Of a stretch of 64,000 bases of DNA, positions 1 to 64,000 are shown one piece after another. This DNA comes from Dictyostelium discoideum. Taxonomy: Eukaryota. Every line of letters starts with the position of its first letter. Positions within the stretch are counted from its first letter, which is position 1. The stretch is taken from assembly GCA_000004695.1 (NCBI GenBank), contig CM000151.3:4544001-4608000 (forward strand), read 5' to 3'. The notes beneath the pieces were generated by a model. The model was not told the DNA's origin. It was given only the letters and a program-made list of their open reading frames with translations, and made no database searches. A program made the translations under genes and the position numbers.

Positions 1-2869
1 AGGTTACACATATTCTTACAAATCAATTCAGATATTTTGTTCCCTCTATTGATCGTTATTATTCTTCAATTAATTTAAAACCTTTTAAAATACCTCCAAT
101 ATTAGATAGTAAGTTATTTTTTTTCAATTCCTTTTTTTTTTTTTTTTTTTTTATATATAGAATTTACTAATTTTAAATTATTAGATATAGATTTTTTTAA
201 TGAAATTAGAGATGTATCAATATTATATAAAACTATGAATGTTACAAATTCTAAAGCTGGAAATATATTATATTTTAATTATACAAATTTAGATATTGAA
301 ACACCAATTAATTTATTAGTAAATCTTCCAGAATATTTTGCAAACCAAATTCAATCCACTGTAATTTTACCAGAGGTATATTTAGATAATTCAGTACCAG
401 CAATTTGGAATAGTACAATAAATATGTTTCAAGTTGAATTTTTTTTACCAAAAAATTCTCTACCTGGTAAAATTCCATTTGCTTTATTCTTTAAAAATGA
501 TTTATTTATATTAGGTCAATCATTAGGTCCAAATGCTGAATTTAATGTAATTTCTGAAAGTAAGTTTTTACAATATTGTAAAAAAAAAAAAAAAAAAAAA
601 AAGAAATTCTAATAGTTTTTTTTTTGTTTTTTGTTTTATAGATTGTGATTTATATGGCCCAATTTTTGAAAATATTATAAAAATATCAAATACAATTAGT
701 GGTGATTTTCTTTTAGTTGGTTGGAATTTAACTATCAGTGATCCAATTAATGGATTTGCAGGTGGTTATATAGTTATAAAAGGTACAGATGGTTCAATAT
801 ATAATAAAACTATCATACCAACAGAAAACATTTATAGTGATACATATTTTGTTTCAGTAAATATAAGTTCACCATGTGCAAAACATAATTTAATAATTAC
901 TGATGTAGCACTATTTGATACTGAAAATAATAATTCAACATTTTCAATATTTAATGAATATGAAGGATTTTATAGGTCACTCTTTAATCCATTTATAAAT
1001 TTTATTGGTGATAATTCAATTAATAAGATTTCAGTTAACTGTATTACAGAAGCTATCGATGATACTCCACCTAAAATAATTAGTGTATATGTGGATCCAA
1101 AAGAAATTGATATTTCCAGTAATTTAAGAGATGTAGTAATAGGTTTTAATGCTGTTGATTCAGAAAGTGGTTTAAAGAAGGACGCATTACCAATGGTTTA
1201 TTTATCAAGTGTAGATCTCGATAAAATTGAATGTCCAATTATTAATGTTACTGTTATAGATAAATTCAATTCCCTATATCGATGCACAGTAAATGTACCA
1301 CTTGGTTTTGGTTACCCATATGGACTTTTAATATCAATATATGGATTGGTTAATAATGGTGGTACTTTTGGTGGTTACAGTACAGCTGATTTGAAAGAAA
1401 ATGGTTTTCCTCACTCCATCAATACCACATTTGCATTGGGTTATCCAATTATTGAGGGAGTTGGTAGAATTTCGACACTAGGTGGTGAAATTTGGATTAC
1501 AGGTAAAGGTTTATTGGGTGTAGATTATGCTATTTTAGAATCTAATAAACTTTTGGTCTCTAAAACTATTGGAAACTCAGCCATTTTATTAACAGGTATA
1601 CCATCATTGACTCCAAATACAAAATATTCTATTTTCGTTGTCAAAGGAGCATATATTTCGAATCGAATTGATTTCATACCATATGAAAAGGTTATTGGTT
1701 CTCCCTCTCCGACAGAAACTCCTTCAACAACTCCTTCAACAACTCCTTCAACAACTCCTTCAACAACACCAACTATTAAATGTTCTGGTACACCAGAATG
1801 TGGTGGTTCATTAAAAGGTTATTGTAATTCTGGAAATTGTGTTTGTTTTTCACCATGGATTGGTGTTGATTGTACATCAAAAATAATTTTAGTTGAACCA
1901 CCACGAGTTAATACAAGTGACCCATCAAGTGAAATTGAAACACCCATTTCAAATAGTTCGAATATTAAAGAAGCAGCAGTTTATAAATCATTTGTAGCAT
2001 TAATAGCACTAAGAGAACTTGATTTTAATGATGTAGTAATTAATCAATATTATTTTAGTAAATGGTTATTCAGTGAAATTAGTCCACTATCTTCAAAATA
2101 TATAACAAACATTACAAATAATGATGGTAAATCAATTTCACAAGTTACAGCTATAACTGAATGGTTCACTAAAGAAACAAACATATCATTTGGAGGTAGT
2201 GATTTAACAATGAATCCGTCATCATTAAAATATACTATTTCAATTGATTCTTATCCATTTAGAGATAAGCTTTGTAGATTAGAATTATTAATGTCTGCTT
2301 CTTTTACATCTTCAAAAACTGATGATATTTGTTCATCGCAAGAATTTACAACAACAGCAGCAGCAGCAAACTCAAAGGATGACAATGAAATTAGTGGTGG
2401 TAATAACTATTTAAAGATTCAAATTGGTGATCACTCAATGTTTGCAAGATTTTTAAAAAGAGGAATTATTGATGATAAAACTATCACTGTAGATAATAGA
2501 CAAATCATTAATGATGATAAAACTACTTCAACAATCGAAAACTCTGGATATCATTCAAGCGCATTAATTGGTATCCTTATACCATATTTTAGAAATTATT
2601 CTACAATAGATCCAGATTTCTCTGTAATAATAGATAATCAATCATCTTCACCCTCATCACCAAATTCAATTTGTTCACAAACTTCAAACTCTGGACTTAG
2701 TAAATCTTCTCTTGCTGGTATTATAATTGGTGGTGTTGCATTTTTCTTGGTAATTGTCATTTGTATTATATACTTCCTTTATAAGACTAACCCAGTTCCA
2801 TTTAAATTAATTAAACAAAGAATTTTCCTTGGTTGTTTTATTTCCAAAAATTTTAAATCGAAATATTAA
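1..2869 (+). CDS. EGF-like domain type I transmembrane glycoprotein, 5' partial (exons ~1-108, 161-559, 642-2869)
   Basis: Open frame enters from the window edge; GTAAGT donors at 109 and 560, AG acceptors at 160 and 641. Frames join cleanly into ORF 1091-2869. Cys-rich EGF-like block CSGTPECGGSLKGYCNSGNCVCFSPWIGVDC, (TPST)n mucin-like linker, single C-terminal TM helix IIIGGVAFFLVIVICIIYFLY followed by a short basic tail. Confidence 0.7.
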
Positions 2870-3443
2870 AAAAAAAAAATAATAAAATAAAAACTATTAA
2901 TTAAAATAGTTTAAATAAAATGTTGTAATTTGATAAATAAATATAACCTATTAAATTTATTTTTTACTTCATTTTTGTTTTTTCTATTATATAAGTCGAA
3001 CATTCTGAAAAGTCTGTTTGAGAGCAAATTGAGTAGTCTGAATTGTCAACATTTTTATTTTCATCTTTAATATCTATAAAATTTAAGAAATTAATATTTT
3101 TAAAAAAAAAATACAAAATGAATTACTTTTATTTTTTTCAATAAAATGTTCAAACGATTAAGGATAAAAAGAATTCTTTTATTTTTTTTTTTTCTTTTTT
3201 TTTTTTTAATTTTTTTTCTTTTACCGATAAAGAGAAACTTTTAATAAATTTTTTAATATTTTCTTAAAAATAAATTATATTTATTTGTTTTTTTTTCATT
3301 CTATGAGAATAATTAATTAATTAGGTTACCAGTAAAAATAATCAGTTTTAAGAGGAACTCCAAATTTATACTTTTTGTTAGAAGTTGATTTAATATTTTT
3401 TACACCATTTACTTTGGTAATTGATTTAGTGAATAGTTTTAAT

Positions 3444-4306
3444 TTATTGTGGAATAGTAGTTTTATTCAATGGGAGTTTAATATCGAAAACAAATAACTT
3501 TTTACAAGTAGATTGGAATGTTGGGAAAGGTTCGCTGTAACCATCTGGTAATAATATACCATCAACAAATGAAGGAATAGCTGCTGGTATACTATGTCCA
3601 AAAGCAATTGCAATATTTTCAATACCATTTGGAATAATATCACCATTTCCATAAATTAAAAATTCTTTATTTGCGAAATGACAAAGAGTTGATTGTCTAT
3701 CATCTTTTGGATAGATTTTCTCTGATACATTTTGTTGTTGTTTTTGAGATTGAACCTTTGCAGTGGTTGCCTCTTGTGATGATGATTTTGATGATGTATT
3801 TCCATAGGTACCAGAATTTCCAGTTCCTTTTGTAAATTCAGAAACAAAAATCATTTTTTGGAATGATTTTGGAATTTCTTCAATCAAATCCTCATTAATG
3901 GTTATTAAATCATCTTTATATTGAGGAGTTTCAATTCCTGAAGAAGATCCAGATTCCAATTTTGAAATATAAGATGAATGGATTTTCTTGGTGAATAACT
4001 TTGATTTTATTAATTTCATTCTCTTCACATTTTTTCAATTCTTTTTTTATTGAACTATAAATATCTTGAACTGTTTTCAATTCTTTTTCAAATTCTTTTT
4101 TCTTTTCATTAAACTTTTTATTTGATTCTTCAATTAAAGTTGAACTAGGTATATCATCTCCAATTTCAATGATTTGATGACCACTATGGAAATCTTTTGA
4201 AGTATCACATTTTGTACAGATTTGAACATTATTACATTGAGTACAAATAAAAAGTACATCATTATTTTGAAGTGATAAAATTTTTTACTATTATTAATAA
4301 TTGTCA
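3444..4306 (-). CDS. B-box-type zinc-finger / coiled-coil protein; reading frame interrupted twice (possible pseudogene or sequence error)
   Basis: Minus-strand ATG at ~4306. A middle frame encodes C-x2-C-x5-C-x2-C-x6-H-x2-H (ICTQCNNVQICTKCDTSKDFHSGH) plus a K/E-rich coiled coil. It shifts +1 into ORF 3444-4028 (MKRMKL...GSSSGIETPQYKDD...), which starts at GTG after an in-frame stop. Both breaks fall at A6 runs and there is no room for an intron. Confidence 0.4.
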
Positions 4307-4950
4307 TTTTATTTATTTTAGTTTAAAAAAAAAAAAAAAAATTTAATTTATAGTTTTTTGAATAATAGTAAATAATAGTAATGATAAATGATACTTGAAT
4401 ATTCAAAATTTTAAATATTTATAAAATATCTAGATTTTGATTTAAATTTAAAATATTATATAATTTTTATTTAAATTTAACTTTGTTCAATAGGATAATG
4501 ATGTCATTAAAATCTAGATTTTTTTTTTTTTTTTTTTTTTGTAAAAAGCTTGTGCTTTTTCATACACAAACCCAAAATAAGTTGAAAATGGTTGAATTTA
4601 ATTTTTCTGATAATCTACATGACGTGTTACATAAAAAAAATATCTTTTTTTTAAAAAAAAAAAATAAGAAATATCTAAAATTAAAAAAAAATTTGAAATT
4701 GGTTTGAGGGGAACTTATTTTGAGATTAAAAATAAACAAAATTAAAAAATAAAAAAGGATTGAAAAAATTGAAGGAAATTCTTGTATTATATAAAGAAAA
4801 AAAAAAATTAAAAAAAAATGAAATTAGGTTTGAGATTAAAAAAAGGTTTGAAAAAATAAAGGGGTAAAAAAAAAAAAATTTTTTTTTTTTTTTTAAAACA
4901 ATTTTAGTTTTCATTGTTGTAAAAAAAAAAAAAAAAAAAAAAAACCGATT

Positions 4951-5169
4951 ATGACAAAAAAGATAGATAAAAATTCATTCATCCAAAGATATTTAGAGAA
5001 AACAAATTGTTCGAATTGGAAATTGGATGAAAACAATGATGATAAAGACAACGTTATTGGATTACCTTCATTAGAATTCCTTAATGAAATTCAAAAATCA
5101 ATTTCTTTTAAACTTGCAAATAAATATAAATATGTTTCGATAAATAATTATGAAACGGAACACAACGAA

Positions 5170-5211
<42 letters not shown>

Positions 5212-5481
5212 AGTGAAAGTAATGCTGAAGAAGAGGATGATGAAGAAGTAAACCATGACGATACCACAGATGAAGAAACAGAAAAAAGAAAAAGAAAAAA
5301 AGTTTCAAAAAGTAAAACACACTCAAAACCAAATATAAGGTCAACTAACTCTGGTTTATTAAAAATGAATAGTAAAAACTCAATAAATAGGTTCCCATTA
5401 AGTCAACCATGTTTAAAACCTGAAATTTATAATGAAAGATGTGGTCCTGAAGTTTTAATGTCATTAGGTAAATATTTATAA
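4951..5481 (+). CDS. small acidic protein with poly-Asp/Glu tract and K/R-rich (NLS-like) segment
   Basis: Single ATG-initiated ORF of 176 aa with A-rich leader. (GAT)n encodes D14; KRKRKKVSKSK basic patch; stop TAA. Confidence 0.5.
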
Positions 5482-5564
5482 AAAAAAAAAGAAAAAAAAA
5501 AAAATCATTTTTATTATTTAAATCGATGCCAACACTTTGAACAATAATTAACTGTTTCGGATAG

Positions 5565-5600
<36 letters not shown>

Positions 5601-6483
5601 TTACCCTAAAAACAAATACAAAAATTAACAATTTATTTTATTTTTAAAAAAAATATAAAAATAAAGGTATTTTATATCAACAAATTTTAATATCTCAAAT
5701 TAAATCTTTAAACTCTTTTCAAAAATAAAATTCTTCAAAACAAACAAACAACATAAAATAAAAATAATAATAATAATAATACAACTCTTATCGTTTAGGG
5801 ATTGACCCCCTATATACAACGAAGAACCAAAAGAAAGAAAAAAAGAAAAAGAAAAACATTGCCAATATTTTCCATTTTTTTTTTATTTTATAGTGGAACA
5901 CACGTGTGCTTAAATGGAAAAAAAAAAAAAAAAAAAAAAAAATCTAAAAAAAAAAAAATCTTAGATCCTTTCATGTGGGGGGTAAATTTCAAAATTTTAA
6001 AATGGTTTTTTTCAATAATTTTATTATTATTATAATATTAATACTACATTATTAATGTAGCTAGAATACACTCTTATTTTTTTAATTATTTCCTTTTTTT
6101 CATATTCCCATTTTAAATAAAAAAAAAAAACATATGCCAAATCAAATGATATCATCGGTTAAAAAATAAATAAAAAATAAATTTAGTAATATTAAAAACA
6201 ACAATAATATTTATTTTATTTTATTTTATTTTATTTAATTTATTTAATTTATTTTATTTTTTTTTATTAGTGTGGCATTATACTAAATTAATTAATTTAA
6301 TGTTAGTGTTTCTGTTAACTTAAAATAAATAAAATAAAAAATAAAATAAAACATAAATAAAAACAAAAGTAAAAATAAATTAAAATTAATTGTTTTTTTT
6401 TTACTATTGCTTTTTTTTTTTTTCACTATTGCTTTTTTTAATTAATTATTTTCCTTATTATTATTTTATTTTTTTCAATTTTG

Positions 6484-6538
<55 letters not shown>

Positions 6539-6783
6539 CATTTAGATTATTGCGAAAAAAAAAAAAAAAACCAAAAATTTCAATCATAATATCCATAATT
6601 ATTATAATATTAATTTGGATTTATTTTCCAAAACCAATATCCATTGATTTAATACCCAATCAATAATCCAATCATTGAACCAAATAATCCAATCCACAAG
6701 ATTGGCAAACATTATTTACTACTATTCAACAATTTCGCATTTCACTAAAATGTAAGTATTTTATATATTTATTTTTTTTATTT

Positions 6784-6821
<38 letters not shown>

Positions 6822-7138
6822 TTTTTTAAAAAATAAAAAAATAAAAAAAAAATTAAATGATAATAATAATAATAAAATAAAATTTAATAAATTATTAAAT
6901 TTTTTTGGTACTTTTACAAAACAATTGTTTATTTAAAGTATTTAAATTCCACCAAGCACAGTGTTGTTCATTTCTTTGTGAATTAAGAATTTTTGTAAAT
7001 TTTGTATCATCAGTGATGTTTTCTTTTTTTTTTTTTTTTTTATTTTTTTTTTTTCAATTTAAAATTTACTCTCAATGGTTTGTGATTGTTTTAAAATATC
7101 GAAAGTGTTTAAAAAAAATATCAGTTGATTTAATTTTG

Positions 7139-7171
<33 letters not shown>

Positions 7172-7490
7172 TGAAAAAAAAAAAAATAAAATAAAATAAA
7201 ATGGGCTTCTCAAATTAAACCACCTACCACCAAAGATGTGGGTTATTTATTATTATTATTTCAAAAATAACAAAAAATAAAAGAATAGTTCATTTTATAT
7301 ATGAATTAATTATATCCAACACTACTATTTTCTTTTAAATCATAAAGCCGCTCTTAATTTATTGTTTTTATTCTAATTTTAACACTCCACTTTTTTTTTT
7401 TTTCCTTTTTTTTTTTTTTCTTTTTTTTTTTATTTTTTTATTTTATTTTTTTTTTATTCTTTTTTGATAAATTTAAAAAAAAACTTAGAA

Positions 7491-7521
<31 letters not shown>

Positions 7522-7926
7522 AGAAAAAAAAAAAAAATAAAAGAATCACACACACCTTAACTTAATTTAAATTATATATTAATCCCTCGATAAAATAAAT
7601 ATATAATATTTTAAAAAATAATTTTAACAATAAGGTAAATATAAAAAGTTAAATTTTTTTATTTTTAATTTTTTATTTTTAATTTTTATTTTTTAATTTT
7701 TATTATTATTTTTTTTCAAACTTAATTTGTTCAATCATGTGATTTCTTAAATCTTCTGAATTGTCATTATTATTTTTCATATTCATATAATTATTTAAAA
7801 AAAAAAAACATTATCTACACCTTCATTTTAATTGTTGTGTTAAATTTCAAAAAAAAAAAAAAAAATAAGATTAGATGAAGGGTGGATTAAAAAAAAAAGA
7901 TAAAAACAACATTAATAACACCACTT

Positions 7927-7972
<46 letters not shown>

Positions 7973-8233
7973 ACACCCTTGTGCACATCCTAACTTATAA
8001 AGTCGTTAATTTATTTGATTTGATAAATTATAATAAATTTAAAATTTCACAAGTCTTGTTCAAAGTTTATTATTAAACAATACCAACCCACCAACCAAAA
8101 ATTATTTTTATTTTTATTTTTTTTTTTATTTTTAATTTTATTTTTTTTTTTTGGGTTTTTTTTTGGATTTTTTGGGCCACTTATCAAAAAAGGTTTCAAA
8201 AAAACATGCTTTTGATTTTAAACAAATCATTTT

Positions 8234-8268
<35 letters not shown>

Positions 8269-9278
8269 CACAAGTGATTATTTTTTTTTGTTGCATATGA
8301 AAAAAAAAAGAAAATTAAAAAAAAAAAAAAGAAAAAATTAAAAATTAAAAATAAAATTTTTTTTTTTTTTTTAAAATAATAAGAAAAAAAAAATAATTAA
8401 AAATAGTAATCAATTATATAATTTGTGTAGGTGTTTTTTTCTTTTTTTTTTTTTTTATTTTCTAATTCCTTTTTATTGTTAATTTTATTGTTTTACTTGC
8501 TTTTTTTTTTTTTTTTATTTTTATTTTTTTTTTTTTTTTTTTTTCTGTACAAAATTTATTATACACCCACCCACACACATACACCCATTAAGTGATTGGA
8601 AATATCAAAATTTTGGTGGTAAAAATGATATCATATTCTCAATTTTAAAGTCATTAATTTATTAATAAATATATTACTCATATGATTTTATCTCAAAAAA
8701 GGAAATAAACTAAAACATATATTAATAATTTACAAAAATTACCATAATAACCATATCCACTTTATTCCCCAAAACACTACATTAAAATATTCATTATTCT
8801 TCTATTTATAATAAAATATCATCAAAAAACCACACACACATATATTCACCCAAAAAACAATATTAAAAAAAAAAAATATTCACCCCACAGAATTTAATTT
8901 TTTCACACACTTACATACTACTACCCAAACTCAACAGATAAAAATTAATTTTACACACAAACAAACACACAGACACACACAGACACACAATGTGAAATAT
9001 AACATCACAAATATACAATCTATTATCAACTATTTTTTTGGTTTTTTTCTTTAAATAAATAAATAAAAAAAAAAAAATAAAAAAAAAAAAATAAAAAATA
9101 AAAAAATAAAAATCTAATATCGCCTCACCTACAACCAACCCCCCAACACAACACCAATTCGCGTTGATATTATTATTATTATTATTTTAATTGTTTTGTT
9201 TTTCTTATTTATAAAAGAAAAATAATAATAAAAATAATAATAAATAAAAAAAATAAATAAATAAATTAAATAGCTTTG

Positions 9279-9309
<31 letters not shown>

Positions 9310-9620
9310 GAAATGAACAATTTTTTAGTTTTAAAACAATTCCATTTATTTATTTATTTATATTTATTTATTTATTTATTTATTTATTTTGGCCGAAACA
9401 CCAAAAAAAAAAAAGTACAGATGCCTTGTTTTATTTGCAGTTTTTTTTTCTATTTTTTTTTTTTTTTTTTTTATTAATTTTACATTTTTTTTTTTTTTCA
9501 CCTTTTTTCCTTAAATCCTAAAACTCATAAGTTTTAATCATTTACATAAAAAAAAAAAAAAAAAACATTCCAATTTGCAATGACCCCAGTAATTAAAATT
9601 TTCTTAAAAAAAAAAAAAAG

Positions 9621-9665
<45 letters not shown>

Positions 9666-10097
9666 ATACATTCATTTAAATAATTAATCTTACAATATAT
9701 TACTACTATTTTCTGTTGGTATTAAAATAGGTTTGTTTTTTTTTATTTTTATTTTTTTAATTTTTTTTTATTTTTTTTTATTTTAAGACACAAATTAATA
9801 ATAATACATTTCTTGATTAGAATGGTACAATTTACTTTTTTTAATTTTTTTTTTATTTTTATTTTTCATTTTTTTTTATTATGATTACAATCTTGTAAAA
9901 AAGTAGCAGGTACTGTTACTTTAATTTTTTTTCTTTTTTGTTATTTTTTCTCACATATTAAAAAAAAAAAAAAAAAAAACTTCCCTTTTTAATTAAAATA
10001 ATTGAATTTGACTCTTCAATATACTAATGATCATTCTTTTTATTTTTTTACTTTCTTTTATTTTTTTTATTTTCTCTTTATTTTATCCTAATACATA

Positions 10098-10199
<102 letters not shown>

Positions 10200-11033
10200 T
10201 TTAATAACCATATTTATACTGTTGTTGTTGTTGTTATCTTATTGTTTTTTTTAATATTTTTTTTTTTTTTTCCAATTGCACCATCTCTCACCTATTTTCT
10301 TTTTGTTAATTCAATTTTTGCATATTTTATGAAATTTCAAAAAAAAAAATAAAAAAAAAAAAAAACCACACCAAAAAAAAAAAAAAAAAAAAAAAACAGA
10401 TTTTATAATTTTAAATCACGCACATATTTAAAAGATTAATTAATTAAATCTCAATTCCTATATTTATATATATATTATTACAAAAAATCAAATAACCACA
10501 TATTATATACATATTAATATATACATAAAAACATATTTAACATATTCAAAAAAGAATAGTCGACATATAGATTCAAAAGTCCTTTCCCACTTTAACCAAT
10601 ACAAATTTCAAAAATATTCAAATTTAATTTCTTTGTTTTAGATTTCTGAAAACATATTTATTTATTCCATCAAAAAAAAAAAAAAAAAAAAATCAAAAAA
10701 AAAAAAAAAAAAAAATTATCTGTTTTGGAAAACCACAAAAATAATTTTTTCACCCCCACACATTCACAATTTTAATTTATAAATTAATCAACCAACACTT
10801 TTTTTATTATTATTATTATTATTTTTTATTCACACACTTACTTTTATATAAAATTACTTTTGTATATATACCCTTATATAATATATTTCCCACCCCATCA
10901 TAATTAATTATCTCACTTTTTTTTTTTTTAAAAAATTCTCACAAAATTTATAAATCAATACAAATATTTTATTCAAATTAAAAAATAATAAAAAATTACC
11001 ACAAAAAATCAACAATATAAGTTCAACAATAAG

Positions 11034-11070
<37 letters not shown>

Positions 11071-11670
11071 AATAATAAGAAACAATTCAATCTTTATCTT
11101 TTATCAAATACATTGATTTTTAACAACACACTCACACACGCACTCACTCACAAAAAACATAAACATAAACATAAGCATAAACATAAACACACACACACAC
11201 ACCGAATTATTTAATTTAATATTCCTTTGGCCAAAAAATCCACCTTTTAAATAATAATAATATGAAAATTAATTTTAAATTTTTTTATATTTTTTTTTAT
11301 TTTTTTTTTTTACCTATTTAAATAAATTATCAATTCCAAAATATATTTTTTTTTTTTTGTTTTTTGTACATAAAACTAAAATAAAATTAATTTTATAAAA
11401 ATAAATATTTTATAAATTAATCCAAAAACACACACACATATATAAAATATAATTAATAAAATCAACCACACATACACAATAAGATCTTTTTTTTTTTTGT
11501 TTTATTTTTTATTTTTATATTTCATTCAACAATAATAATAATAAACTTTTTTTTTTCCATAAAATCATAACAACATATATAATAATAATAAAAAAAAATT
11601 AAAATTAGTTTTGTAAATAATAATCTACTCCAAAAAATATATATATATATTTAATATAAAATCTTTTAAA

Positions 11671-11812
11671 ATGAATCAACATCAACTACATCAACAATTA
11701 CAACAACAATTATTACAACAACAACAACAACAATTACAATACCAACAACAACAACATAATATGCAACAACAACAACAATTATTACAACAACAACAATTAA
11801 AAATGAATATCC

Positions 11813-11890
<78 letters not shown>

Positions 11891-12406
11891 TACAACAACA
11901 ACAATCACCAAAGAAAACAATAATTCAAAAATATAATGAAGATTTAGATGATATGGTAATTAAAACATATACAACCAGATTGGTATTGACATGGATTTAT
12001 AATAATCCAACACCACCAATTTTATCACCATTACCAAAATTAAAAGTTATACCAAATTCTAGTTCATCTAAACAATTTTCCAATAAAACATTACATACAT
12101 CAACTCATACATTCCAAGATATTGAATCATACGTTAAGGAGGTATTCGACCTTTGGGATACAGTTTTATCATTTTTTTATTCTCAACATATTAAACGTTC
12201 AAAAGCATACTATCAAAATGTAAAACAATCACCACAAAATGTTGAATCTGATCACACTGTAAAATTAACTTTAAAATCAATTTTAATTGGTTCAATTTAT
12301 TATTCCGATATATTTTTTAGAAAATCTTCTGTTTTAAAACCAAAATCAAATTTTACAATTTTAGATATTGTAATTTCAAGGTAAACTTTAAAAATTATTT
12401 ATAATC

Positions 12407-12458
<52 letters not shown>

Positions 12459-12464
12459 CTAAAC

Positions 12465-12505
<41 letters not shown>

Positions 12506-12918
12506 CCTCTCCTCCCCTCACTCCTCTCTCTTACTATAGTATTAATCTTTCAATTAAAATGTGGTTAGAAGAAAAAATGTCAGTTAATAAATATCTATCA
12601 GAAATATTTGGAGTATCTCTGGTTCATGTAAATAGTTTAGAAAGATATTTTTTAACTTTAATTGACTATCAATTATATCTTCACGAGAAGGATATTCAAT
12701 CATTTGCAAATATCATTCATAAATCCTATGTAAATAAATCATCATCATCATCATCCTCATCCTCATCCTCATCATCATCCTCACCATCACCATCACCATC
12801 ATCAATAACTGTTTGTCAAAATAAATCCATTGAATCCGAAAATAATAATATCAATAATAATATCAATAATAATATCAATAATAATATCAATAATATCAAT
12901 AATAATATCAATAATATC

Positions 12919-12960
<42 letters not shown>

Positions 12961-13401
12961 TGCGCCAATAAGATATCAATTCAAGTGTATAGTTGTAATA
13001 ATAATGATAGTGTAAATAGTTCACCATTACCATGTTCGGTTAGTGGGGCAAGTAGTAATCATTATAATATCAATCATGGATATATTAGTGGTGGTGAATC
13101 ATCATCATCTTCATCATCATCTTCATCATCAAATTCTTCACCCTCTGTATTAGTAGTACCTTCATCACCAATTAAATCATTTATACAATCTTCTTCATCA
13201 TCGTCCGCTTCTTCTGCATCACCATCATCAATTTCACCAAAGAAAAGATACCTTTCAATATCAAGATCTTCATCTTGTTCGTCAAATATAAATACACCAA
13301 TTGCAACCTCCTCACCTTCAACTTGTACAGTACCAAATTCAATTCATCATGATGACTATCAAGATCAACCAAAGAAAAGAATAAAGGCAATCGTGGCCTA
13401 A
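11671..13401 (+). CDS. PHO80-like (Pho85-type) cyclin with poly-Q N-terminus and poly-N/poly-S tail (exons 11671-12380, 12540-13401)
   Basis: Two ORFs in the same frame are joined by a 159-nt intron (GTAAAC donor at 12381, TATAG acceptor ending 12539, intron = poly-A + poly-T + CT-rich). The junction region YSDIFF...MSVNKYLSEIFGVSLVHVNSLERYFLTLIDYQLYL matches the conserved PHO80-cyclin block (NxxYAKVGGISxxELNxLExxFLxxxDFxL). Confidence 0.65.
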
Positions 13402-13934
13402 AAAAATAATATAAAAATAAAAAAAAATAAAAAAAAAATTTAAAAATATATTAAAAAAAAAAAGAGTTTTTGATTTTAATATTTTAATATTAATATTTTG
13501 GTAAAAGGGTATTTATTTGAAAATAAATAAAAAAAAAAAAATAAAAAAAAATAAAAAAAATATAAAAATGACGCCACTCGACCGGAAATTTGGAAATTTC
13601 AAAAGTTTTTTTGTAATAAAATAATTTTCAAAACAAAACAGTTTTAATCTGGATTTTCATTTTTATTTTTTTATTTTTTTTTTTTTTGTGTGAAAATAAT
13701 ATCTTTTTTTTAAAAATTTTTTTAAAATTTTTAATTTTTTATCCACTTTTTTTTTTTTTTTTTTTTTCAAAAACATTTCCACTTTTAAATTTCTTTTTTT
13801 TTATTTTTTTTATTTTTTTTTTTGTATCTATAAACAATTCAAAAAATTAAGAAATAATTTTGTATTATATAAATTCTCACACAAGCGCCACACACACACA
13901 AGTAACACACACAAATAAAAAAAATAAAAAAAAA

Positions 13935-16049
13935 ATGTTTAGTAATGGATTATCAAAATTAATAAAATCCAAAATAGCATCTACATCAATAATTACCACT
14001 AAAAATAATTATTCAATTTCAAAACTATCATTTTCATCAACATCAATTTTATTAAATAAAAAATATAAATTAAGTGAACCATTTAATTATGAACAAGATT
14101 GTGAATATGCATTAAAAGAGCCAATACAATTTTGGGATGAAGTAGCTTCAAAATATGTACATTGGTAAATATATATATTTTTTTATTATTTATTTTTGAA
14201 TAATATATATTTATTTATTTGTTTTTTTTATTATTTTTTTTTTTTATTTTTTATAGGAATAAAAGATATGAAAAAGTTTATAGTGGTGATGAGTATAATC
14301 CAGAATGGTTTAAAGGTGGTGTATTGAATGCATGTTATAATGCATTAGATGTTCATGCAAAGGATCCAATTACAAAGAATAGAATTGCAATCATTCATGA
14401 AACACCATCAAAGAATAATACAAATAAATTGACCTATGGTGAACTTTGGGATGAGGTTTGTATATTTGCAAGGGGATTACATAATTTAGGTGTTGAAAAG
14501 GGTGATAGAGTAGTCATTTATATGCCAATGATTAATCAGGCGTTGATTGCAATGTTGGCATGCGCAAGATTGGGTGCGACACATAGTGTGGTATTTGGTG
14601 GTTTTGCATCACCCCAATTGGCTCAACGTATTGAGCATTTCAAGCCAAAGGTAGTGATATCTGCAAATTTCGGTGTTGAAGGCCACAAGATCAATTGCTA
14701 CACACCACTACTTTCAAAGGCATTAGAACTATCATCACATAAACCAAATCATACCATTGTTTACAATCGTTTGGATGTAAAGTTAGACGCAGGTGAAGTT
14801 TTACCACCAAGAGTTGAGGGATCGTTGGATTGGAGTGAACTAATTAAAAATATTGCACCGTATAGGGACTATGCATTGGTAGATTCGACACACCCATTAT
14901 ACATTCTTTACACCAGTGGTACCACTGGCATGCCAAAAGGTGTCGTTAGGGACACCGGTGGCTACTCAGTGGCTTTGAATTACTCCATTAGAAATTGTTA
15001 TGGTATGAAGAGTGGTGATACATTTTTCGCAGGTTCCGACGTAGGTTGGGTAGTTGGTCATACTTTATCAGTCTACGGTCCATTGATGGTAGGTTTAACA
15101 TCGATCATATTCGAAGGTAAACCAACAGTTCCAGACGCCTCAACCTATTGGAAATTGATTGAAAAGCATCGTGTAAATGCACTATTCTCTGCACCAACAG
15201 CAATTCGTGCAATTCATAGAGATGATGCTGATGGTAAGTTGGCATCAAAATGTGATCTCTCCTCATTGAGATCCATTTGGTTGGGTGGTGAACGTTTGGA
15301 TAGTTCAACATTCAATTTCTTAAGAAACATCACCAACAACAAACCAATCTTGGACAACTATTGGAATACCGAGAGTGGTTCACCATTAATCACCAACCCA
15401 TCATGTCAAGTACCAATCAAAGCAAACGCCACTGGTAAGCCAATGCCAGGTTACCAATTCCATGTACTCTCTCCAACCTCTGAAAGATTGGGTGCCGATA
15501 AAATCGGTGAGGTTTGTATAAAGTTACCAGTTGCACCAGGTTTTACAAATACCCTATACCTAAATCCAGAAGGTTACAAGAATGCTTATCTCAACGAGTA
15601 TCCAGGTTACCTTAGAACCGCCGATTCAGGCTACTACGATGAAAATGGTTATTATCATATCATTTCTAGAGTTGATGATATTATCAATGTTAGTGGTCAC
15701 CGTTTATCAACTGGTTCAATCGAAGAAATCTTAGTTAAACATCCAAAAATAGTAGAATGCGCAGTAATTGGTGTCCACGATGAATTAAAAGGTGAAATAC
15801 CATTTGGTTTGGTAGTTTTAAAACCTCAATATAAAGATTGTGCTGAAGAAGTTGAAAATGAATTAATTAAAGAAGTTAGAGAAAATATTGGTCCTGTCGC
15901 AACCTTTAAAAAAGTTTTATCTGTAAATCGTTTACCAAAAACTCGTAGTGGTAAAATTTTAAGAAATATTTTAAGAAAAATGTATAATAGTAAGTTTTTA
16001 TTTTTTTAATAATTTTTTTATAATTTTTATTTATTTTTTATTAATTAAT

Positions 16050-16090
<41 letters not shown>

Positions 16091-16218
16091 CCTCTCTCTC
16101 TTTGAATCAAACAGAGGAAGAATATACTGTTCCACCAACAATTGAGGATATGGAGGTCCTTAAAGAAATTGATATCGAATTTGAAAAGTATAAACTTTCA
16201 CACCCACCAAAAAAATAG
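13935..16218 (+). CDS. acetyl-/propionyl-CoA synthetase (AMP-forming, ACSS family), mitochondrial-type presequence (exons 13935-14164, 14257-15989, 16115-16218)
   Basis: ACS N-terminal motifs (FWDEVA...HW / NPEWFKGGVLNACYNALDVH), AMP-binding signature YTSGTTGMPKGV, C-terminal LPKTRSGKILRNILRK. GTAAAT donor at 14165 / AG 14256; GTAAGT donor at 15990 / ACAG acceptor 16114. Last exon ...EEYTVPPTIEDMEVLKEIDIEFEKYKLSHPPKK*. The N-terminus is S/T/K-rich, presequence-like. Confidence 0.8.
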
Positions 16219-17298
16219 TTAAATAAAAAAAAATAAAAAAATGATAAAATAAAAAATAATAAAATTAATAATAGTAATAATTTGGTTTTATTTTTATTTC
16301 TTTTCTTTTTAATTTCTCTTTTTAGTGTCATGCTTAATTAAATAATTTTTAAATAATATTTAATTTTGTTTTTTTTTTATTTTACTATTTTTTTAGAAAA
16401 TTAACCACTGATATTTTTTCCTAAAAATAAATATCTATGATATAAAAAATTATTTTGATCAAATTAGAAAAAAAAAAATAAATAAATACAATAAAAAATA
16501 AAAATAAAAAAAAAAAAAATTAATAAAAAAAAAAATAATAAATAATAAATAAAAAAAAAAAATGGAAAAAAAAAACAATAATAATGAATTTTAAATTTAG
16601 AATTTATTTTTTTAAAAAAAAAAAAAAAAAAAGTTAAAAATATTTTAAATTAGAAAGGGGAATTTTAAAATATTAATTTTAATATTTTTTTAAAAATTAA
16701 AAAAAAAAAAAAAAAAAATTTCTAATTTTAATTTCCATTTTTAGACAACTTTTTTTTTAAAAATAAATTCTAATAGGGTCTTGTCTTTTATTTTAAGAAC
16801 TTAAACAAACAAAGCTATTAAATCAAAAAGAATAATTAAAAAAAAAAAAAAAAACTTCAAAACAAAAGGTTTGTTTATTTTTTTCATTTACAAAAAAATA
16901 ACTTATCAATTTTATTTATTTAATTCTTTTTTTTATTTTTTTTATTTTTTATAAAAAAAAAAAAAAAAAAAAAAATCACAAACAAAATTAAAAAACTACA
17001 ACAAAAAAAAAAAATAATAATTTTAAAACACTTTATTAAAATTATTTTGTTTTTGTTTTATTTATTTAAAAAAAAAAAAAAAATAGAAAAATAAATATGT
17101 AAAATAAAAAAAGAAAAAAAAAAAATACCATATAAAATAAAAAAAAAATATTTTTAAAAGAAAAAGAAAAAAAAAAGTTCATCCCTTTATTCTGTAAATA
17201 TATTCAATTCATTTAAATCATTTTATTTTTTTGTTTTTTTTATTTCCAAATATTTTCAATTATTATTATTTATTTTTTTATTTTTTATTTTATATATT

Positions 17299-17336
<38 letters not shown>

Positions 17337-17760
17337 AAAAATTTAATATAAAATTGTAGTTAAACTATTTTACACAATAATGATAAATAAAGTTTGAAAC
17401 AAAAGTGTAATTATAAAAAAATAATTTTTAAACCATTTTTTTTTTTTTTTTTTGGTTTTTTTAAAATAAAATAATTTAATTTTAATCACCCACACATTTA
17501 TCTTCTTTATTAATTAAAGTTTCAGAATTTTAAATACCAAAAAACACACACTCTCAATTACCCCCACCTATCATACATATAACCCATCCTGTTAATTTAA
17601 GAATGTTTCAAATATCACAACATATGGTTTTTAGTCAATTTGATCTTTTCCCACTACCACAACCATAACTACAACTCCTATCTTATTGATTTCATTTTTT
17701 ATTTTAATAATTTTTTTTTTAATTTTTTTGTTAGGCTTTTACCTTTTCTTGCTATTGGTA

Positions 17761-17764
<4 letters not shown>

Positions 17765-17794
<30 letters not shown>
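17765..17794. repeat. (GT)15 dinucleotide microsatellite
   Basis: gtgtgt... run, unusual GC-containing repeat in AT-rich intergenic DNA. Confidence 0.9.
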
Positions 17795-17796
<2 letters not shown>

Positions 17797-18394
17797 GTGT
17801 ATGTATGTTTGTTGTCTCTATAATAATGCTCTATTTCATTATTTTTAATGGAATTTAATAAATTAATTAAATAAAATAAAATAAAAATAAAAAACGATCT
17901 TATCTTTAAATTTAAATAAAGATTCCTAATAAAAAAAATAAAAAAATAAAAAATAAAAAATAAAAAATGTGGTAAATATTGTTATAGTTGTTGGTGTATA
18001 CAATAACTTTATTTTATTTTATTTTTTTTATTATTTATTTAATTTATTTATTTAATTTATTTTCAAAAAAAAAAAAAAAAAAAAATTGTTTTATGGTTTT
18101 TTTTTTTTTTGTTTGTTGGTGTTATAATTATTATTATTATTATTATTATTATTATCAAAGAGGTAAATTAAATAAATTAAATAAAATCTTTAAAAATAAA
18201 AAAAAAAAAAAAATTTATTATTATTTGTTTATTTGATAAAATAAAAAAAAAAATTTATTTAACTGTCTCTTAATTTCATAAAGATATTTTTTTTTTTTTT
18301 TTTTTTAATTATTTTAATTTTTTTTTTTTAATTATTTTAATTTTTTTTTTTTTTTTAAAATTTTTTTTCAAATCAGATTCTTCGTCCGACTGTT

Positions 18395-18427
<33 letters not shown>

Positions 18428-18656
18428 ATTTTTATTATTTTTATTATTTTTTATTATTTTTATTATTTTGTTTTTTTTAATTTACCAATAAGGTAAATAA
18501 AATTTTATTGTATGACATGTTTCTTTTTAAAAGTTAAAAAAAAAATACCTTTTCATATGACAAGTTTATTCTTTTTTCTTTTTTTTTAAATTAGTTTAAT
18601 TATTAAAAAAATTATTTTTTTTATGATATCCAAAAATATCGACCCTATTTGCACCT

Positions 18657-18697
<41 letters not shown>

Positions 18698-19009
18698 CCC
18701 AATTCCTCTTTTTTATTTTGTTTTATTTTTTTTAATTTTTTTTTTTAAAAAATATCACCACCCCAAAACCAAAAAAGATTTTTATTAACACACTTTTATT
18801 TTATATATTTAGTTAGCAATAGTAATAATAGTAATAATAGTAAATTTTTTATTTTTTTATTTTTTTATTTTTTTATTTTTTTTTTTTTATTTAAATTATA
18901 GAAAATAAAAAAAAGTCAATATATATATTTAAAAAAAAACAAAAAAACAAAAAAAATAAAAAAAAATATCAGTAATAATCTTTATATACAATAATAATAA
19001 TAATAAAAA

Positions 19010-19085
<76 letters not shown>

Positions 19086-19184
19086 TTAAGGGATATTAAC
19101 CGTTTTTGTATCTATTGCAAATTCGTTTTTCCCAAATTCTAAAAAAAACAAAAAAAAAAAAAAAAAAAAAAAAAAACTAATAAA

Positions 19185-20306
19185 ATGAGTTCACCACACA
19201 TTGAACTTCACTCACAAAGAACATTATCTCCCCAACCAAGTTCAAATAATTTTGAATTGACAGGAAATAAAAGTTGTGCATTATCAGCTTCTTTAAATGG
19301 TTCCATAGATGATTTAAATAATAACAATAATAACAATAACAATAACAATAACAATAACAATAACAATAACAATAACAATAACAATAACAATAACAATAAC
19401 AATAATAATAACAATAACAATAACAATAATAATGACGGCGATAAAAACGATAAAAAATTACTTATTATAACAAATGCACCAACACCACCATTAACACCTC
19501 CACAACCCACAAAAACACAACAAACATTACTAGAATTAAACCAAAAATTTCAAGAGCAACAACAACAGCAACAACAACAACAACAATTACAAAAACAGAA
19601 TAAACAACAACAATCACAAAAACAACAAGAAGAACCACCATCATCACAACAAGAAGAACCACCATTATCACAACAACAACAAGAACAAGAACAAGAACAA
19701 GAACAAGAACAAGAACAAGAAGAACAATCAAAACAAAAAATAGAAGGAAAAGGAGGGGGAGGAGAGGAAGAGGAGTGTGAAGGAGGAGGAGGAGGAGAGG
19801 GAGAGGGAGAGGAGCAATTTAAAGAGGGTGATGAGGAAGAACACGAGGGTATTGAAATTGATCCAAATCTACCAACAACTGGATATACTGGTAAACGAAG
19901 ATCATCATTACAAATCAATGAAGCATCACCAAAATTAATACAAACACCATCAGTAGATAGAACATTATGTATATTAGATTCATTACCATGTCCAATCTTT
20001 CAAATTGGTATCATTGAGAATACAGAGAATGGTAATATTACATTGACTGGTTTTGCAAATGAAAGATTAACAACACTCTTATCATGTTCATCCAATCTAT
20101 TAGTAGACTCTTTAAAATCAATTCCATCACCACACTACAATACTGTACCATCATTAGAAAGTTGTAATTCAATCCCAATAAATAATTTAGCACCTGGTCT
20201 ATTACCAAATACTGATCCAACAAAAATATTAGATCCATATATTTCATTATATAATAAAAAACAATTAAAAGAACGTTATAGTAATAATAATAATAATACT
20301 AATACC

Positions 20307-20377
<71 letters not shown>

Positions 20378-20460
20378 TACCACTACTACCACCACCACTA
20401 CCACAACTACCACCACTACCACTACAACGACCACTACCACAACAACAACAAATGAGTCTG

Positions 20461-20533
<73 letters not shown>

Positions 20534-23500
20534 AGAAATTAAACAAAATACAAAAGAGGGTGAGGAAATATTACATGAATCAACAAATTCAACTGGTACA
20601 GGTAATTCAATATCAAGACCAAATTCAATATTACAATGTATATTGGATTCATTTCATGAACAAAAAACAATAACCGAGAAAGTATTATTAAGTAACTTTT
20701 TAATTAGACAACAATATAAGAGTAGAGCTACAATTAAACCATTCCCAGATGGTTGTATTTGTATATTTGAATATATTGAAAATATAAATTTAAATTATCA
20801 ACAACCACCAACTTCATTAAATGATAGAATTAATTCAACAAATAAATTAACAAATGAAATGGAGCTATTATCATTATCACCAGACTCTAATCATCAACAT
20901 GTTCAAAAATTACATAATCATAATCATAATCATCATAATCATAATCATAATAATACTACACAACGAGCATCATCAACTGATTCACCATTTATTCATTCTG
21001 TATCAGCAAATTCACTTTCATCAATGTCATCAAATTCATCTGTAACATCTGCATGTGCATCATTAAGTAGTAATAGTAGTAGTAATAGTAATAATAATAG
21101 TAATAATGCAAGTAGTAGTAATTGTAGTAGTAATGCAAATAGTAATAATACAAATAGTAGTAGTAGTAATTGTTGTTGTTGTTGTAATAATAATAATAAT
21201 AATAATACATCATCAACATCATCAACAATATCAAGTGCATCATCAACAAAATCAAAATCATATTTACATCAACAACATAAGAATTCAAAAGTTTATTCAA
21301 CTTTATTGAATAGTTTTGAGAATTTATCATTTTTATTAAAATCAACACCAATTATAATTTGGAGAGCTGATCATAATGGTGAGATGGTATTCTTTAAGAA
21401 ATCCGATGAGATTCCAATAGATGAAAAGAAAGTTGTTGGTAATAATTTTCAAGATTTCTTACAATGGGTACCCCAAACCTATCGTACCAATTTCCAAGAG
21501 ATGTTTCAAAACAGTTTAAAGTGTGGTAAGATTTTCGAATTCTTATTTTGGTTTCAAACACCTCAGAATTATGTTCAACTATTTAAAATCGCAGGTTATC
21601 CAATATTTCATATTGATGGTAAAGATTGTATTGCTTCAAAGAGATACCTAATCGGTTGGTTAGGTGTTACCTATAATTATCTAATTAATGATGGTGCTGA
21701 AATCTCAATTAAAGGTTCTGCAAATTTAGATAGTATGTATGAAAAATTTAAAATCATTTATGAAATGCCAAATATTGAACGTACAAAATTAACAAATAAT
21801 GGTATATCAAGTGGTGGTGATATAACTAACGCCAACAACAATGGTGGTTCAAGTGAATCTTCAAATAAAATATTGGAAAAGAAAAAACATTTAATTTCTG
21901 AGGCTGAAAAAGAATGTTTTTTAAAATGTAAAGAAACTTATAATATCCTATTTAAATTATCATTACTTGGTGTAATGTTTTCAACTTTTAAAGGTATAAT
22001 TTTAGATGCAAATGATATGTTATTACAGACAATTGGATATACTAGAGGTGATTTAGAGAATGGTAAAATCGATTGGATGTTATTGACTCCACCAGAACAT
22101 TTTGAAATTTCAGCTAGAGCATTACAAGAGTTGAAGGCAAAGAGATGGTGTCAACCAATTGAGAAGGCGTATATACATAAGAGTGGCAAGAGGGTACCAG
22201 TGTTGATTACATCCGCTATGATCGATGGTAGTACTGAACAGTGTATAACATTTGTGTTTGATTTAAGTAGATATAGACAAGCTGAGATGGCAGCGATTGA
22301 AGCAACCAGATTAAAGACTCAATTCATTACAAATATTTCCCACGAGTTACGTACACCCTGTCATGGTATAGTTGGTATGAGCCAATTGCTATTGGATTCA
22401 CAATTGACCAATACGCAACGTGATAATATAGATTCAATTAAACGGTCTACAGATTCATTGATATCGTTGATCAATGATATACTGGATTTCAGCAAGTTGG
22501 AGTATGGTAAAGTTACATTGGAGAATGAGTCATTCGAATTGTTGCCAATGATTGAGGAAGTGTTGGACTCTCAAGCCACAGCTGCCAATCGAAAAGGCAT
22601 AGATTTGATATTCGTCATGGGTCGTGACTATCCAGTGCCTCCGGTTATATTTGGTGATAGAAATTCATTGAAAAAGGTGTTATTGAATTTGGTTGGAAAT
22701 GCTGTGAAATTCACAGAGACCGGTTTCGTGCTATTGGAGATCTCTACCGATTATGAAAGTGGCGATCAAATCTCCTTGCGTTTCACAGTTAAAGACAGTG
22801 GTATTGGTATACCCGAGAATAAGATCGAGCAGATTTTCGTGCCATTTGGTCAAATTGACGGTTCATTCAGTAGGAAATACGGTGGCTCCGGATTGGGTCT
22901 ATCTTTCTGCAAAGAACTAGTCGCGTTGATGGGTGGCTATATTCGGGTGGAGAGCGGCGATCAAGAGGGTGGCAAAGGCACGACCTTTTGGTTCGCAATT
23001 AAAGTTTCCATCTCGTCACCTTCTTACCTACCAAATAGTGTTCCCGCAGCTAACCAATTCTTTTATCCTGAATATAGACCATCACATTATAACAATGTCA
23101 TTGGTAATGGTGATTCACCAAAGAATGTACTAATCATTGAATCCAATCAAATGGTAATCATGTCGATCCAATCGATCCTTCTCTCAATGAAATGTGAATG
23201 TATTAGTGCATCCAAAGCAATCACAGCATTAGATCTATTGGAATCATCAAAATCAACTGAAAATCAAATCGATATCATAGTTTGTTCAGATAAATCAACA
23301 TTTGTTCAACAAATTCTAGATTATGTAACCACTGAAAAAGTCATACTCTATGGTGTTGATCCAAATTCAAAATATAATGAAAATTCAAAAGTTTACTCTT
23401 ATTTAGTTACACCAATAACTCATTCAAAATTAATTTCTTCAATTTTACTTTCAAAAAATTTAAAATCAAAAAATTCATTTTTAACAACAACAAATAATAC

Positions 23501-24200
23501 AAATAATACAAATAATACAAATAATATTGAAAATAAATCATCAATTGATTCACCATTATCAATAACTTCAACTTCATCTTCAATTATAACTCCAATTTTA
23601 ACTTCAAATAATTTAGATTTAAATAATAATAATAATAATAATAATAATTCAATTTTAGTTTCAAATAATGGTGGTGTTGATGGTGGAAATAATGTTCCAT
23701 CAACATTAACAACAATTCAACAAAGTCAACCAAAGAAATATATTTTAGTTGCAGAAGATAATGATATTAATATTAAAGTTGTAGTTAGACAATTGGAAAA
23801 GTTAGGATATACTGCAATTGTTGGAATTAATGGATTGAAAGCTTTGGAAATAATTGGAAGTTTTCCAATTTGTTTAATACTTTTAGATTGTCAAATGCCT
23901 CAAATGGATGGTTTCACATGTTCCACTATTTTACGTCAAATTGAACCAACTGGTCAACGTATACCAATCATTGCAATGACTGCAAATGACTCAAAGGATA
24001 GATGTTTCGAAGTTGGTATGGATGATTATCTCTCAAAACCTGTCAGAGTTGATAGACTTCAAAAAACTTTATCCGATTGGATTAAAACTGATGAAAATGG
24101 TAATCCAACAAATTCTTATAATTTTTATCCATTATCTTATTCTTTGGTTTATAATAATTTTATTGATACTCAATTAAAAAAAGAAAAGAATGACGATTAA
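19185..24200 (+). CDS. dokA: hybrid sensor histidine kinase (HisKA + HATPase_c + receiver), 1671 aa, single exon
   Basis: H-box FITNISHELRTPCHGIVGM, N-box LLNLVGNAVKFTETG, G1 DSGIGIP, G2 GGSGLGLSFCKELV, receiver ILVAEDNDINIKVV...ILLDCQMPQMDGF...DDYLSKPV. Long poly-N/Q/T low-complexity N-terminal half. The symbol is tentative: I recall the Dictyostelium osmosensing hybrid kinase DokA as 1671 aa, but cannot verify this without a database. Confidence 0.85.
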
Positions 24201-24794
24201 AAAATAAATAAAAAAAAAAAAAGGAAACTATACTTATAAAAAATAATAATGCATTTGTAAATAAAAAAAAAAATAAAAAATAAAAATAAAAAAAACTATT
24301 TTTTTATTTGTATATATTCTTTAATAAATTGAATTAAATTTTATTTTATATTATTTACTTTATAAAAACAATAATTTCAATTAAACAAATTAATAATATC
24401 TCATGATTAATAATTAATTAAATAAAAAAAAAAAAAAATTTTTTTTAAACATCATTTAGTTTTTTAATTTTTTTTAAAAAAAAAAAAAAAAACCTAATTA
24501 TAATAATAATAAAAATAATAAAAAATATACCTATTTGAAAACAAAGTAATAATTTTAAGGGTTTTAATTTAAAAATCGATTTTTTTTTTTTTTTTATTTA
24601 TTATTTTAAATATGTTTAAAGAATTTTTAAAGATATTTTTAATATTAATTATTGTAATTTACAATTTTGAAAAAAAAAAATTAAATTCGGACTATATATG
24701 TCATAAATATATTATTTTTAGATTTTATTCTTGTTTTTGTTCTCTCCTCACATATGTACCCTCTATCAACATCTTTTTAAATCTCCCAATTATT

Positions 24795-24829
<35 letters not shown>

Positions 24830-25509
24830 TTTTTTTATTTTTTTATATCAATAAAAATTTTCAATTTGATTGTAACTATCACACATATTTTCGCACATGT
24901 TATTTATAACATTTTTACCTACCTAGTAAAACTTTATTTTTTTTTTTATTTTTTTTTATTTTTTTTTTTTATATTAATATTTTATTTAATATATATTTTT
25001 ATTTTATTTTTAACAGCACCAGTTTAAATAATCACACACACAAACACACTCACAAATTTTATTTTATTTTTATTTTTATTTTTATTTATTTTTATTTTTT
25101 TTTCTTATTTCAACACCACCCTTTTTTTTTTTTTTTTTTATTTTTTTTTTATTTTTTTTTTTTTCCTTTTGTTTTCAAAAAATTATTAATTATCTACAAA
25201 TAAAAAAAAAACTTATTTAAAAAAAAAAAAAAAAAACAACCAACAACAACTTATATTTCTATAAAGATATAATCATATAAAATTTTTTAATTTTAATTAA
25301 AAATTATAAAATAAATTAATATTTCAAATTAATTCGCCTCAATTTCAATTTCAGTTTTTTTTTTTTTAATCACTTTTTTTTAATTCTCCATTAAATTATT
25401 TATTTAATAATAAAAAAAAAAAAAAAAAAATAAAAAATAACGCACACATATTAAAAAAAAAAAAAAAAAAAGGATTAATCATCGATAAGGATTTAAAAAT
25501 TATAATAAA

Positions 25510-25828
25510 ATGGTTAAAGAATATGTATCAGCACTTAGTAAAGCATCAGTTTCAATATTGATGTTTTTATCATTTTTATTTATTTTAAAAATATCATATA
25601 TCTATATTTATGAAAAAAAGAAATCAACAGCAGCGACTGTCAAAAAACTTATACACTTTTTCGTGTTTATATATATTTTATTAATTATGATTTTAAATTA
25701 TATTCAATTTGAAATTTATTATTATAATCCCGCAATTTGGACCATTTTTTATAAAGTAATTTATAATATTTGTGGTTTCTTATTTACTTCATCATTTATT
25801 TTATTATTAACTTATTGGTATGTATTAT

Positions 25829-25863
<35 letters not shown>

Positions 25864-26952
25864 ACAATAAATTATAACCATATATAATAAATTTTAATTT
25901 TAATTTTAATTTCATTTTAATTTAATTTAATTTTATTTTATTTTATTTTATTATAAAAAAAAAGGATTGGTATGATAACAGATATTTTTCAAATTAGAAA
26001 AGGAGCAATTTTTACAAAATATACTGGACCTGTGTTTATGGTAGTTCAATTCACCAATTTTGTTATTAAACTATTAACAATTATTTCAAATGCACGTCTT
26101 TTTTATTTACAAACTCGTTTGGATTTAGAAAAAGCTTCAATTTATTATGATTTCTTTGTGAATATATTTGTATTAATAATTTTAGTAGTATTTATTGTGG
26201 TTAATTTATATATTTTCAATAAAAAAGTTAGAAGAAGAATTGTATGTATATTTCTAATAATAATATAATAATTAATTTTAAAATTCTAATAATTTTTTTT
26301 TTTTTTTTTATTAATTTATTTATTTATTTTTTTTTTTCAGAAAATATTTACAGTAATTGCAGCAATTGTTGGTTTAACATTCTTTGTGTTAACATTAATT
26401 CGTGTATTTATTTATTATGATAGTGATAGATACAGTTTTGCAACATTAATATTAGTATCTGCATTATGTTTAGAAGTTATCTTTGTTATTTATCCAATTA
26501 GAATAGATGTTATAAAGAATAAACATATTAATAAATTCTTTGGTTTATTCTATATTGGTTATTCAAAGGAAACCAAACAAGAGACCCATAGCTCTTATAA
26601 GAAATCACACCACCCAGGTGGTGCAGCTCATAATGATGCTGTTCATAATGAAAAAGAAACTGTAATTTCAATGGATGATCTAACATCACTTACAAGTACC
26701 ACCTGTACAAATACAAGTACAAATACAACTACAACAATAAATAATAATAATAACAATAATAATAACAACAACAATAATAATAATAAAGGTGCAGGAGATT
26801 ACACAAATACAACAAACACTGCAACCTCGCCACTTGAAAGTCAATCTTTAAATACAAATTCAACACCAAATACTTGCACTGATTCGATTGATAATAATAG
26901 TAATTTACAACCACACCATGAAATATCAATTAATCCTCCAAACGAATTGAAT

Positions 26953-26958
<6 letters not shown>
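25510..26958 (+). CDS. multi-pass (about 7 TM) membrane protein with Asn/Thr-rich C-terminal tail (exons 25510-25817, 25965-26241, 26341-26958)
   Basis: Three ORFs in a consistent frame are joined by GTATGT donors (25818, 26242) and AG acceptors (25964, 26340). Multiple hydrophobic helices. Tail with N14 run and S/T-rich region. Confidence 0.6.
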
Positions 26959-27032
<74 letters not shown>

Positions 27033-27158
27033 ACCTGTTTCCTAATCATTTTTTTTTTTAATGCGTATCCTTTTTTTAATAAATATAGGTAATTAAAAAA
27101 AATAAAAAAAAAAAAAATAAAATAAAAAAAAACAATGAAAAAAAATATCTTTCTTTTT

Positions 27159-27191
<33 letters not shown>

Positions 27192-27491
27192 AGAATTGTA
27201 ATATGATAAAAAAATGTCGATTAATTTTCAAATAAATAAATATCTAAAATTTTTAATTTTTTTTTTTTTAATTTAATTTCATTTCTGGTCAAATTTTGAT
27301 TTTAATTTTTTAATTTTTTAATTTTTTTTTTTTTTTTTTTGATTTTTTAATTTTTTGATTTTTCATTATAAAAAAAAAAAAAAAAAAAAATTAAATTTCT
27401 TTCATAATCTATTTAAATATTATACATATATATCTATAATTGTAATAATAAATAAATAATAAATAAATAAAATTTTTTTTTTTTTTTTAAA

Positions 27492-28853
27492 ATGAGTAAA
27501 CAATTTGAAAGCGTTCAAGCTACATTAGAAAAGTATATTCCAGCAGAGGAATTATCAGAAGTTAAAAGAATTCTTTATGGTTATAATAGAGGTCACCATG
27601 TCAAATCACTTCCAATTTGTCAAGAAGCTTTAGATTTAGCAAATAAAAATAATTTTGAAATTGTTGCTTCAAAGTAAATATATATATATTTTTTTTTTAA
27701 TTATAAAATTAAAATATTAAAATATTAAAATAATTAAAATGATTAAAATAATCTAGAGTTGAAGCAGATCCAGAACAATTAAGAAAACCAAGAATTGTTA
27801 GATTAGGTATTATTCAAAATTCAATTGGTGCTGAAACTACTGCACCAATCCAAGATCAATATTTAGCAATTGAAGCAAAGATTGAAAAAATGATCGATGC
27901 TGCTGGTGCTATGGGTGTAAATGTTTTATGTCTCCAAGAAACATGGCGTATGTAATTAATGTTTTTTTTTTTTTTTTTTTTATTTTTTTTTTTTTTATTT
28001 TTAATTTTTTTAAAAAAAAAATCTTTTATTAATTGATTTTTTTTAAATAGATATGCCATTTGCATTTTGTACAAGAGAGAAATATCCATGGGTTGAATTT
28101 GCAGAATCAGCAAGTACAGGACAATCAATTAAATTCATTCAAAGAATGGCTAGAAAATATAATATGGTAATTATTTCACCAATGTTAGAGAGAGATGATG
28201 TTCATGCAAGTACAATTCATAATACTGCCGTTGTAGTTGGTAATAATGGTAATATCATTGGAAAGAGTAGAAAGAATCATATCCCAAGAACTGGTGATTT
28301 CAATGAGTCAACCTATTATATGGAATCGACATTGGGTCATCCAGTGTTTGAGACTATTTATGGAAAGATTGCAATCAACATTTGTTATGGTCGTCATCAT
28401 AATTTGAATTGGTTAGCCTATGGTTTGAATGGTGCTGAAATCGTTTTTAATCCATCCGCTACCGTGGGTGAATTATCTGAACCAATGTGGGGTGTCGAAG
28501 CTAGAAATGCAGCAATGACCAATAACTATTTCGTTGGTTCAATCAATCGTGTTGGAACTGAACATTTCCCAAATGAATTCACCAGTGGTAATGGTAAACC
28601 TGCTCATAAAGATTTCGGTCATTTCTATGGTAGTTCTTATTTCAGTTCACCTGATAATTGTTGTACTCCTTCACTCTCTCGTGTCTCTGATGGTTTAAAT
28701 ATCTCTGAAGTCGACTTAAACCTTTGTCAACAAGTAAAAGATAAATGGAATTTCCAAATGACTGCTCGTTATGAATTATACGCAAAATTCTTAACAGATT
28801 ACATTAATCCAAATTATCAACCAAATATTATTAAAGATCCATCTATGAAATAA
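27492..28853 (+). CDS. pyd3: beta-ureidopropionase / beta-alanine synthase (carbon-nitrogen hydrolase family) (exons 27492-27673, 27757-27947, 28051-28853)
   Basis: Near-collinear with animal beta-ureidopropionase: [110 protein letters not shown] and GTATGT donors; AG acceptors at 27756 and 28050. Confidence 0.85.
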
Positions 28854-29545
28854 TTGTATTAAAATAAAAAATAAATAAATAAAATAATTATAATAAAATA
28901 TTATAAAATATATAATAAAATATATAAAAAAAAAGAATAACAAATATTAAAAAAAAAAAAAAAAAAAAATTAAGATTTCATAATTTTTAAATCTTCATTT
29001 TTTTTTTTTTTTTTTGAAGTCTTACCAAATATATAATAATTTGTATTATAATTTTTTAGGTAAAATATAATATTTTTATTATTTGAAAAAAAAAAAAAAT
29101 AAAATAATCTATAAATTTCATTTTTAATATTACTATAAGTTTAATTGTTGGGTATTACCTTTTTATCAAAGAAAGGAAATGAAAATGAAAAAAAAAAAAA
29201 AAAAAAAAAATATAGATTTAAAAAAAAAATAATTCATCATAATAGATATAAATTGTGTGGTTTATTTGTTTGTGTTATGATATTATTTTTTTTTTATTTT
29301 TTTTTTTTATTTTTTTTTTAAATTTTACAGTAATAAAGAATTCTTATAATAATTTTAAAAAAAATGTAAAAAAAAATTTTTAATATAAATAGTAGAAATA
29401 ATTAATTTTTTATTATTTAATTTAAATAAACAAGAAAATAATTAATTTTCCAGTTTCCTTTTTTTTTTTTTTTTAATTTATTTATTAAATATTTTTTAAC
29501 ATATATACAGAATAATAATTTTAAAAATTTAATATTATTGAAAAA

Positions 29546-30736
29546 ATGAATTTCGTAAAATCATCATTAACCAAAGTAAGAGATACAACTCATCAAATTG
29601 GTGCTAAATTAGATTCTTTTGAAAATAAACCAAGTAATGATACTAATATTATTACAGATGCATATGCAAAGAAAAATGAAGATGAAGATCTTAGTAATAG
29701 AGCCACAGAAGTTGCTTCAAACAGTTTACCAACAAATTCAAATTTAAATTCTTCATCATCAAATGTTCAAAGAAAAAGAGAGGGTGAGGGATTATTAAAT
29801 CGTATTGAAAATACTTTTTCAAGAAAAAATAATAATAATAATAACGAAGAAGAAGAAGAAGAAGAAAGAGTTGTACAATCTGATAGTGATTCAAGATTAT
29901 CAGAAAAAAAAGATGGACTTTCAAATAAATTCCAAAATTCAATGAGAATGAATGATAATGAACCACAACAAGAAGAAGATAAAGAATCTGATTCTCACAA
30001 TAATGCAAGCAACTCAATTAAAAGAAATAAAGGTGGTTTATTTGATAGAGTAGAAAATGAAGTTGAATCATTTGGAAGAAGAAATGAAAATGAAAATGAA
30101 GATGAACCAGAGGAACAAAACTCTTCTTTGTCAAAAAAAGGTGAATTATCAAATAAAGCGGAAAATGAATTTTCATCATTAGGTAAAAGAAATGAAAATC
30201 AACAACAAGATGATGATGAAGAAACCTCAAATAATAGATCACAATCAACTTCAAATAAAAATGAAGGATTTTTAAATAAAATTGAAAATAAATTTTCTTC
30301 GATTACTGGAAGAAATAAGAATAATGATAATAATAATAATGATAATGAAGAAACTGAAAATAAAACTCAAAACACCCATTCACAACAAAGTCCAACTACT
30401 AGAACAGATCAAGGTTTTTTAAATAAAATCCATAATTATAATCAACAAGTTGAAACAAATGCATCATCAGCTTTAAATTTCATTGATGGTAAGTCATCAT
30501 CGTCAAATCCAACACCAACTTCAACACCAAATATTACATCATCAAATGAAAATTCAAATTTAAATAATAGATCTACAACTTCATCATCAACATCAAATGA
30601 AAGAGGTTCCTTTGGTGATGTTGAAGAAAAAGTTGATGGATTTTTCAAAGGAAATCAATCAAAATCACATAACGATCAAACAAATCCTGAACCACACAGA
30701 AAAGAAGGTTTATTATCTAAAATTGGAAAATTCTAA
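29546..30736 (+). CDS. hydrophilic protein with about 7 internal repeats of a G(L/F)L(N/S)(K/R)(I/V)EN.F(S).(G)(R/K)N motif
   Basis: Single 396-aa ORF starting at ATG. Repeats GLLNRIENTFSRKNN, GGLFDRVENEVESFGRRNEN, GELSNKAENEFSSLGKRNEN, EGFLNKIENKFSSITGRNKN, QGFLNKIHNYNQQ, EGLLSKIGKF. Confidence 0.55.
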   Translation: MNFVKSSLTKVRDTTHQIGAKLDSFENKPSNDTNIITDAYAKKNEDEDLSNRATEVASNSLPTNSNLNSSSSNVQRKREGEGLLNRIENTFSRKNNNNNNEEEEEEERVVQSDSDSRLSEKKDGLSNKFQNSMRMNDNEPQQEEDKESDSHNNASNSIKRNKGGLFDRVENEVESFGRRNENENEDEPEEQNSSLSKKGELSNKAENEFSSLGKRNENQQQDDDEETSNNRSQSTSNKNEGFLNKIENKFSSITGRNKNNDNNNNDNEETENKTQNTHSQQSPTTRTDQGFLNKIHNYNQQVETNASSALNFIDGKSSSSNPTPTSTPNITSSNENSNLNNRSTTSSSTSNERGSFGDVEEKVDGFFKGNQSKSHNDQTNPEPHRKEGLLSKIGKF

Positions 30737-30761
30737 ATTAATTTCATACCTTTTATAAATA

Positions 30762-30845
30762 TATTTTATATACCCATTTTATATACCCATTTTATATACC
30801 CATTTTATATACTTATTTTATATACCCATTTTATATACCTATTTT
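30762..30845. repeat. tandem ~15-bp repeat (ttttatataccca) x about 5.5 in 3' flank of the 29546-30736 gene
   Basis: cattttatataccca repeated head-to-tail with two point variants (tt instead of cc, and a terminal t). Confidence 0.85.
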
Positions 30846-30976
30846 TTTCAATAAAAAAAATAATTAAATAAATAAAAAAAAATAAAGATTTAATAAATAA
30901 TAATAATTAACTATTGTAATTTATTACTACTTTTTTTTTTTTTTTTTTTTTTTATTATTATTTCTTTTTTATTTAA

Positions 30977-32210
30977 TTATTTTTTTAAACAATTAACAGC
31001 TTTAATAGCAGCATCATCTAAATCACTAGCAGAAGTAATATTTAAACCAGATTTTTCCAAGATTTCTTTACCAATGTTTACATTTGTACCTTCTAAACGT
31101 ACAACTAATGGAATTTTAAGACCAACTTGTTTTGAAGCATTTACGATACCAGAGGCAATGATATCACATTTCATGATACCACCGAAAATGTTTACGAGTA
31201 AACATTTAACTCTTGGATCTTTAGTGAGGATTTTGAAGGCTTCAGTGACGGCTTGTTCAGAGGCACTACCACCTACATCGAGGAAATTAGCAGGGATACC
31301 ACCCTTTAATTTAATGATATCCATGGTGGCCATAGCCAAACCAGCACCATTAACCATACAACCAATGTTACCATCGAGACCAATGTAATTGAGACCAAAT
31401 TTACCAGCTTCAACCTCACGTGGATCCTCTTCGGCGGTATCTCTCATTTCGAAAATCTCCTTTTGACGGAATGAGGCATTGTCATCGAAATTGATTTTAG
31501 CATCCATACAAATGACTTGACCATCGGTGGTTTCAGCGAATGGGTTAATCTCGACTTGAGTTGCATCACTCTTGATGAATAATTGATAGAGGTTTTCCAT
31601 TTGTTGTTGAGCGATCTTTGCTTTCTCACCGGTGAAACCTAATTTCTCAGCGAGGTTTTTAGTTTGTTCTGGACGAATACCTTTGACGATATCGATTGGT
31701 TCTTTGAAAATTAAATCTGGTGTTTCCTCTGCAACACTCTCAATGTCAACACCACCTTGTGGTGATGCAATCATAACTGGTCCACCATATTTACGATCCA
31801 TAACGATTGCAAAATACAATTCTCTCTTTGGGTCAACTGATTCTGCCAACATTACACTTTGAACTTTGGTACCTTCTTTGGTGGTTTGTTTGGTTACAAG
31901 ATGTTTACCCAACATTTCGTCACATAAACGTTCTGCTTCCTTACCAGTTTTACAGAGATGAACACCTCCTTTAAATCCTGTCTCTATGAATGAACCCTTA
32001 CCTCTACCACCTGCATGTACTTGTGCTTTAACTACTAATTCTCCATTCAATTCTGATGCTGCTTTGATGGCATCTGATGCTTTTGTTACAACTCTCCATT
32101 TTTGTGTATTAACTCCATATTTATCCATTAATGATTTACTTTGATATTCATGTAAATTTAAATATCTAACTTGATATTTACTTGGATTAAATTTTAAAAC
32201 TCCTCCCTAA

Positions 32211-32242
<32 letters not shown>

Positions 32243-32552
32243 AAATACGAATATTTTATTATAACAATGTTATTTTTTATTTTTATTTTTTTTAAAAAAA
32301 TGATTAATATTTCTTTTTTTTTTTTTTTTTTTTTCCTTTACTTTATTTTAATTTATTTTTAATTTATTTTTTATTTTTATTTTTATTTCTTTATTTTCTT
32401 TTTTTTTTTTTTTATTTCTTTTTTTTATTTATTTTTGATGTGATATAGTATATTTTTATTTTATCTTTATTTTTATTATTTTTATTTTTTTTATTTTTTT
32501 TATTTTTTCAATCACCTACAATAACTTTATTAGCTGAATTAAAGAGTGACAT
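30977..32552 (-). CDS. succinyl-CoA ligase beta subunit (ATP-grasp), mitochondrial (exons 32552-32520, 32206-30977)
   Basis: ORF 30977-32128 matches SCS-beta throughout (KAQVHAGGRGKG, GNIGCMVNGAGLAMATMD, FGGIMKCD). The frame stays open upstream to a TAG acceptor at ~32207 (GGVLKFNPSKYQVRYLNLHEYQSKSLMDKYGV). A 33-nt first exon ATG TCA CTC TTT AAT TCA GCT AAT AAA GTT ATT is followed by GTAGGT; intron ~313 nt. Confidence 0.8.
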
Positions 32553-32740
32553 TTTATATAAGTATATACAAATATATGAATGAAATGTTGAAAATCAAAA
32601 TTAAAAAATAAAAAAAAAATAAAAAAAAAATTTAAAAAAATTTAAAAATTTTATTTTTTTTTTTTTTTTTTTTAAAAAAAAATGTAATTTGATTTTTTCA
32701 ATCGCAAATTAAAAATAAAAAGATGATGGTTTGAAATAAC

Positions 32741-32781
<41 letters not shown>

Positions 32782-33026
32782 AAAATAAAAAAAAAAAAAA
32801 ATAATAATAAATGCAGATCACAGTTTGGACAATAGGAAATTTAGATTTTAGATAAATAAAAATAAAAATAAAAATGAAAAAAAAATTTAATAAAAAAAAA
32901 ATTAAATAAAAAAAAAAAAAAAAAAAAAAAATTAAATAAATATATAATACAAGAATAAAAATAAATTGTTTTATTTTATTATAATTATTTTTATTATTAT
33001 TTTCTATTATTTTTTTTTATATTTTT

Positions 33027-34042
33027 TTAAAAAAATAATGATTGATCAAAAGTTGGACCTTGAAGTAATTTCCAACAAGATGGAGTTTTTAATTGTGGTG
33101 AAGATGGTGATTCTTGATTTTTAATGAAATTATAAATTAAATTTGACATTTGTAAAGCTTCATTAGTATTATAACCTTCTGAACAGAATAAATTTAAACA
33201 TAAAAATGAAACCTTGTTGTTGTTGTCGTTGTTTTTGCTATTAATTGTTGAATAAATTTCTTTTGCTAAACCAGTTAATCTATTACTAAGTTGAATTGTT
33301 TCACCCTCTGGTGATTGTACAGTTAATTCCATCTCTGAAATATTCATTTCATTTAATTTTGAAATTATATTTTTATCAACATTATCTGATTTAATAAATC
33401 TAACTTGTGATCTGCATTATTTTGAAAAAAGTAAAAAAAATAAGGTTCAATATTGATATTTAAATAAATAAATATAGATATAGAGATATATATATTTTTA
33501 AAAAATTACCCTGTTAATTGAGAATCAACTCTTTTATTTGCATTACTACTTGAAAGGAATAAAATCTCTTTAATTTCTTCTGCATTGATCCATTTAAATA
33601 AATTTTCTGAAAAGTTTGGAATACGACCCTATAATAAAATAATAGTAATTAAAAATAAATTATGATTAATAAAAGCAATGAAAGGAGAGGAGAGAGGAGA
33701 TGATAATGATAATGATATTGAAATAAATTTTCATACATCAACTATTGGTGATCTTTGTTGAACTAATGTAATTGAAGGAAATAATGAGGATTGATAAACT
33801 TCAATACTTGTTGACATTATACCATTGTTATTATCTAATGTTGTAAAACAATCATTTCCAATGATTGGTGTAATATTTTCATCAACAATGAAACCAATTC
33901 TTTTGAATTCGAATGAACATATTAAAACATCGATTGTTAATTGACCAATATTACCAAGTGTTAGTGATGGCCATATTAATGTATGATTTTTAAATGAAAT
34001 ATTATTATTATTATTATCAATTGAATAAAAAAATTTGTTCAT
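33027..34042 (-). CDS. psmG2: proteasome assembly chaperone 2 (PSMG2/PAC2 family) (exons 34042-33737, 33628-33510, 33411-33027)
   Basis: N-terminus [30 protein letters not shown] matches PSMG2 (PAVSVGNVGQLAMDLIIS...KIGY). C-terminus [12 protein letters not shown] matches WKIPSSWRLLFG. GTATGA and GTAATT donors; TATAG and TGCAG acceptors; phases are consistent with ORFs 33731-34042 and 33027-33347. Confidence 0.75.
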
Positions 34043-34207
34043 TTTATTTTATTTCTATTTTTTAAAAGGTTTCCCACACACTGTGAAGTTGCTAAAATAA
34101 ATAAAATTTTTTTTTTTTTTTTTTCATTTTTAATTTTTTAATTTTTAATTTTTAATTTATTTTTTTTTTATTTATTTTTTTTTTTATTTTTTTTTTTTAC
34201 CCATTTT

Positions 34208-34843
34208 TCAAGTAAAATTGTGAGAAGATGAAAATAACCAATTTAAGCCAAATTCTAAACCATCACCAGTTATGGCATTAGAAGATTGAATGTGCCATTT
34301 CCTATTTAAAGATAATTTATTTAGTTCCAATTTATCAATCAATTGTTCAATGGATAAAGAATTTTTTAAATCTTGTTTATTTGCAAATATTAAGAATGGA
34401 TGATTTTTGAAGATTTTAATATTTTCATCAAGTTTCTTAATTTCCAACCTCACCTCTTCAATTCTTTCTTGATCACTTGAATCAACTACAAATATTAAAC
34501 CATTGGTTTCATCAGTATAATAGTTTGGCCATAATGGTCTAATCATATTTTGACCACAAACTACAAATAATGTAATACAACTAGTAATAAATAATTCATT
34601 ACCACCACTACCACTACCACAACCAAAACCAAAACCAAAACCATTTTTACCATAACCATCTTCATTATTATATTTAAATCTTCTTTCAAAAGTTTCAACA
34701 AAAAATCCTTTTTCAGGTCTAGTTGGTATATCTTTATTAAATTTTAATCTATACATTATTTTTTTTTTTCCTGAATTATCTATTCCCAAAATTAAAAATC
34801 TTTTAAAATCTTTTTTTTCAATAAAACTAAATCCCATACCCAT
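34208..34843 (-). CDS. ARF-like small GTPase with Gly/Phe-rich internal insertion
   Basis: Single ORF starting MGMGFSF (myristoylation-type MG). G1 LILGIDNSGKKKI, G3-like VVCGQNMIRPLWPNYY, G4 NKQD, C-terminal SNAITGDGLEFGLNWL. Insertion GFGFGFGCGSGSGG. Confidence 0.7.
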   Translation of the reverse strand: MGMGFSFIEKKDFKRFLILGIDNSGKKKIMYRLKFNKDIPTRPEKGFFVETFERRFKYNNEDGYGKNGFGFGFGCGSGSGGNELFITSCITLFVVCGQNMIRPLWPNYYTDETNGLIFVVDSSDQERIEEVRLEIKKLDENIKIFKNHPFLIFANKQDLKNSLSIEQLIDKLELNKLSLNRKWHIQSSNAITGDGLEFGLNWLFSSSHNFT

Positions 34844-34880
34844 TTTATCTTTTTTTGTGAAATAAAAGTTTTATATGATT

Positions 34881-34941
<61 letters not shown>

Positions 34942-35133
34942 ATTTATAAAGAACAATGTGTGTTTTTTAAAATTAAATTATAAAATTAAGGTGGTTTCTA
35001 AAATAAATAAATAAATAAAAAAATAAAAAAAGATCATATTAAAAATTTAAATAAATTAGGTGTATATTGTTTCTATTTACATGTCGAGATTTCTTTTATT
35101 TAATTTTTTTTTTTTAATTTTTTTTTTTTTTTT

Positions 35134-35992
35134 TTAATCTGTTCCAGTCGATGTTCTATTCATTGAATTTATACTTAATTGAAGTAATCTCATATTATCG
35201 ATTAATTTCTTTATTACACAATTTTTTTGATATGCATCCTATATTATAATAATAATAATAATTAATTTAATAAATAAATTTTTTTTTTTTTTTCTTGAAC
35301 ATAAAATTAATAATAATAATAGTAATTACCATTTTTAATCTTTCCAATTCATTAGATAATGAGGTTTGATCCTGTTTTTCTATATTAATTGTTGTTGTTG
35401 TTGGTGCTGAGGTACTACTATTATTATTATCATCTTTCATGATAGTATCATCATTATCAATATTATCTTTTGGTTTTTGTGATATTTTAGTTTCTAATAA
35501 TGAAATTTCTTTAATAGTTTTTTGTAATGCTAAAATTGATTGAATGCAATTTTGATTTAATTCTTTAATTTTATCATTATCATTTACAAAATTTAAATTT
35601 AATGTTGGTAATGTTGGTGATGATGGTTGTTCTTTTGTAGTTGTTGTTGCTGTTGAATCTTTTGAATTTAATGGTGATGTTGTAGAAGTTGTTGTTGTTG
35701 GTGTTGTTGTTGATGATGTAGATGATGTAGTAGTGGTTGTTGTAGAATTATTAGTATTAGTATTTGTTGAATTATTTGTAGAAGAAGGAATACTTTGAGG
35801 TTGTTGAAGTTGTTGTGATTGCAATTGTTGTTGAGCTTTAGTTGAAACTTGGTATGTTAATACTGGATCAGATTGAATGGTTTTTAATTGCTTTACAATT
35901 GCTAATATATTCAATAGTAGTTTATGTATTGATTTTTCACCTTTTACTGCCAATGAACAAATCAATTCCTCTTCAATTTCAATTTTATCCAT
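35134..35992 (-). CDS. coiled-coil protein with S/T/Q-rich middle region (exons 35992-35330, 35238-35134)
   Basis: ATG at 35992 (MDKIEIEEELICSLAVKGEKSIHKLL...). GTAATT donor after ...ELERLKM at 35329; ATATAG acceptor at 35239. Second exon DAYQKNCVIKKLIDNMRLLQLSINSMNRTSTGTD*. The leading poly-F stretch of ORF 35267-36085 is upstream non-coding read-through. Confidence 0.5.
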
Positions 35993-36343
35993 TTTATATA
36001 TATATAGGTTCAAAGATAATTGAAAATGCAACTCAAAAAAAAAAAAAAAAATAAAAAAATAAAAAAAAAAAAAATGAAAATGCAACTCAAATGAAAAAAA
36101 AAAAAAAAAAAAAAATGGTGTGAGTGGAAATTTTAAAATTAATTCTTAAAGTCCAAAAAATATAGAAATCATTTTAATAATATAATATTAAGTAATTAAA
36201 TTTTTATTATTATATATTTAAAAATATTTTTGAATACCTTTTTTTTTTTTTTTCTTTTTTTTTTTTAAAGTTTGGTATAAATTTTTAATTGAATGTAAAA
36301 AAAAAAAACTTTAAAAACCTTTTAAAGAAAGAAAACCATTTTT

Positions 36344-37051
36344 TTATTGGGATGGACCAAGATCAAATTCTGGATGTTTTTTAAGATACTAGAAAATAAT
36401 AATAAAAATTGTTAGAATATATTTTATTTAAAATATAATAAAAAATAAATAATAAATTAAACTTACTTCATGAATTTCTAGATAGGATAATTTATCGTTC
36501 TTATCCTTATCAACAGCACTAAAGAAGTATCTGCATGAGCTTTTGGCTCTTCTGCATTTAGCTTTTTCCCTTTCTTCAGCACTTAATTCATCATCTTCTT
36601 CATCAAAATCCGGATCTTTAAGGTACAATTGATACATTTCATCAAATGTTACAACACCGTCATTATCAGTGTCATATTTCTTACGGAAATCTTTGACCTT
36701 GGATCTGAGAGCTTTTTCAGTTCTGATTAAATCTTGTTTAATTTTCTTGGACATTAAAACTTCTCTAATTTCCTGGATGGAAAGGTTTTCAGTATCAGCA
36801 TCACGATTATAATGATCAAACATTGATTTTGTGGCAGCAAGTGGATCCTTAATATTGGAATTTGAGCTCATACGAGAGAAAACTTCATCCCATGATAAGT
36901 TACCATCACCATCTTTGTCAAAAGAAGTAAAAATTTTTTCCTAATTATTTTAAAAAATAAAATTAATAATTTTAAATAAAAAATTATATATTTTGAAAAA
37001 AAATAATTTAAAATTTAAAATACTTACAATTTGAGCTTCAACCTTAGACAT
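36344..37051 (-). CDS. EF-hand calcium-binding protein (exons 37051-37028, 36940-36467, 36388-36344)
   Basis: A 24-nt first exon (MSKVEAQI) is followed by GTAAGT. Exon 2 carries EF loops DKDGDGNLSWDE, DTDNDGVVTFDE and DKDKNDKLSYLE and ends CATGAA|GTAAGT. A 45-nt last exon gives YLKKHPEFDLGPSQ*. Phases fit ORF 36428-36871. Confidence 0.7.
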
Positions 37052-37459
37052 TGTTTTTTTAAATTTATTTGTTAAGTTATTATTAATGATTAAAAAAAAA
37101 AAAATTGTTTCTTTTTATACAAAAAAAAATAAAAAATAAAAAATAAAAAAAAAAAAATAAAAAAAAAAACTTTTTGCCCACTCATTTATTTTTTTTATTA
37201 TTATTATTTTTATTATTAAAAACTCATTCCTAGTATGGGCAAAATAATGATTTTTTTTTTTTAACTTTTTTTTTTTTTTTCAGACACTATTTTTATATCC
37301 CCCAATTAAAAAAAAAAAACCTTTTTTTTTAATAATAATTATAAAATTATAAAAAAAAAAAACTTGTTAGGTGTTTTATGAACCCACAGCATGAATAATA
37401 AAAAAACACTTCATTTTTTTTATTTTGTAATTTGACACACCACTAAAAAAAATTAAAAA

Positions 37460-37540
37460 AGTAAAAAAATGAAAAAATTAAAAAAAAAAAAGATTTAAAT
37501 CACCTTTTTTATTAATTGAATCGTGATTGACACCCACTTT
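37460..37540. repeat. dispersed ~60-80 bp repeat, copy 1 (aaaaagtaaaaaaa...agatttaaatcacctttttt..ttgaatcgtgattgacacccacttt)
   Basis: Near-identical to 39403-39463 (agatttaaatcaccttttttt..ttgaattgtaattggcacccacttt). Both copies sit just 3' of minus-strand genes. Confidence 0.7.
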
Positions 37541-37582
37541 CAATTTTTTTTTATTTTTATTTTTTTTATTTTTTAATAATTG

Positions 37583-38705
37583 TTAATTTAATGAAAGTTT
37601 AATAAATGAACAAAGAATGTTTGGTAAACTTGAAACTTTATCAATTTTAAAATTTGATAATTTAATTAAATTATTCCATTCATTTAAAGTTCTTTCTTTA
37701 CCACCATTTAAAATATTAATTGTATCTATTTAAAATTTAAATTAAAAAATATAATAATTAATAATAATAATTAAAAATAATTAAATTAAATTTAATTTCA
37801 AAAGATACATACGATATTCAATTGAAATTGGAATTGATTTTTTATTTTTATAAATTATATGATCAAATATATAAATACAAACTTCATTTTGATATGAAGA
37901 TTTAATTGATTTATAAATTTTATTTAAAATTTCTAATACTTGATTATCGCTAAACATATGGAATATATATTTAACTAAATAACAATTGCCAATTGGAAAT
38001 GTTTCATCAGTGAAAAAGTTACCCATTATTTCAAAATAACGATTATCTTTATAATTTTTTTCATTATTTTCAATTACTTCTTTTAAATCATAATTAATAC
38101 CTTTTTCAATGATTGAATTGTTTAAATGATATTTATCCAATATTTTCTTAATAGATTCACCTTGAGAACCACCCAAATCAACAATTGTTTTAAAATTACT
38201 AAAATCAACAATTTCTAAAATTGAATCAATTTGAGTTCTAGTGTATTCAGTCAATGTATTGTGAAAATATTTTTTAAGATTTTTTTCTTTATCAATGAAA
38301 TCAAAACCATCATTATAACCACTATTAAAAGTGCCCATTGCTTTTCCAGTTTTAAGACTTTCTTCAATATGTTTAAAATATGGTAATAATGTAACTTGAA
38401 AATATGAATCATTTACCCATGGATACTTATCTGTATCATTAATTAATGTTTCAGAAATTTCAGTATTTGAAAATAGTCTATCAATTTCTTCATCTTCTTT
38501 AAAAATACCCATAGTAGATAATGTTCTCAATAAAACATATAATCCATGCTCATTATATCCATTACATTCTTAATTGTTTAATACTTTTTGAACCATTTTT
38601 TAATTTATTTGGAATTTCTAATTCTAAAATAACTTTTAATGAGTATGATTTTATATAACCAGTTGCAATATCATATATAAAATTTTTAATTTGAATATTT
38701 TCCAT
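37583..38705 (-). CDS. class I SAM-dependent O-methyltransferase (plant COMT-like), with an N-terminal frame discontinuity near 38545 (exons ~38705-37813, 37725-37583)
   Basis: Dimerisation-domain N-terminus (YIKSYSLKVILELEIPNKLKNGSKSIKQL) and ...ECNGYNEHGLYVLLRTLSTMGIF lie in frames offset by 1 with only 5 nt of overlap. SAM motif VDLGGSQG and IFHMFSDNQVLEILNKIYKSI. GTATGT donor at 37812; AATAG acceptor; last exon ...GGKERTLNEWNNLIKLSNFKIDKV...*. Confidence 0.65.
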
Positions 38706-38760
38706 TATTATTATTATTTATTATTACTATTTCTTTTAATTTTTTTTTTTTAAATAATCC

Positions 38761-38791
<31 letters not shown>

Positions 38792-38878
38792 AAATACTTA
38801 TACAACTAATTTTTATAATATAATAAAAAAAGATAAAATCTCCAAATCTCTTAAATTTTATAAATTGAATACACTAAA

Positions 38879-38884
<6 letters not shown>

Positions 38885-38965
<81 letters not shown>
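38885..38965. repeat. poly(dT) tract ~80 nt (5' flank of minus-strand O-methyltransferase)
   Basis: Uninterrupted T run; longest homopolymer in window. Confidence 0.9.
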
Positions 38966-38989
38966 CAGTTAATTTCCGACCTATTACAT

Positions 38990-39400
38990 CTCCAATTGGT
39001 TGTCAAAGTAATTGGAATTTCATCAAATTCCTATAATGGTATATTTTACTTATTAAATGATAATAAATAGGCAATTTTTATAATTAATAAATGAGGTATG
39101 TCATTATCTTTAATATTATTATTGTTTCAGATTTATGTGTAAACAAATGAGTGAATTTTAAATTTTCAGAATTTAAACTATTTACAAGAATATTATTAAA
39201 ATAATTATCTATTATTCTTTATTTTGAGTAAATAAATTCAATAATCCTAATAAAAATTACCATTCAAAAATTGTAAACCAAAACCATGTAATAATTCACC
39301 CATTGCATCATTTCTAGTAACAGCACCAATACTTTCTATATGACAAAAATTAATAGCTAAAGTAGGTAATCCTATTCTTCCATATTTGAAAGTAGGTAAT
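38990..39400 (-). pseudogene. polyketide-synthase fragment (ketoreductase C-terminal / inter-domain region), degenerate
   Basis: The minus-strand translation GLPTLAINFCHIESIGAVTRNDAMGELLHGFGLQFLNGN then hits stops. It is clearly paralogous to IGLPALAINFGHIGSIGVVTRNDAISELLHGFGLQSMNGN in the 48.9-kb PKS remnant. No start codon and multiple stops downstream. Confidence 0.5.
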
Positions 39401-39402
39401 AA

Positions 39403-39463
39403 AAAGTAAAAAAAACAAGATTTAAATCACCTTTTTTTATTTTTGAATTGTAATTGGCACCCA
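39403..39463. repeat. dispersed repeat, copy 2 (see 37460-37540)
   Basis: Same core with 2-3 substitutions; lies between the PKS fragment and the Ran-like gene 3' end. Confidence 0.7.
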
Positions 39464-39589
39464 CTTTTATTTTTTTATTTATTATTTTTATTATTATTTT
39501 TATTATTTTTATTATTATTTTTATTATTATTTTTGTTATTATTTTTGTTATTATTTTTATTATTATTATTTTTATTATTATTAATCAGT

Positions 39590-40764
39590 TTAAGACAATG
39601 AAAAAGAATTTTTAAAATCAGAATTTAAATCATCTGTATTATAAAATGTTAATGGTATTGTTTTAACCACTTCAATACTTTCATTTTTAAATGACTCTTT
39701 TTCTTTTTCTTTTTGTTCCTCTTCTTTTTTTTCTTCTTTTTTTTCTTCCTCTTTTTCTTTTTCTTCATGATCTTGGGCTTTGGATGTTAAATGAAAATGA
39801 TAATCTGGTGATGGAATTAAGTCAACATTATCATTACCACTTAAAAGTCTGATTAATTTGAGGAATGGTTTTTCAAGATTAAAATTTGTTCTAACCGATA
39901 GTTCAAAATATGAAATATTCTTTTTACGATGAAATATAATCTGACTTGGGTTAATTCTTTTACCCATTGATTCTACTTTATTACCAACTAAAACCATTGG
40001 AACCACCTTACCTGTTATTCTTAATAATTCATTAAACCAATCGTTAACGCTTCTATATGATTCTCTTGAACAAACATCAAACATTATAATTGCACATTCC
40101 GCTCCAGTCCTATTACAATAATATTAATTAATATTAATATTAATACAATAAATGTTATTTTTTTATATTTATAGTGAATGGAGAGTGTGAGAGTGAGAGA
40201 GAGAGAGAGTGAGTGAGGTATACTTACATATAATCATCTCTCATAGCTCCAGGTAATCTAGTAAAAGCCATATCCCAAATACTGAAATTAACATCACCAA
40301 TAGTTGTTTTAAAATTAAATTTATGAACACTACAACCAAAAGTTGCTAAATAAAAATAAATAAAAATAAAAATATTGGTTATTATTATTTTGGACTGATA
40401 GTTTAATTTAAATTAAAGAGAATAATAAACCTACCAACATATTGAGTTTCAAATTCACCTGTTAAAAGTCTATTTATATAGGTGGACTAATAATAATATG
40501 ATATTAGTATATTTAAATATATTTGAAAAAGTTTATATATATAAAACCTACTTTACCAACTCCACCATCTCCAATTAATACTAATTTAATTTCTTTAGTA
40601 TTGTCAAATTTTTTAACTACTGGTAATGATGGTTTATTTTTTGATGATGATAATCCCAATGAAAATTGCGCACTTGATGGCGATGCTGCTGTTGTTGTTT
40701 TTGGTGTTCCAAAATCAAATGGTGGTGCTGTTGGTGGTGGTCCAAATTCAAATAGTGATGCTGT

Positions 40765-40861
<97 letters not shown>

Positions 40862-42068
40862 CCCAATCCAAACGGTGAACTTAATGGTGATGGTGCTGTT
40901 GGTGAACCCGATCCAAATGATGGCGTACTTGGTGGTACCAATCCAAATAATTCTTGTTCTATTTTTGTAATTTGTCCATATCTAAATGGTGGTGCTGTTG
41001 ATGGTGATGCTGTTGTTGTTGTTGTTGCTACTGTGTTTGATGATCCCGATTCAAATGATGGTGCTGTTGGTGATCCCGATCCAAATGATGGCGTACTTGG
41101 TGGTACCAATCCAAATAATTCCTGTTCTATTTTTGTAATTGGTCTATATCTAACTGGTGGTGCTGTTGGTGTTGATGCTGTTGTTGATGCTGTTGTTGTT
41201 GTTGTTGTTGTTGCTACTGTGTTTGATGATCCACCAAATCCCGATCCAAATGATGGTGCTGTTGGTGATCCCGATCCAAATGATGGCGTACTTGGTGGTC
41301 CAAATCTAAATAATTCTTCTTCTATTTTTGTAATTGATCCATATCCAAATGGTGATGCTGTTGATGTTGATGCTGTTGTTGTTGTCGTTGTTGCTGCTAC
41401 TGTGTTTGATGATCCACCAAATCCTAATGAAAATGCATCTCCTGATGGTAAAAGTGGAAGAGGTGAAACAAAACGAACGTTATCATTACCACTTAATATT
41501 TTGATTAATTGAATGAATGGTGTTTCAAATTTATAATTTGATTTACTTGAAATTTCACAATAGTGAATATTCTTACTACGATGAAAATTAATTTCCTTTG
41601 CTTTAACTTTACGATCTTTGATATCAACTTTATTACCAACTAAAATAATTGGTATATTATTACCTAATTCCTTTGTTAATTCATTAAACCAACTTGGTAC
41701 ATTCCTATATGAAACTCTTGAAGAAACATCAAACATAATAATTGCACATTGACTTCCAACACTATTATAATATATATATAATTAAATATTTTAATATATA
41801 TATATATATATATATACTTTTAATTATGAATTTTTTAAAATAAACTTACTAATATAAATGTCTAAATACTTCAAATTTTTCATCACCACAAGTATCCCAA
41901 ATATCAAAATTAACATTGCCGATATTAGTGTAAAGAATTAGATTACTTAGTTCTACTCCAACCGTAGCTATATTTTTATTTTATTTTTTTTATGTTTTTA
42001 TAATTAATAAAAATAAAAAAAAAGTTAACTATTTTCATAATAATAGTAATAATAATAATAATAATAAC

Positions 42069-42127
<59 letters not shown>

Positions 42128-42673
42128 TGATTTTAATGATACTTACGAATATGGCTTTTTTGAAATTCGCCTATTATATGACGTTTTAAAAATGTAGTCT
42201 AATTAATTCATGATAATAATAATAATAATTAATAATTAATAATTAAAAATGTAAAAATAATAATAAACAATTACTTTACCTTACCAACACCACTATCACC
42301 AACTAATATTAATTTGATGGGTCCATTTTTCTGTGTATTTTTTATGTTTTATGTGTATGTTAGTATATATATTTTTTTTTTTTTTATATTTAATGAAATA
42401 AATAATTTATTTTTAAAAATATATATATATATATATATATATAATTTACAATATCAATTGGTTTAATATTTTGATAAGCTTTTTGTTCAATTGGACTATG
42501 ATCTTCATCCTCAATTGGTATTTGTTCTCCTATTGCTTTTTCATAAGATGAAAGTAGCTCCGAATCAATATCACTAATATTAAATGTTGACTAAAAGTAA
42601 GAGAGTATTTTTAAAAAAAAAAAAAAAAAATTAATAAAAAATATTAATAAAAAATATTTTAAAATGGTAATAT

Positions 42674-42716
<43 letters not shown>

Positions 42717-42725
42717 TGTTACCAT
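39590..42725 (-). CDS. tandem Ran-like small GTPase: Ran-like domain 1 + FG/S/T-rich repeat linker + degenerate Ran-like domain 2 (about 9 exons: ~42725-42723, 42590-42450, 42330-42280, 42198-42147, 41967-41850, 41761-40552, 40487-40436, 40346-40228, 40109-39590)
   Basis: Domain 1 is spread over 5 small exons (KLILVGDSGVGK|TTFLKRHIIGEFQKSHI|PTVGVE...NFDIWDTCGDEKF...HLYY|VGSQCAIIMFDVSSR...NKVD...FHRSKNIHYCEISSKSNYKFETPF). ORF 40513-41736 continues without a stop through ~300 aa of repeats (PSTPSFGSGSPTAPSFGSGFGGSSNTVATTTTT) into a second G1 motif KLVLIGDGGVGK. Three more small exons follow, then ORF 39590-40084 (MFDVCSRESYRSVNDW...NKVE...). All donors are GTAGGT/GTAAGT/GTAAAT/GTAAAG. No Met or stop lies between domain 1 and domain 2. 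The first exon may be ATG only (aaaATG|GTAACA at ~42723). Confidence 0.55.
42047..42125. repeat. (ATA/AAT)n microsatellite inside intron of Ran-like gene
   Basis: ~26 trinucleotide units between exons ~42198-42147 and 41967-41850. Confidence 0.85.
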
Positions 42726-42738
42726 TTTAAAATATTAT
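42651..42738. repeat. inverted repeat (~18-bp arms aatattttaaaatggtaa / ttaccattttaaaatatt) flanking a T40 spacer
   Basis: Arms are exact reverse complements. Each arm reads aaaATG|GTAA on its own strand. Confidence 0.8.
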
Positions 42739-43637
42739 AAAAATAATAATTAAAAAAAAAAAAAATTTATAAAAATTGTAACTTGGTGAATTTTTTAAAA
42801 TGGAAATAAGTTGGAAAAATTATGCATTACTTTGGCAAAAGCAGACTTTTAAGAGAAAAAAAGTTTTTATAAGTATTTGCACCATAAAAACTTTTTAGAT
42901 ATTTACGATGATGAAAAAAAAAATGAAAAAAATGAAAAAAATAATAAAAAAAATGAAAAATAGATGGAGTTGAAAACAAGAGTGAGGCGTTTTCTTGGTG
43001 TGTCTTGATCTTGACCCCTTCACCAAAGTTAAAACAAATTTAATTCAAAAAAAAATAAATTTAAATAAAAAAAATAAAAAAAATTTAAATAAAAAAAAAA
43101 AAAACTTTTAACCAAAGCAAAAATATAAATAAAAAAAATCATTTCACAAGAAATAAACACATAAACACACAAATAAAATGAATAAATATTTATTTTTTTA
43201 TTATTATTATTTTTATTTCTCATTATTTTGAGATTGTTTTCTTTTTAATTTTCCTAATTAGGATTTTTTTTTTTTTTTTTTTTTTTTTGGTGAGTTTTGA
43301 GATAATAATAAATTGAAAAATTGGTCTATCTTTGCCAATGAATTAAAGAAATGCAAAAAAGAAAAATAAAATAAAATAAAATAATAAATGTAGGTGAAAC
43401 ATTCTATTAATGATGCTTCGCATTTGTCACCTTTCATGTATAGAATTTCTTTTGTGGAGATAGATGTTGTTCCAAATTTATATTGACCTCATTGAATTTG
43501 CATCTGTACCCAAATGGATATTTGAACCAAATTTGTTTTCTGATCTGAGACAAGATAAACTATCTATCAATATAGATTGCAATACGAGTGAGTTTACGAA
43601 CACAAGTGGATTGATTGTTAACTTTATTACTTTCAGT

Positions 43638-43640
<3 letters not shown>

Positions 43641-43706
<66 letters not shown>

Positions 43707-43720
43707 ATTATTATTATTAT
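43641..43720. repeat. (TTA)n microsatellite
   Basis: ~26 units, embedded in a moderately GC segment of unclear origin. Confidence 0.85.
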
Positions 43721-44496
43721 CAATGATTTAATTGATGACAATCCGTTGAAGAAGGGAACCATTCCAATCAATCAGTGTTTCATTTACTGTAACAAATGTA
43801 TTTTTTGTAATTCCCAACTTTTATTAAAAAAAAAAAAATATTATTAATTATTATTAAAATAAAATTAAAAAAAAAATTTTAACTAAGTAAAAAAAAAGTA
43901 AAATTTTAACATTATTATTAAAGTAAAAAAAAAAAAAAAAATTAGCCAAGATTTGTCACAATAATTTTTGGCCTTTATAACGTCAAAGATGATAAAAATG
44001 ATTTAAATCTATTTTTAATATGAATTCATAGTATAGTTAAATAGAGCACAAAAACAAAAAAAAAAAAAAAAAAAGTGTTGACCATTTTGTTTTTTGAAAT
44101 TTTTTAACAAATTTGTATTTTTCTTTTTTTTTTTTTTAAATTGATCTTCCAATAGGATATTTCCAAAAAAAAAAAATAAAAAAATAAATAAAAATAATAT
44201 AAAATATAAAAAAAAAATATCCTGTAAAATTAAAGATTATTATTAGAATTGTTTTAAAATAACCCAATATTGGGTTAATTGATGAAAAAAAATAAAAAAA
44301 AAATATCAATCAAAAAAAAAAAAAATAAAAATAAAAATATCTGGTTGAGGTACGAAAAAGTAACCGCAAATTTTTAAACAATAAATGGCCTCAAAATTTT
44401 TAAAAAATAAAAAATTCTTTTTTTCTTTTAAAAGACCATCATAATATAATCCAATATTTCTTTTTTTTTGAAATACAGAAAGTTTGTCACACAAAA

Positions 44497-46931
44497 ATGA
44501 CATTAAACCAAATAATTTTATCATTGATTTTGGGTTTGAGTTTAATGACTACAATCATTAAATCAGTTCCAATGGACCCAACAATTTATATTGAAGGTAC
44601 AATTTTTGATCAATGGCCAGGTATGTTTTCAAAAAATAAAATAAAAATTTATATAATTATAATTTTTAATTTTTATTATTATTATTACTATTATTTTTAT
44701 TTTACTAAACTTTTATTTTTTACTACCTTTTTATTTATTTTTTTTTAAAAAAAAAGAATATAATTATAATTTTGAAAAAACCAACCCAGGAAGTAATGTT
44801 AAAACCCTTGGAATGGTAAAAGCAAAATTGAACTCAACAACAAAAGTTCCAGAACTTTCTTCAGATGATACTAAAACTTCACCAAATACATTAGGTACTA
44901 TGCAATATCCAGAGTTATTTAAATATCACTTTACATCAAATGTTGATGCACCAGCATCCAAAAACTCTGGTAAAAATTTACCAATGAAAATACAATTCAA
45001 ATTAGATCAAGACAATAGTGGTTTTTATACTTTTTTCAATCAAACTTTTTTCCCAAGTAAGTAGTGTAAATTATTTAATTAACGAGAGAAAAAAAAAATA
45101 AATAAAATATTAATAATATCTTTTTAATTAGTTGATAACATGGGCTACGATGTAGATCCATCATTTAGAATTTATAAACAAAGTGGTAACTATCATAATT
45201 TCCATTTTTGTGTAAAGGTATGTGTTGAATAAATTTAATTAGTTTTTTAACTTTTTATATAATTTTAAAACTAATTTTAATTATTTTATTTTATTTTAAA
45301 AATTAGATGAATAGTCGTTTTACTTATAATGGAGGTGAAGTTTTTAATTTTAAAGGTGATGATGATTTATGGGTATATATTGATGATAAATTAGTAGTTG
45401 ACGTAGGTGGTATTCATCCAGCACAAGATGGATCTGTTAATCTTGATACATTAGGTTTAATTAAAAATAAAGTTTACCCATTAGATTTATTCTATTGTGA
45501 AAGACATACTGATGGTTCAACTATTAGTATTCAAACTACTATTCAAGCTTATTGTGCCTGTAAGTTTAATTTATATTTAGTACCAAATTAAAATAATATT
45601 TTAATATTTATTATTTCTTTTTTTTTTTTTTTTTAGGGTATGATTATTGTGGTGTATGTGGTGGTACAGGTGCAGTTTGTTGTAATGCTAAAGCTAATTG
45701 TGATGATGGTGATTTATGTACAATTGATAGTTGCCCACAACCAAATTTAGCATTCCCAGATCTTCAATCAGTTTATAAGAATTGTTCTCATATTCCAAAA
45801 GATTGTCCACCAGCAAATAAATGTCAAGTAAATTCATGTGATAAAACTACAGGAAATTGTAAACCAGAAAATTTAAAGTGCCCAGACAGATCAAATGAGT
45901 GTCTTAAAAATACAGGTTGTGATGATTTAACCGGTTGTAAATATGTTAGTATATGCACAGATTCATGCGATAAAAAAGGTAATGCTTGTGTTGCAGGTAA
46001 ATGTCAACAAAAAACAACTAGCGATTGTGCTGCTGAGTTAGATGATAATTCATGTAAAGTATATTCTTGTAATTCAACTCGTGGTGGTTGTTACTCTGAA
46101 AACAAATGTAAACCAGATCCAACTCAAATTTGTGATGTTGCAAGTTGTGATGATGGTGCTTGTAGTATCAAAACTTTACCACCTGATGAATGTAATTGTG
46201 GTTGTAAACCAAACTTTTGCCAAAAGAGTAATTGTGTTAAAAACCCATCAAATAATCAATTCGAATGTTCTCTTTTACCAGCAGATGGTATTGATGATGG
46301 TAATGCTTGCACTGAAGATATTTGTGATGCAGTGGCCCAAAAAATAACTCATGTACCATATGATACTTGTAAAGGCTGTATGTCATGTAATCCATCAAAT
46401 GGTGATTGTGAAGCTCATAACGAGGTTTGTAATGATTTTAATGCATGTACTGAAAATGTCTGTTCTCCAGTTAAAGTTGGTGCAGGTGTTGGTGAATGTG
46501 TAACTACCAATACAACATGTGCACCAACCACAAACGTTGATAAATGTAAAAACTACCTTTGCGATTCTGAAAAAGGTTGTTATGAAACCGATGTAGTTTG
46601 TCCAGATAGTGGAAATTGTAAAGTTGGTCATTGTGATTCCAAGGTAGGTTGCTCTTTGAAGCCACGTGTCTGTAAATCACCAGCTTTTTGCATCGTAGCA
46701 GAATGTGATGAAACTGTTGGTTGCATTGCATTTGAGAGACGTTGTGCATCAAGTAATCCAAAATGTAAAGCAGGTATTTGTGTAAATGGTACAACACCAG
46801 AAGAAGGTGAATGTGAATCTGTAAATTATGATCCAAAACCATTTATTTGTCAAACTGGTGCTATAGTTTCTACTGCTGTAATTGCTGGTGTAACTGTTGC
46901 TGGTGCTGTTGCTCTTGGTATTTTCATTGTA

Positions 46932-46974
<43 letters not shown>

Positions 46975-47176
46975 TTATTATTTTAATTCCAATTCTAATT
47001 CTAATTTTTTTATTTATTAATCATTTTAAAATAATTAGTATGGTGGTAAACGTGGTTATGATTATTGGAAAGAAAGTAGAAGCATTTCTATGAGTTCTGC
47101 TGTTTCAAGTCCAATGTATGTTCCTTCTGCAAATGCTTCTGAAAATCCACTTTATATTCCAGAAGGAGAATTATAA
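44497..47176 (+). CDS. PA14-domain, Cys-rich-repeat type I membrane protein (Dictyostelium psi/PA14 family-like) (exons 44497-44620, 44757-45056, 45132-45217, 45307-45559, 45637-46928, 47039-47176)
   Basis: Signal peptide [25 protein letters not shown]14 block [25 protein letters not shown]...[10 protein letters not shown]. About 1.3 kb of CxxC-type Cys-rich repeats. TM segment [23 protein letters not shown]. Short cytoplasmic tail ...[10 protein letters not shown]. Donors GTATGT/GTAAGT; all phases verified. Confidence 0.7.
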
Positions 47177-47667
47177 ATTAAAAATAAATAAAAAATTGTA
47201 CTATATTAAATGATTTACCAAAATAGAACTCAAATACTCAAACATGGTTATTTGTAACAAAATAATAAAAAAAAAAAAAATTAAAATAAATAAAATAAAA
47301 TTAAATTAAATAAAATTTTTAAATAAAAAAACTAATATTAAAAAATAAAAAAATTATTTGTTCAAAAAAAAATGTTTTGTTGACTTAATTTCATCACCAG
47401 ATTCTCAATTTAATTAACATCATCATCTTTATTCAAAGCCCAAGGTCATGAAGAAAAAATGAAAAGAAAAAAATGAAGAAAAAAAAAAAAGAAAAAAAAA
47501 AAGAATATTTAAAAAAAAATGAAAATATTTCCATGATTAATACAATACCATTAACATTTTATAATCTAGATGATTTAAAATCAGATTTTAAAAATTCTTT
47601 TTCCTTGTTGTCATAACAAATTAATAATTTTTATAGAAAAGATAATAATAAATAATAAATAATAATA

Positions 47668-47709
<42 letters not shown>

Positions 47710-47974
47710 AAATTAATAGTAATTATAAAATAAAAAATAAATAACATTTAATCTAATTTCAAATACTCATTTTCTAACAAGGAATCTGTGATTTTTATAA
47801 TAGTAAAAAATTAAAATATAATACACAACTGTATATCAACATACACCCTCCCCCTCATATCTCATACGATTATTGAGAATAAGTTGAAATGTATGTAAAT
47901 TTATATATAAATAAATATATATATTTTCAAAATGATATTTTTATTATTTTATTTTGTTTTTTAAAAAATAAAAT

Positions 47975-49440
47975 GCAAATGGAGTTTGACAATAAAAGTA
48001 AAAGCAAATATCAAAATGATGTTGCCATTATTGGGTTGGGTTTTAGGTTAACTGGTAACTCAAACTCACCCAAATTATTTTGGTTTGTATTTTACTTTTA
48101 AAAAAACCACACACATATATAAAATATAAAATAATATTAATAATTTGATAATATTATAATCATAGGAATAATTTAATTAATAAATTTGATGGCGTTGTTG
48201 AAATTGATAGATGGAGTAAAAACTATTATTTAAATAATGAAATTAAAAATCATCAAGGTGGTTTAATATCATTAGAAGAACAAATAAAAATGTTTGATCC
48301 ACTTTTCTTTTCAATTCCACCATCTGATGCTGAAACAATTGATCCACAACAAAGACTACTTTTAAAATGTATTTATAATAATTATATATACTTAATGATT
48401 TTTATATAATATATATATATATATATATTAATTATTTTATAATATGATAGGTGTTTGGGAAGGATTTGAAGATGCAAATATTGATCCAATTAAATTACGT
48501 GGTAGTAATACAAGCGTTTACATTGGTTTGTTTATCCACAAATGATTATTTTAATAATTTAAAAAATACAAAGGAAACCTTAACTAATGTATTTGGATCA
48601 TCAGCACACAGTGAATCAAATAGAATTAGTTATTGTTATGATTTTAGAGGTCAATCAATTCACGCCAAAGAGCTTTTTTGAAAAGAAGAATAAAAAACAT
48701 TAAAAACCAAAAAAACTTGAAAAGCATAAAAACTTTAGGTTGTATTTATCTTCATCAACTATCATTAAAATATAATTGGAAATTAAAGAATTTTATAATT
48801 CCATCATCTATATCATCTCTATTTGGTGTTCAAAATCAATGTGGTTATGTTAGTGCTAATTGTATTAGATAGTTTTGCAAAGTATAGAAGATCAATTGGT
48901 TTACCTGCTTTGGCTATTAATTTTGGTCATATTGGAAGTATTGGTGTAGTTACTCGAAATGATGCAATCAGTGAATTATTGCATGGCTTTGGTTTGCAAT
49001 CTATGAATGGTAATATTTTGTTAGGTTCATCAGATTTATTTAGTCAAAATAAAGAAATAATTGATAATGATTATAGTAATATTATTGTAAGCAGTTTAAA
49101 TTTTGAAAATTTAAAATTCAGTCATTTGTTTACAAATAAATCTGCTTTTAAACTTAATTCAATATCAAATAATAATAATATCTATGGTAATAACAATAAT
49201 AATAATAATAGTAAGGATATATATCTCAATTGGTAATTTCAAAAATTGACTATTTATTATCAATTAATTAATAAAATATTAATTCAAATATACCATTATC
49301 AGAATTTGGCGGAGATAGTTCAATAATTACTCAAATTAAAAATTGGTTAGATAAATTTAAAAATAACCACTTTACAATATCTGAAATTCAAAAATATTCA
49401 ATTAATGATATAATTAAAAAATTAATAATTAACAAATAAG
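47975..49440 (+). pseudogene. polyketide synthase remnant: KS N-terminal fragment fused to KR C-terminal region and ACP, with frameshift(s) and a large internal deletion
   Basis: KS start MQMEFDNKSKSKYQNDVAIIGLGFRLTGNSNSPKLFW; then (GTTTGT...AG intron) [21 protein letters not shown]...[43 protein letters not shown] frame slip follows, then [48 protein letters not shown]. Next come KR C-terminal/linker YRRSIGLPALAINFGHIGSIGVVTRNDAISELLHGFGLQSMNGNILLGSSDLF and an ACP-like EFGGDSSIITQIKNWLDKF...*. AT, DH and most of KS/KR are missing. Confidence 0.6.
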
Positions 49441-49608
49441 ATAAATATATAATTATGTCTTATAATTTTATTTAATGTTTACTATTTGATTAATTTTTAA
49501 AACATGTTTCAAAAAAAATTAAAAAAAAACAAAAAAAAAAAATATAATAATAAAAATAATAAGAAAAATAAAAATGATAATATATTTATAAAAGGTTTTG
49601 AATGCTGT

Positions 49609-51098
49609 TTATTCTGAAATGTTTTTAGTTCCTCTTAAACGACCAGTACGACGGGCAGCAATTAAACCAACTTTCTTACCAGCTGGATCGTCTCTCTTGG
49701 TTGTAGTGGCATGACCAACATGTTGATGATTACCACCACCGTGTGGATGTTCTACTGGATTCATAGCAACACCTCTAACCTTTGGCCAGTTATTCTTCTT
49801 AACTCTGTATTTGTGGAAAGCACGACCAGCTTTGAGCATTGGTTTATCGATACGACCACCACCGGCAACAATACCGATCATAGCACGAGCTAATGAAGAA
49901 ACGTTCTTCTTTGAACCTGATGGTAATTTGATACGGGTAACACCTTCATCTGGGTTGTGTGAGACGATGGTAGCATAGTTACCTGAACAACGAGCAACAG
50001 CACCACAATCACCGAGTTTTTCTTCAACGTTGCAAATGATGGTACCTTCTGGGAGTTTACCAATTGGGAGGATGTTACCAATGGTGAGGGTGGCTTTTTT
50101 ACCAGCGAAAACAAATTGACCAGTGTGCATACCTTCTGGGGCGATGAATAATTGTTTGTCTAATTTGAATTGGGTTAAGCCTTTGAAAACAACACGGGCT
50201 AATGGAGCACCTCTACCTGGATCGTGGATGATCTCCTTGACAACACCTTTAACGTAACCTTGACGTTCGGCATAATCTAAGGCACGGAAACGTGGGGTAC
50301 CTTTACGGTGGTGAGTGTGTGCACCGAAAACTGAACCGGCTTTACCTTTTCTTTGAGCTAAATTTTTTAAAAAAAAAAAAAAAATAAAAAAATTGATATA
50401 GATTAATACCTTTTTTTTTCGTTTTTTTATTTTTTTTTTTGGGAAAACCAATGAGAAGTTTAATTTTTTTTTTTTTTTTGAAAATAAAATAAAATAAATG
50501 CTATAAATTGATTATTTTTTTTTTTATTATGTGTGATTCTAATAAATTTTAAAGATTATCCAATTTATGGTCATTTCTAAACTATCTTTCTTGATAAAAT
50601 AATCCCATTATGTATCAAAAAACTAGTTTATTATTAACCAAAAAATAAGATAACCTAACCCTGGTTTCAACTCTAATTTACTAATGAAATATTCCAATTT
50701 TTTTTTTTTATTTTTTTTTTTTATGGTTTTTTTTTTTTCGGTTTTTTATTTATTATTTTTTATTTTTTATTATTACTACTACTACATTATCTCTTAATCA
50801 TCAATAACTATTCCTGTATTCTAACTAGTTGAATGAAATCTTAAATATAAAAAAAAGGTATCCAAAAATATTTATTTAAAAGAAAATTGAAATTTTATTT
50901 TTTTTTGATTGTTTTTTTTTTTGTTTTGATTATTTAATTTTACTGATAATTATATTATTTTATTTATTTTTATTGGTAATTATTTTATTTTTATATTATT
51001 TATTTATTTATTTATTTTTTTAAAAAAAAAAAAAAAATAAAAGTTATCAAAGGTTAACAAAGAGATAAAAATTATTTACCTCTGATTATTCTACCCAT
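49609..51098 (-). CDS. rpl8: 60S ribosomal protein L8 (uL2) (exons 51098-51080, 50357-49609)
   Basis: ORF 49609-50451 is collinear with uL2 ([19 protein letters not shown]...[42 protein letters not shown]...). The first exon ATG GGT AGA ATA ATC AGA G (MGRIIR) sits at 51098-51080, followed by GTAAAT. The TTTAG acceptor at 50358 restores the frame (A QRKG...). Intron ~722 nt. Confidence 0.85.
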
Positions 51099-51898
51099 TT
51101 CGCGTTTTTATCTGTATATCAAAAAAGTGAACAATGCCGCGTTTTGCGTTAATTTTTTTTTTGGTGGAGTCTACCGAAAAAAAAAAAATTCAAAAAAAAA
51201 AAAAAAAAAAGATGCCACCCACTAAAAATTTGAGTTTTTTACATAACCTTTACATAAAGTTATGTAAAAAAAAAAAGATTTGAAAAAAAAAAAAAAAAAA
51301 AAAAAAAGCGAAAATAAAATTTTAAAAAATCTAGGGAAATTTAACAAAAAAAGTAATAAGCAAGGACTATAATTAAAATTAATATTAATTTTTTTTTTTT
51401 TTAAATCAAATACGATTGTTGAATAATATTAAAAAAAAAAAAAAAAAAAAAGAAAAAGGAATTTAATAAAAATTTAAAAATAGAACCCATTCCTTTTTTT
51501 TTTTCTAATTGTTTTTTTTTTTTTACCACAAATCTTGGAAAAAAAAAATAAAATAAAAAAAAAAAAAATAAAAAAAAAAAAAAAAAAAAAATTTTAATTT
51601 AATTTGATTAAACCAATAAATAATTGATAAAGAAAAAACACTTTTGTTATTTTTTTAATTTTTTAATTTTTTCTTATTGATAACCAAAACTAAAAATTAT
51701 TCTGCCAACCTAAAAAAATGGAAATAAAAATAAAAATAAATTAAATTAATTTTTAATTTATAGAAATTGATTAAAAAATAAAAAAATAAGAACAAATTAA
51801 AGACAAAAAAATAAAACAAAAAACTTAATTAAACAAATAAAAAAAAAATGTAAAAAAAATTAAATTTTAGAATTTTTTTTTTCACTTGAAACATCAAA

Positions 51899-51934
<36 letters not shown>

Positions 51935-51965
51935 TTTACAACGAACACAAAAAAAAACACAAAAA

Positions 51966-52121
51966 ATGATTTCAAGATTAATTAAACAAACAACAAAAGT
52001 TAACCAAATTAGAACATTTTGTTCAATTACTAATGATCCAAAAGGAGATAAAATTAGAGATTTATTAAATACAGCTTTTAAAACCATCAACATTAAATGT
52101 TATAGATATGTCTGGTATGTA

Positions 52122-52161
<40 letters not shown>

Positions 52162-52426
52162 CTCAAAAAATATAATATTAACCTTAAACTAAAAATCCAA
52201 TATTCATAAATCCAATTTCTGACTATTTAATTATTGTTGTTTTTTTTTTTTTTTTGGTTCAATTTATTATGTAGGTGGTTGTGGTTCTATGTATAAAATT
52301 GAAATTGTATCACCAGAATTTAAAGGTAAATCAATGATAAATCAACATAGAAAAGTTAATCAAATTTTAAAAAGTGTCATACCGTCACTCCATGGTTTAA
52401 CTTTAGTTACTAAATCTGATGAATAA
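51966..52426 (+). CDS. BolA-like protein (exons ~51966-52114, 52275-52426) with a +1 frame discontinuity near 52070
   Basis: Exon 2 encodes (S)[50 protein letters not shown], the BolA signature (GGCG...F.V.IVS..F.G.S...HR.V...L...I..+HAL...T..P.E). The ORF frame [35 protein letters not shown]... must shift by one nt to give ...[14 protein letters not shown] before the GTATGT donor at 52115. Confidence 0.6.
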
Positions 52427-52610
52427 ATAATAAAAATAATTAATAATAATGGTAATAAAAAAATAAACTTTACAACATGTATATTTGCAAATAAATATGT
52501 ATATGCATATATATATACTGAGAGTTATCTCTCCTTTTTATTGTTTTTTTTATTTTTTTTATTTTTTTTATTTTTCCACTTTATTTTTGTTTATTTTTAT
52601 CTTTTTTTAT

Positions 52611-53975
52611 TTATTTACGACCTGGACGAGATGGTTTGGAGAAAGCTTTTTTCTCTTCAACCTTTGGTGGGTGAAGTTCGTTGATAATTGATTCTTCAGA
52701 GATTTCACTTGGTGAGTTAATTTCAAGTTTTAAGTCAATCTTTACATTATGACTAGTAACAAGTTGTTCAACATTTGCTTTGCTACTTGAGAATAACATT
52801 CTCTTACGAACTGGTGCACTCTTGGTACCATTTGAACCATCTGGGCATGAATAAATGTAAACTAAAATAATAATAATCATAATAATAGAGTGTTAGTGTA
52901 TATATATATATATATATTAAAATTAATAATAATCAATTATATATTAAAATAATAAAAACTACATACTAATTGAATCTAAATTTTCACCTTCATGTTGATG
53001 AGAATATCTGAAAAAGTGGAAACTTGGTTCAGTTGATGAAATTTTTGAAGAGATTGCTTCAATATCAATATTTGAAGATGAAGAGAAAATGATTTTTTCA
53101 TCATCAACATTGACTGATAATTCAATGTAATTGAATTTTTTATTTATGAAATTTGAAACAGCAGTGGATGCATCAGAATCAACTGGGAATGAAATACCAT
53201 GAACATGCATACCACTACCACCACCACCAACGAATAAACCTTGTTCTTTTTCATCATTTCTTTGTTGTTCTTCCATTGTTAATGGTGCTTCTGATTCTTG
53301 ATGAAGTTTATGTTGTTGATATCCTTTTTTTGAGAAATCATTCTATAAAAAAAAAAAAAAGATAAAAAAAAGAAATATTGTATTAGTAATCTTTTTTTAA
53401 TTAATTAATTAAAATAATAAATAATAAGACATACCATATTTGAAGAATAAATTTCATCAACGAAATGAGATGCACCAAGTTCTCTTTTTAAGTTACCTCT
53501 AGTTGCAGCGTATGTCATTTTCTCTCTAACTTTAGCATTATCTGGAACGAAAAACATAAAGATCCAATTGTAACCTGTTAATTCAATACTCTTATCATCT
53601 TTTTTGTAAAGGATATAACATGGTGAATCCTTTTGAAGAACAGAATGTGCTAATTCTAAATCTGTTTCAAAATCTGATTGAACATTTAATTTTTGATCAA
53701 CAACCAATTCATCTATATAATAATAATAATAATAAATAATAAATAATAAATAATAAATAATAAATAATAATATATTTTTTTTATATTTTTTATTTTATTA
53801 ATATTATAATTATAAGAGGGGTGTTAGTAGAAAATTAAAATTAAAATATATATAATTTATTTATTTACTTACCATTTTTAATGACAACTTTAATTAAACG
53901 AACATCTCCAGTATTGGCTGAACCAAAAGCTGAAATTAATTCTTGTGATGCTGGGATACCACTTGAGTGACTCAT
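52611..53975 (-). CDS. twfA: twinfilin (two ADF-H domains) (exons 53975-53873, 53712-53435, 53342-52967, 52861-52611)
   Basis: MSHSSGIPASQELISAFGSANTGDVRLIKVVIKN|DELVVDQKLNVQ...SPCYILYKKDDKSIELTGYNWIFMFFVPDNAKVREKMTYAATRGNLKRELGASHFVDE...|NDFSKKGYQQH...SFHFFRYSHQHEGENLDS|...YIYSCPDGSNGTKSAPVRKRMLFSSSKA... This is collinear with animal twinfilin. GTAAGT/GTATGT donors; phases are consistent with the three listed ORFs. Confidence 0.8.
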
Positions 53976-54194
53976 TATTTAATATCGTTCGTGTGTGTAA
54001 AATTTACTTTTTTTTTTTTTTTTATGAATACAGTTTCTTTTGTTTTTATTTATTATTATTTAATTTTTAATTAATACTTAAATGTGTATAATTAAAATAT
54101 AATAATAGTGTTTATAATAATACAATTATTGAATATATAATATAAGAATATATTTTTTAAAAAATTGTTTTTTAAAAAAAAAAAAAAAAATCTA

Positions 54195-54239
<45 letters not shown>

Positions 54240-54468
54240 TTTTTATTTTTTTTATTTTTTTTTGGGTTTTATTAATTAAATGAATAATATTTTCATTGCA
54301 CTGAAAAAAAAAAATTTTAAAAAAATTAAAATAAAACAATTATTTATGTTTTAAGAAAAAAAAAAAAAAAAAAAAAAAAAAACAAGTTATGTAATAATTT
54401 AACAAATACTTAAAATGCAAGATAAAAGAGGGTGGTATAACATAAAAATAATTTAAATTTAAAAAATA

Positions 54469-54503
<35 letters not shown>

Positions 54504-54645
54504 CCAACATTAAAAAAATCTAATATTAAATTTGAAATAAAATAAAAATAAAAATCTATTTTTAGAAAAAAAAAAAAAAAAAAAAAAATATTCAAAACAA
54601 GAGGTTTTAAGTTTTGTTATTTTTTTATATTTTTTTTTTTTATTT

Positions 54646-59284
<4,639 letters not shown>

Positions 59285-59532
59285 TTATTTATTTATTGAA
59301 TATATATATATATATGTATATGTATGTGTATGTGTATGTGTGTGTGTGTATGTATGTATGTTTATATATCAATATAATAGGATTATTTATCTTTTCTTTA
59401 AAGAAAAGAATAAAATTTATATTATTTAAATTATTATTATTATTATTTTTTTGAATAATTATTTTTATTATAAAATAAAATAAAATAAAATAAAAATTTA
59501 GGAGAAGGGATTGAATATTTTTTAATAATGAA

Positions 59533-59586
<54 letters not shown>

Positions 59587-59855
59587 GTTAAATTTAAAAA
59601 AACCAACCCCAAACCAAATTTTTATTTTTATTTTATTTTTATTTTTTATTTTATTTTTACTTTTTTTTTTTTTCCAAACCTCCACAATAAAAAAAAAACA
59701 AACCCAACTTGGTTTTCTTTTTTCCGTGGTTTTTTTATTTTTCATTTTTTTTTAAATAATTATAATAATCTCTCTCTCTCTCTTTTTTATATTATTATTA
59801 TTATATTATTATTATATTAAAAAAAAAAATAAAAAAATAAATAAATAAATAAAAA

Positions 59856-60544
59856 ATGATTATTAAACTTTCAATAGAAAAAGGTTTATCAGAATGCACA
59901 GATTTTAATAAAGTATTAATGTTTATTCAGCCACTCAAATTGAAATTAATAGAAACTAAAACATTAGAATATTTATATAGTTTAATTTCAAAGAAATTCA
60001 AAATAAAAAAAAGCTTCTTATTATATACTGAAGATGGTTATGCTATACCACCATCCGAAGAAGGTTCAATATTAAAGGAAATTGATAAAACATTTAAGTA
60101 AGTTTTTAATAACTTCACCCTTTAAAAAAAAAAAAAAAAAAAAAAAAAACCAAAGTGCACATATTAATTAATAATATTATTTATTTATTTATTTTTAAAA
60201 AAAAAGAGTTTTAAAATTAAATAAAGTTAAAAAAAATGAAAAAACAGATGATAGTGGTGATGATTTAATGGAAACAGATAGTGATAATAAAAATAAAAGT
60301 AGTGAAAGTGATAGTAGTGAAAGTGATAGTAGTGAAAGTGAAAGCGATAGTAGTGAAAGTGAAAGTGAAAGTGAAAGCAATGAAACTAGTGAGAATGAAT
60401 CATCCTCATCATCAGAACCAGAGTCATCATTAGCTAAAAAGAAACTCCTTATTCAACAATTAAAAAGAGATTTCCAATTAAAAGAAAAGCTTCAACAAGA
60501 ACAACAAAAACAAAAAGAAGCTCAAAAACCAAAAGAAAAGCCTC

Positions 60545-60636
<92 letters not shown>

Positions 60637-60692
60637 AAACAAAAACAAAAACAACAAAAACAACAAATTGAACAACAACATAAAAAACCACC

Positions 60693-60765
<73 letters not shown>

Positions 60766-61593
60766 GAAGAAGTACCAATAGGTATTGATGATGTTTTGAC
60801 AAATTTTAGTTACACAATTAGTTATGACAATATAGATGAACTTTTGGTTGAAGAGGAAAAAATAAAAAGAAAGGAATTGGAACAAAAGAAAAGAAAATTA
60901 CAGTCTCAATTAGATAATGATGGTCTTGCTAATAAAAATGATAATAATAGTAATAATAATAATTATAATAATAGTAATAATAATGATAGCAATAATAATA
61001 ATACTAATAAACCTTTGAGTAAAAGACAAAAGAAACTTTTAAAGAAGCAACAAAATTCATCACAAATAAAAGAAAATTATACCATTAATGCCATTAATAA
61101 TAAAAATGATAACAGCACCAATGATAGTAATAATAATAATGATAATAATAATAATAATAAAAACGATACCAATGATAGTAATAATGATGATAATAATAAT
61201 GATAAAAAGAAAAATAATAACTATTCAACATTTAAAGATTTGACAATACCAAATGTAAATGATAAAATCGCCTTCCAAAAGCATATTCTTTTAGATTATG
61301 TTTTAACAGTATCAGAGTATCTTGTATGTATAGTTGGGGAAAAAAAAAAAAAGAGAGAATACACTCTTTTAAACGTACAATCATAATATGAGGGATATTT
61401 TATTAATATATTTCATTTATAATTTTAGGAAGGAAGAATTGAAAAAATAGATTCAGATATTTTATATATTAGATTGGAACCAGGTTTCGATGACTTTGAA
61501 TTTTTGGATAATGAATTTTTTGAAGAAAGTGGTGCACTTGGGGTTCCAGTCAAATCTTTAATCAGTCCAAAATTAATTTCAGATAACAATTAA
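59856..61593 (+). CDS. coilin-like protein (ubiquitin-like coilin N-terminal domain, acidic Ser-rich + poly-Q middle, conserved C-terminal domain) (exons 59856-60097, 60207-61323, 61429-61593)
   Basis: The N-terminus IIKLSIEKGLSECTDFNKVLMFIQPLKLKLIETKTLEYLYSLISKKFKI...LLYTEDGYAIPPSEEGSILKEIDK fits the coilin N-terminal pattern (LLVDL..CRVVTDLISLIRQRF...LYLEGGLLPPAESARLV). GTAAGT donor at 60098; AG at 60206. GTATGT donor at 61324; TTTTAG at 61428. C-terminal exon EGRIEKIDSDILYIRLEPGFDDFEFLD...*. Confidence 0.45.
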
Positions 61594-62140
61594 GAAGAGA
61601 TATAAAAATATATATATATATTTTTTTTTTTCCACTTTTTTTTATTTAATAATTTTTTTTTTATTGGCTTTTTATTTTTTTTTTTATTTTTAATTTTTTT
61701 TTTTTTTTTTTTTAATTTTCAAAAAATAAAGGAAGAGAATACTAGGGATTTTTTGACATTTTATTAGATTAAAATAAATATTTTATTTTTTTTCATATTT
61801 ATTTTTATTTTTTATTTTTTTTATTTTTTATTTTTTTTAAATTTTTTTTTTTTTATTTTAATTTTTTTATTTATTTTTTTTTTACCTTTTTTAGAAAATA
61901 TTTTTTTAGGAGGGTTAGATTAATGGACAAAGAACGGAATATTGGCATCATGAAAGGTTCATATTTCGTTAGACCTTTTAATTTATTTTAATTTGTTTTT
62001 TTTTTTTTTCCAATTGTTTTTTTTTTTTAACTAAAATAAAAAAAAAAAAAAAAATATTTTAGTTTTAGTAATATAAACAAAAACAGACAAATTAAATATT
62101 ACATAACATAATAAAACAATTATTTATTTGAAAAATAAAT

Positions 62141-62173
<33 letters not shown>

Positions 62174-62301
62174 CAAAATAATTAATATTAATATTAAAAC
62201 TTAAATATAAAAATACAATCCTAACAAATAAAATAAAATAAAATAAAATAAAATAAAATAAAATAAAATAAAAAAATCATAAAAAAAAAAAAATAAAAAA
62301 A

Positions 62302-63553
62302 ATGGAAAAATTAATATCAGACGTAATAAATTCAAATAGTCAATATTGGATTCAAAAAAGAAATACTCACGTCATTAATGTATATGACGATTTTAAAGTT
62401 AGAGATGCTTTAAAAGTATTGGCTTCAAATAAAATTTTATCAGTTCCAGTAATTGAAAGAGCAACTGGAGATTATTTGGGTTTTATTGATATGAATGATA
62501 TTCTTCATTCAATTATTGATTCATTTTTAGCAAATAATTCTCAACAAGATGGTAATTATTATTTTTTATTATTTTTTTATTTTTTTATAAACATAAAAGA
62601 AGTACTAATAAAAGAATAATTTTTTTTTTTTTTTTTTTTTTTTTAAGGACACGATTGGGTAAGATTATGTCATGATGTTAGTGTAAGTGAAAAATTTGCA
62701 AATCAACCAGTATCGGTTTTAATAAGTATGTTTTTTTTTTTTTTTTTTTTTTTTTCAATTTTTAAAATCTAATAATTTTATTAATAACTTTATTTTTTTA
62801 TTTTTTTTTTCATATTTAGATCAAAGTAAAAAAGATTTTTTTATACCAGTTGACGAATCTGGATCAATCCATCAATTAATAGATGAAATCTTTTCAAAAG
62901 GAATCCATAGAGTAATTGTAGTCGGAGAAGATGCAAATACCAAAGGAATAATATCACAAACGGATATTCTTGAATTTATATTGGAGAATAGAGATGAAAT
63001 TAAAGGTGCTGACTTTGAAAAGCCAATTGGTCAATTAAAAGACCTTGTTGAAAAAGATGTAATAACAATTAATGCTGAAGTAATGACAATACAATGTTAT
63101 TATGTCATGATGAAACATTCAAAACAAAGTATAGCTCTAACTGGTAAACATGGTGAAATCATTGGTAATCTATCAATCACTGATCTTCGTGGCCTCGACC
63201 CTGAAAACTTTGAATTACTCTTATCGCCAGCAATAGACTTTTGGAATAAAACTAATAGTAAATCAAAGATTTGTGTTGTTCCATCAAGTACTACTTTTAA
63301 AGAGATCATTAATATCCTTTACAAGAATCGTTTGCATCGTCTTTGGTTATCTTCTAAAGAGGAAGGCGGTTGTTATGGTACTGTCACTATTGGCAATATC
63401 ATGAAATATTTCTCAAGAGATCAACATGAGGTCATCAGAAGGAATTCATTATCCTCTTCTTCAGGTTCTTTAAATTTAAATTCTTCTTCAAATTCAATCT
63501 CTAAAAAACCTTTAACTCCTGTTAAAATTTGTCCAATAGTCGAAGAAAAATAA
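62302..63553 (+). CDS. CBS-domain (4x CBS / Bateman) protein, AMPK-gamma/Sds23-like architecture (exons 62302-62551, 62648-62725, 62820-63553)
   Basis: CBS-like units ILSVPVIERATGDYLGFIDMNDILHSII, GIHRVIVVGEDANTKGIISQTDILEFI, HGEIIGNLSITDLRG, LHRLWLSSKEEGGCYGTVTIGNIMKYF. GTAATT donor at 62552; TTTTAAG acceptor. A 78-nt middle exon ends GTATGT at 62726; TATTTAG acceptor at 62819. Frames verified into ORF 62981-63553. Confidence 0.7.
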
Positions 63554-63654
63554 GAGAAATCTCTAACTCAAACATATGTATAAAACAAATAAAAAAAAAC
63601 AATAAAAAACAATAAAAAAAATAATATTTTTAAAACCTAAAATTAATTAATTTA

Positions 63655-64000
63655 TTAGCTTCTACTTTGTAATGAATGAATATTATTTTTAAACTTCATT
63701 TCCTTCTTTCTCATTACAAAATGATAGGTAACTGAGGATATTACTACTGCAGCAAATGCGACACTACCCACTACAATACCAGCAATTGCACCACCACTTA
63801 ATCCACTGGATTTTTGAGAACAAATTGAATTTGGTGATGAAGATGAACTTGATGAATGATCTAATAATACTGAGAAATCAGGATCTACTATAACTTCAGA
63901 TTTATACTGTGGTATTATAATACCAATATATGAAGATGAGAATGATTCAGAATTTGATTGAGTTTGATTATTTTCAATAACTCTATTATCGATTGGGGTA
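63655..64000 (-). CDS. type I membrane protein, paralogue of the gene at 1-2869 (C-terminal part; gene continues beyond window end)
   Basis: Minus-strand translation ...IPQYKSEVIVDPDFSVLLDHSSSSSSPNSICSQKSSGLSGGAIAGIVVGSVAFAAVVISSVTYHFVMRKKEMKFKNN...* aligns with the left-edge gene C-terminus STIDPDFSVIIDNQSSSPSSPNSICSQTSNSGLSKSSLAGIIIGGVAFFLVIV. Confidence 0.55.
   Translation of the reverse strand, partial: TPIDNRVIENNQTQSNSESFSSSYIGIIIPQYKSEVIVDPDFSVLLDHSSSSSSSPNSICSQKSSGLSGGAIAGIVVGSVAFAAVVISSVTYHFVMRKKEMKFKNNIHSLQSRS

Follow-up and report, generated by a model that had tools for sequence, protein, structure and literature searches.

A probable unitary pseudogene of a B-box and FNIP-repeat gene in Dictyostelium discoideum AX4

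Background

On the minus strand of chromosome 2 of Dictyostelium discoideum AX4 there is a locus where consecutive pieces of coding-like sequence do not form one reading frame. Is this a gene whose sequence was misread, a gene decoded in an unusual way, a shortened gene that is still alive, or the remains of a dead one? The locus belongs to an AT-rich window (22% G+C), by which we mean the whole stretch of 64,000 nucleotides that was analysed. A preliminary description made from the window alone regarded the locus as a B-box zinc-finger gene broken by two 1-nt frame offsets at runs of six adenines (A6). It offered homopolymer-length error, a recent pseudogene or, less likely, programmed frameshifting as the cause.

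The family concerned is a large one. FNIP repeats are among the commonest domains in Dictyostelium genomes, and in D. giganteum FNIP is the most abundant Pfam class, with 419 proteins (bioRxiv 10.64898/2026.03.01.708701).

In this work we compare the locus with its orthologues in related dictyostelids. The comparison indicates that positions 3326-4307 (minus strand) are very probably a unitary pseudogene of AX4, i.e., the relic of a gene that is intact elsewhere.

Methods

Orthologues were searched for with the conceptually repaired AX4 protein as the query; the search found four relatives, including the annotated AX4 protein DDB_G0274453. Synteny was tested with the two flanking genes, which are represented in the window by a 592-aa ORF (1091-2869) and a 176-aa ORF (4951-5481). 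Lesions were read from a DNA alignment (A1) of four species: AX4, D. cf. discoideum, D. citrinum and D. dimigraforme. The AX4 lesions rest on one reference assembly.

We estimated dN/dS by the method of Nei and Gojobori with the reading frame of D. citrinum as a guide. Changes on the AX4 lineage were polarised with two outgroups. For possible rescue by splicing, we generated, for a reading that begins at the ATG, all single introns with GT..AG ends and lengths of 30-400 nt.

Results

Reading frames at the AX4 locus

The minus-strand ATG at 4307-4305 opens the sequence MTIINNSKK, and this start is identical or nearly identical in D. cf. discoideum, D. citrinum and D. dimigraforme. The middle frame, which we call the B-box frame, contains a Cys/His-rich piece and then a Lys/Glu-rich helical stretch (KILSLQNNDVLFICTQCNNVQICTKCDTSKDFHSGHQ...); it reads KILSLQNNDVLFICTQCNNVQICTKCDTSKDFHSGHQIIEIGDD..., with the Lys/Glu-rich stretch next. 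The last piece is a 194-aa ORF (3444-4028, minus strand).

Thus the three pieces seen in the preliminary description are real. They do not occupy three frames, since the ATG frame is also the frame of the 194-aa ORF and the middle piece alone is offset. The distances of 5-20 nt between a stop and the continuation of the coding sequence could not be reproduced either, because the frames overlap: the ATG frame is open as far as 4134 and stops there, while across 4034-3934 neither the B-box frame nor the C-terminal frame has a stop. The span of 3444-4306 given to the gene needs correction at both ends. It ends one base short of the ATG, and the stop at 3444 is a new nonsense codon, with relics of the gene extending to 3326.

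The AX4 annotation includes only the last ORF of the locus, as the hypothetical protein DDB_G0274453. The translation of 3447-4019 is identical to it at 191 of 191 residues. The first 11 residues of this protein, MKLIKSKLFTK, come from the ancestral NEINKIKVIHQ region, read out of frame. The pieces of the locus are as follows.

4281..4307, minus strand: conserved start and first nine codons (MTIINNSKK) in the ancestral frame, ending in the A6 run 4286-4281
3987..4279, minus strand: B-box remnant and Lys/Glu-rich helical stretch, out of frame with the ATG, with His13-to-Leu and Pro14-to-Gln inside
3447..3986, minus strand: central part of the protein and its first FNIP-like segment, both read in the ancestral frame; most of the annotated DDB_G0274453 lies here
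3444..4019, minus strand: annotated coding sequence of DDB_G0274453, 191 aa and a stop (identical to P0004)
3326..3406, minus strand: what remains of the former C-terminus, GVKNIKSTSNKKYKFGVPLKTDYFYW, and its stop codon, now in a third frame and beyond the new stop

A tblastn search of the 64-kb window with both pieces found the locus itself and no paralogue. None of the 191-aa, 194-aa and 57-aa ORFs had an exact protein match in the assembly collection, and a scan of metagenome contigs for exact 24-mers of the locus found none either.

Intact orthologues at the same position

The comparison with dictyostelid orthologues, which the preliminary description had proposed as a check, places the lesions in AX4. 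In D. citrinum the orthologue ACTFIV_002979 (P0001; L001 3001-4152) is a single uninterrupted intronless ORF of 383 aa, and in D. dimigraforme the orthologue ACTA71_006376 (P0002; L002 3001-4140) is likewise a single uninterrupted intronless ORF, of 379 aa. After conceptual repair, the AX4 protein has 68-77% identity to the orthologues. The third related locus, that of D. cf. discoideum, is described below.

The order and orientation of both flanking genes are kept at all three related loci (E-values from 1e-55 to 0). Since the neighbours are conserved in position and orientation, we regard the AX4 locus and the three related loci as orthologous. Apart from the syntenic position, the AX4 relic and the dictyostelid B-box/FNIP orthologues have in common the N-terminus MTIINNSKK, the Cys/His spacing and the C-terminal tail KKYKFGVP.K.DY.YW. 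Unlike the orthologues, the AX4 copy is interrupted by a nonsense codon, has lost 152 nt, carries two further deletions that shift the frame, and lacks two zinc ligands.

Four lesions in AX4

The alignment reveals four lesions in the AX4 copy, all given here on the minus strand.

Between 4280 and 4279: lesion 1, 1-nt deletion of the G of the Cys10 codon TGT/TGC (alignment column 53)
Between 3987 and 3986: lesion 2, 8-nt deletion (alignment columns 396-403)
3446-3444: lesion 3, nonsense change of TCA (Ser294 in the orthologues) to TAA, which ends the C-terminal ORF
3411..3429: lesion 4, net loss of 152 nt from the FNIP-repeat coding sequence, which shifts the frame

At alignment column 53 the three orthologues have G where AX4 has a gap. 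Around this place the orthologues show AAAAAA TGT/TGC TTA TCA CAT, against AAAAAA T-T TTA TCA CTT in AX4. The adjacent A6 run (4286-4281) consists of six bases in all four species.

The site of lesion 2 reads AAAATCTT in D. cf. discoideum and AAAATATT in D. citrinum. A comparison of CAAG AAAATC TT AAAATC CATTCA (D. cf. discoideum) with CAAG AAAATC CATTCA (AX4) demonstrates the loss of one copy of the direct repeat AAAATC together with the spacer, which removes the codons Asn-Ile/Leu. The 8 nt may have been lost through replication slippage between the AAAATC repeats. The second A6 run (4035-4030) is about 45 nt away from lesion 2; it is gapless in the alignment and originated from a GAA-to-AAA (G-to-A) substitution.

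Thus the suggestion that both offsets sit on A6 runs and arose there as 1-nt changes does not survive the alignment. Neither run differs in length from its counterparts in the intact orthologues, the first break is the lost G of Cys10, and the second is the 8-nt deletion of lesion 2. With -1 and -8 adding up to -9, the reading is back in the ATG frame in the last ORF, so that just the middle piece appears displaced. This explains the coincidence of frames without any functional meaning, and the shifted stretch stops in the ATG frame at 4134.

Lesions 3 and 4 were absent from the preliminary description, as was the loss of two zinc ligands. Lesion 4 aligns as gaps of 17 nt and 135 nt flanking a 17-nt island, and its exact breakpoints are ambiguous. 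It removes the best-scoring FNIP repeat.

B-box, zinc ligands and FNIP repeats

The D. citrinum protein passes the Pfam zf-B_box model (27.4 bits, cut-off 24.1) and the FNIP model PF05725 (52.9 bits, cut-off 21), the best FNIP stretch being residues 285-322. The D. dimigraforme protein passes FNIP, and its zf-B_box score of 22.6 bits is just under the cut-off of 24.1. The AX4 copy alone, unlike these dictyostelid B-box (PF00643) and FNIP (PF05725) proteins, reaches neither model. Neither the piece in the B-box frame nor the repaired fusion matches PF00643, with just sub-threshold zf-UBR/ZZ hits, and the C-terminal ORF has no PF05725 match at E<=1. The ancestor would thus have been a member of PF00643, and the AX4 relic no longer qualifies; the B-box identity given in the preliminary description therefore holds for the gene and not for its AX4 remnant.

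The set of zinc ligands (C-x2-H ... C-x2-C ... C-x2-C ... H-x2-H) is incomplete in AX4: six ligands are kept and two of the eight are gone. Cys10 was destroyed by the 1-nt deletion, and His13 was replaced by Leu (CAT to CTT, 4272-4270). The neighbouring Pro14 has become Gln (4269-4267). At the other end of the protein, the best FNIP repeat of D. citrinum (285-322) corresponds to the stretch that in AX4 has the stop (codon 294) and then is mostly lost to the 152-nt deletion.

Substitutions on the AX4 lineage

Between the two intact genes, those of D. citrinum and D. dimigraforme, dN/dS is 0.215, and between AX4 and D. cf. discoideum it is 0.65. The split into synonymous and nonsynonymous changes differs between these two species pairs (Fisher p = 0.019). 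On the AX4 lineage we found 16 nonsynonymous changes and one nonsense change versus two synonymous codon changes, a small sample of 19 events. These counts deviate from an omega of 0.215 (binomial p = 1.1e-4) and do not deviate from neutrality (p = 0.40). R226G, Y242F and P271Q are among the AX4 changes at sites that are invariant in the other three species. The substitutions on the AX4 lineage fit neutral drift, and the pattern, with small counts, points the same way as the lesions.

No rescue by splicing

The enumeration of introns gave 34 ORF-producing candidates. The 20 of the 34 that were listed all excise the whole B-box and link the ATG frame with the C-terminal one, which is the same frame. 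Inspection of the sequence showed no AG acceptor in the part of the open B-box frame that precedes the B-box cysteines. The orthologues are intronless. Going by the listed candidates and this inspection, no single splice would restore the B-box in AX4.

A parallel case in D. cf. discoideum

The locus of D. cf. discoideum (L003:3001-4199, GCA_054859205.1) belongs to the closest relative of AX4. Its gene model, ACTFIY_003136, has 345 aa over 1199 nt and is not colinear in translation; therefore, the model contains introns. These introns appear to be invented ones that bridge real lesions. Namely, an in-frame loss of 6 nt has removed the Cys-Thr codons from the B-box, and there are also a 5-nt deletion, an AAA-to-TAA change at codon 296 and a 49-nt insertion. 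According to direct alignment, the insertion includes an exact 45-nt duplicated segment; this duplication was not reported by Tandem Repeats Finder.

None of these lesions is common to AX4. Judging by its sequence, the D. cf. discoideum orthologue looks like a probable pseudogene as well. The separate, non-overlapping sets of lesions point to a probable relaxation of constraint in the clade of AX4 and D. cf. discoideum.

Discussion

A unitary pseudogene is expected to have an intact orthologue at the conserved position in other species, disabling lesions, and signs of relaxed selection on its own lineage. All three were found. Intact orthologues are present at the syntenic position, the AX4 copy carries deletions of 1 nt, 8 nt and net 152 nt and the TCA-to-TAA change, and its lineage has the substitution pattern of relaxed selection, although with small counts. 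Like other unitary pseudogenes, the AX4 locus decays in place with its flanking genes kept, has several independent lesions and a neutral pattern, and is without a paralogue in the 64-kb window. The sole notable point in comparison with them is that its longest ORF is annotated as a protein-coding gene.

The ancestor would have been an intronless gene whose product of about 380 aa had a B-box zinc finger at the N-terminus, a helical linker, and FNIP repeats at the C-terminus. The AX4 locus would now yield no functional protein of this kind, and DDB_G0274453 would be the longest ORF remaining in the wreck. Thus, of the options considered in the preliminary description, a recent pseudogene is the one that the orthologue alignment and the four lesions support.

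The other two options concern the reading of the sequence and its decoding. If the reference miscounted both A6 runs, the gene would really be intact in AX4, and the first break is indeed one base from an A6 run. However, both runs have the orthologous length. The repair of the gene would need insertion of a G outside a homopolymer, of 8 nt and of 152 nt, together with a base substitution that removes the TAA, and homopolymer miscounts are unable to create such lesions. Even the repaired gene would keep His13-to-Leu and the excess of nonsynonymous changes, 17 versus 2. Programmed ribosomal frameshifting or transcriptional slippage, with a -1 shift at A6 and a later +1 shift, would yield the full B-box protein. 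The A6 run at the first frame junction and the mutual cancellation of the two offsets agree with this, and an A-rich run at a frame junction is what the locus shares with programmed -1 frameshift sites. Such sites consist of an X XXY YYZ heptamer and a downstream structure, whereas in AX4 the ATG frame reads AGT AAA AAA TTT, so that the A6 run is not phased as the heptamer. No stimulatory RNA structure was found after the run: the 111 nt that start at it (4290-4180) fold no better than shuffled sequences (z = 0.44). The shift is not conserved, since the orthologues have one frame despite the same A6 run, and the second junction is an 8-nt deletion without a slippery motif. The shifted product would be defective, as it lacks Cys10, His13 and most FNIP repeats and ends at the new stop. 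Because the nonsense codon, the net 152-nt deletion and the loss of two zinc ligands occur together, we regard both explanations as practically excluded; we leave very little chance to an error of the reference and next to none to frameshifting.

It is also conceivable that the gene is truncated and alive, with the 191-aa DDB_G0274453 (4019-3444) being expressed in a residual or new function. It is annotated as protein-coding in AX4, and about 180 of its codons are still in the ancestral frame. On the other hand, the start and the first 11 residues of this protein are accidental products of a shifted frame, and the protein has no match in Pfam. Of the AX4-lineage changes that fall inside its coding sequence, seven are nonsynonymous and one is synonymous; R226G, Y242F and P271Q, at sites invariant in the other three species, are among the seven. 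The literature searched does not mention the gene. We therefore consider a live truncated gene very unlikely. A particular form of this idea, which seems to us quite improbable, is a transition from a pseudogene to a new gene: DDB_G0274453 would be a very young truncated protein of a dying B-box/FNIP gene, still transcribed and translated, with a start codon made by the disruption of the frame.

If the locus is a unitary pseudogene, as we believe, DDB_G0274453 should carry a pseudogene label instead of being annotated as a hypothetical protein. The locus would be one small case of turnover in the large and fast-evolving FNIP-repeat family of social amoebae and, together with D. cf. discoideum, an example of probable independent decay of a B-box/FNIP gene in two close relatives. 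The mechanism of the gene loss in AX4 is nothing new, and the locus also adds nothing new on frameshifting.

Neighbouring genes and intergenic DNA

Several features of the surroundings are worth recording. In the 592-aa ORF (1091-2869, plus strand) there are a linker rich in Ser, Thr and Pro (TPSTTPSTTPSTTPSTTPT), an EGF-like stretch rich in Cys and, at the C-terminus, a hydrophobic segment. The gene of which this ORF forms the 3' part is much longer, with upstream exons that must precede 1091. The syntenic models have 1422 aa in D. citrinum and 1405 aa in D. dimigraforme, and the partial model of D. cf. discoideum has DUF7035/DUF7034/DUF7949/ComC_SSD Pfam matches. The 176-aa ORF (4951-5481, plus strand) contains 13 consecutive Asp residues and an acidic tract; as the other neighbour, it is kept in three of three related species with 67-84% identity.

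Long A/T runs are typical of Dictyostelium intergenic DNA. Two of them are seen here: a 23-base poly(A) run on the minus strand (4519-4541), intergenic and upstream of the pseudogene start, and a T16 run (4340-4325) directly ahead of the ATG.

Follow-up and report, generated by a model that had tools for sequence, protein, structure and literature searches.

A decayed PKS fragment between a tandem Ran-like gene and an O-methyltransferase gene of Dictyostelium discoideum, and further decay states of its locus in close relatives

The DNA analysed here, called the window throughout, is a stretch of 64,000 nucleotides from D. discoideum that is very AT-rich, with about 22% G+C. It belongs to chromosome 2 of strain AX4, since the twinfilin (DDB_G0274437) and ribosomal protein uL2/L8 of AX4 match its reconstructed proteins exactly. 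Two groups of features near 39 kb and 48 kb concern us, and all coordinates are those of the window unless another sequence is named (L008 is the corresponding locus in the wild-isolate assembly GCA_054859355.1).

37473 to 37585, no strand: R, the ancestral repeat copy, just 3' of the O-methyltransferase stop codon; core 37491-37540, orthologue at L008 18011-18078 (92%).
37594 to 38705, minus strand: O-methyltransferase gene; coding blocks 38705-37813 and 37725-37594, intron 37812-37726.
38884 to 38965, no strand: 82 consecutive T, poly(A) when read on the gene strand, with copy A on one side and the O-methyltransferase start on the other; the longest homopolymer of the window.
38975 to 39404, minus strand: copy A, a PKS pseudogene fragment (end of the KR domain, KR-ACP linker, first half of the ACP), delimited by blastn to copy B and to the intact wild-isolate PKS.
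39247 to 39376, minus strand: the still-open piece of copy A's original frame (...IGLPTLAINF...NGNFY, then stop), which is the last exon of a GenBank automated model.
39405 to 39511, no strand: R', a copy of R at the putative 5' deletion junction of copy A; core 39418-39467, placed by blastn and the junction sequences.
39590 to 42330, minus strand: tandem Ran-like GTPase gene, directly upstream of copy A; its second unit corresponds to the complete gene whose tail was co-duplicated.
47378 to 47616, plus strand: truncated Ran-like 3' end, which bounds the site-B unit of the duplication on its upstream side (inverted repeat I1).
47974 to 49440, plus strand: copy B, the larger PKS remnant, from Pfam, alignment and gene models P0001, P0123 and P0215.

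Site A is the interval between the Ran-like gene and an EF-hand gene, in which copy A lies; site B is the position between rpl8 and a PA14 gene, in which copy B lies.

The peptide GLPTLAINFCHIESIGAVTRNDAMGELLHGFGLQFLNGN, which an earlier note on this DNA had read as derived from a PKS, was found on the minus strand at 39372-39256. As to origin the note was right, since the fragment aligns to the KR C-terminus, the linker and the ACP of an intact PKS that occupies the orthologous site in GCA_054859355.1, with 83.3% identity over 282 nt (L008 17229-17510, E 1e-76). Copy A measures about 430 bp, or about 6% of the PKS gene, and corresponds by alignment to approximately residues 2352-2515 of the intact 2549-residue orthologue; its KR part consists of the last ~20 residues of the domain, beginning near position 157 of the 180 in the KR profile. 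The PKSs of D. purpureum match it weakly (tblastn E 8e-4 to 9e-3). Comparison with PKS KR domains gave a divided answer: the KR end of the intact PKS aligns, but copy A alone shows no Pfam domain when its KR-end/linker translation is searched (83 residues, frameshift-corrected), which we attribute to the shortness of the fragment rather than to its being unrelated. Beyond copies A and B, no further PKS-derived sequence was detectable within the window.

The earlier note had the translation running into stops. A TAG does close the frame at 39249-39247, but the homology goes on for about 280 bases, to about 38975, and beyond this first stop, compared with copy B, copy A has twice lost a single nucleotide and has further gaps of 22, 26 and 12 nt. 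Translated in three frames, copy A is broken by frameshifts and several stops and does not amount to a functional PKS. The carrier-serine motif, for which (G/L/F)DS was taken as diagnostic, reads GGDS in copy B and in the intact gene, and DEIP in copy A. In the AX2-like assembly GCA_054883475.1, copy A is 100% identical, an agreement that is uninformative at so small a distance; the window region is 99.7% identical to that assembly.

Copy B, on the opposite strand, retains both ends of the gene. Its KS N-terminus (47974-48680) has two introns and one frameshift, covers positions 2-169 of the 252 in the Pfam ketoacyl-synt profile and ends just before the active-site Cys, while its KR C-terminus, linker and ACP (48729-49440) have one frameshift and two in-frame stops, both ACP-proximal, and cover KR positions 112-178 of 180. 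Measured against the D. purpureum PKS DICPUDRAFT_148809, it represents residues 13-169 and 2265-2492, and about 2095 codons between them are missing. Copy B has been annotated as protein-coding in the form of ACTFIT_003575 (154 residues), ACTFIT_003576 (166 residues) and an older 261-residue UniParc entry, UPI00004E3B33; the “intron” of the 166-residue model is former coding sequence that now holds two stops. Two matches elsewhere were considered as conserved small proteins and rejected: the 182-residue D. purpureum match is actually the split-off end of a full PKS gene model, and the D. dimigraforme match is likewise the split-off end of a PKS gene model.

The two remnants are related as the earlier note had proposed. 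Its estimate of about 75% identity between the 39-kb peptide and the 48.9-kb remnant compares with 31 of 39 residues (79%) against the open reading frame at 48823-49236 (BLASTP E 3e-20), and the comparison of the two regions at the DNA level, which the note had proposed as a check, aligns 39128-39404 with 49144-48860 at 83.5% over 285 nt (E 7.6e-79), with a second block, 39041-39099 against 49279-49221, at 83%. The 3' end of the Ran-like gene is duplicated as well (39466-39827 against 47741-47378, 77% over 386 nt, E 3e-77), and in an inverted-repeat scan of the window the repeats I1, I2 and I19 cover the copy A/copy B duplication. The duplicated unit thus comprises the Ran-like tail and the PKS, in the same order and in opposite orientation. 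The segmental duplication suggested in the note is therefore real, inverted, and wider than the PKS in that it takes in the Ran-like tail, but the 60-bp repeat that had been cited for it lies outside the duplication between 39 kb and 49 kb.

That repeat is itself real and present in exactly two window copies, where none would be expected by chance. In full, R (37473-37585) and R' (as aligned by blastn, 39401-39511) are 82.6% identical, and R' sits exactly at the junction, where homology to the Ran-like flank ends (39467) and homology to the PKS begins (39404). Only one copy of R exists at the loci of GCA_054859355.1 (L008) and of a D. cf. discoideum assembly (L011), and its second copy, R', has so far been found only in AX4/AX2-type sequences. 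Rfam at gathering thresholds over the whole window and a tRNA scan gave no match, so the repeat is neither a known RNA nor a tRNA-associated element. The T run on the other side of copy A is 82 nt long in the window and 36 nt in GCA_054883475.1; homopolymer runs of at least 30 nt occur 22 times in the window.

The O-methyltransferase gene downstream of copy A has a +1 frameshift after about codon 45 (near 38568, within 38540-38600), at a place with no space for an intron. A one-base correction raises the score of the Dimerisation domain from 25.3 to 35.7 bits and extends Methyltransf_2 to positions 1-209 of 210, the domain sequence being otherwise complete. Because of the frameshift, and because its correction improves the domain scores, the O-methyltransferase, the partner of the PKS, also looks inactivated in this sequence, although in this one sequence the frameshift could be either a true inactivating mutation or a reference error. 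The reconstructed O-methyltransferases have no exact match in the protein collection, nor is the 47-residue N-terminal open reading frame on record.

The Ran-like gene on the other flank has two units, whose reading frames suggest a single gene. From the last exon of unit one (open reading frame 40513-41736) translation continues in frame to the P-loop exon of unit two, and unit two lacks a separate start codon. The linker between them, of about 300 residues, is rich in Thr, Ser and Pro and built of repeats with SFGSG motifs; within it, three tandem units of about 170-195 bp (40875-41408, 84-88% identical) encode the repeated PSTPSFGSGSPTAPSF segment, with a long run of Ser after them, at about 40750-40860. 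In the second unit, the G3 (DMAFT for DTAGQ) and G4 (NKVE) motifs are degenerate. Two assemblies annotate the gene as single proteins of 683 and 740 residues with two Ras-type domains, and a third splits it into 123 and 615 residues. In GCA_054883475.1, a 665-residue model (39247-41736, equivalent to 422-2911 of the locus sequence L001) begins within the first Ran-like unit and terminates in copy A, and another model, of 121 residues, covers the N-terminal half of that unit; this annotation is probably both mis-split and chimeric. Logan contigs that match the Ran-like open reading frame are unspliced genomic DNA and have no bearing on transcripts.

The clearest evidence on what copy A once was comes from long-read assemblies of discoideum-clade isolates (PMC12745789), in which the D. 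discoideum wild isolates form macrocysts with AX2 (PMC12745789). In GCA_054859355.1, labelled D. discoideum, site A holds a full-length PKS of 2549 residues in the interval from the Ran-like gene to the EF-hand gene. It consists of two short 5' exons and one uninterrupted open reading frame of 2453 codons (L008 10001-17830), and its Pfam domains follow the order KS, KS_C, AT, MT, ADH_N/ADH_zinc_N_2, KR, ACP, that is, KS-AT-cMT-ER-KR-ACP; the existing annotation ACTFIW_005233 represents an N-terminal piece of it. Its stop codon is followed directly by a 127-nt homologue of O-methyltransferase exon 3 (95% identical to the window), after which come R and the EF-hand gene. The order of the flanks is that of the window, where the PKS slot is taken by copy A, the 82 T and the complete O-methyltransferase. 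An intact orthologue of the relic thus stands at the same syntenic position in a related genome, and over the shared region copy B is 89% and copy A 83% identical to it.

Site B of the same assembly, adjoining rpl8, has a second full-length PKS that is 93-95% identical to the first over about 7.8 kb. A 1.8-kb insertion (17611-19422 of the locus sequence L013) with a predicted gene of 128 residues splits this PKS between the KS and AT regions. Each of the two wild-isolate copies is only 83-89% identical to the AX4 remnants, and their closer likeness to each other suggests, on sequence grounds, gene conversion between the inverted copies. Inversion of the PA14/Ran-like segment that lies between such inverted repeats could also occur.

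Elsewhere in the clade the same locus is found in other conditions. An inverted copy of Ran-like tail plus PKS adjoins rpl8 in all D. discoideum assemblies examined, and each of the two sites is occupied in four assemblies, three of D. discoideum and one of D. cf. discoideum. In GCA_054859385.1 the copy at rpl8 (L018) is a 6.3-kb PKS with many frameshifts and a 1.3-kb deletion, with a Ran-like tail fragment upstream. In one D. cf. discoideum assembly (L011), site A has 425 bp from the middle of the PKS fused to the 3' half (400 bp) of the O-methyltransferase, and about 450 bp of PKS survive at site B; the other retains O-methyltransferase exon 3 alone, and its site-B PKS is gone. Site B alone is therefore seen full-length but interrupted, as a 6.3-kb pseudogene, as the 1.47-kb remnant of the window, as about 450 bp, and as nothing, and the locus as a whole shows at least five different decay states among close relatives. 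None of the Ran-like gene, the PKS and the O-methyltransferase was found at the locus in two D. citrinum assemblies and D. dimigraforme (L014-L016), where the gene order is rpl8, copine, PA14, EF-hand. The copine gene of these species lies between rpl8 and PA14 (about 12100-14200 of L014-L016), in the slot that the discoideum clade fills with PKS copy B or its remnants; no copine gene is annotated in the rpl8-PA14 slot of that clade, as compared with 47.2-49.6 kb of the window.

Comparison between assemblies also bears out the proposal of a decayed PKS/O-methyltransferase cluster. The PKS followed by the O-methyltransferase, adjacent and on the same strand, is found in three independent decay states (the window, L008 and L011), and the two genes are intact together in none of the genomes examined. 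These arrangements support the view that the O-methyltransferase is a former downstream partner of the PKS. A literature search on PKS/O-methyltransferase pairing in Dictyostelium, which the earlier note had described as frequent, returned nothing usable.

To compare rates, the two copies and the intact gene were aligned over 351 sites, and changes were polarised by majority rule. Unique changes number 40 in copy A, 12 in copy B and 13 in the intact gene, so that the copy A branch has evolved about three times faster than its relatives. By a simple counting method on about 100-121 codons, which makes all codon tests indicative only, the copy A branch has 13 synonymous and 33 non-synonymous changes (omega ~0.61, below 1 and not different from neutral, p = 0.13), and the copy B branch has omega ~0.32 (p = 0.04). 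The pairwise Ka/Ks between copies A and B is 0.38, which we attribute to the functional period of the genes and to the slower B lineage. As far as such indicative tests go, the pattern of substitution in copy A is compatible with neutrality. With D. purpureum proteins as outgroup, three changes are possibly shared by copies A and B, and one or two by copy B and the intact gene.

Together, these observations suggest that copy A is a remnant without function, and that the gene from which it derives, a highly reducing type I iterative PKS, once stood between the tandem Ran-like gene and the O-methyltransferase gene, a reading to which we assign a probability of roughly 0.9. The locus may be reconstructed as follows. 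Between its PA14 and EF-hand genes, the discoideum clade would have gained a block composed of the tandem Ran-like gene, the PKS and the O-methyltransferase. An inverted duplication would then have placed a copy of the second Ran-like unit's 3' end, the intergenic DNA and the PKS on that side of the PA14 gene which faces rpl8, and different parts would subsequently have been lost in different lineages. Site A would be the source copy, because it adjoins a complete Ran-like gene and the O-methyltransferase, and site B has a truncated Ran-like tail only. In the AX4/AX2 lineage, about 8.1 kb of intergenic DNA and most of the PKS (equivalent to L008 9128-17228) would have been deleted and replaced by about 65-110 nt (39405-39511), namely R', as a templated insertion put at 85-110 nt and copied from 1.9 kb downstream, and copy A would thereafter have drifted neutrally. 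The junction at copy A looks like a deletion repaired by templated insertion, a mechanism that we infer from the position and likeness of the two repeat copies, and the 82.6% identity between R and R' would make the event an old one. The decay of copy A is ordinary gene decay, since a wild isolate has kept the gene in full length at this position, and the locus shows several stages of it.

Three other accounts of copy A have to be weighed against this relic at its ancestral site. Since copy B is nearer than copy A to the intact wild-isolate gene over the shared region (89% versus 83%), site B at 49 kb might be taken for the original gene, and copy A for a secondary, partial copy of an already decayed remnant. 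We consider this very unlikely. The intact gene of the wild isolate is at site A, the units at site B have a truncated Ran-like tail only and those at site A the whole Ran-like gene and the O-methyltransferase, and GCA_054859355.1 has multi-kilobase copies at both sites, which means that the duplication involved a full-length gene; that copy A is less similar follows from a branch roughly three times as long. The layout on the gene strand, a 5'-truncated copy followed by A82, might also suggest a processed pseudogene, retrotransposed from the PKS mRNA. Copy A is, however, at the ancestral position, with the same flanks as the intact orthologue, and it ends about 130 nt before the PKS stop codon, without a true mRNA 3' end or 3' UTR; some 25 unrelated bases separate it from the A-run, and that run is of variable length (82 versus 36) in a window with 22 runs of at least 30 nt. 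The ancestral site, the absent mRNA 3' end and a variable homopolymer of a kind common in this genome lead us to reject a retrocopy origin, to which we give virtually no chance.

The remaining account grants the PKS ancestry of copy A and gives it a new use, its 42-codon open frame having been recruited as the C-terminal exon of the tandem Ran-like gene (...NSFSL-IGLPTLAINF...NGNFY). The 665-residue model of GCA_054883475.1 does end exactly at the stop of the copy A frame (39247), one unique GT-AG exon chain gives 665 residues (junction 39597/39376), and copy A is identical in two lab-type assemblies. That the model ends in this frame means that an annotation pipeline treated copy A as coding. 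The intron required, however, would use a GTCTTA donor, which we take to be non-consensus, 4 nt before the Ran-like gene's own TAA stop. For this gene, the models of three further assemblies all close at the native stop codon, and the duplicated tail fragment has preserved the native C-terminal tail, ...TIPLTFYN(T/L)DDL(N/K)SDFKNSFSL(L)S. The recruited exon would contribute 42 KR/linker residues without a fold of their own, the substitutions on the copy A branch look neutral, and the reconstructed 665-residue protein is not in the protein collection. We regard recruitment as highly improbable and treat the 665-residue model as an annotation artefact. If it were true, a signalling protein would have received coding sequence from a dead biosynthetic gene, and this in no lineage but that of the lab strains. 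For copy A as a relic we see no evidence of function; going by its position, we infer that it serves at most as a spacer between the Ran-like 3' end and the O-methyltransferase promoter.

PKS genes diversify and turn over fast between Dictyostelium species (PMC3188802), and copy A taken alone is ordinary, another relic in a fast-turnover family. The interest of the locus lies rather in the loss, by AX4/AX2, of a PKS which a wild isolate of D. discoideum has kept intact. The locus offers natural knock-outs for asking what role that polyketide has, and the reference strain under-represents the biosynthetic genes of the species. The comparison also flags problems of annotation, in that dead fragments are entered as hypothetical proteins and one gene model is probably chimeric.

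Copy A belongs to a known kind, the relic pseudogene fragment, and is a small addition to it. Five pseudogenes interrupted by stop codons were counted among the D. discoideum PKS genes in a 2022 paper (PMC9618038). Like copy A, the annotated pseudogenes are inactivated type I iterative PKSs of the lab strain, with stops and frameshifts in former coding sequence; unlike them, copy A is not a near-full-length gene with few stops but a 430-bp terminal scrap. The PKS of GCA_054859355.1 shares its position and flanks with copy A, as well as 83% nucleotide identity over the KR end, linker and ACP, and differs in being intact, whereas copy A is frameshifted and lacks the first ~92% and the last ~130 nt. 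Outside the discoideum clade, the closest intact PKS is D. purpureum DICPUDRAFT_148809 (F0ZC24, 2500 residues, one of three tandem genes), with 72-80% identity to the KS N-terminus of copy B and 52-70% to its KR/ACP end; its direct match to copy A is weak (E 0.009), and no synteny was detected between the window and the D. purpureum trio. Within D. discoideum, an exhaustive search gave Pks21 (DDB_G0282029) as the best intact paralogue, and since its identity in the KR-end/linker region is only 41-47%, nothing close to the lost PKS remains functional in the lab strain.

Follow-up and report, generated by a model that had tools for sequence, protein, structure and literature searches.

In nuclear transport, free Ran and FG repeats are normally separate molecules, each of which acts on the transport receptors. 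A locus on chromosome 2 of Dictyostelium discoideum AX4, at which two Ran-like modules flank a tract rich in FG motifs, raises the questions of whether these parts belong to one gene and, if so, what its product might do. The window analysed here is a stretch of 64,000 nucleotides (chr2:4544001-4608000), in which the feature lies on the minus strand at 42725-39590. A sequence-only reading had proposed that a single gene encodes both Ran-like domains, joined by an FG/Ser/Thr-rich linker, and had regarded the architecture as unfamiliar.

Identity of the gene

The feature is the dictyBase gene ranB (DDB_G0274943, UniProt Q554Y4, 754 aa), located at chr2:4583590-4586725 (PMC6830349 supplements). 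The exon model constructed here and the ranB record agree at the level of span (3136 nt) and product length (754 aa), the offset between window and chromosome coordinates was verified with a second gene, cbpE, and the proteins of neighbouring genes are 100% identical to those of AX4. It is practically certain that the feature is ranB and that it is a single gene. Since ranB is already named and catalogued, with the same 754-aa model in dictyBase and UniProt, the gene itself is no discovery, and both UniProt and PANTHER label its product 'GTP-binding nuclear protein Ran'. An early inference that the AX4 locus had no annotated protein was dropped; the word-index homology searches are not exhaustive, a query with the first Ran-like module (Ran1) having missed an ortholog (P0001) that is 85% identical. 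In the literature ranB was found in three papers and nothing relevant was found on tandem-Ran or FG-Ran proteins. The gene is named and present in databases and in those papers, but none of the papers discusses its architecture.

Exon structure and reading frame

The eight introns (65-179 nt) all run GT..AG and contain 6-25% GC, compared to up to 40% in the exons, and the phases of the nine exons, consistent throughout as the earlier reading had maintained, close into one 754-aa reading frame (Table 1). In order, this frame encodes an acidic leader, Ran1, the FG linker, a second Ran-like module (Ran2), a Glu/Lys-rich helix and a conserved C-terminal motif. Exon 6 (1210 nt) is free of stops; it begins in the C-terminal half of Ran1, covers the whole linker of 287 aa and extends as far as the P-loop of Ran2. 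Methionine occurs at residues 1, 131 and 568, and between the last two there is neither a Met nor a stop, so that the claim that nothing of the kind separates the domains is borne out. The linker DNA is at coding-level GC and an AT-rich intergenic stretch is absent from the linker region. The motifs quoted in the earlier reading are all present in the product (GDSGVGKT, DTCGDE, NKVD, SSKS, QCAIIMFDVSSR, FHRSKNIHYCEISSKSNYKFETPF, PSTPSFGSGSPTAPSFGSGFGG, KLVLIGDGGVGK, poly-Thr and a 32-residue poly-Ser). Logan contigs carrying the last exon are genomic; for one mRNA or protein that covers both Ran modules, the curated 754-aa dictyBase model and the detection of the protein in proteomic studies offer indirect support.

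Table 1. Features of ranB in window coordinates.
Feature	Positions	Strand	Remarks
Whole ranB (DDB_G0274943)	39590..42725	-	Exon model; 9 exons, 8 introns, 754 codons + TAA
Exons 1-5	42725-42723, 42590-42450, 42330-42280, 42198-42147, 41967-41850	-	Exon 1 is ATG only
Exons 6-9	41761-40552, 40486-40435, 40345-40228, 40109-39590	-	Exon 9 ends in stop TAA
Acidic leader (aa 1-50)	42325..42725	-	Exon 1, intron 1, exon 2 and start of exon 3
Ran-like module 1 (aa 51-222)	41461..42324	-	Exons 3-6, introns 3-5
Intron 5, within Ran1 fold	41762..41849	-	88 nt, GTAAGT..TAATAG, 6% GC
Disordered linker (aa 223-509, 287 aa)	40600..41460	-	Low charge, Ser/Thr/Pro/Gly-rich, 13 FG motifs
Ran-like module 2 (aa 510-685)	39800..40599	-	End of exon 6, exons 7-9, introns 6-8
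Glu/Lys-rich segment, predicted helix (aa 686-721)	39692..39799	-	Helix 628-652 in AF2 model of ortholog, pLDDT about 79
Conserved C-terminal motif FKNESIEVVKTIPLTFYNTDDLNSDFKNSFSLS (aa 722-754)	39593..39691	-	Lineage comparison

The comparison of AX4 with two divergent lineages, ACTFIW and ACTFIZ, provides a further view of the reading frame. The nine-exon structure is identical in ACTFIW and ACTFIZ, all 8 of the GT..AG splice-site pairs are conserved, and indels are in frame in 13 of 13 cases in exons as against 4 of 17 in introns (Fisher P 2e-5). In neutral simulations at the observed divergence the reading frame stayed open in 0 of 20,000 runs. In all three lineages selection has kept the linker in an open frame. 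The start of the leader, MSTFNI.., is conserved in all three, with a dN/dS of 0.5-0.9 for the leader as a whole. Over the whole of ranB dN/dS is ~0.9 (AX4 vs ACTFIW) and in the Ran modules it is 0.3-0.8, G1, G4, G5 and the core strands being conserved between lineages and switch I and switch II being the most variable parts. The values for the modules are near neutral, and the claim that specific Ran partner interfaces persist is therefore a weaker one. A dN/dS of ~2 in the linker was rejected as a sign of positive selection since the alignment of the repeats is unreliable. For the protein of the neighbouring gene scsB, the identity between these lineages is 99.3-99.5%. Two further observations concern the surroundings of the gene: a polyketide synthase (PKS) gene is variably present next to ranB, and a decayed partial duplicate lies at 47.4 kb.

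The Ran-like modules and the C-terminal region

A Pfam search of the conceptual protein, one of the checks suggested with the earlier reading, recognised two Ras-family stretches. In a search of the PDB, Ran1 matched Ran/Gsp1 with an E value of 4e-67 and the best Rab with 6e-27, and the corresponding values for Ran2 were 8e-54 (Gsp1/Ran) and 2e-19. By sequence, both modules are members of the Ran family, closer to Ran/Gsp1 than to other branches of the Ras superfamily. The description of a complete Ran-like domain is more difficult to sustain: it fits G1, G4 and G5 of Ran1, but neither module has the catalytic Gln and Ran2 is degenerate. In Ran1 the motifs are G1 GDSGVGKT, G3 DTCGDE, G4 NKVD and G5 SSK, of which G1, G4 and G5 are intact, as is Thr42; Asp stands in place of the catalytic Gln69, switch I has a His at the position of Tyr39 of Ran, and the basic patch KVKAK/HRSK is retained. 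Ran1 lacks both the C-terminal switch helix and the DEDDDL tail, ..NVRFVSP passing straight into the FG linker. Ran2 of AX4 has GDGGVGKS at G1, DMAFTR at switch II, NKVE, SVR and HRKK. The DxxG glycine is replaced by Phe (G68F) and the catalytic Gln by Thr, and with this Phe the module may be unable to bind nucleotide. Switch II of Ran2 reads DMAGNR in ACTFIW and DLGGHK in ACTFIZ. In AX4, ACTFIW and ACTFIZ alike, neither module has the catalytic Gln; the residue in its place across the three is Asp, Asn or Asp for Ran1, whereas for Ran2 it is Thr, Asn or His. Hallmarks of a canonical cycling Ran, namely Gln69 of the DxxGQ motif, the C-terminal switch helix and the acidic DEDDDL tail, are accordingly missing. 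The NKVE of Ran2 was considered as a disabling change and rejected, as canonical Ran from Tribonema also carries it.

Ran2 is followed by the Glu/Lys-rich helix and then by the motif ..DLNSDFKNSFSLS, which occupy the place of the switch helix and DEDDDL tail of Ran. The C-terminal motif is 91-97% identical across the three lineages with a dN/dS of 0.15-0.22, and on these values it is under purifying selection. A related motif ends a single-module relative, P0243 (taken as D. purpureum). In the AF2 model no confident contact was found between the two modules, nor between the C-terminal motif and Ran2.

The FG linker

The linker DNA consists of repeat units of 168/195 nt and a (TGA)35 poly-Ser microsatellite at 40756-40861. 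The count of FG motifs proposed as a check of the earlier reading gives 13 in the 287 aa of the AX4 linker, compared to 8 in 221 aa in ACTFIW and 17 in 252 aa in ACTFIZ; at 4.5 per 100 aa, the AX4 density is near the lower limit of the range usual in FG nucleoporins. In AX4, 13 of the 21 Phe residues are followed by Gly (binomial P about 3e-9), and enrichment of FG given F was likewise found in ACTFIW (8/18), ACTFIZ (17/21, P 9e-12) and the central linker of a D. firmibasis protein described below (P 1e-8). Conservation of F and G in the linker is 0.76-1.0 vs 0.44-0.73 overall, values that are inflated for Phe by the tendency of aligners to pair rare residues, while the spacers turn over. Charged residues make up 5-9% of the linker, and in the AF2 model of the ortholog it has a pLDDT of <50 and no secondary structure. 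When the AX4 linker was compared with Pfam, no family, Nucleoporin_FG and FG2 included, was matched even at E values up to 10, and the D. firmibasis linker scored 21.7 bits against Nucleoporin_FG, below the cutoff of 32.2. Pfam recognised no pore-anchoring domain in the ranB product. The suggestion of nucleoporin-like FG repeats therefore has the enrichment of FG and the predicted disorder in its favour and the lack of a Pfam Nucleoporin_FG match against it. If FG nucleoporins are recognised by a disordered tract with dense, conserved FG and low-complexity spacers, such a tract is present in ranB.

Origin and relatives

Exons of 52 and 118 nt recur in both modules. A recent tandem duplication, which these matching exons would suggest, was rejected, as Ran1 and Ran2 are only 43% identical and a tree places them in different Ran-like lineages; that the modules have introns at the same positions more probably goes back to an older Ran ancestor. 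In the tree Ran2 groups with P0243, with which it shares the C-terminal motif. Because this presumed D. purpureum relative has only these two parts, the ancestral form of RanB would seem to have been Ran2 with this motif, to which Ran1 and the FG tract appear to have been added in the D. discoideum lineage, at least as far as the sequences compared here suggest. The architecture of ranB has been flagged as not conserved among orthologs, with none listed in D. fasciculatum (Forbes et al.).

A close structural parallel is RB653_000980 (P0002) of D. firmibasis, a protein of 1076 aa in the same genus with four tandem Ran modules, encoded in a single uninterrupted reading frame of 1026 codons. Like RanB it joins its modules by FG/GLFG-like linkers (12 FG in 228 aa), and RanB Ran1 has its closest relatives in modules 2 and 3 of this protein, with which it shares up to 56% identity. 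However, it lies at a different, non-syntenic locus and is without the RanB C-terminal motif, three of its four modules keep the canonical DxAGQE, and behind each come a C-terminal helix like that of Ran and a run of acidic residues. No synteny was found between the window and either this locus or the presumed D. purpureum locus. FG tracts beside Ran-like modules are found in the independent proteins P0194, P0205, P0246 and P0002, of which P0194 has a weak Nucleoporin_FG match. FG-plus-Ran proteins occur in protist transcript-like contigs.

Expression and modification

The RanB protein has been detected in two proteomic studies, and protein and RNA both fall early in development (PMC6830349). 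In a pulldown with an antibody against Fuc-O-Ser, RanB was enriched 25-fold in slugs and the entry in the AAL column is 'Yes'; the same list of O-fucosylated nucleocytoplasmic proteins contains seven FG nucleoporins, transportin and importin-alpha (PMC11507795), a co-capture that is at most a hint of residence in the nuclear pore. ranB belongs to co-expression cluster 14 together with RanA, RanBP1 and two RCC1-domain proteins (PMC8923023), which would be no more than indirect evidence for a GTPase cycle under the control of RCC1 and RanGAP/RanBP1.

Proposed function and alternatives

The best explanation overall, and one that we consider probable though far from assured, is that ranB is an expressed single gene for a non-cycling Ran-like FG protein with some part in nuclear transport. 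That the protein is a ligand of transport receptors, and how it would act as one, we infer from its sequence only tentatively and with considerable doubt. Ran1 probably binds guanine nucleotide, as predicted from its intact motifs. In canonical Ran, Gln69 and Tyr39 are needed for RanGAP-type catalysis and, because both are absent from Ran1, it is predicted to be resistant to being switched off in this way; there being also no C-terminal switch, Ran1 would be expected to look like a Ran that is 'GTP-like' at all times. The FG linker would bind the same receptors (the importin-beta family, NTF2) on their FG-binding surfaces or, alternatively, partition into the FG phase of the nuclear pore. RanB would then be a bivalent, non-cycling Ran-plus-FG receptor ligand and not a switch, and would modulate or buffer Ran-dependent transport at the pore or close to it.

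An important consideration is whether the FG character of the linker means anything at all. It may be a generic Dictyostelium low-complexity spacer, its FG likeness being incidental and RanB a tandem pseudo-GTPase unrelated to FG binding, and this is the most serious of the alternatives, although we think it unlikely. Microsatellites encoding poly-Ser and poly-Thr do account for much of the linker, together with recent repeats of 168/195 nt that vary in copy number between lineages, Ser/Thr tracts suffice for O-fucosylation without any requirement for FG (PMC11507795), and the failure to reach Pfam thresholds and the inflation of Phe conservation point in the same direction. Set against this, the preference for Gly after Phe is found in three lineages despite near-complete replacement of the spacers, the low charge and predicted disorder fit cohesive FG domains, and FG tracts recur beside Ran-like modules in the four unrelated proteins listed above. 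Another proposal would make RanB a Ran mimic in genetic conflict, for example a decoy or guard against Ran-targeting effectors such as the Legionella RCC1-repeat effectors, with its switches under positive selection. Dictyostelium RanA and RanBP1 are known targets of Legionella effectors (cited in PMC8923023), the Ran modules evolve at a dN/dS of 0.5-0.8 beside a nearly invariant scsB, substitutions cluster in switch I and II whilst G1, G4, G5 and the core strands are conserved, and the locus shows turnover in the form of the decayed duplicate and the variable PKS gene. However, dN/dS exceeds 1 only in the poorly alignable linker, relaxed constraint explains the rates of the three lineages compared equally well, and an immune role is not what one would expect of a gene co-expressed with the housekeeping Ran pathway, all of which makes this proposal improbable.

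The same rates could be read as those of a young fusion which, though transcribed and translated, serves no selected function and is drifting towards a pseudogene. An overall dN/dS of about 0.9, the broken switch II of Ran2 in AX4, the variable architecture of orthologs with none in D. fasciculatum (Forbes et al.) and the decayed partial copy nearby are what would be expected, but it is very unlikely that this is the case when the frame is intact in three lineages with every exon indel in phase, neutral simulations never leave it open, all splice-site pairs are conserved, the C-terminal motif is constrained and the protein is detected and its expression regulated; decay at this locus is exemplified by the true pseudo-copy at 47.4 kb. 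There remains the matter of the ACTFIT strain annotation, which leaves intron 5 unspliced and divides the locus between an N-terminal Ran fragment of 121 aa and a product of 665 aa with the linker and Ran2. That there are two genes or mRNAs is scarcely credible. It is true that the shorter call (KAM9945334.1, ACTFIT_003590) corresponds exactly to exons 1-5 with the frame running on to a TAG at the donor site of intron 5 and that the adjacent 665-aa call begins at Met131, but the break would part switch II from strand beta4 within the fold of Ran1, to give two non-functional halves, and even in ACTFIT a single product carries the linker, Ran2 and the C-terminal half of Ran1. Intron 5 is canonical and conserved in all lineages, shares position and phase with intron 8 in module 2, and is non-coding because its indels between lineages are of 1, 20 and 2 nt, and splicing it restores a gap-free alignment to Ran. 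Moreover, the 665-aa call must skip the native stop by means of a 220-nt 'intron' into a relic PKS exon. The dictyBase model is fused, as is the protein called in three of the four new strain annotations. Curated model, lineages, indels and strain annotations thus agree on the single gene with two Ran-like domains and an FG/Ser/Thr linker first proposed from the window.

Comparison with known systems

A non-cycling Ran-plus-FG ligand would resemble several known systems without coinciding with any. Canonical Ran (human RAN, yeast Gsp1, Dictyostelium RanA) is 55% identical to Ran1 and 44% identical to Ran2 over the module, the RanB modules carry the Ran-specific blocks QCAIIMFDV, FHRKKN and SNYNFEKPF, and Ran1 keeps KVKAK and Lys71/Phe72/Arg76. 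Canonical Ran is, however, among the most conserved proteins known, whereas RanB has two modules per chain with dN/dS of 0.3-0.8, no Gln69, no switch helix and no DEDDDL tail, with His for Tyr39 in Ran1 and, in AX4, no DxxG glycine in Ran2. The RanB tract is like FG nucleoporins of the cohesive type (Nup62/Nsp1, Nup98/Nup100) in being disordered and of low charge with FG every 15-25 residues, in keeping F and G whilst its spacers change fast and in being co-captured in the Dictyostelium O-fucome, but it sits between two GTPase folds and not at the end of a scaffold nucleoporin. RanBP2/Nup358 and Nup50/Nup2 combine a receptor-binding FG tract with Ran-binding domains and recruit free Ran. RanB likewise unites an FG tract with a module of the Ran system, all of these proteins suggesting a coupling of docking and Ran, but it is their mirror image in having Ran-like domains and there is no sequence relationship. 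Miro and EngA/Der have two G domains per chain, one often degenerate, with a non-GTPase segment between; these belong to unrelated G-domain families and have structured linkers (EF hands, a KH domain) and no FG tract.

RanB is therefore an understudied oddity, in which Ran-type folds without predicted GTP hydrolysis and an FG tract occur in one chain. Dictyostelium is genetically tractable, and the loss of Gln, the conservation of FG, the fast switches and the constrained C-terminal motif yield concrete hypotheses. It is conceivable, if rather improbable, that RanB, the D. firmibasis protein with four Ran modules and the protist FG-plus-Ran proteins together constitute an unrecognised class of FG-tethered, GTPase-dead, rapidly evolving Ran mimics, which would bind transport receptors bivalently and act either in conflict, as decoys for pathogen effectors, or in lineage-specific tuning of pore selectivity. 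On a more practical level, the comparison exposed a mis-split annotation of ranB in a recent strain assembly, that of ACTFIT.

Identity and structure of the gene

The feature is the annotated, named gene ranB (DDB_G0274943, DDB0229425), listed on chromosome 2 at 4583590-4586725, with the UniProt product Q554Y4, a 'GTP-binding nuclear protein Ran' of 754 aa (PMC6830349 supplements). The annotated span of 3136 nt is exactly that of window positions 39590-42725 at an offset of 4,544,000, which places the window at AX4 chr2:4544001-4608000, and the independent exon model made here agrees with the annotation in span and product length. The offset was checked with cbpE, listed at 4580344-4581051, which falls at the tabulated window position, begins with ATG, ends with TAA and encodes an EF-hand protein, and the proteins of the neighbouring genes are 100% identical to AX4 proteins, e.g. 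succinate-CoA ligase (XP_644183.1). The sequence-only reading had presented the architecture as one not known to it; the gene is already annotated and named. The double-Ran/FG architecture is unusual, and it is not discussed in PMC6830349, PMC11507795 or PMC8923023. The observation itself is confirmed and its structural interpretation supported.

The gene lies on the minus strand in extremely AT-rich, Dictyostelium-like surroundings. Its eight introns (65-179 nt) all have GT..AG ends and a GC content of 6-25%, against up to 40% in the coding parts, and the phases close to give one 754-aa open reading frame with a TAA stop at 39590. Exon 6 (1210 nt) is free of stops and supplies the C-terminal half of Ran1, as the first Ran-like module is called here, all 287 aa of the linker and the P-loop of Ran2, the second module. 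Methionine occurs only at residues 1, 131 and from 568 onwards, so a separate start codon for Ran2 is lacking. Thus the eight introns with consistent phases and the lack of any Met or stop dividing the domains, both of which had been read from the sequence alone, hold in the explicit exon model, and all the motifs quoted in that reading lie where it had placed them. A GA/GT-rich tract (GAGAGTGTGAGAGTGAGAGAGAGAGAGAGTGAGTGAGG, window 40180-40217) lifts intron 8 to 25% GC, unusual among Dictyostelium introns, and the ortholog of the lineage ACTFIZ has a tract like it.

Coordinates of ranB and of the other features discussed (window positions unless another sequence is named)
Feature	Position	Strand	Remarks
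ranB exon 1	42725-42723	-	ATG only; explicit exon model
ranB exons 2-5	42590-42450, 42330-42280, 42198-42147, 41967-41850	-	exon model
ranB exons 6-9	41761-40552, 40486-40435, 40345-40228, 40109-39590	-	exon model
(TGA)35 microsatellite	40756-40861	-	32 consecutive Ser in AX4 RanB
Polyketide synthase (PKS) gene relic	39247-39510	-	..IGLPTLAINFCHIESIGAVTRNDAMGELLHGFGLQFLNGNFY*; just downstream of ranB stop
Decayed partial duplicate of ranB 3' end	about 47378-47652	+	orientation opposite to ranB; 75-79% identity
cbpE (DDB_G0274099)	36344-37051	-	EF-hand calcium-binding protein gene; two short introns
ACTFIT split annotation of ranB	L003 1-3367 (GCA_054883475.1)		window about 42613-39247
RB653_000980	L002 10247-13327 (D. 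firmibasis GCA_036169595.1, CM069766.1)		four tandem Ran modules; almost intron-free

One gene or two

A syntenic ranB gene is found in both of two divergent lineages, ACTFIW and ACTFIZ, which carry the name D. discoideum or D. cf. discoideum in their deposits and have a synonymous divergence of about 0.1-0.25 from AX4. The ACTFIW ortholog (P0001) has 683 aa and that of ACTFIZ 740 aa as annotated or 745 aa as projected in this analysis. The nine-exon layout of AX4 recurs in each, with exons of 3/150/51/52/118/997/52/118/511 nt in ACTFIW and 3/147/51/52/118/1090/52/118/607 nt in ACTFIZ. In nucleotide-level alignments of AX4 and ACTFIW made without codon information, all 13 exon indels, nine of them in exon 6, were multiples of three, as against only 4 of 17 intron indels (Fisher P 2e-5), and the GT..AG pairs were conserved at all eight introns. 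Random substitution at the observed level kept the reading frame open in none of 20,000 runs. This comparative evidence supports the claim of a single gene. Logan contigs containing the last ranB exon are colinear with the genome, with introns retained.

The idea that ranB is two separate genes can draw on the public annotation of the AX4-like strain ACTFIT, which differs from AX4 at 3 positions in 3600 nt and in which the locus is called as a 121-aa and a 665-aa gene. The first call (KAM9945334.1, ACTFIT_003590) covers exons 1-5 and closes at a TAG reached by reading on past the intron-5 donor; the second has Met131 as its start and avoids the native ranB stop by splicing into an exon in the PKS relic. 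The split falls inside the Ran1 fold, splicing of the canonical 88-nt intron 5 gives a gap-free match to Ran, and even in the 665-aa call the linker and Ran2 remain joined to the C-terminal half of Ran1. The ACTFIT split is probably a gene-prediction artefact, and that ranB is two genes is extremely improbable.

The Ran modules

A Pfam check of the conceptual protein detected two Ras-family stretches, and the description of both as Ran-like is borne out by comparison with solved structures, in which Ran1 matched Ran/Gsp1 at E 4e-67 (best Rab 6e-27) and Ran2 at 8e-54 (best Rab 2e-19). In an alignment of 20 Ran-type modules, Ran1 has intact G1 (GDSGVGKT), Thr42, G4 (NKVD) and G5 (SSK) motifs and retains the Ran-specific KVKAK and HRxK patches, but its G3 is DTCGDE, with the catalytic Gln replaced by Asp, and Tyr39 is replaced by His. 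Ran2 has GDGGVGKS, NKVE and SVR, and in its switch II (DMAFTR) neither the glycine of DxxG nor the Gln is present. At the corresponding site the orthologs read DISGNE and DVAGDE (Ran1) and DMAGNR and DLGGHK (Ran2), so that the catalytic Gln is absent from both modules in all three lineages; the G68F change in Ran2 is confined to AX4 among them. The C-terminal helix and DEDDDL tail of Ran are absent from both RanB modules. Both Ran-type folds thus lack the catalytic Gln and the C-terminal switch.

Recent self-duplication was rejected as the origin of the gene, as Ran1 and Ran2 are only 43% identical and each groups with different relatives: Ran1 falls with canonical Ran and the second and third modules of a D. 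firmibasis protein, and Ran2 with P0243, a single-module protein of 236 aa from GL870982.1 of GCA_000190715.1, which we take to be D. purpureum. P0243 ends in ..IPITFFDPEDLNSDFKKNLNLN, a motif related to the conserved C-terminal motif of RanB (C-motif, IPLTFYNxDDLNSDF). Given this identity, the groupings and the related end motif, ranB seems to have begun as an ancestral unit of Ran2 and the C-motif that later gained a Ran1-FG segment. The flag '2/3 scattered' for its domain architecture among orthologs, with regulation conserved (Forbes et al., supplementary table), is consistent with such an addition.

The FG-rich linker

The linker is assembled from repeats of 168/195 nt and a poly-Ser tract, (TGA)35; Ser, Thr, Pro, Gly and Ala make up 70% of its residues and charged residues 8%. 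Phe is followed by Gly at 13 of 21 positions in AX4 (P 3e-9), 8 of 18 in ACTFIW and 17 of 21 in ACTFIZ (P 9e-12), where the spacers are nearly all replaced by PSFGFGKSSTTTA-type units. Across the lineages F and G have a conservation of 0.76-1.0, against an overall linker identity as low as 0.44, a pattern known from FG nucleoporins. The AX4 linker had no match to Pfam Nucleoporin_FG, so that membership by profile is lacking; of the proposed likeness to nucleoporin FG repeats, the FG enrichment and the F/G conservation stand and the profile match does not. AlphaFold2 of an ortholog predicted both G domains with confidence (pLDDT about 90) as well as an EK-rich helix; the linker came out as disordered throughout (pLDDT <50), and the C-motif had no confident placement. 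At the position of the AX4 poly-Ser tract ACTFIW has only about six Ser, and in ACTFIZ a run of 17 Ser follows Ran2 instead; homopolymer tracts in the coding sequence are quickly gained and lost.

Evolutionary rate and neighbourhood

Among the three lineages dN/dS (Nei-Gojobori) was 0.51-0.82 for Ran1, 0.31-0.78 for Ran2 and 0.15-0.22 for the last 33 residues, and between these lineages the protein of the adjacent scsB shows 99.3-99.5% identity. RanB substitutions are concentrated in switch I and II. By these comparisons ranB is kept as an open reading frame yet evolves very fast for a Ran-family fold; relaxed and diversifying selection, either of which may underlie the rate, are not separable with three lineages. 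An example of an unselected ranB copy in the same neighbourhood is the decayed partial duplicate, which is 75-79% identical to ranB and to L001 12666-13031 of ACTFIW, is full of stops and frameshifts and has a C-motif still legible as NTIPLTFYNLDDLKSDFKNSFSL. Related fragments also lie downstream of the ACTFIW ortholog (L001 about 13459-13582).

The PKS relic corresponds to the C-terminal end of a PKS gene of 2448 aa that is intact in ACTFIW (L001 14381-21727), where it stands between ranB and the EF-hand gene; AX4 has therefore lost this gene, and the lineages differ structurally here. Downstream of ranB there is an unbroken intergenic poly(T) of roughly 80-90 nt (window 38885-38966), the length of which probably differs in ACTFIT, as positions beyond it map from L003 to the window with a shift of 46 nt.

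Possible function of RanB

'GTP-BP-RanB' has been quantified as protein and RNA and is down in early development, the text describing it no further than that it 'contains a Ran domain' (PMC6830349). RanB is among the candidates for Spy-dependent O-fucosylation, with 25-fold anti-Fuc-O-Ser enrichment in slugs (p 0.044) and a 'Yes' for AAL, in a list that also names seven FG nucleoporins, transportin and importin-alpha; the tracts preferred for O-Fuc are disordered and rich in Ser/Thr (PMC11507795). RanA and RanB are described as 'the two Ran homologs', ranB is placed by co-expression in a cluster of six genes that includes RanA, RanBP1 and two RCC1-domain genes, and orthologs are listed from D. 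purpureum (DPU_G0067138), D. lacteum (DLA_02699) and P. pallidum (PPL_10923) (PMC8923023). RanB is almost certainly one expressed protein in which two Ran-type folds flank a disordered FG tract, a candidate for O-fucosylation, and are joined to a constrained C-terminal peptide motif.

RanGAP-stimulated hydrolysis requires Gln69 and Tyr39, the C-terminal tail of Ran stabilises the GDP form, and importin-beta-type receptors bind FG repeats and RanGTP on different faces. From this biochemistry Ran1 would probably bind nucleotide but not cycle, presenting a constitutive Ran-like surface, while the FG linker might engage the same transport receptors or the FG phase of the pore and Ran2 with the C-motif might make one further partner interaction. 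Nucleotide binding by Ran2 is predicted to be weak or absent. It is tentatively suggested that RanB could modulate or buffer Ran-dependent transport without itself cycling. That the FG resemblance is incidental, for which the missing Pfam match speaks and against which the F/G enrichment and conservation stand, seems rather doubtful. A decoy or conflict-driven mimic of Ran is unlikely, and a drifting young fusion very unlikely.

FG and Ran combined in other proteins

A combination of Ran modules and FG repeats is also seen in D. firmibasis RB653_000980, a single uninterrupted 1026-codon reading frame with four Ran modules and 12 FG in a 228-aa central linker, at a locus that, unlike the orthologs, has no synteny with ranB. 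Its linkers are FG/GLFG-like, DxAGQE is kept in three modules and each module is followed by a Ran-like C-terminal helix and acidic segments. P0194, from a 1.9-kb JGI contig, has a Ran module, four SLFG repeats with a weak Nucleoporin_FG match and a second Ran module, and in P0205 and P0246 FG tracts are followed by Ran-like modules. Other unusual Ran fusions occur as well: P0005, an ENA metagenome protein of 672 aa, has two Ran modules and then a histone H2A-like C-terminal region, and P0160 (416 aa) has two Ran-like modules and then a hydrophobic C-terminal tail resembling a membrane anchor.

Follow-up and report, generated by a model that had tools for sequence, protein, structure and literature searches.

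Ran is normally encoded by a single-copy gene and is an extremely conserved switch (PMC13393502), and among other GTPases the pseudoGTPase domains pG1 and pG2 of p190RhoGAP, CENP-M and the psGD of AAGAB serve as structural or protein-binding modules (PMC5593906, PMC12490416). In surveys of dictyostelid GTPases, RanB is listed simply as 'a Ran homolog' and was used to nominate RanGEF candidates (PMC8923023). In the literature searched here, neither a description of the architecture of RanB nor a pseudo-GTPase of the Ran family was found; RanB is a protein that has been catalogued already and yet is unstudied, and its degenerate second domain is new to that literature. The locus was analyzed within a window of 64,000 nucleotides of Dictyostelium discoideum DNA (CM000151.3:4544001-4608000; positions below are counted from its first letter), an extremely AT-rich stretch (about 20% GC) with short GT..AG introns. 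We propose, with moderate confidence, that RanB contains in its domain 2 a pseudo-GTPase which is derived from Ran and retained by selection, within a Ran-like protein that would not cycle.

The ranB gene extends on the minus strand from the start codon at 42725 to the stop codon at 39592-39590, and its nine exons encode a protein of 754 aa. Exon 1 consists of the ATG only (42725-42723) and is followed by exons 2-5 at 42590-42450, 42330-42280, 42198-42147 and 41967-41850 and by exons 6-9 at 41761-40552, 40486-40435, 40345-40228 and 40109-39590; all eight introns begin with GT and end with AG, and the frame is open over the 754 aa. Length and span of this model (754 aa; 3136 bp, start and stop codons included) equal those published for ranB (DDB_G0274943, DDB0229425, UniProt Q554Y4, 'GTP-binding nuclear protein Ran'; 754 aa, chromosome 2 4583590-4586725, 3136 bp; PMC6830349, supplementary tables), hence the degenerate domain is located in the 3' half of a curated gene. 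A start at the ATG at 42326, as given by a prokaryote-style reading of a single ORF, was discarded, since the in-frame test was negative and the true start is the ATG-only exon at 42725. The antisense ORF at 40523-41512 on the plus strand (329 aa with a poly-Asp run) mirrors the poly-Ser/Thr coding repeats of ranB and was not considered a gene. The exact 754-aa product had no match in a collection of 5.8 billion proteins in which neighbouring AX4 proteins are present, and homology searches with domain 1 and domain 2 returned no D. discoideum protein except a last-exon ORF from Logan; the notion of an unannotated gene or pseudogene that these empty look-ups had raised was dismissed, as the locus is ranB/Q554Y4 according to the literature supplements.

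In the automated annotation of the NCBI assembly GCA_054883475.1, the locus is cut into two genes with products of 121 aa and 665 aa (L004 1-3367, corresponding to window 42613-39247). The 121-aa product stops at a TAG that exists only if the intron-5 donor (TTA followed by GTAAGT) is read through, and the 665-aa product begins at Met131 and overruns the true ranB stop into a polyketide synthase (PKS)-like fragment. When intron 5 is spliced, HLYY is followed by VGSQCAIIMFDV and Ran sequence is regained, which shows the single-gene model to be the correct one and identifies the two-gene annotation as a mis-split of ranB, a practical point for users of this recent annotation. The short PKS-like fragment itself (GLPTLAINFCHIESIGAVTRNDAMGELLHGFGLQ) is located just 3' of the ranB stop at 39247-39372 on the minus strand, and in the annotation of GCA_054883475.1 it has been joined to the 3' half of ranB; it resembles an ORF at 48823-49236 on the plus strand and looks like pseudogene debris. 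Several short PKS-like ORFs in different frames at 47889-49236 on the plus strand (DVAIIGLGFRLTG..., GLPALAINFGHIGSIGVVTRNDAISELLHGFGLQ) suggest a fragmented or intron-rich PKS gene or a pseudogene. Homopolymers of about 30 A and about 80 T are present at 38760-38790 and 38885-38965, between an O-methyltransferase gene and ranB. An ORF near ranB matches succinate-CoA ligase beta of D. discoideum (XP_644183.1), and an Arf-like ORF in the window matches a D. discoideum protein as well.

RanB is expressed as a protein, at the level of RanB/Q554Y4: MS and RNA-seq data quantify it, with a down-regulation in early development (PMC6830349). According to published data, a Spy-dependent pulldown with anti-fucose-O-Ser enriched RanB 25-fold from slugs, and the AAL lectin captured it from vegetative cells; the same O-fucose pulldown table contains seven FG-nucleoporins and transportin. 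Moreover, ranB belongs to a six-gene co-expression cluster together with ranA, RanBP1 and two RCC1-domain genes. Only composition, co-expression and co-purification link RanB to transport factors.

The protein consists of a short N-terminal region, Ran-like domain 1, an FG-rich Ser/Thr/Pro linker, Ran-like domain 2 and a Glu/Lys-rich tail, and Pfam recognized two Ras-family stretches in it. Domain 2 (aa 513-680; 39815-40590 on the minus strand), the putative pseudo-GTPase, is encoded by the end of exon 6 and by exons 7-9. The original prediction had placed it at 39590-40552, which does span exons 7-9, but the P-loop begins just beyond this range, where exon 6 ends (about 40590). The strings quoted there were all found on the minus strand after removal of the introns. 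Domain 2 contains, in this order, GDGGVGKS, YVATFG, WDMAFTRLPGAMRDDYM, NKVE, FHRKKN and SVR. Motif G1 (GDGGVGKS) is encoded at 40572-40484 across intron 6, GEFETQYV/YVATFG ends at 40335, G3 (WDMAFTR for WDTAGQE of Ran, i.e., T66M, G68F, Q69T and E70R) is located at 40257-40277, G4 (NKVE, D125E) at 39971-39982, FHRKKN, the fully conserved basic patch of Ran (H139-K142), at 39917-39934 and G5 (SVR for SAK of Ran, i.e., A151V and K152R) at 39890-39898, all on the minus strand; FDVCSRESY is located in exon 9. Switch II runs on from G3 as LPGAMRDDYM across intron 8 to 40109, and its remaining positions are replaced as well (E70R, K71L and F72P). Intact in domain 2 are the P-loop, K23, the Mg ligands S24 and T42, and D65, and N122/K123 are present. 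The Ran-family forms of G1 (GxxxxGK[ST]), G2 (Thr42) and G4 (NKxD/E) are found in domain 2 as GDGGVGKS, YVATFG and NKVE, while the canonical G3 DTAGQE is replaced in both domains, by DMAFTR in domain 2 and by DTCGDE in domain 1.

Alignment to Gsp1/Ran structures, proposed earlier as a check, gave matches over the whole G domain for both halves of RanB, with E=8e-54 over residues 13-182 for domain 2 (next family Rab, 1e-19) and E=5e-67 for domain 1 (next family Rab, 5e-27); for both domains, Rab scored about 100 bits below Ran. The AlphaFold2 model of domain 2 (pLDDT 83.7, pTM 0.82), which was derived from an alignment dominated by canonical Ran and is biased to the Ran fold, superposed on Ran-GTP structures with a TM of 0.87 at 1.7-1.8 Å, and its best 50 Foldseek matches in the PDB were all Ran/Gsp1 (TM 0.85-0.88, rmsd mostly 1.6-1.8 Å). 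The claim that the Ran scaffold is kept is borne out by these comparisons. Domain 2 thus shows a kept fold and lost catalytic residues, as expected of a pseudo-GTPase on the basis of sequence and predicted structure.

The substitutions were weighed against 395 canonical Ran domains, a reference set whose members share at least 65% identity with the human Ran core. In this set, position 68 is Gly in 393 domains, position 69 Gln in 392, position 70 Glu in 389, position 71 Lys or Arg in 392, position 151 Ala in 376 and position 152 Lys in 378. The changes G68F, Q69T, E70R and K71L of domain 2 fall at positions that are 96-99% conserved, in line with the earlier statement that domain 2 lacks the G3 glycine and the catalytic glutamine; together with F72P of domain 2 and with Q69D and G19S of domain 1, they appear truly aberrant. 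The same does not apply to G4: Glu is found at position 125 in 86 of the 395 otherwise canonical Rans (22%), mostly from stramenopiles, e.g., Tribonema, Ectocarpus and diatoms (proteins P0178, P0179, P0213, P0004 and others). NKVE, which had been assumed to reflect lost guanine recognition, is therefore not diagnostic of it and was rejected as a pseudo-GTPase marker, being a natural variant of canonical Ran.

In small GTPases, the amide of the DxxG glycine is in contact with the gamma-phosphate and brings about the transition of switch II, and the Gln that follows this glycine positions the attacking water. Given the loss of G68 and Q69 and the rewritten switch II, domain 2 is predicted neither to hydrolyse GTP nor to switch between GDP- and GTP-bound states. 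The Ran fold, the P-loop and the ligands of Mg2+ and phosphate (K23, S24, T42, D65) are kept, and the intact P-loop, S24, T42 and D65 make us lean towards residual nucleotide binding by domain 2. The nucleotide would be held at most as a structural cofactor, and the altered G5 argues for weak binding, with an affinity that is probably lowered by A151V, a change which we take to correspond to the fast-exchange mutant A146V of Ras. Domain 2 may then act as a fixed binding module and not as a switch.

A stricter reading, namely that domain 2 is a class-i pseudo-GTPase which does not bind nucleotide and whose fold is used for protein interaction only, is unlikely but has a number of features in its favor: G3 is broken with a bulky Phe in place of the gamma-phosphate glycine, G5 reads SVR (A151V, K152R) and G4 carries D125E, and the switch I and switch II blocks show the lowest in-domain pLDDT of the model, with the minimum (pLDDT 65) in the switch II block. 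However, GxxxxGKS, T42 and D65, which are usually lost in known nucleotide-free pseudo-GTPases, are kept in domain 2, and NKVE is compatible with a functional Ran. Furthermore, Ras mutants in G60 and A146 still bind nucleotide.

With regard to the origin of the two domains, both halves of ranB possess three introns at homologous positions in phases 0/1/2 with internal exons of 52 and 118 nt, and domains 1 and 2 have in common a 1-aa insertion after Cys112 and 14 derived residues that are absent from canonical Ran, e.g., WFNEL for WHRDL and SGNDNV for IGDPNL. The matching exons and introns, the insertion and the derived residues indicate that domain 2 is the product of an internal duplication of a Ran-like unit with four exons, apparently of an already diverged Ran paralogue. 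Domain 2 has since changed at roughly double the rate of domain 1: where human Ran agrees with another canonical Ran (P0212), 37 private changes were counted in domain 2 and 17 in domain 1 (p=0.009). The dN/dS between the domains was 0.75 but is not relied on here, as synonymous sites are near saturation (pS 0.39) at a GC3 of 12%.

Stop codons arise easily in an AT-rich genome. When the coding sequence of domain 1 was mutated at random with an AT-biased spectrum to 82-108 differences, the likely share of domain 2 in the 163 differences observed, the frame stayed free of stop codons in only 0.28%-0.04% of the trials (P 0.003-0.0004), indels being ignored. Residues that are identical in domains 1 and 2 occur in clusters (runs test z=-2.25), which are hydrophobic-core and partner-surface motifs, with CAIIMFDV, WFNEL, LVGNKV, FHRKKN and SGNDNV kept, and the basic patch FHRKKN of Ran is perfect in domain 2 and not in domain 1 (FHRSKN). 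The domain 2 motifs WDMAFTR, NKVE and SVR were identical in four independent assemblies, namely three Logan genomic contigs from other sequencing runs and GCA_054883475.1 (4.9-Mb contig); the canonical DTAGQ/NKxD, which re-sequencing could have brought to light according to the original prediction, was seen in none of them. The sequence of GCA_054883475.1 differs from the window by three bases over 3684 bp, of which only L223P at the start of the linker (window 41459, codon 223) is non-synonymous, and those at I590 (40085) in domain 2 and at A693 (39776) in the tail are both synonymous. The open frame, the intact splice sites and the MS-detected protein together argue that domain 2 is kept by selection, and its open frame is very unlikely under neutral drift, so that it would not be a pseudogene.

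The possibility that domain 2 is instead a relic under relaxed constraint, i.e., a duplicate in decay that hitchhikes on a functional domain 1 and linker, is considered improbable. The two-fold rate at canonical positions would be expected of such a relic and the between-domain dN/dS of 0.75 would fit relaxed constraint; also in line with it are that no close orthologue surfaced in protein searches and that automated annotation cuts the locus in two. Against it, the open frame, three pairs of splice sites and the core motifs have survived about 53% amino-acid divergence, the stop-free frame is poorly explained by the neutral simulation even with indels not counted, none of the polymorphisms in domain 2 or the tail changes an amino acid, and it is domain 2 and not domain 1 that keeps FHRKKN perfectly.

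Even less probable is that domain 2 is an active GTPase with non-canonical catalysis, as in HAS-GTPases, which do without the glutamine. Some GTPase families do hydrolyse GTP without Gln, and the P-loop, T42, D65 and N122/K123 of domain 2 are intact; however, loss of the DxxG glycine and replacement of the whole switch II are not features of known active small GTPases, and G68 is conserved in all but two of the 395 Rans. An artefact, i.e., a sequencing error, a mis-assembly or a wrong gene model, as might be suspected from the absence of the exact 754-aa sequence from a large protein collection and from the two genes annotated at the locus in GCA_054883475.1, is already refuted for practical purposes, considering that the motifs agree base for base in four independent assemblies, that the model equals curated ranB in length and span and that the split annotation is accounted for by the TAG at the read-through of the intron-5 donor.

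The putative pseudo-GTPase domain is combined with a first G domain that is also altered. Domain 1 (aa 53-220; 41467-42318 on the minus strand) contains GDSGVGKT (G19S), HIPTVG, WDTCGDEKFEVFRHLYY, NKVD, FHRSKN and SSK in this order, and its G3 motif WDTCGDE (A67C, Q69D) is located at 41899-41879 on the minus strand. The exchange of Gln for Asp in G3 of domain 1 that had been noted beforehand (DTCGDE) was confirmed as Q69D, at a position that is Gln in 392 of the 395 canonical Rans. Judged from its sequence, domain 1 is predicted to bind nucleotide and to be GTPase-deficient. As G19S and Q69D affect the positions that are mutated in the GTPase-dead Ran variants G19V and Q69L, domain 1 is probably a GTP-locked mimic of Ran, and GAP-sensitive hydrolysis is predicted for neither domain of RanB.

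The FG-rich linker (aa ~221-510; 40600-41466 on the minus strand, exon 6) comprises about 300 aa and includes three tandem units of about 61 aa (SSNTVATTTT...ITKIEQELFG..PSFGSGSPTAPSFGSG; TRF periods 168-195 nt), a (TCA)35 poly-Ser run and the FxFG-like motifs LFEFG/PFDFG. It contains 13 FG dipeptides as compared to 1.9 expected by shuffling (P<5e-5), and 6 as compared to 1.0 after the tandem copies were collapsed (P=1.5e-4). With 26% Ser, 15% Thr, 12% Pro and 8% charged residues, the linker shows the enrichment of FG in a low-charge disordered region that characterizes FG repeats. The Pfam nucleoporin-FG models did not match the linker, nor did any Pfam family at E<=10, and its likeness to nucleoporin FG domains is a compositional resemblance only; this composition agrees with the capture of RanB by its O-fucose alongside seven FG-nucleoporins and transportin. 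At the C-terminus, the tail (39590-39814 on the minus strand) comprises a Glu/Lys-rich stretch (aa 696-720), weakly predicted as a single long helix, and a disordered end with ..YNTDDLNSDF..; the terminal DEDDDL is absent, and no confident docking of the tail on domain 2 was obtained in a model of both. Neither G domain is followed by the C-terminal helix and DEDDDL tail that form the C-terminal switch of Ran: domain 1 passes directly into the FG linker, and after domain 2 come the Glu/Lys-rich segment and a tail of low confidence, in which no more than an internal 'TDDL' is present. Both domains would thereby be free of the auto-inhibitory C-terminal helix of Ran. We propose that RanB may be a non-cycling scaffold in which the two G domains and the FG-like O-fucosylated linker engage nuclear transport factors.

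If RanB cannot cycle, the RanGEF candidates nominated on its account need to be reconsidered. With both G domains lacking catalytic residues, RanB would be the first Ran-descended pseudo-GTPase in the literature searched, and it occurs in a genetically tractable model organism.

Relatives with tandem Ran-like domains were retrieved by searching 50%-identity representatives exhaustively with domain 2 as the query and by earlier homology searches, namely P0250, P0226, P0231, SPRG_11234, SPRG_16874, P0121, P0122, P0002, P0228, P0359 and P0274, from Physarum polycephalum, oomycetes (Saprolegnia) and environmental or uncultured protists; no description of these proteins was found in the literature searched. 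P0250, a P. polycephalum transcript, encodes FG repeats followed by two Ran-like domains, P0226, on an intron-less environmental contig with dictyostelid-like poly-Q/N, has FG repeats too, and in the environmental P0231 SLFG repeats are located between two Ran domains; the Saprolegnia proteins SPRG_11234 and SPRG_16874 and the environmental P0121, P0228, P0359 and P0274 have two Ran-like domains in one chain. In most of these relatives one domain is degenerate in G3, switch II or G4, as exemplified by WCCAGQ/NKFH/VAD in P0226a, NKVE with Q69F/L in P0228 and a deletion in switch II of P0122b. In an NJ tree of the individual Ran-like domains, P0226a and P0250a grouped with 97% bootstrap support, and P0226 and P0250 are orthologous domain by domain; domains 1 and 2 of RanB grouped with 39%. 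A homology search with P0226 was dominated by poly-N/Q words and plant fusion models. These proteins are like RanB in that they have two Ran-like domains per chain of which one is usually damaged, with FG repeats in P0250, P0226 and P0231; they differ from it in domain order and in the position of the FG repeats, which are N-terminal in P0250 and P0226, and their second domain retains an acidic DDDDL-type tail that domain 2 of RanB does not have. Orthologues of RanB have been reported from D. purpureum, D. lacteum and P. pallidum, with a domain architecture that is not conserved (Forbes et al.).

Degenerate tandem-Ran proteins recur in several protist lineages, and together with the FG-like O-fucosylated linker of RanB this suggests a design that can be reused to bind transport receptors and that needs no GTPase cycle. 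As a speculation to which we assign a low probability, RanB might belong, along with the tandem-Ran/FG proteins from Physarum and further protists, to an undescribed class of non-cycling Ran mimics, in which a GTP-locked and a switch-dead Ran-like domain together with FG repeats in an O-fucosylated chain would bind importin-beta-type receptors constitutively via Ran- and FG-binding surfaces and could thereby buffer the Ran gradient or tune it spatially at the nuclear pore without RCC1 or RanGAP.

Among characterized proteins, canonical Ran/Gsp1 (human RAN, yeast Gsp1 and D. discoideum RanA) is the best match of RanB in sequence and fold, with 59% and 48% identity of domains 1 and 2, respectively, to the human Ran core. 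RanB and canonical Ran have in common the P-loop, T42, D65, N122/K123, the core motifs and, in domain 2, the basic patch, and both are without a lipidation motif. RanB differs in possessing two domains per chain, in the lack of G68, Q69 and a canonical switch II in domain 2, in G19S and Q69D of domain 1 and in the missing C-terminal helix/DEDDDL switch, and has the FG-like linker and the Glu/Lys tail in addition. Domain 1 is comparable to Rnd1-3, RhoH and Ran G19V/Q69L, as changes occur at the equivalents of Ras G12 and Q61 (G19S and Q69D); substitutions of the Rnd1-3/RhoH type predict a constitutively GTP-bound, GAP-insensitive state, which may extend to domain 1. However, Rnd1-3 and RhoH belong to the Rho family and Ran G19V/Q69L are laboratory mutants. 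Domain 2 is similar to pG1/pG2 of p190RhoGAP, CENP-M and the psGD of AAGAB in that the GTPase fold is kept and the G motifs are degenerate. These pseudoGTPases have lost most G motifs and do not bind nucleotide, whereas domain 2 of RanB is derived from Ran and keeps G1, G2 and part of G4. Finally, FG-nucleoporins and Ran-binding FG proteins (Nup62, Nup214, Nup358/RanBP2 and Nup50/Nup2) resemble the linker of RanB in being FG-rich, rich in Ser/Thr/Pro, low in charge and disordered, and RanB co-purifies with FG-Nups in O-fucose pulldowns; known FG-Nups bind Ran via RanBD domains and have no Ran-like G domains of their own, whereas RanB combines such domains with an FG-like linker in a single chain.

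What the first reader, a model, noticed from the sequence alone, without database searches (positions are those of the whole stretch)
47975..49440. Decayed polyketide-synthase gene: KS N-terminus joined to KR-C/ACP with internal deletion and frame slips
Dictyostelium type I PKS genes are ~8-9 kb. This locus keeps only about 0.6 kb of KS (with a 1-nt frame slip after SVYIG and a stop after QSIHAKELF), then ~0.35 kb of KR C-terminal/linker and an ACP with the GGDS phosphopantetheine motif. The AT and DH domains and most of KS/KR are gone. A GTTTGT...AG intron interrupts the KS start. Together with the 39-kb KR fragment and the adjacent O-methyltransferase, this looks like the wreck of a PKS/OMT biosynthetic cluster.
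Basis: partly seen in the sequence, partly recalled or inferred. Interest (0 to 1): 0.6.

Follow-up and report, generated by a model that had tools for sequence, protein, structure and literature searches.

The report
Gutted polyketide synthase pseudogene remnant
This 1.5-kb stretch of Dictyostelium discoideum chromosome 2 is the dead stump of a 2,546-codon polyketide synthase gene that lost its middle 83%; related amoeba lineages still carry longer copies of the same gene, each broken in a different way.

Summary
Window 47973-49439 (+) is an unprocessed, unitary pseudogene of a FAS-like iterative type I PKS. It matches Pfam KS-N (E 5e-34), KR C-terminus (2e-11) and HR-PKS ACP (2e-14).

A sister-lineage assembly has, at the same position between the PA14 gene and rpl8, a KS-AT-MT-ER-KR-ACP gene. 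Its 2,546-codon frame is interrupted only by a 1.8-kb transposon. Used as a probe, it maps residues 1-171 and 2291-2537 onto the remnant. Residues 172-2290, including the KS catalytic Cys, match nothing in the 64 kb. The breakpoints are sharp (48660/48728) and bridged by 67 bp of filler.

Five further lesions are present: a +4 bp duplication, a -2 bp deletion, a -58 bp deletion and two nonsense codons. A conspecific assembly is 100% identical over the remnant, so this is not an artefact.

Three other lineages carry the same gene broken by entirely different lesions, which means at least four independent inactivations. The 39-kb scrap belongs to an older inverted copy lying next to an O-methyltransferase that is itself frameshifted.

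This is an ordinary kind of feature with a tidy comparative story. Interest is low to moderate.

The parts
47462..47608 (+). Fragment of the 3' end of a Ran/Ras-like GTPase gene, duplicated together with the PKS. It is the inverted copy of 39595-39741.
   Evidence: Inverted repeat I1, 147 nt, 78%. The peptide ...IPLTFYNLDDLKSDFKNSFSL matches the C-terminus of the ORF at 39590-40084.
47979..48082 (+). PKS exon 1 (orthologue residues 1-35). An extra in-frame ATG lies at 47973.
   Evidence: tblastn aa 1-35, 88.6%; DNA alignment to L001.
48083..48165 (+). Intron 1 (GT..AG, phase 2), conserved in the orthologues.
   Evidence: Alignment to L001 10105-10181, 82% identity.
48166..48368 (+). PKS exon 2 (residues 36-102 plus the first base of codon 103), KS N-terminal domain.
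   Evidence: tblastn 90.4%; Pfam PF00109.
48369..48450 (+). Intron 2 (GT..AG, phase 1), conserved in the orthologues.
   Evidence: Alignment to L001 10385-10471.
48451..48660 (+). Truncated PKS exon 3 (residues 103-171). It contains the 4-bp tandem duplication GTTT|GTTT at 48526-48533 (frameshift) and ends 11 nt before the codons of the DSACSGS active-site motif.
48661..48727 (+). 67-bp A-rich filler at the deletion junction. It replaces codons 172-2290 (about 6.36 kb of coding sequence), holds the TGA stop at 48679-48681, and has no identifiable source.
   Evidence: Junction alignments; blastn-short finds only low-complexity matches.
48728..49155 (+). KR C-terminal part and post-KR linker (residues 2291-2433), with a 2-bp deletion at 48861/48862 that shifts the frame inside ...SAN(C)VLDSFAKYRR.
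   Evidence: tblastn in two frames, 93.5% and 90.9%; Pfam KR 115-178 of 180; alignment.
49156..49220 (+). Shortened poly-Asn linker, 58 bp shorter than in L001 (not a multiple of three).
49221..49439 (+). ACP remnant (residues 2475-2546). It carries two nonsense codons, TAA TAA at 49269-49274 (GAA>TAA and TCA>TAA). The GGDS motif is kept (Ser codon 49317-49319). The native stop is at 49437-49439.
   Evidence: tblastn 88.9%; Pfam PF23297 E 1.6e-14.
39021..39402 (-). Scrap of a second, older, inverted PKS copy (KR-C, linker, first half of the ACP; about residues 2336-2500). It is internally frameshifted and about 14% diverged from all orthologous copies.
   Evidence: Inverted repeats I2 and I20, 86%; tblastn 74.5% and 63% in two frames; four-way alignment; identical in L013.
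37582..38705 (-). O-methyltransferase gene next to the 39-kb scrap, apparently disabled. The ATG frame stops at 38564-38562 after 47 codons, and homology continues one base out of frame.
   Evidence: The frame-repaired protein matches Dimerisation 5-92 of 93 and Methyltransf_2 1-209 of 210. The same bases occur in a second assembly.

Best explanation
The locus is a non-functional, unprocessed (intron-retaining), unitary pseudogene. It is what remains of a roughly 7.8-kb FAS-like iterative type I polyketide synthase gene (KS-AT-[DH region]-MT-ER-KR-ACP, 2,546 codons) that sat between the PA14 gene (probably psiL) and rpl8 on D. discoideum chromosome 2.

In the lineage leading to the reference strain, an intragenic deletion removed codons 172-2290. 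That takes out the KS catalytic cysteine, AT, MT, ER and most of KR. The break was sealed with 67 bp of filler, which is typical of end-joining repair; this step is inferred. The stump then, or also, acquired a +4 bp duplication, a -2 bp deletion, a frame-breaking loss in the Asn tract and two nonsense codons. The order of these events is not resolved. It cannot make a PKS and has no predicted protein function.

The gene arose as the inverted duplicate of an older GTPase-PKS-OMT arrangement 8 kb away. That older PKS is now a 0.4-kb scrap, and its OMT is frameshifted.

The same gene has been inactivated independently in at least three other closely related lineages.
For: Shown directly:
- Pfam matches to partial KS, KR and ACP only.
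- Collinear orthologue in L001/L006. Flanking synteny is 87-93% identical and 8.2 kb of L001 is absent from the window. Pfam finds AT, MT, ER, KR and ACP in the missing part.
- Excising a 1,811-bp TIR/TSD transposon restores a 2,546-codon frame.
- The probe maps aa 1-171 and 2291-2537 and nothing else in 64 kb.
- Base-level breakpoints and lesions.
- 100.000% identity over 2,551 bp in an independent conspecific assembly, L003.
- Other lineages have different, non-overlapping lesions. L010 has -1, -1, -89, -1321 and -10 bp lesions. L004 keeps only aa 1873-2016 plus 2278-2305. L006 has the transposon only.
- Flank tree: ((L010,L006),(window,L003)),L004,L005.
- Branch-wise substitutions over 382 codons: window branch 19 synonymous, 25 non-synonymous, 2 stops. 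L001 branch 11 synonymous, 3 non-synonymous. Fisher p=0.03.
- The closest solved structure to the orthologue is D. discoideum Pks16, 9nju, E 1e-113 and 2e-249.
- Window coordinates match AX4 chr2 gene coordinates in PMC3188802 supplementary file 2.
Against: - Pairwise omega against L001 is only 0.27, and about 0.34 on the window branch. This is not the value near 1 expected of a long-dead sequence. I read it as recent inactivation diluted by earlier constraint, but counts are small and the window 'branch' includes the stem of the L006+L010 pair.
- No transcript data could be consulted, so residual transcription is untested.
- An automatic annotation of the conspecific assembly calls two short genes on the remnant (154 aa with PF00109; 166 aa).
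- Single-base frameshifts in L010 could be partly long-read assembly errors, although its 89-bp and 1,321-bp deletions are unlikely to be.
Confidence: 0.93

Rival explanations
1. The remnant still encodes one or two small functional proteins, for example a 154-aa KS-N-terminal peptide and a 166-aa KR-C/linker protein, as the gene models on the conspecific assembly imply.
For: Gene models of 154 aa (PF00109) and 166 aa are called on L003. The promoter-proximal exons, both introns and the start codon are intact. Omega on the retained codons is below 1.
Against: The KS piece lacks the catalytic Cys and about 60% of the KS fold, and it is frameshifted at codon 128. The KR piece lacks the Rossmann N-terminal half and is frameshifted. 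The ACP has two in-frame stops. Non-synonymous changes and stops are concentrated on the window branch. Gene finders routinely model ORFs on pseudogenes.
Confidence: 0.03
2. The KS part and the KR/ACP part come from two different neighbouring PKS paralogues fused by unequal recombination, rather than from a deletion within one gene.
For: Dictyostelid PKS genes are numerous and similar; pks5 and pks7 are about 88% identical according to PMC9618038. A second PKS copy did exist 8 kb away.
Against: Both halves are collinear with a single gene in L001/L006 and L010 between the same flanking genes. Their divergence from that gene is similar (dS 0.13 and 0.16). The second copy is inverted and about 14% diverged, which is not the source of either half.
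Confidence: 0.02
3. The apparent deletion and frameshifts are assembly or sequencing artefacts of an AT-rich, repeat-rich region.
For: The region is 75-85% A+T with long homopolymers. Such regions are error-prone.
Against: An independent long-read plus short-read assembly (GCA_054883475.1) is 100.000% identical over 2,551 bp covering every lesion.
Confidence: 0.01

Closest known systems
Dictyostelium FAS-like iterative type I (highly reducing) polyketide synthases, e.g. Pks16 (PDB 9nju) and Pks5 (dictyodene synthase, KS-AT-DH-MT-ER-KR-ACP; PMC9618038)
   Same: The intact orthologue is collinear with Pks16 across KS and AT-to-ACP (E 1e-113 and 2e-249). It has the same domain order. The remnant keeps family-typical KS-N, KR-C and C-terminal ACP sequence, including the GxDS motif.
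   Different: 83% of the coding sequence is gone, including the catalytic Cys, AT, MT, ER and the KR nucleotide-binding half. The rest is frameshifted and contains stops. It is a relic of a family member, not a working member.
The five recognised D. discoideum PKS pseudogenes ('open reading frame interrupted by stop codons'; PMC9618038, citing Zucko et al. 2007)
   Same: Same gene family, same organism and same fate (loss of function).
   Different: Those are described as near full-length genes with stop codons. This one is a 1.5-kb stump produced by a 6.4-kb internal deletion. I could not establish whether it is among them or carries a '_ps' entry in dictyBase. Its position at about 4.58 Mb on chr2 lies between the positions I recall for pks15 and pks16, which suggests it is not one of the numbered genes; this rests on my own recollection and is unverified.
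Unitary (unprocessed) pseudogenes with lineage-specific independent inactivation
   Same: Introns and synteny are retained, no functional copy is left at the locus, and different disabling lesions occur in different lineages.
   Different: Nothing unusual. Here the divergence scale is very shallow (flank distances of 1.4-6%), and one lineage retains an open frame broken only by a transposon.

Membership tests
Functional type I iterative PKS (FAS-like, dictyostelid) | Complete KS domain with the catalytic Cys (D[ST]ACSxS motif) and His residues | tested here: not met
   Homology ends at residue 171, 11 nt before the codons of DSACSGS in the orthologue. Pfam covers only positions 2-169 of 252 of KS-N, and there is no KS-C.
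Functional type I iterative PKS (FAS-like, dictyostelid) | Acyltransferase domain | tested here: not met
   The orthologue has PF00698. No match to residues 172-2290 anywhere in the window at E<=10.
Functional type I iterative PKS (FAS-like, dictyostelid) | Intact ACP with a phosphopantetheine-attachment Ser in a continuous reading frame | tested here: not met
   The GGDS motif is present (Ser codon 49317-49319), but two TAA codons at 49269-49274 interrupt the ACP, and it is out of frame with the upstream segments.
Functional type I iterative PKS (FAS-like, dictyostelid) | Single continuous multi-domain ORF of about 2,400-3,100 codons | tested here: not met
   The retained segments lie in frames 3, 2, 3, 1 | 3, 1, 3 with six disabling lesions.
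Unprocessed unitary pseudogene of a PKS | Sequence homology to a PKS with retained introns (not a retrocopy) | tested here: met
   Both introns are retained with GT..AG at orthologous positions.
Unprocessed unitary pseudogene of a PKS | Orthologous, syntenic full-length gene in related genomes | tested here: met
   L001/L006 has a 2,546-codon frame plus a transposon. L010 is near full length. Both lie between the same PA14 and rpl8 genes.
Unprocessed unitary pseudogene of a PKS | Disabling lesions that are real, not sequencing errors | tested here: met
   100.000% identity over 2,551 bp in an independent assembly.
Unprocessed unitary pseudogene of a PKS | Relaxed selective constraint | tested here: inconclusive
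   The window branch has 19 synonymous, 25 non-synonymous and 2 stop changes, against 11 and 3 on the L001 branch (Fisher p=0.03). Against L001+L010 pooled, p=0.09. Omega is about 0.3, not 1.
Unprocessed unitary pseudogene of a PKS | Absence of a functional transcript or protein | not testable with these tools
   No expression data were available.
PKS/O-methyltransferase biosynthetic gene pair | PKS and tailoring OMT adjacent and co-oriented | tested here: met
   On the minus strand the order is GTPase, PKS scrap (39402-39021), OMT (38705-37582). L004 has the same order, with a different PKS scrap and an OMT scrap. Both partners are decayed, so this is a former pair; co-function is inferred only.

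The most novel reading that the evidence does not exclude
The repeated, independent destruction of one PKS gene may not be neutral drift. The events are a deletion in the reference lineage, a transposon in L006, multiple deletions in L010 and near-total loss in L004, on top of the earlier decay of its inverted paralogue and the adjacent OMT. This could reflect clade-wide selection for loss, or a shared upstream trigger such as loss of the tailoring OMT or of the ecological target, for a specific methylated polyketide in the D. discoideum species complex. The L006 allele is interrupted only by a transposon and would allow the ancestral metabolite to be resurrected.
Probability: 0.15. Interest if true: 0.5.

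Novelty: new member of a known kind. Interest (0 to 1): 0.3.

Why it matters
In itself this is an ordinary pseudogene in a family already known for rapid, lineage-specific birth and death (PMC3188802).

It matters in three modest ways:
1. It should not be counted or annotated as a PKS or as small ORFs. An automatic annotation of a sister assembly does exactly that.
2. It gives a dated, base-resolved example of how dictyostelid PKS genes die: end-joining deletion with filler, transposon insertion and microsatellite slippage. It includes at least four independent inactivations of one orthologue within about 6% flank divergence.
3. The L006 allele, whose 2,546-codon frame is broken only by a transposon, is a practical starting point for resurrecting and expressing the lost enzyme to learn which polyketide the D. 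discoideum complex recently gave up.

Tried and rejected
- Protein search with the PA14 C-terminal exon, to collect syntenic loci, returned nothing. Very long proteins and some clusters seem unreachable through the word index. Full-length PKS proteins were also absent from the KS search, so I rebuilt a full-length probe from L001 DNA instead.
I got round this through the listing of cluster members (P0154).
- I looked for an origin of the 67-bp filler in the window and in L001 and found only low-complexity hits.
- There is no obvious microhomology at the junction by eye; this was not analysed further.
- I tested whether the start of the 39-kb scrap coincides with the 2-bp deletion in the main remnant, which might have hinted at gene conversion. 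The boundary is about 10 nt away, so I treat it as coincidence.
- D. firmibasis (L011) and D. purpureum (L012) could not serve as outgroups, because synteny around rpl8 is broken and no PKS lies nearby.
- No outgroup carrying the gene was found, so the window branch in the three-taxon analysis includes the stem of L006+L010.
- Literature searches found counts of PKS genes and pseudogenes (40 plus 5) but no list with coordinates. The relevant supplement of PMC9618038 is not held.
- The strain names behind the assemblies (my guess: JBTAPE=AX2-214, F=CR116C, G=OT3A, H=M4B, I=S6B, K=CF3B, L=GS8B, M=AR5b, from the order of Table 1 in PMC12745789 and contig sizes) could not be verified and are not used as evidence.

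Full report
**What is in the window**

The window is very A+T-rich, with short GT..AG introns. Its gene coordinates match D. discoideum AX4 chromosome 2 exactly. The 1671-aa histidine-kinase ORF at 19185-24200 and the rpl8 gene starting at 49609 both give an offset of +4,530,431 to the dokA (4,549,616-4,554,631) and rpl8 (4,580,040-4,581,529) coordinates in supplementary file 2 of PMC3188802. The exact rpl8 protein is that of AX4 (EAL69949.1).

- A KS N-terminal segment split by two introns.
- A KR C-terminal and linker segment.
- A C-terminal ACP.

Pfam confirms each piece, and only as a partial domain: PF00109 positions 2-169 of 252 (E 4.6e-34), PF08659 115-178 of 180 (E 2e-11) and PF23297 11-79 of 95 (E 1.6e-14).

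**The orthologue and the deletion**

The best protein hit to the KS piece (91% identity) is a 590-aa model from another assembly labelled D. discoideum. Its locus, L001 (GCA_054859355.1), is syntenic with the window:
- The PA14 gene is 92.8% identical.
- L001 9897-10677 matches window 47881-48660.
- L001 18851-21937 matches window 48728-51749, including rpl8.
- L001 10678-18850 has no counterpart in the window.

In L001 the PKS frame is interrupted only by a 1,811-bp element with 128-bp terminal inverted repeats (96% identical) and a CACAAT target-site duplication. Excising it restores ...FSGQGTQYSKMAYQLY... and a 2,546-codon frame. Pfam finds KS-N, KS-C, KAsynt_C_assoc, AT, methyltransferase, ER (ADH_N and ADH_zinc_N_2), KR and ACP. 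Pfam did not detect a DH domain in the 540-residue AT-MT interval.

This protein is collinear with D. discoideum Pks16, the closest solved structure (9nju).

Used as a tblastn probe against all 64 kb, it maps as follows:
- Residues 1-171 map to 47979-48660.
- Residues 2291-2433 map to 48729-49155.
- Residues 2475-2537 map to 49221-49409.
- A short second copy maps to 39402-39129 on the minus strand.
- Residues 172-2290 match nothing, even at E<=10.

**Lesions at base level**

1. A GTTT tandem duplication at 48526-48533 (+4 bp) shifts the frame after SVYIG.
2. Homology to the orthologue stops at 48660, 11 nt before the codons of the DSACSGS catalytic motif, and resumes at 48728. The 67 bp between are A-rich, of untraceable origin, and contain the TGA at 48679-48681.
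3. A 2-bp deletion at 48861/48862 breaks the KR motif ANCVLDSF.
4. The poly-Asn linker is 58 bp shorter, which is not a multiple of three.
5. GAA>TAA at 49269-49271 puts a stop codon in the ACP.
6. TCA>TAA at 49272-49274 puts a second stop codon beside it.

Both introns keep their splice sites, so this is an unprocessed pseudogene. An independent assembly of the same species (GCA_054883475.1, L003) is 100.000% identical over window 47100-49650. The lesions are therefore real.

**Comparative picture**

Using the exact rpl8 protein as a key, I retrieved this interval from eight further assemblies.

A neighbour-joining tree on 4.5 kb of shared flank gives ((((L010,L006),(window,L003)),L004),L005),(L007,L009),L008. 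The distances are 0.014 for L010-L006, 0.032 from the window to that pair, 0.06 to L004 and 0.07 to L005.

| Locus | State of the PKS between rpl8 and PA14 |
|---|---|
| L006 (same contig as L001) | Full frame plus transposon |
| L010 | Near full length (96.9% to L001), with -1, -1, -89, -1321 and -10 bp frameshifting lesions |
| Window and L003 | The 6.4-kb deletion described above |
| L004 | Only residues 1873-2016 and 2278-2305 remain |
| L005 | No PKS sequence |
| L007, L008, L009 | A copine gene instead |

No lesion is shared between lineages, and the transposon's terminal repeat occurs only in L001/L006. [quoted passage not shown]

**Selection**

- Pairwise Nei-Gojobori values against L001:

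  | Sequence | dS | dN | omega |
  |---|---|---|---|
  | PKS remnant | 0.146 | 0.039 | 0.27 |
  | Neighbouring PA14 exon | 0.119 | 0.011 | 0.10 |
  | rpl8 exon | 0.023 | 0 | 0 |

- Three-taxon parsimony over 382 codons. Fisher's test for the window branch against the L001 branch gives p=0.03; against L001+L010 pooled, p=0.09.

  | Branch | Synonymous | Non-synonymous | Stops |
  |---|---|---|---|
  | L001 | 11 | 3 | 0 |
  | L010 | 7 | 7 | 0 |
  | Window | 19 | 25 | 2 |

- My reading is that the L001 lineage kept the gene under purifying selection until the transposon landed. Constraint was relaxed on the window branch, though not for its whole length. Counts are small, and the window branch includes the stem of L006+L010.

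**The 39-kb fragment and the OMT**

Window 39402-39021 (minus strand) is a frameshifted scrap covering KR-C, the linker and half the ACP. It is about 14% diverged from all three orthologous copies, so it is older than the split among them.

It lies immediately downstream of a multi-domain Ran/Ras-like GTPase gene. A 147-nt fragment of that gene's 3' end (47462-47608) precedes the main remnant. I infer that a GTPase-tail-plus-PKS unit was duplicated in inverted orientation.

Next to the scrap is an O-methyltransferase (38705-37582). From its ATG the frame stops after 47 codons, while homology continues one base out of register. With the frame repaired it matches the full Dimerisation and Methyltransf_2 domains. 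The same bases occur in the conspecific assembly, whose annotation nevertheless calls a 331-aa model.

In L004 the same order holds (GTPase, then PKS scrap, then OMT scrap, then the EF-hand gene), but with different scraps: PKS residues 1003-1143 and OMT residues 189-245. The OMT partners the older copy, not the main remnant.

**Comparison with what is known, and verdict**

- **Literature:** Dictyostelid PKS genes are known to diversify and turn over in a lineage-specific way (PMC3188802). D. discoideum is credited with 40 PKS genes plus five stop-codon pseudogenes (PMC9618038).
- **Prior annotation:** I found no published mention of this stump and could not check dictyBase.
- **Classification:** It fails every test for a functional PKS and meets the tests for an unprocessed unitary pseudogene.
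- **Novelty:** I class it as a new member of a known kind.
- **Interest:** About 0.3. The added value is the comparative result of four independent inactivations at shallow divergence and a transposon-only allele that could be resurrected. The remnant itself is ordinary.

Noticed in passing
L001 11858-13668 (= L006 17611-19421): A 1,811-bp non-autonomous-looking DNA transposon with 128-bp terminal inverted repeats (96% identical) and a 6-bp CACAAT target-site duplication. It is inserted at the FSGQGTQ motif of the AT domain of an otherwise open 2,546-codon PKS. The TIR is absent from the window and from the other 11 loci.
   Followed up: partly
window 37582-38705 (-): The O-methyltransferase gene has a frameshift: its ATG frame ends at TAA 38564-38562 after 47 codons, and homology continues in the +1 frame. 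The same sequence is present in assembly GCA_054883475.1, where a 331-aa model is still annotated. That model must skip about 42 nt, which is implausibly short for a Dictyostelium intron.
   Followed up: partly
L004 19534-19953 and 20028-20198: In a sister lineage, a different scrap of a second PKS copy (residues 1003-1143, 81%) and an OMT scrap (residues 189-245, 88%) lie between the GTPase gene and the EF-hand gene. This mirrors the window's order of 39-kb scrap followed by OMT.
   Followed up: partly
window 42967-44113 vs L001 2989-5637: L001 carries a 2OG-Fe(II) oxygenase gene (L001 4660-5474; PF13640, PF03336) between the GTPase and PA14 genes. It has no counterpart in the window. Conversely, about 1 kb of the window (42967-43987) has no counterpart in L001.
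   Followed up: no
L007 12128-13986, L008 12326-14167, L009 12089-13933: In three more distant genomes the rpl8-PA14 interval holds a copine (C2 + copine) gene instead of a PKS. No copine trace exists in the PKS-bearing genomes, and L005 has neither gene. The interval is a hotspot of gene-content change.
   Followed up: partly
window about 35,100-49,600 (AX4 chr2 about 4.566-4.580 Mb): The synteny table of PMC3188802 lists no D. purpureum syntenic gene between med30 and rpl8. This roughly 14-kb block (EF-hand gene, OMT, GTPase, PA14, PKS remnant) seems lineage-specific.
   Followed up: no
L003 11660-12252 and 12418-13126: The automatic annotation of GCA_054883475.1 calls two protein-coding genes (166 aa; 154 aa with PF00109) on the pseudogene remnant. 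These are probably annotation artefacts that would inflate PKS-related gene counts.
   Followed up: no
window 38884-38964: An uninterrupted run of about 80 T lies between the OMT start and the 39-kb PKS scrap.
   Followed up: no
window 40513-41736 (-): The multi-domain Ran/Ras-like GTPase gene contains three roughly 170-180-nt tandem repeats (84-88% identical) encoding Ser/Thr/Pro-rich linkers and a long poly-Ser tract. It is only about 80-82% identical to the L001 orthologue, so it diverges much faster than its neighbours.
   Followed up: no
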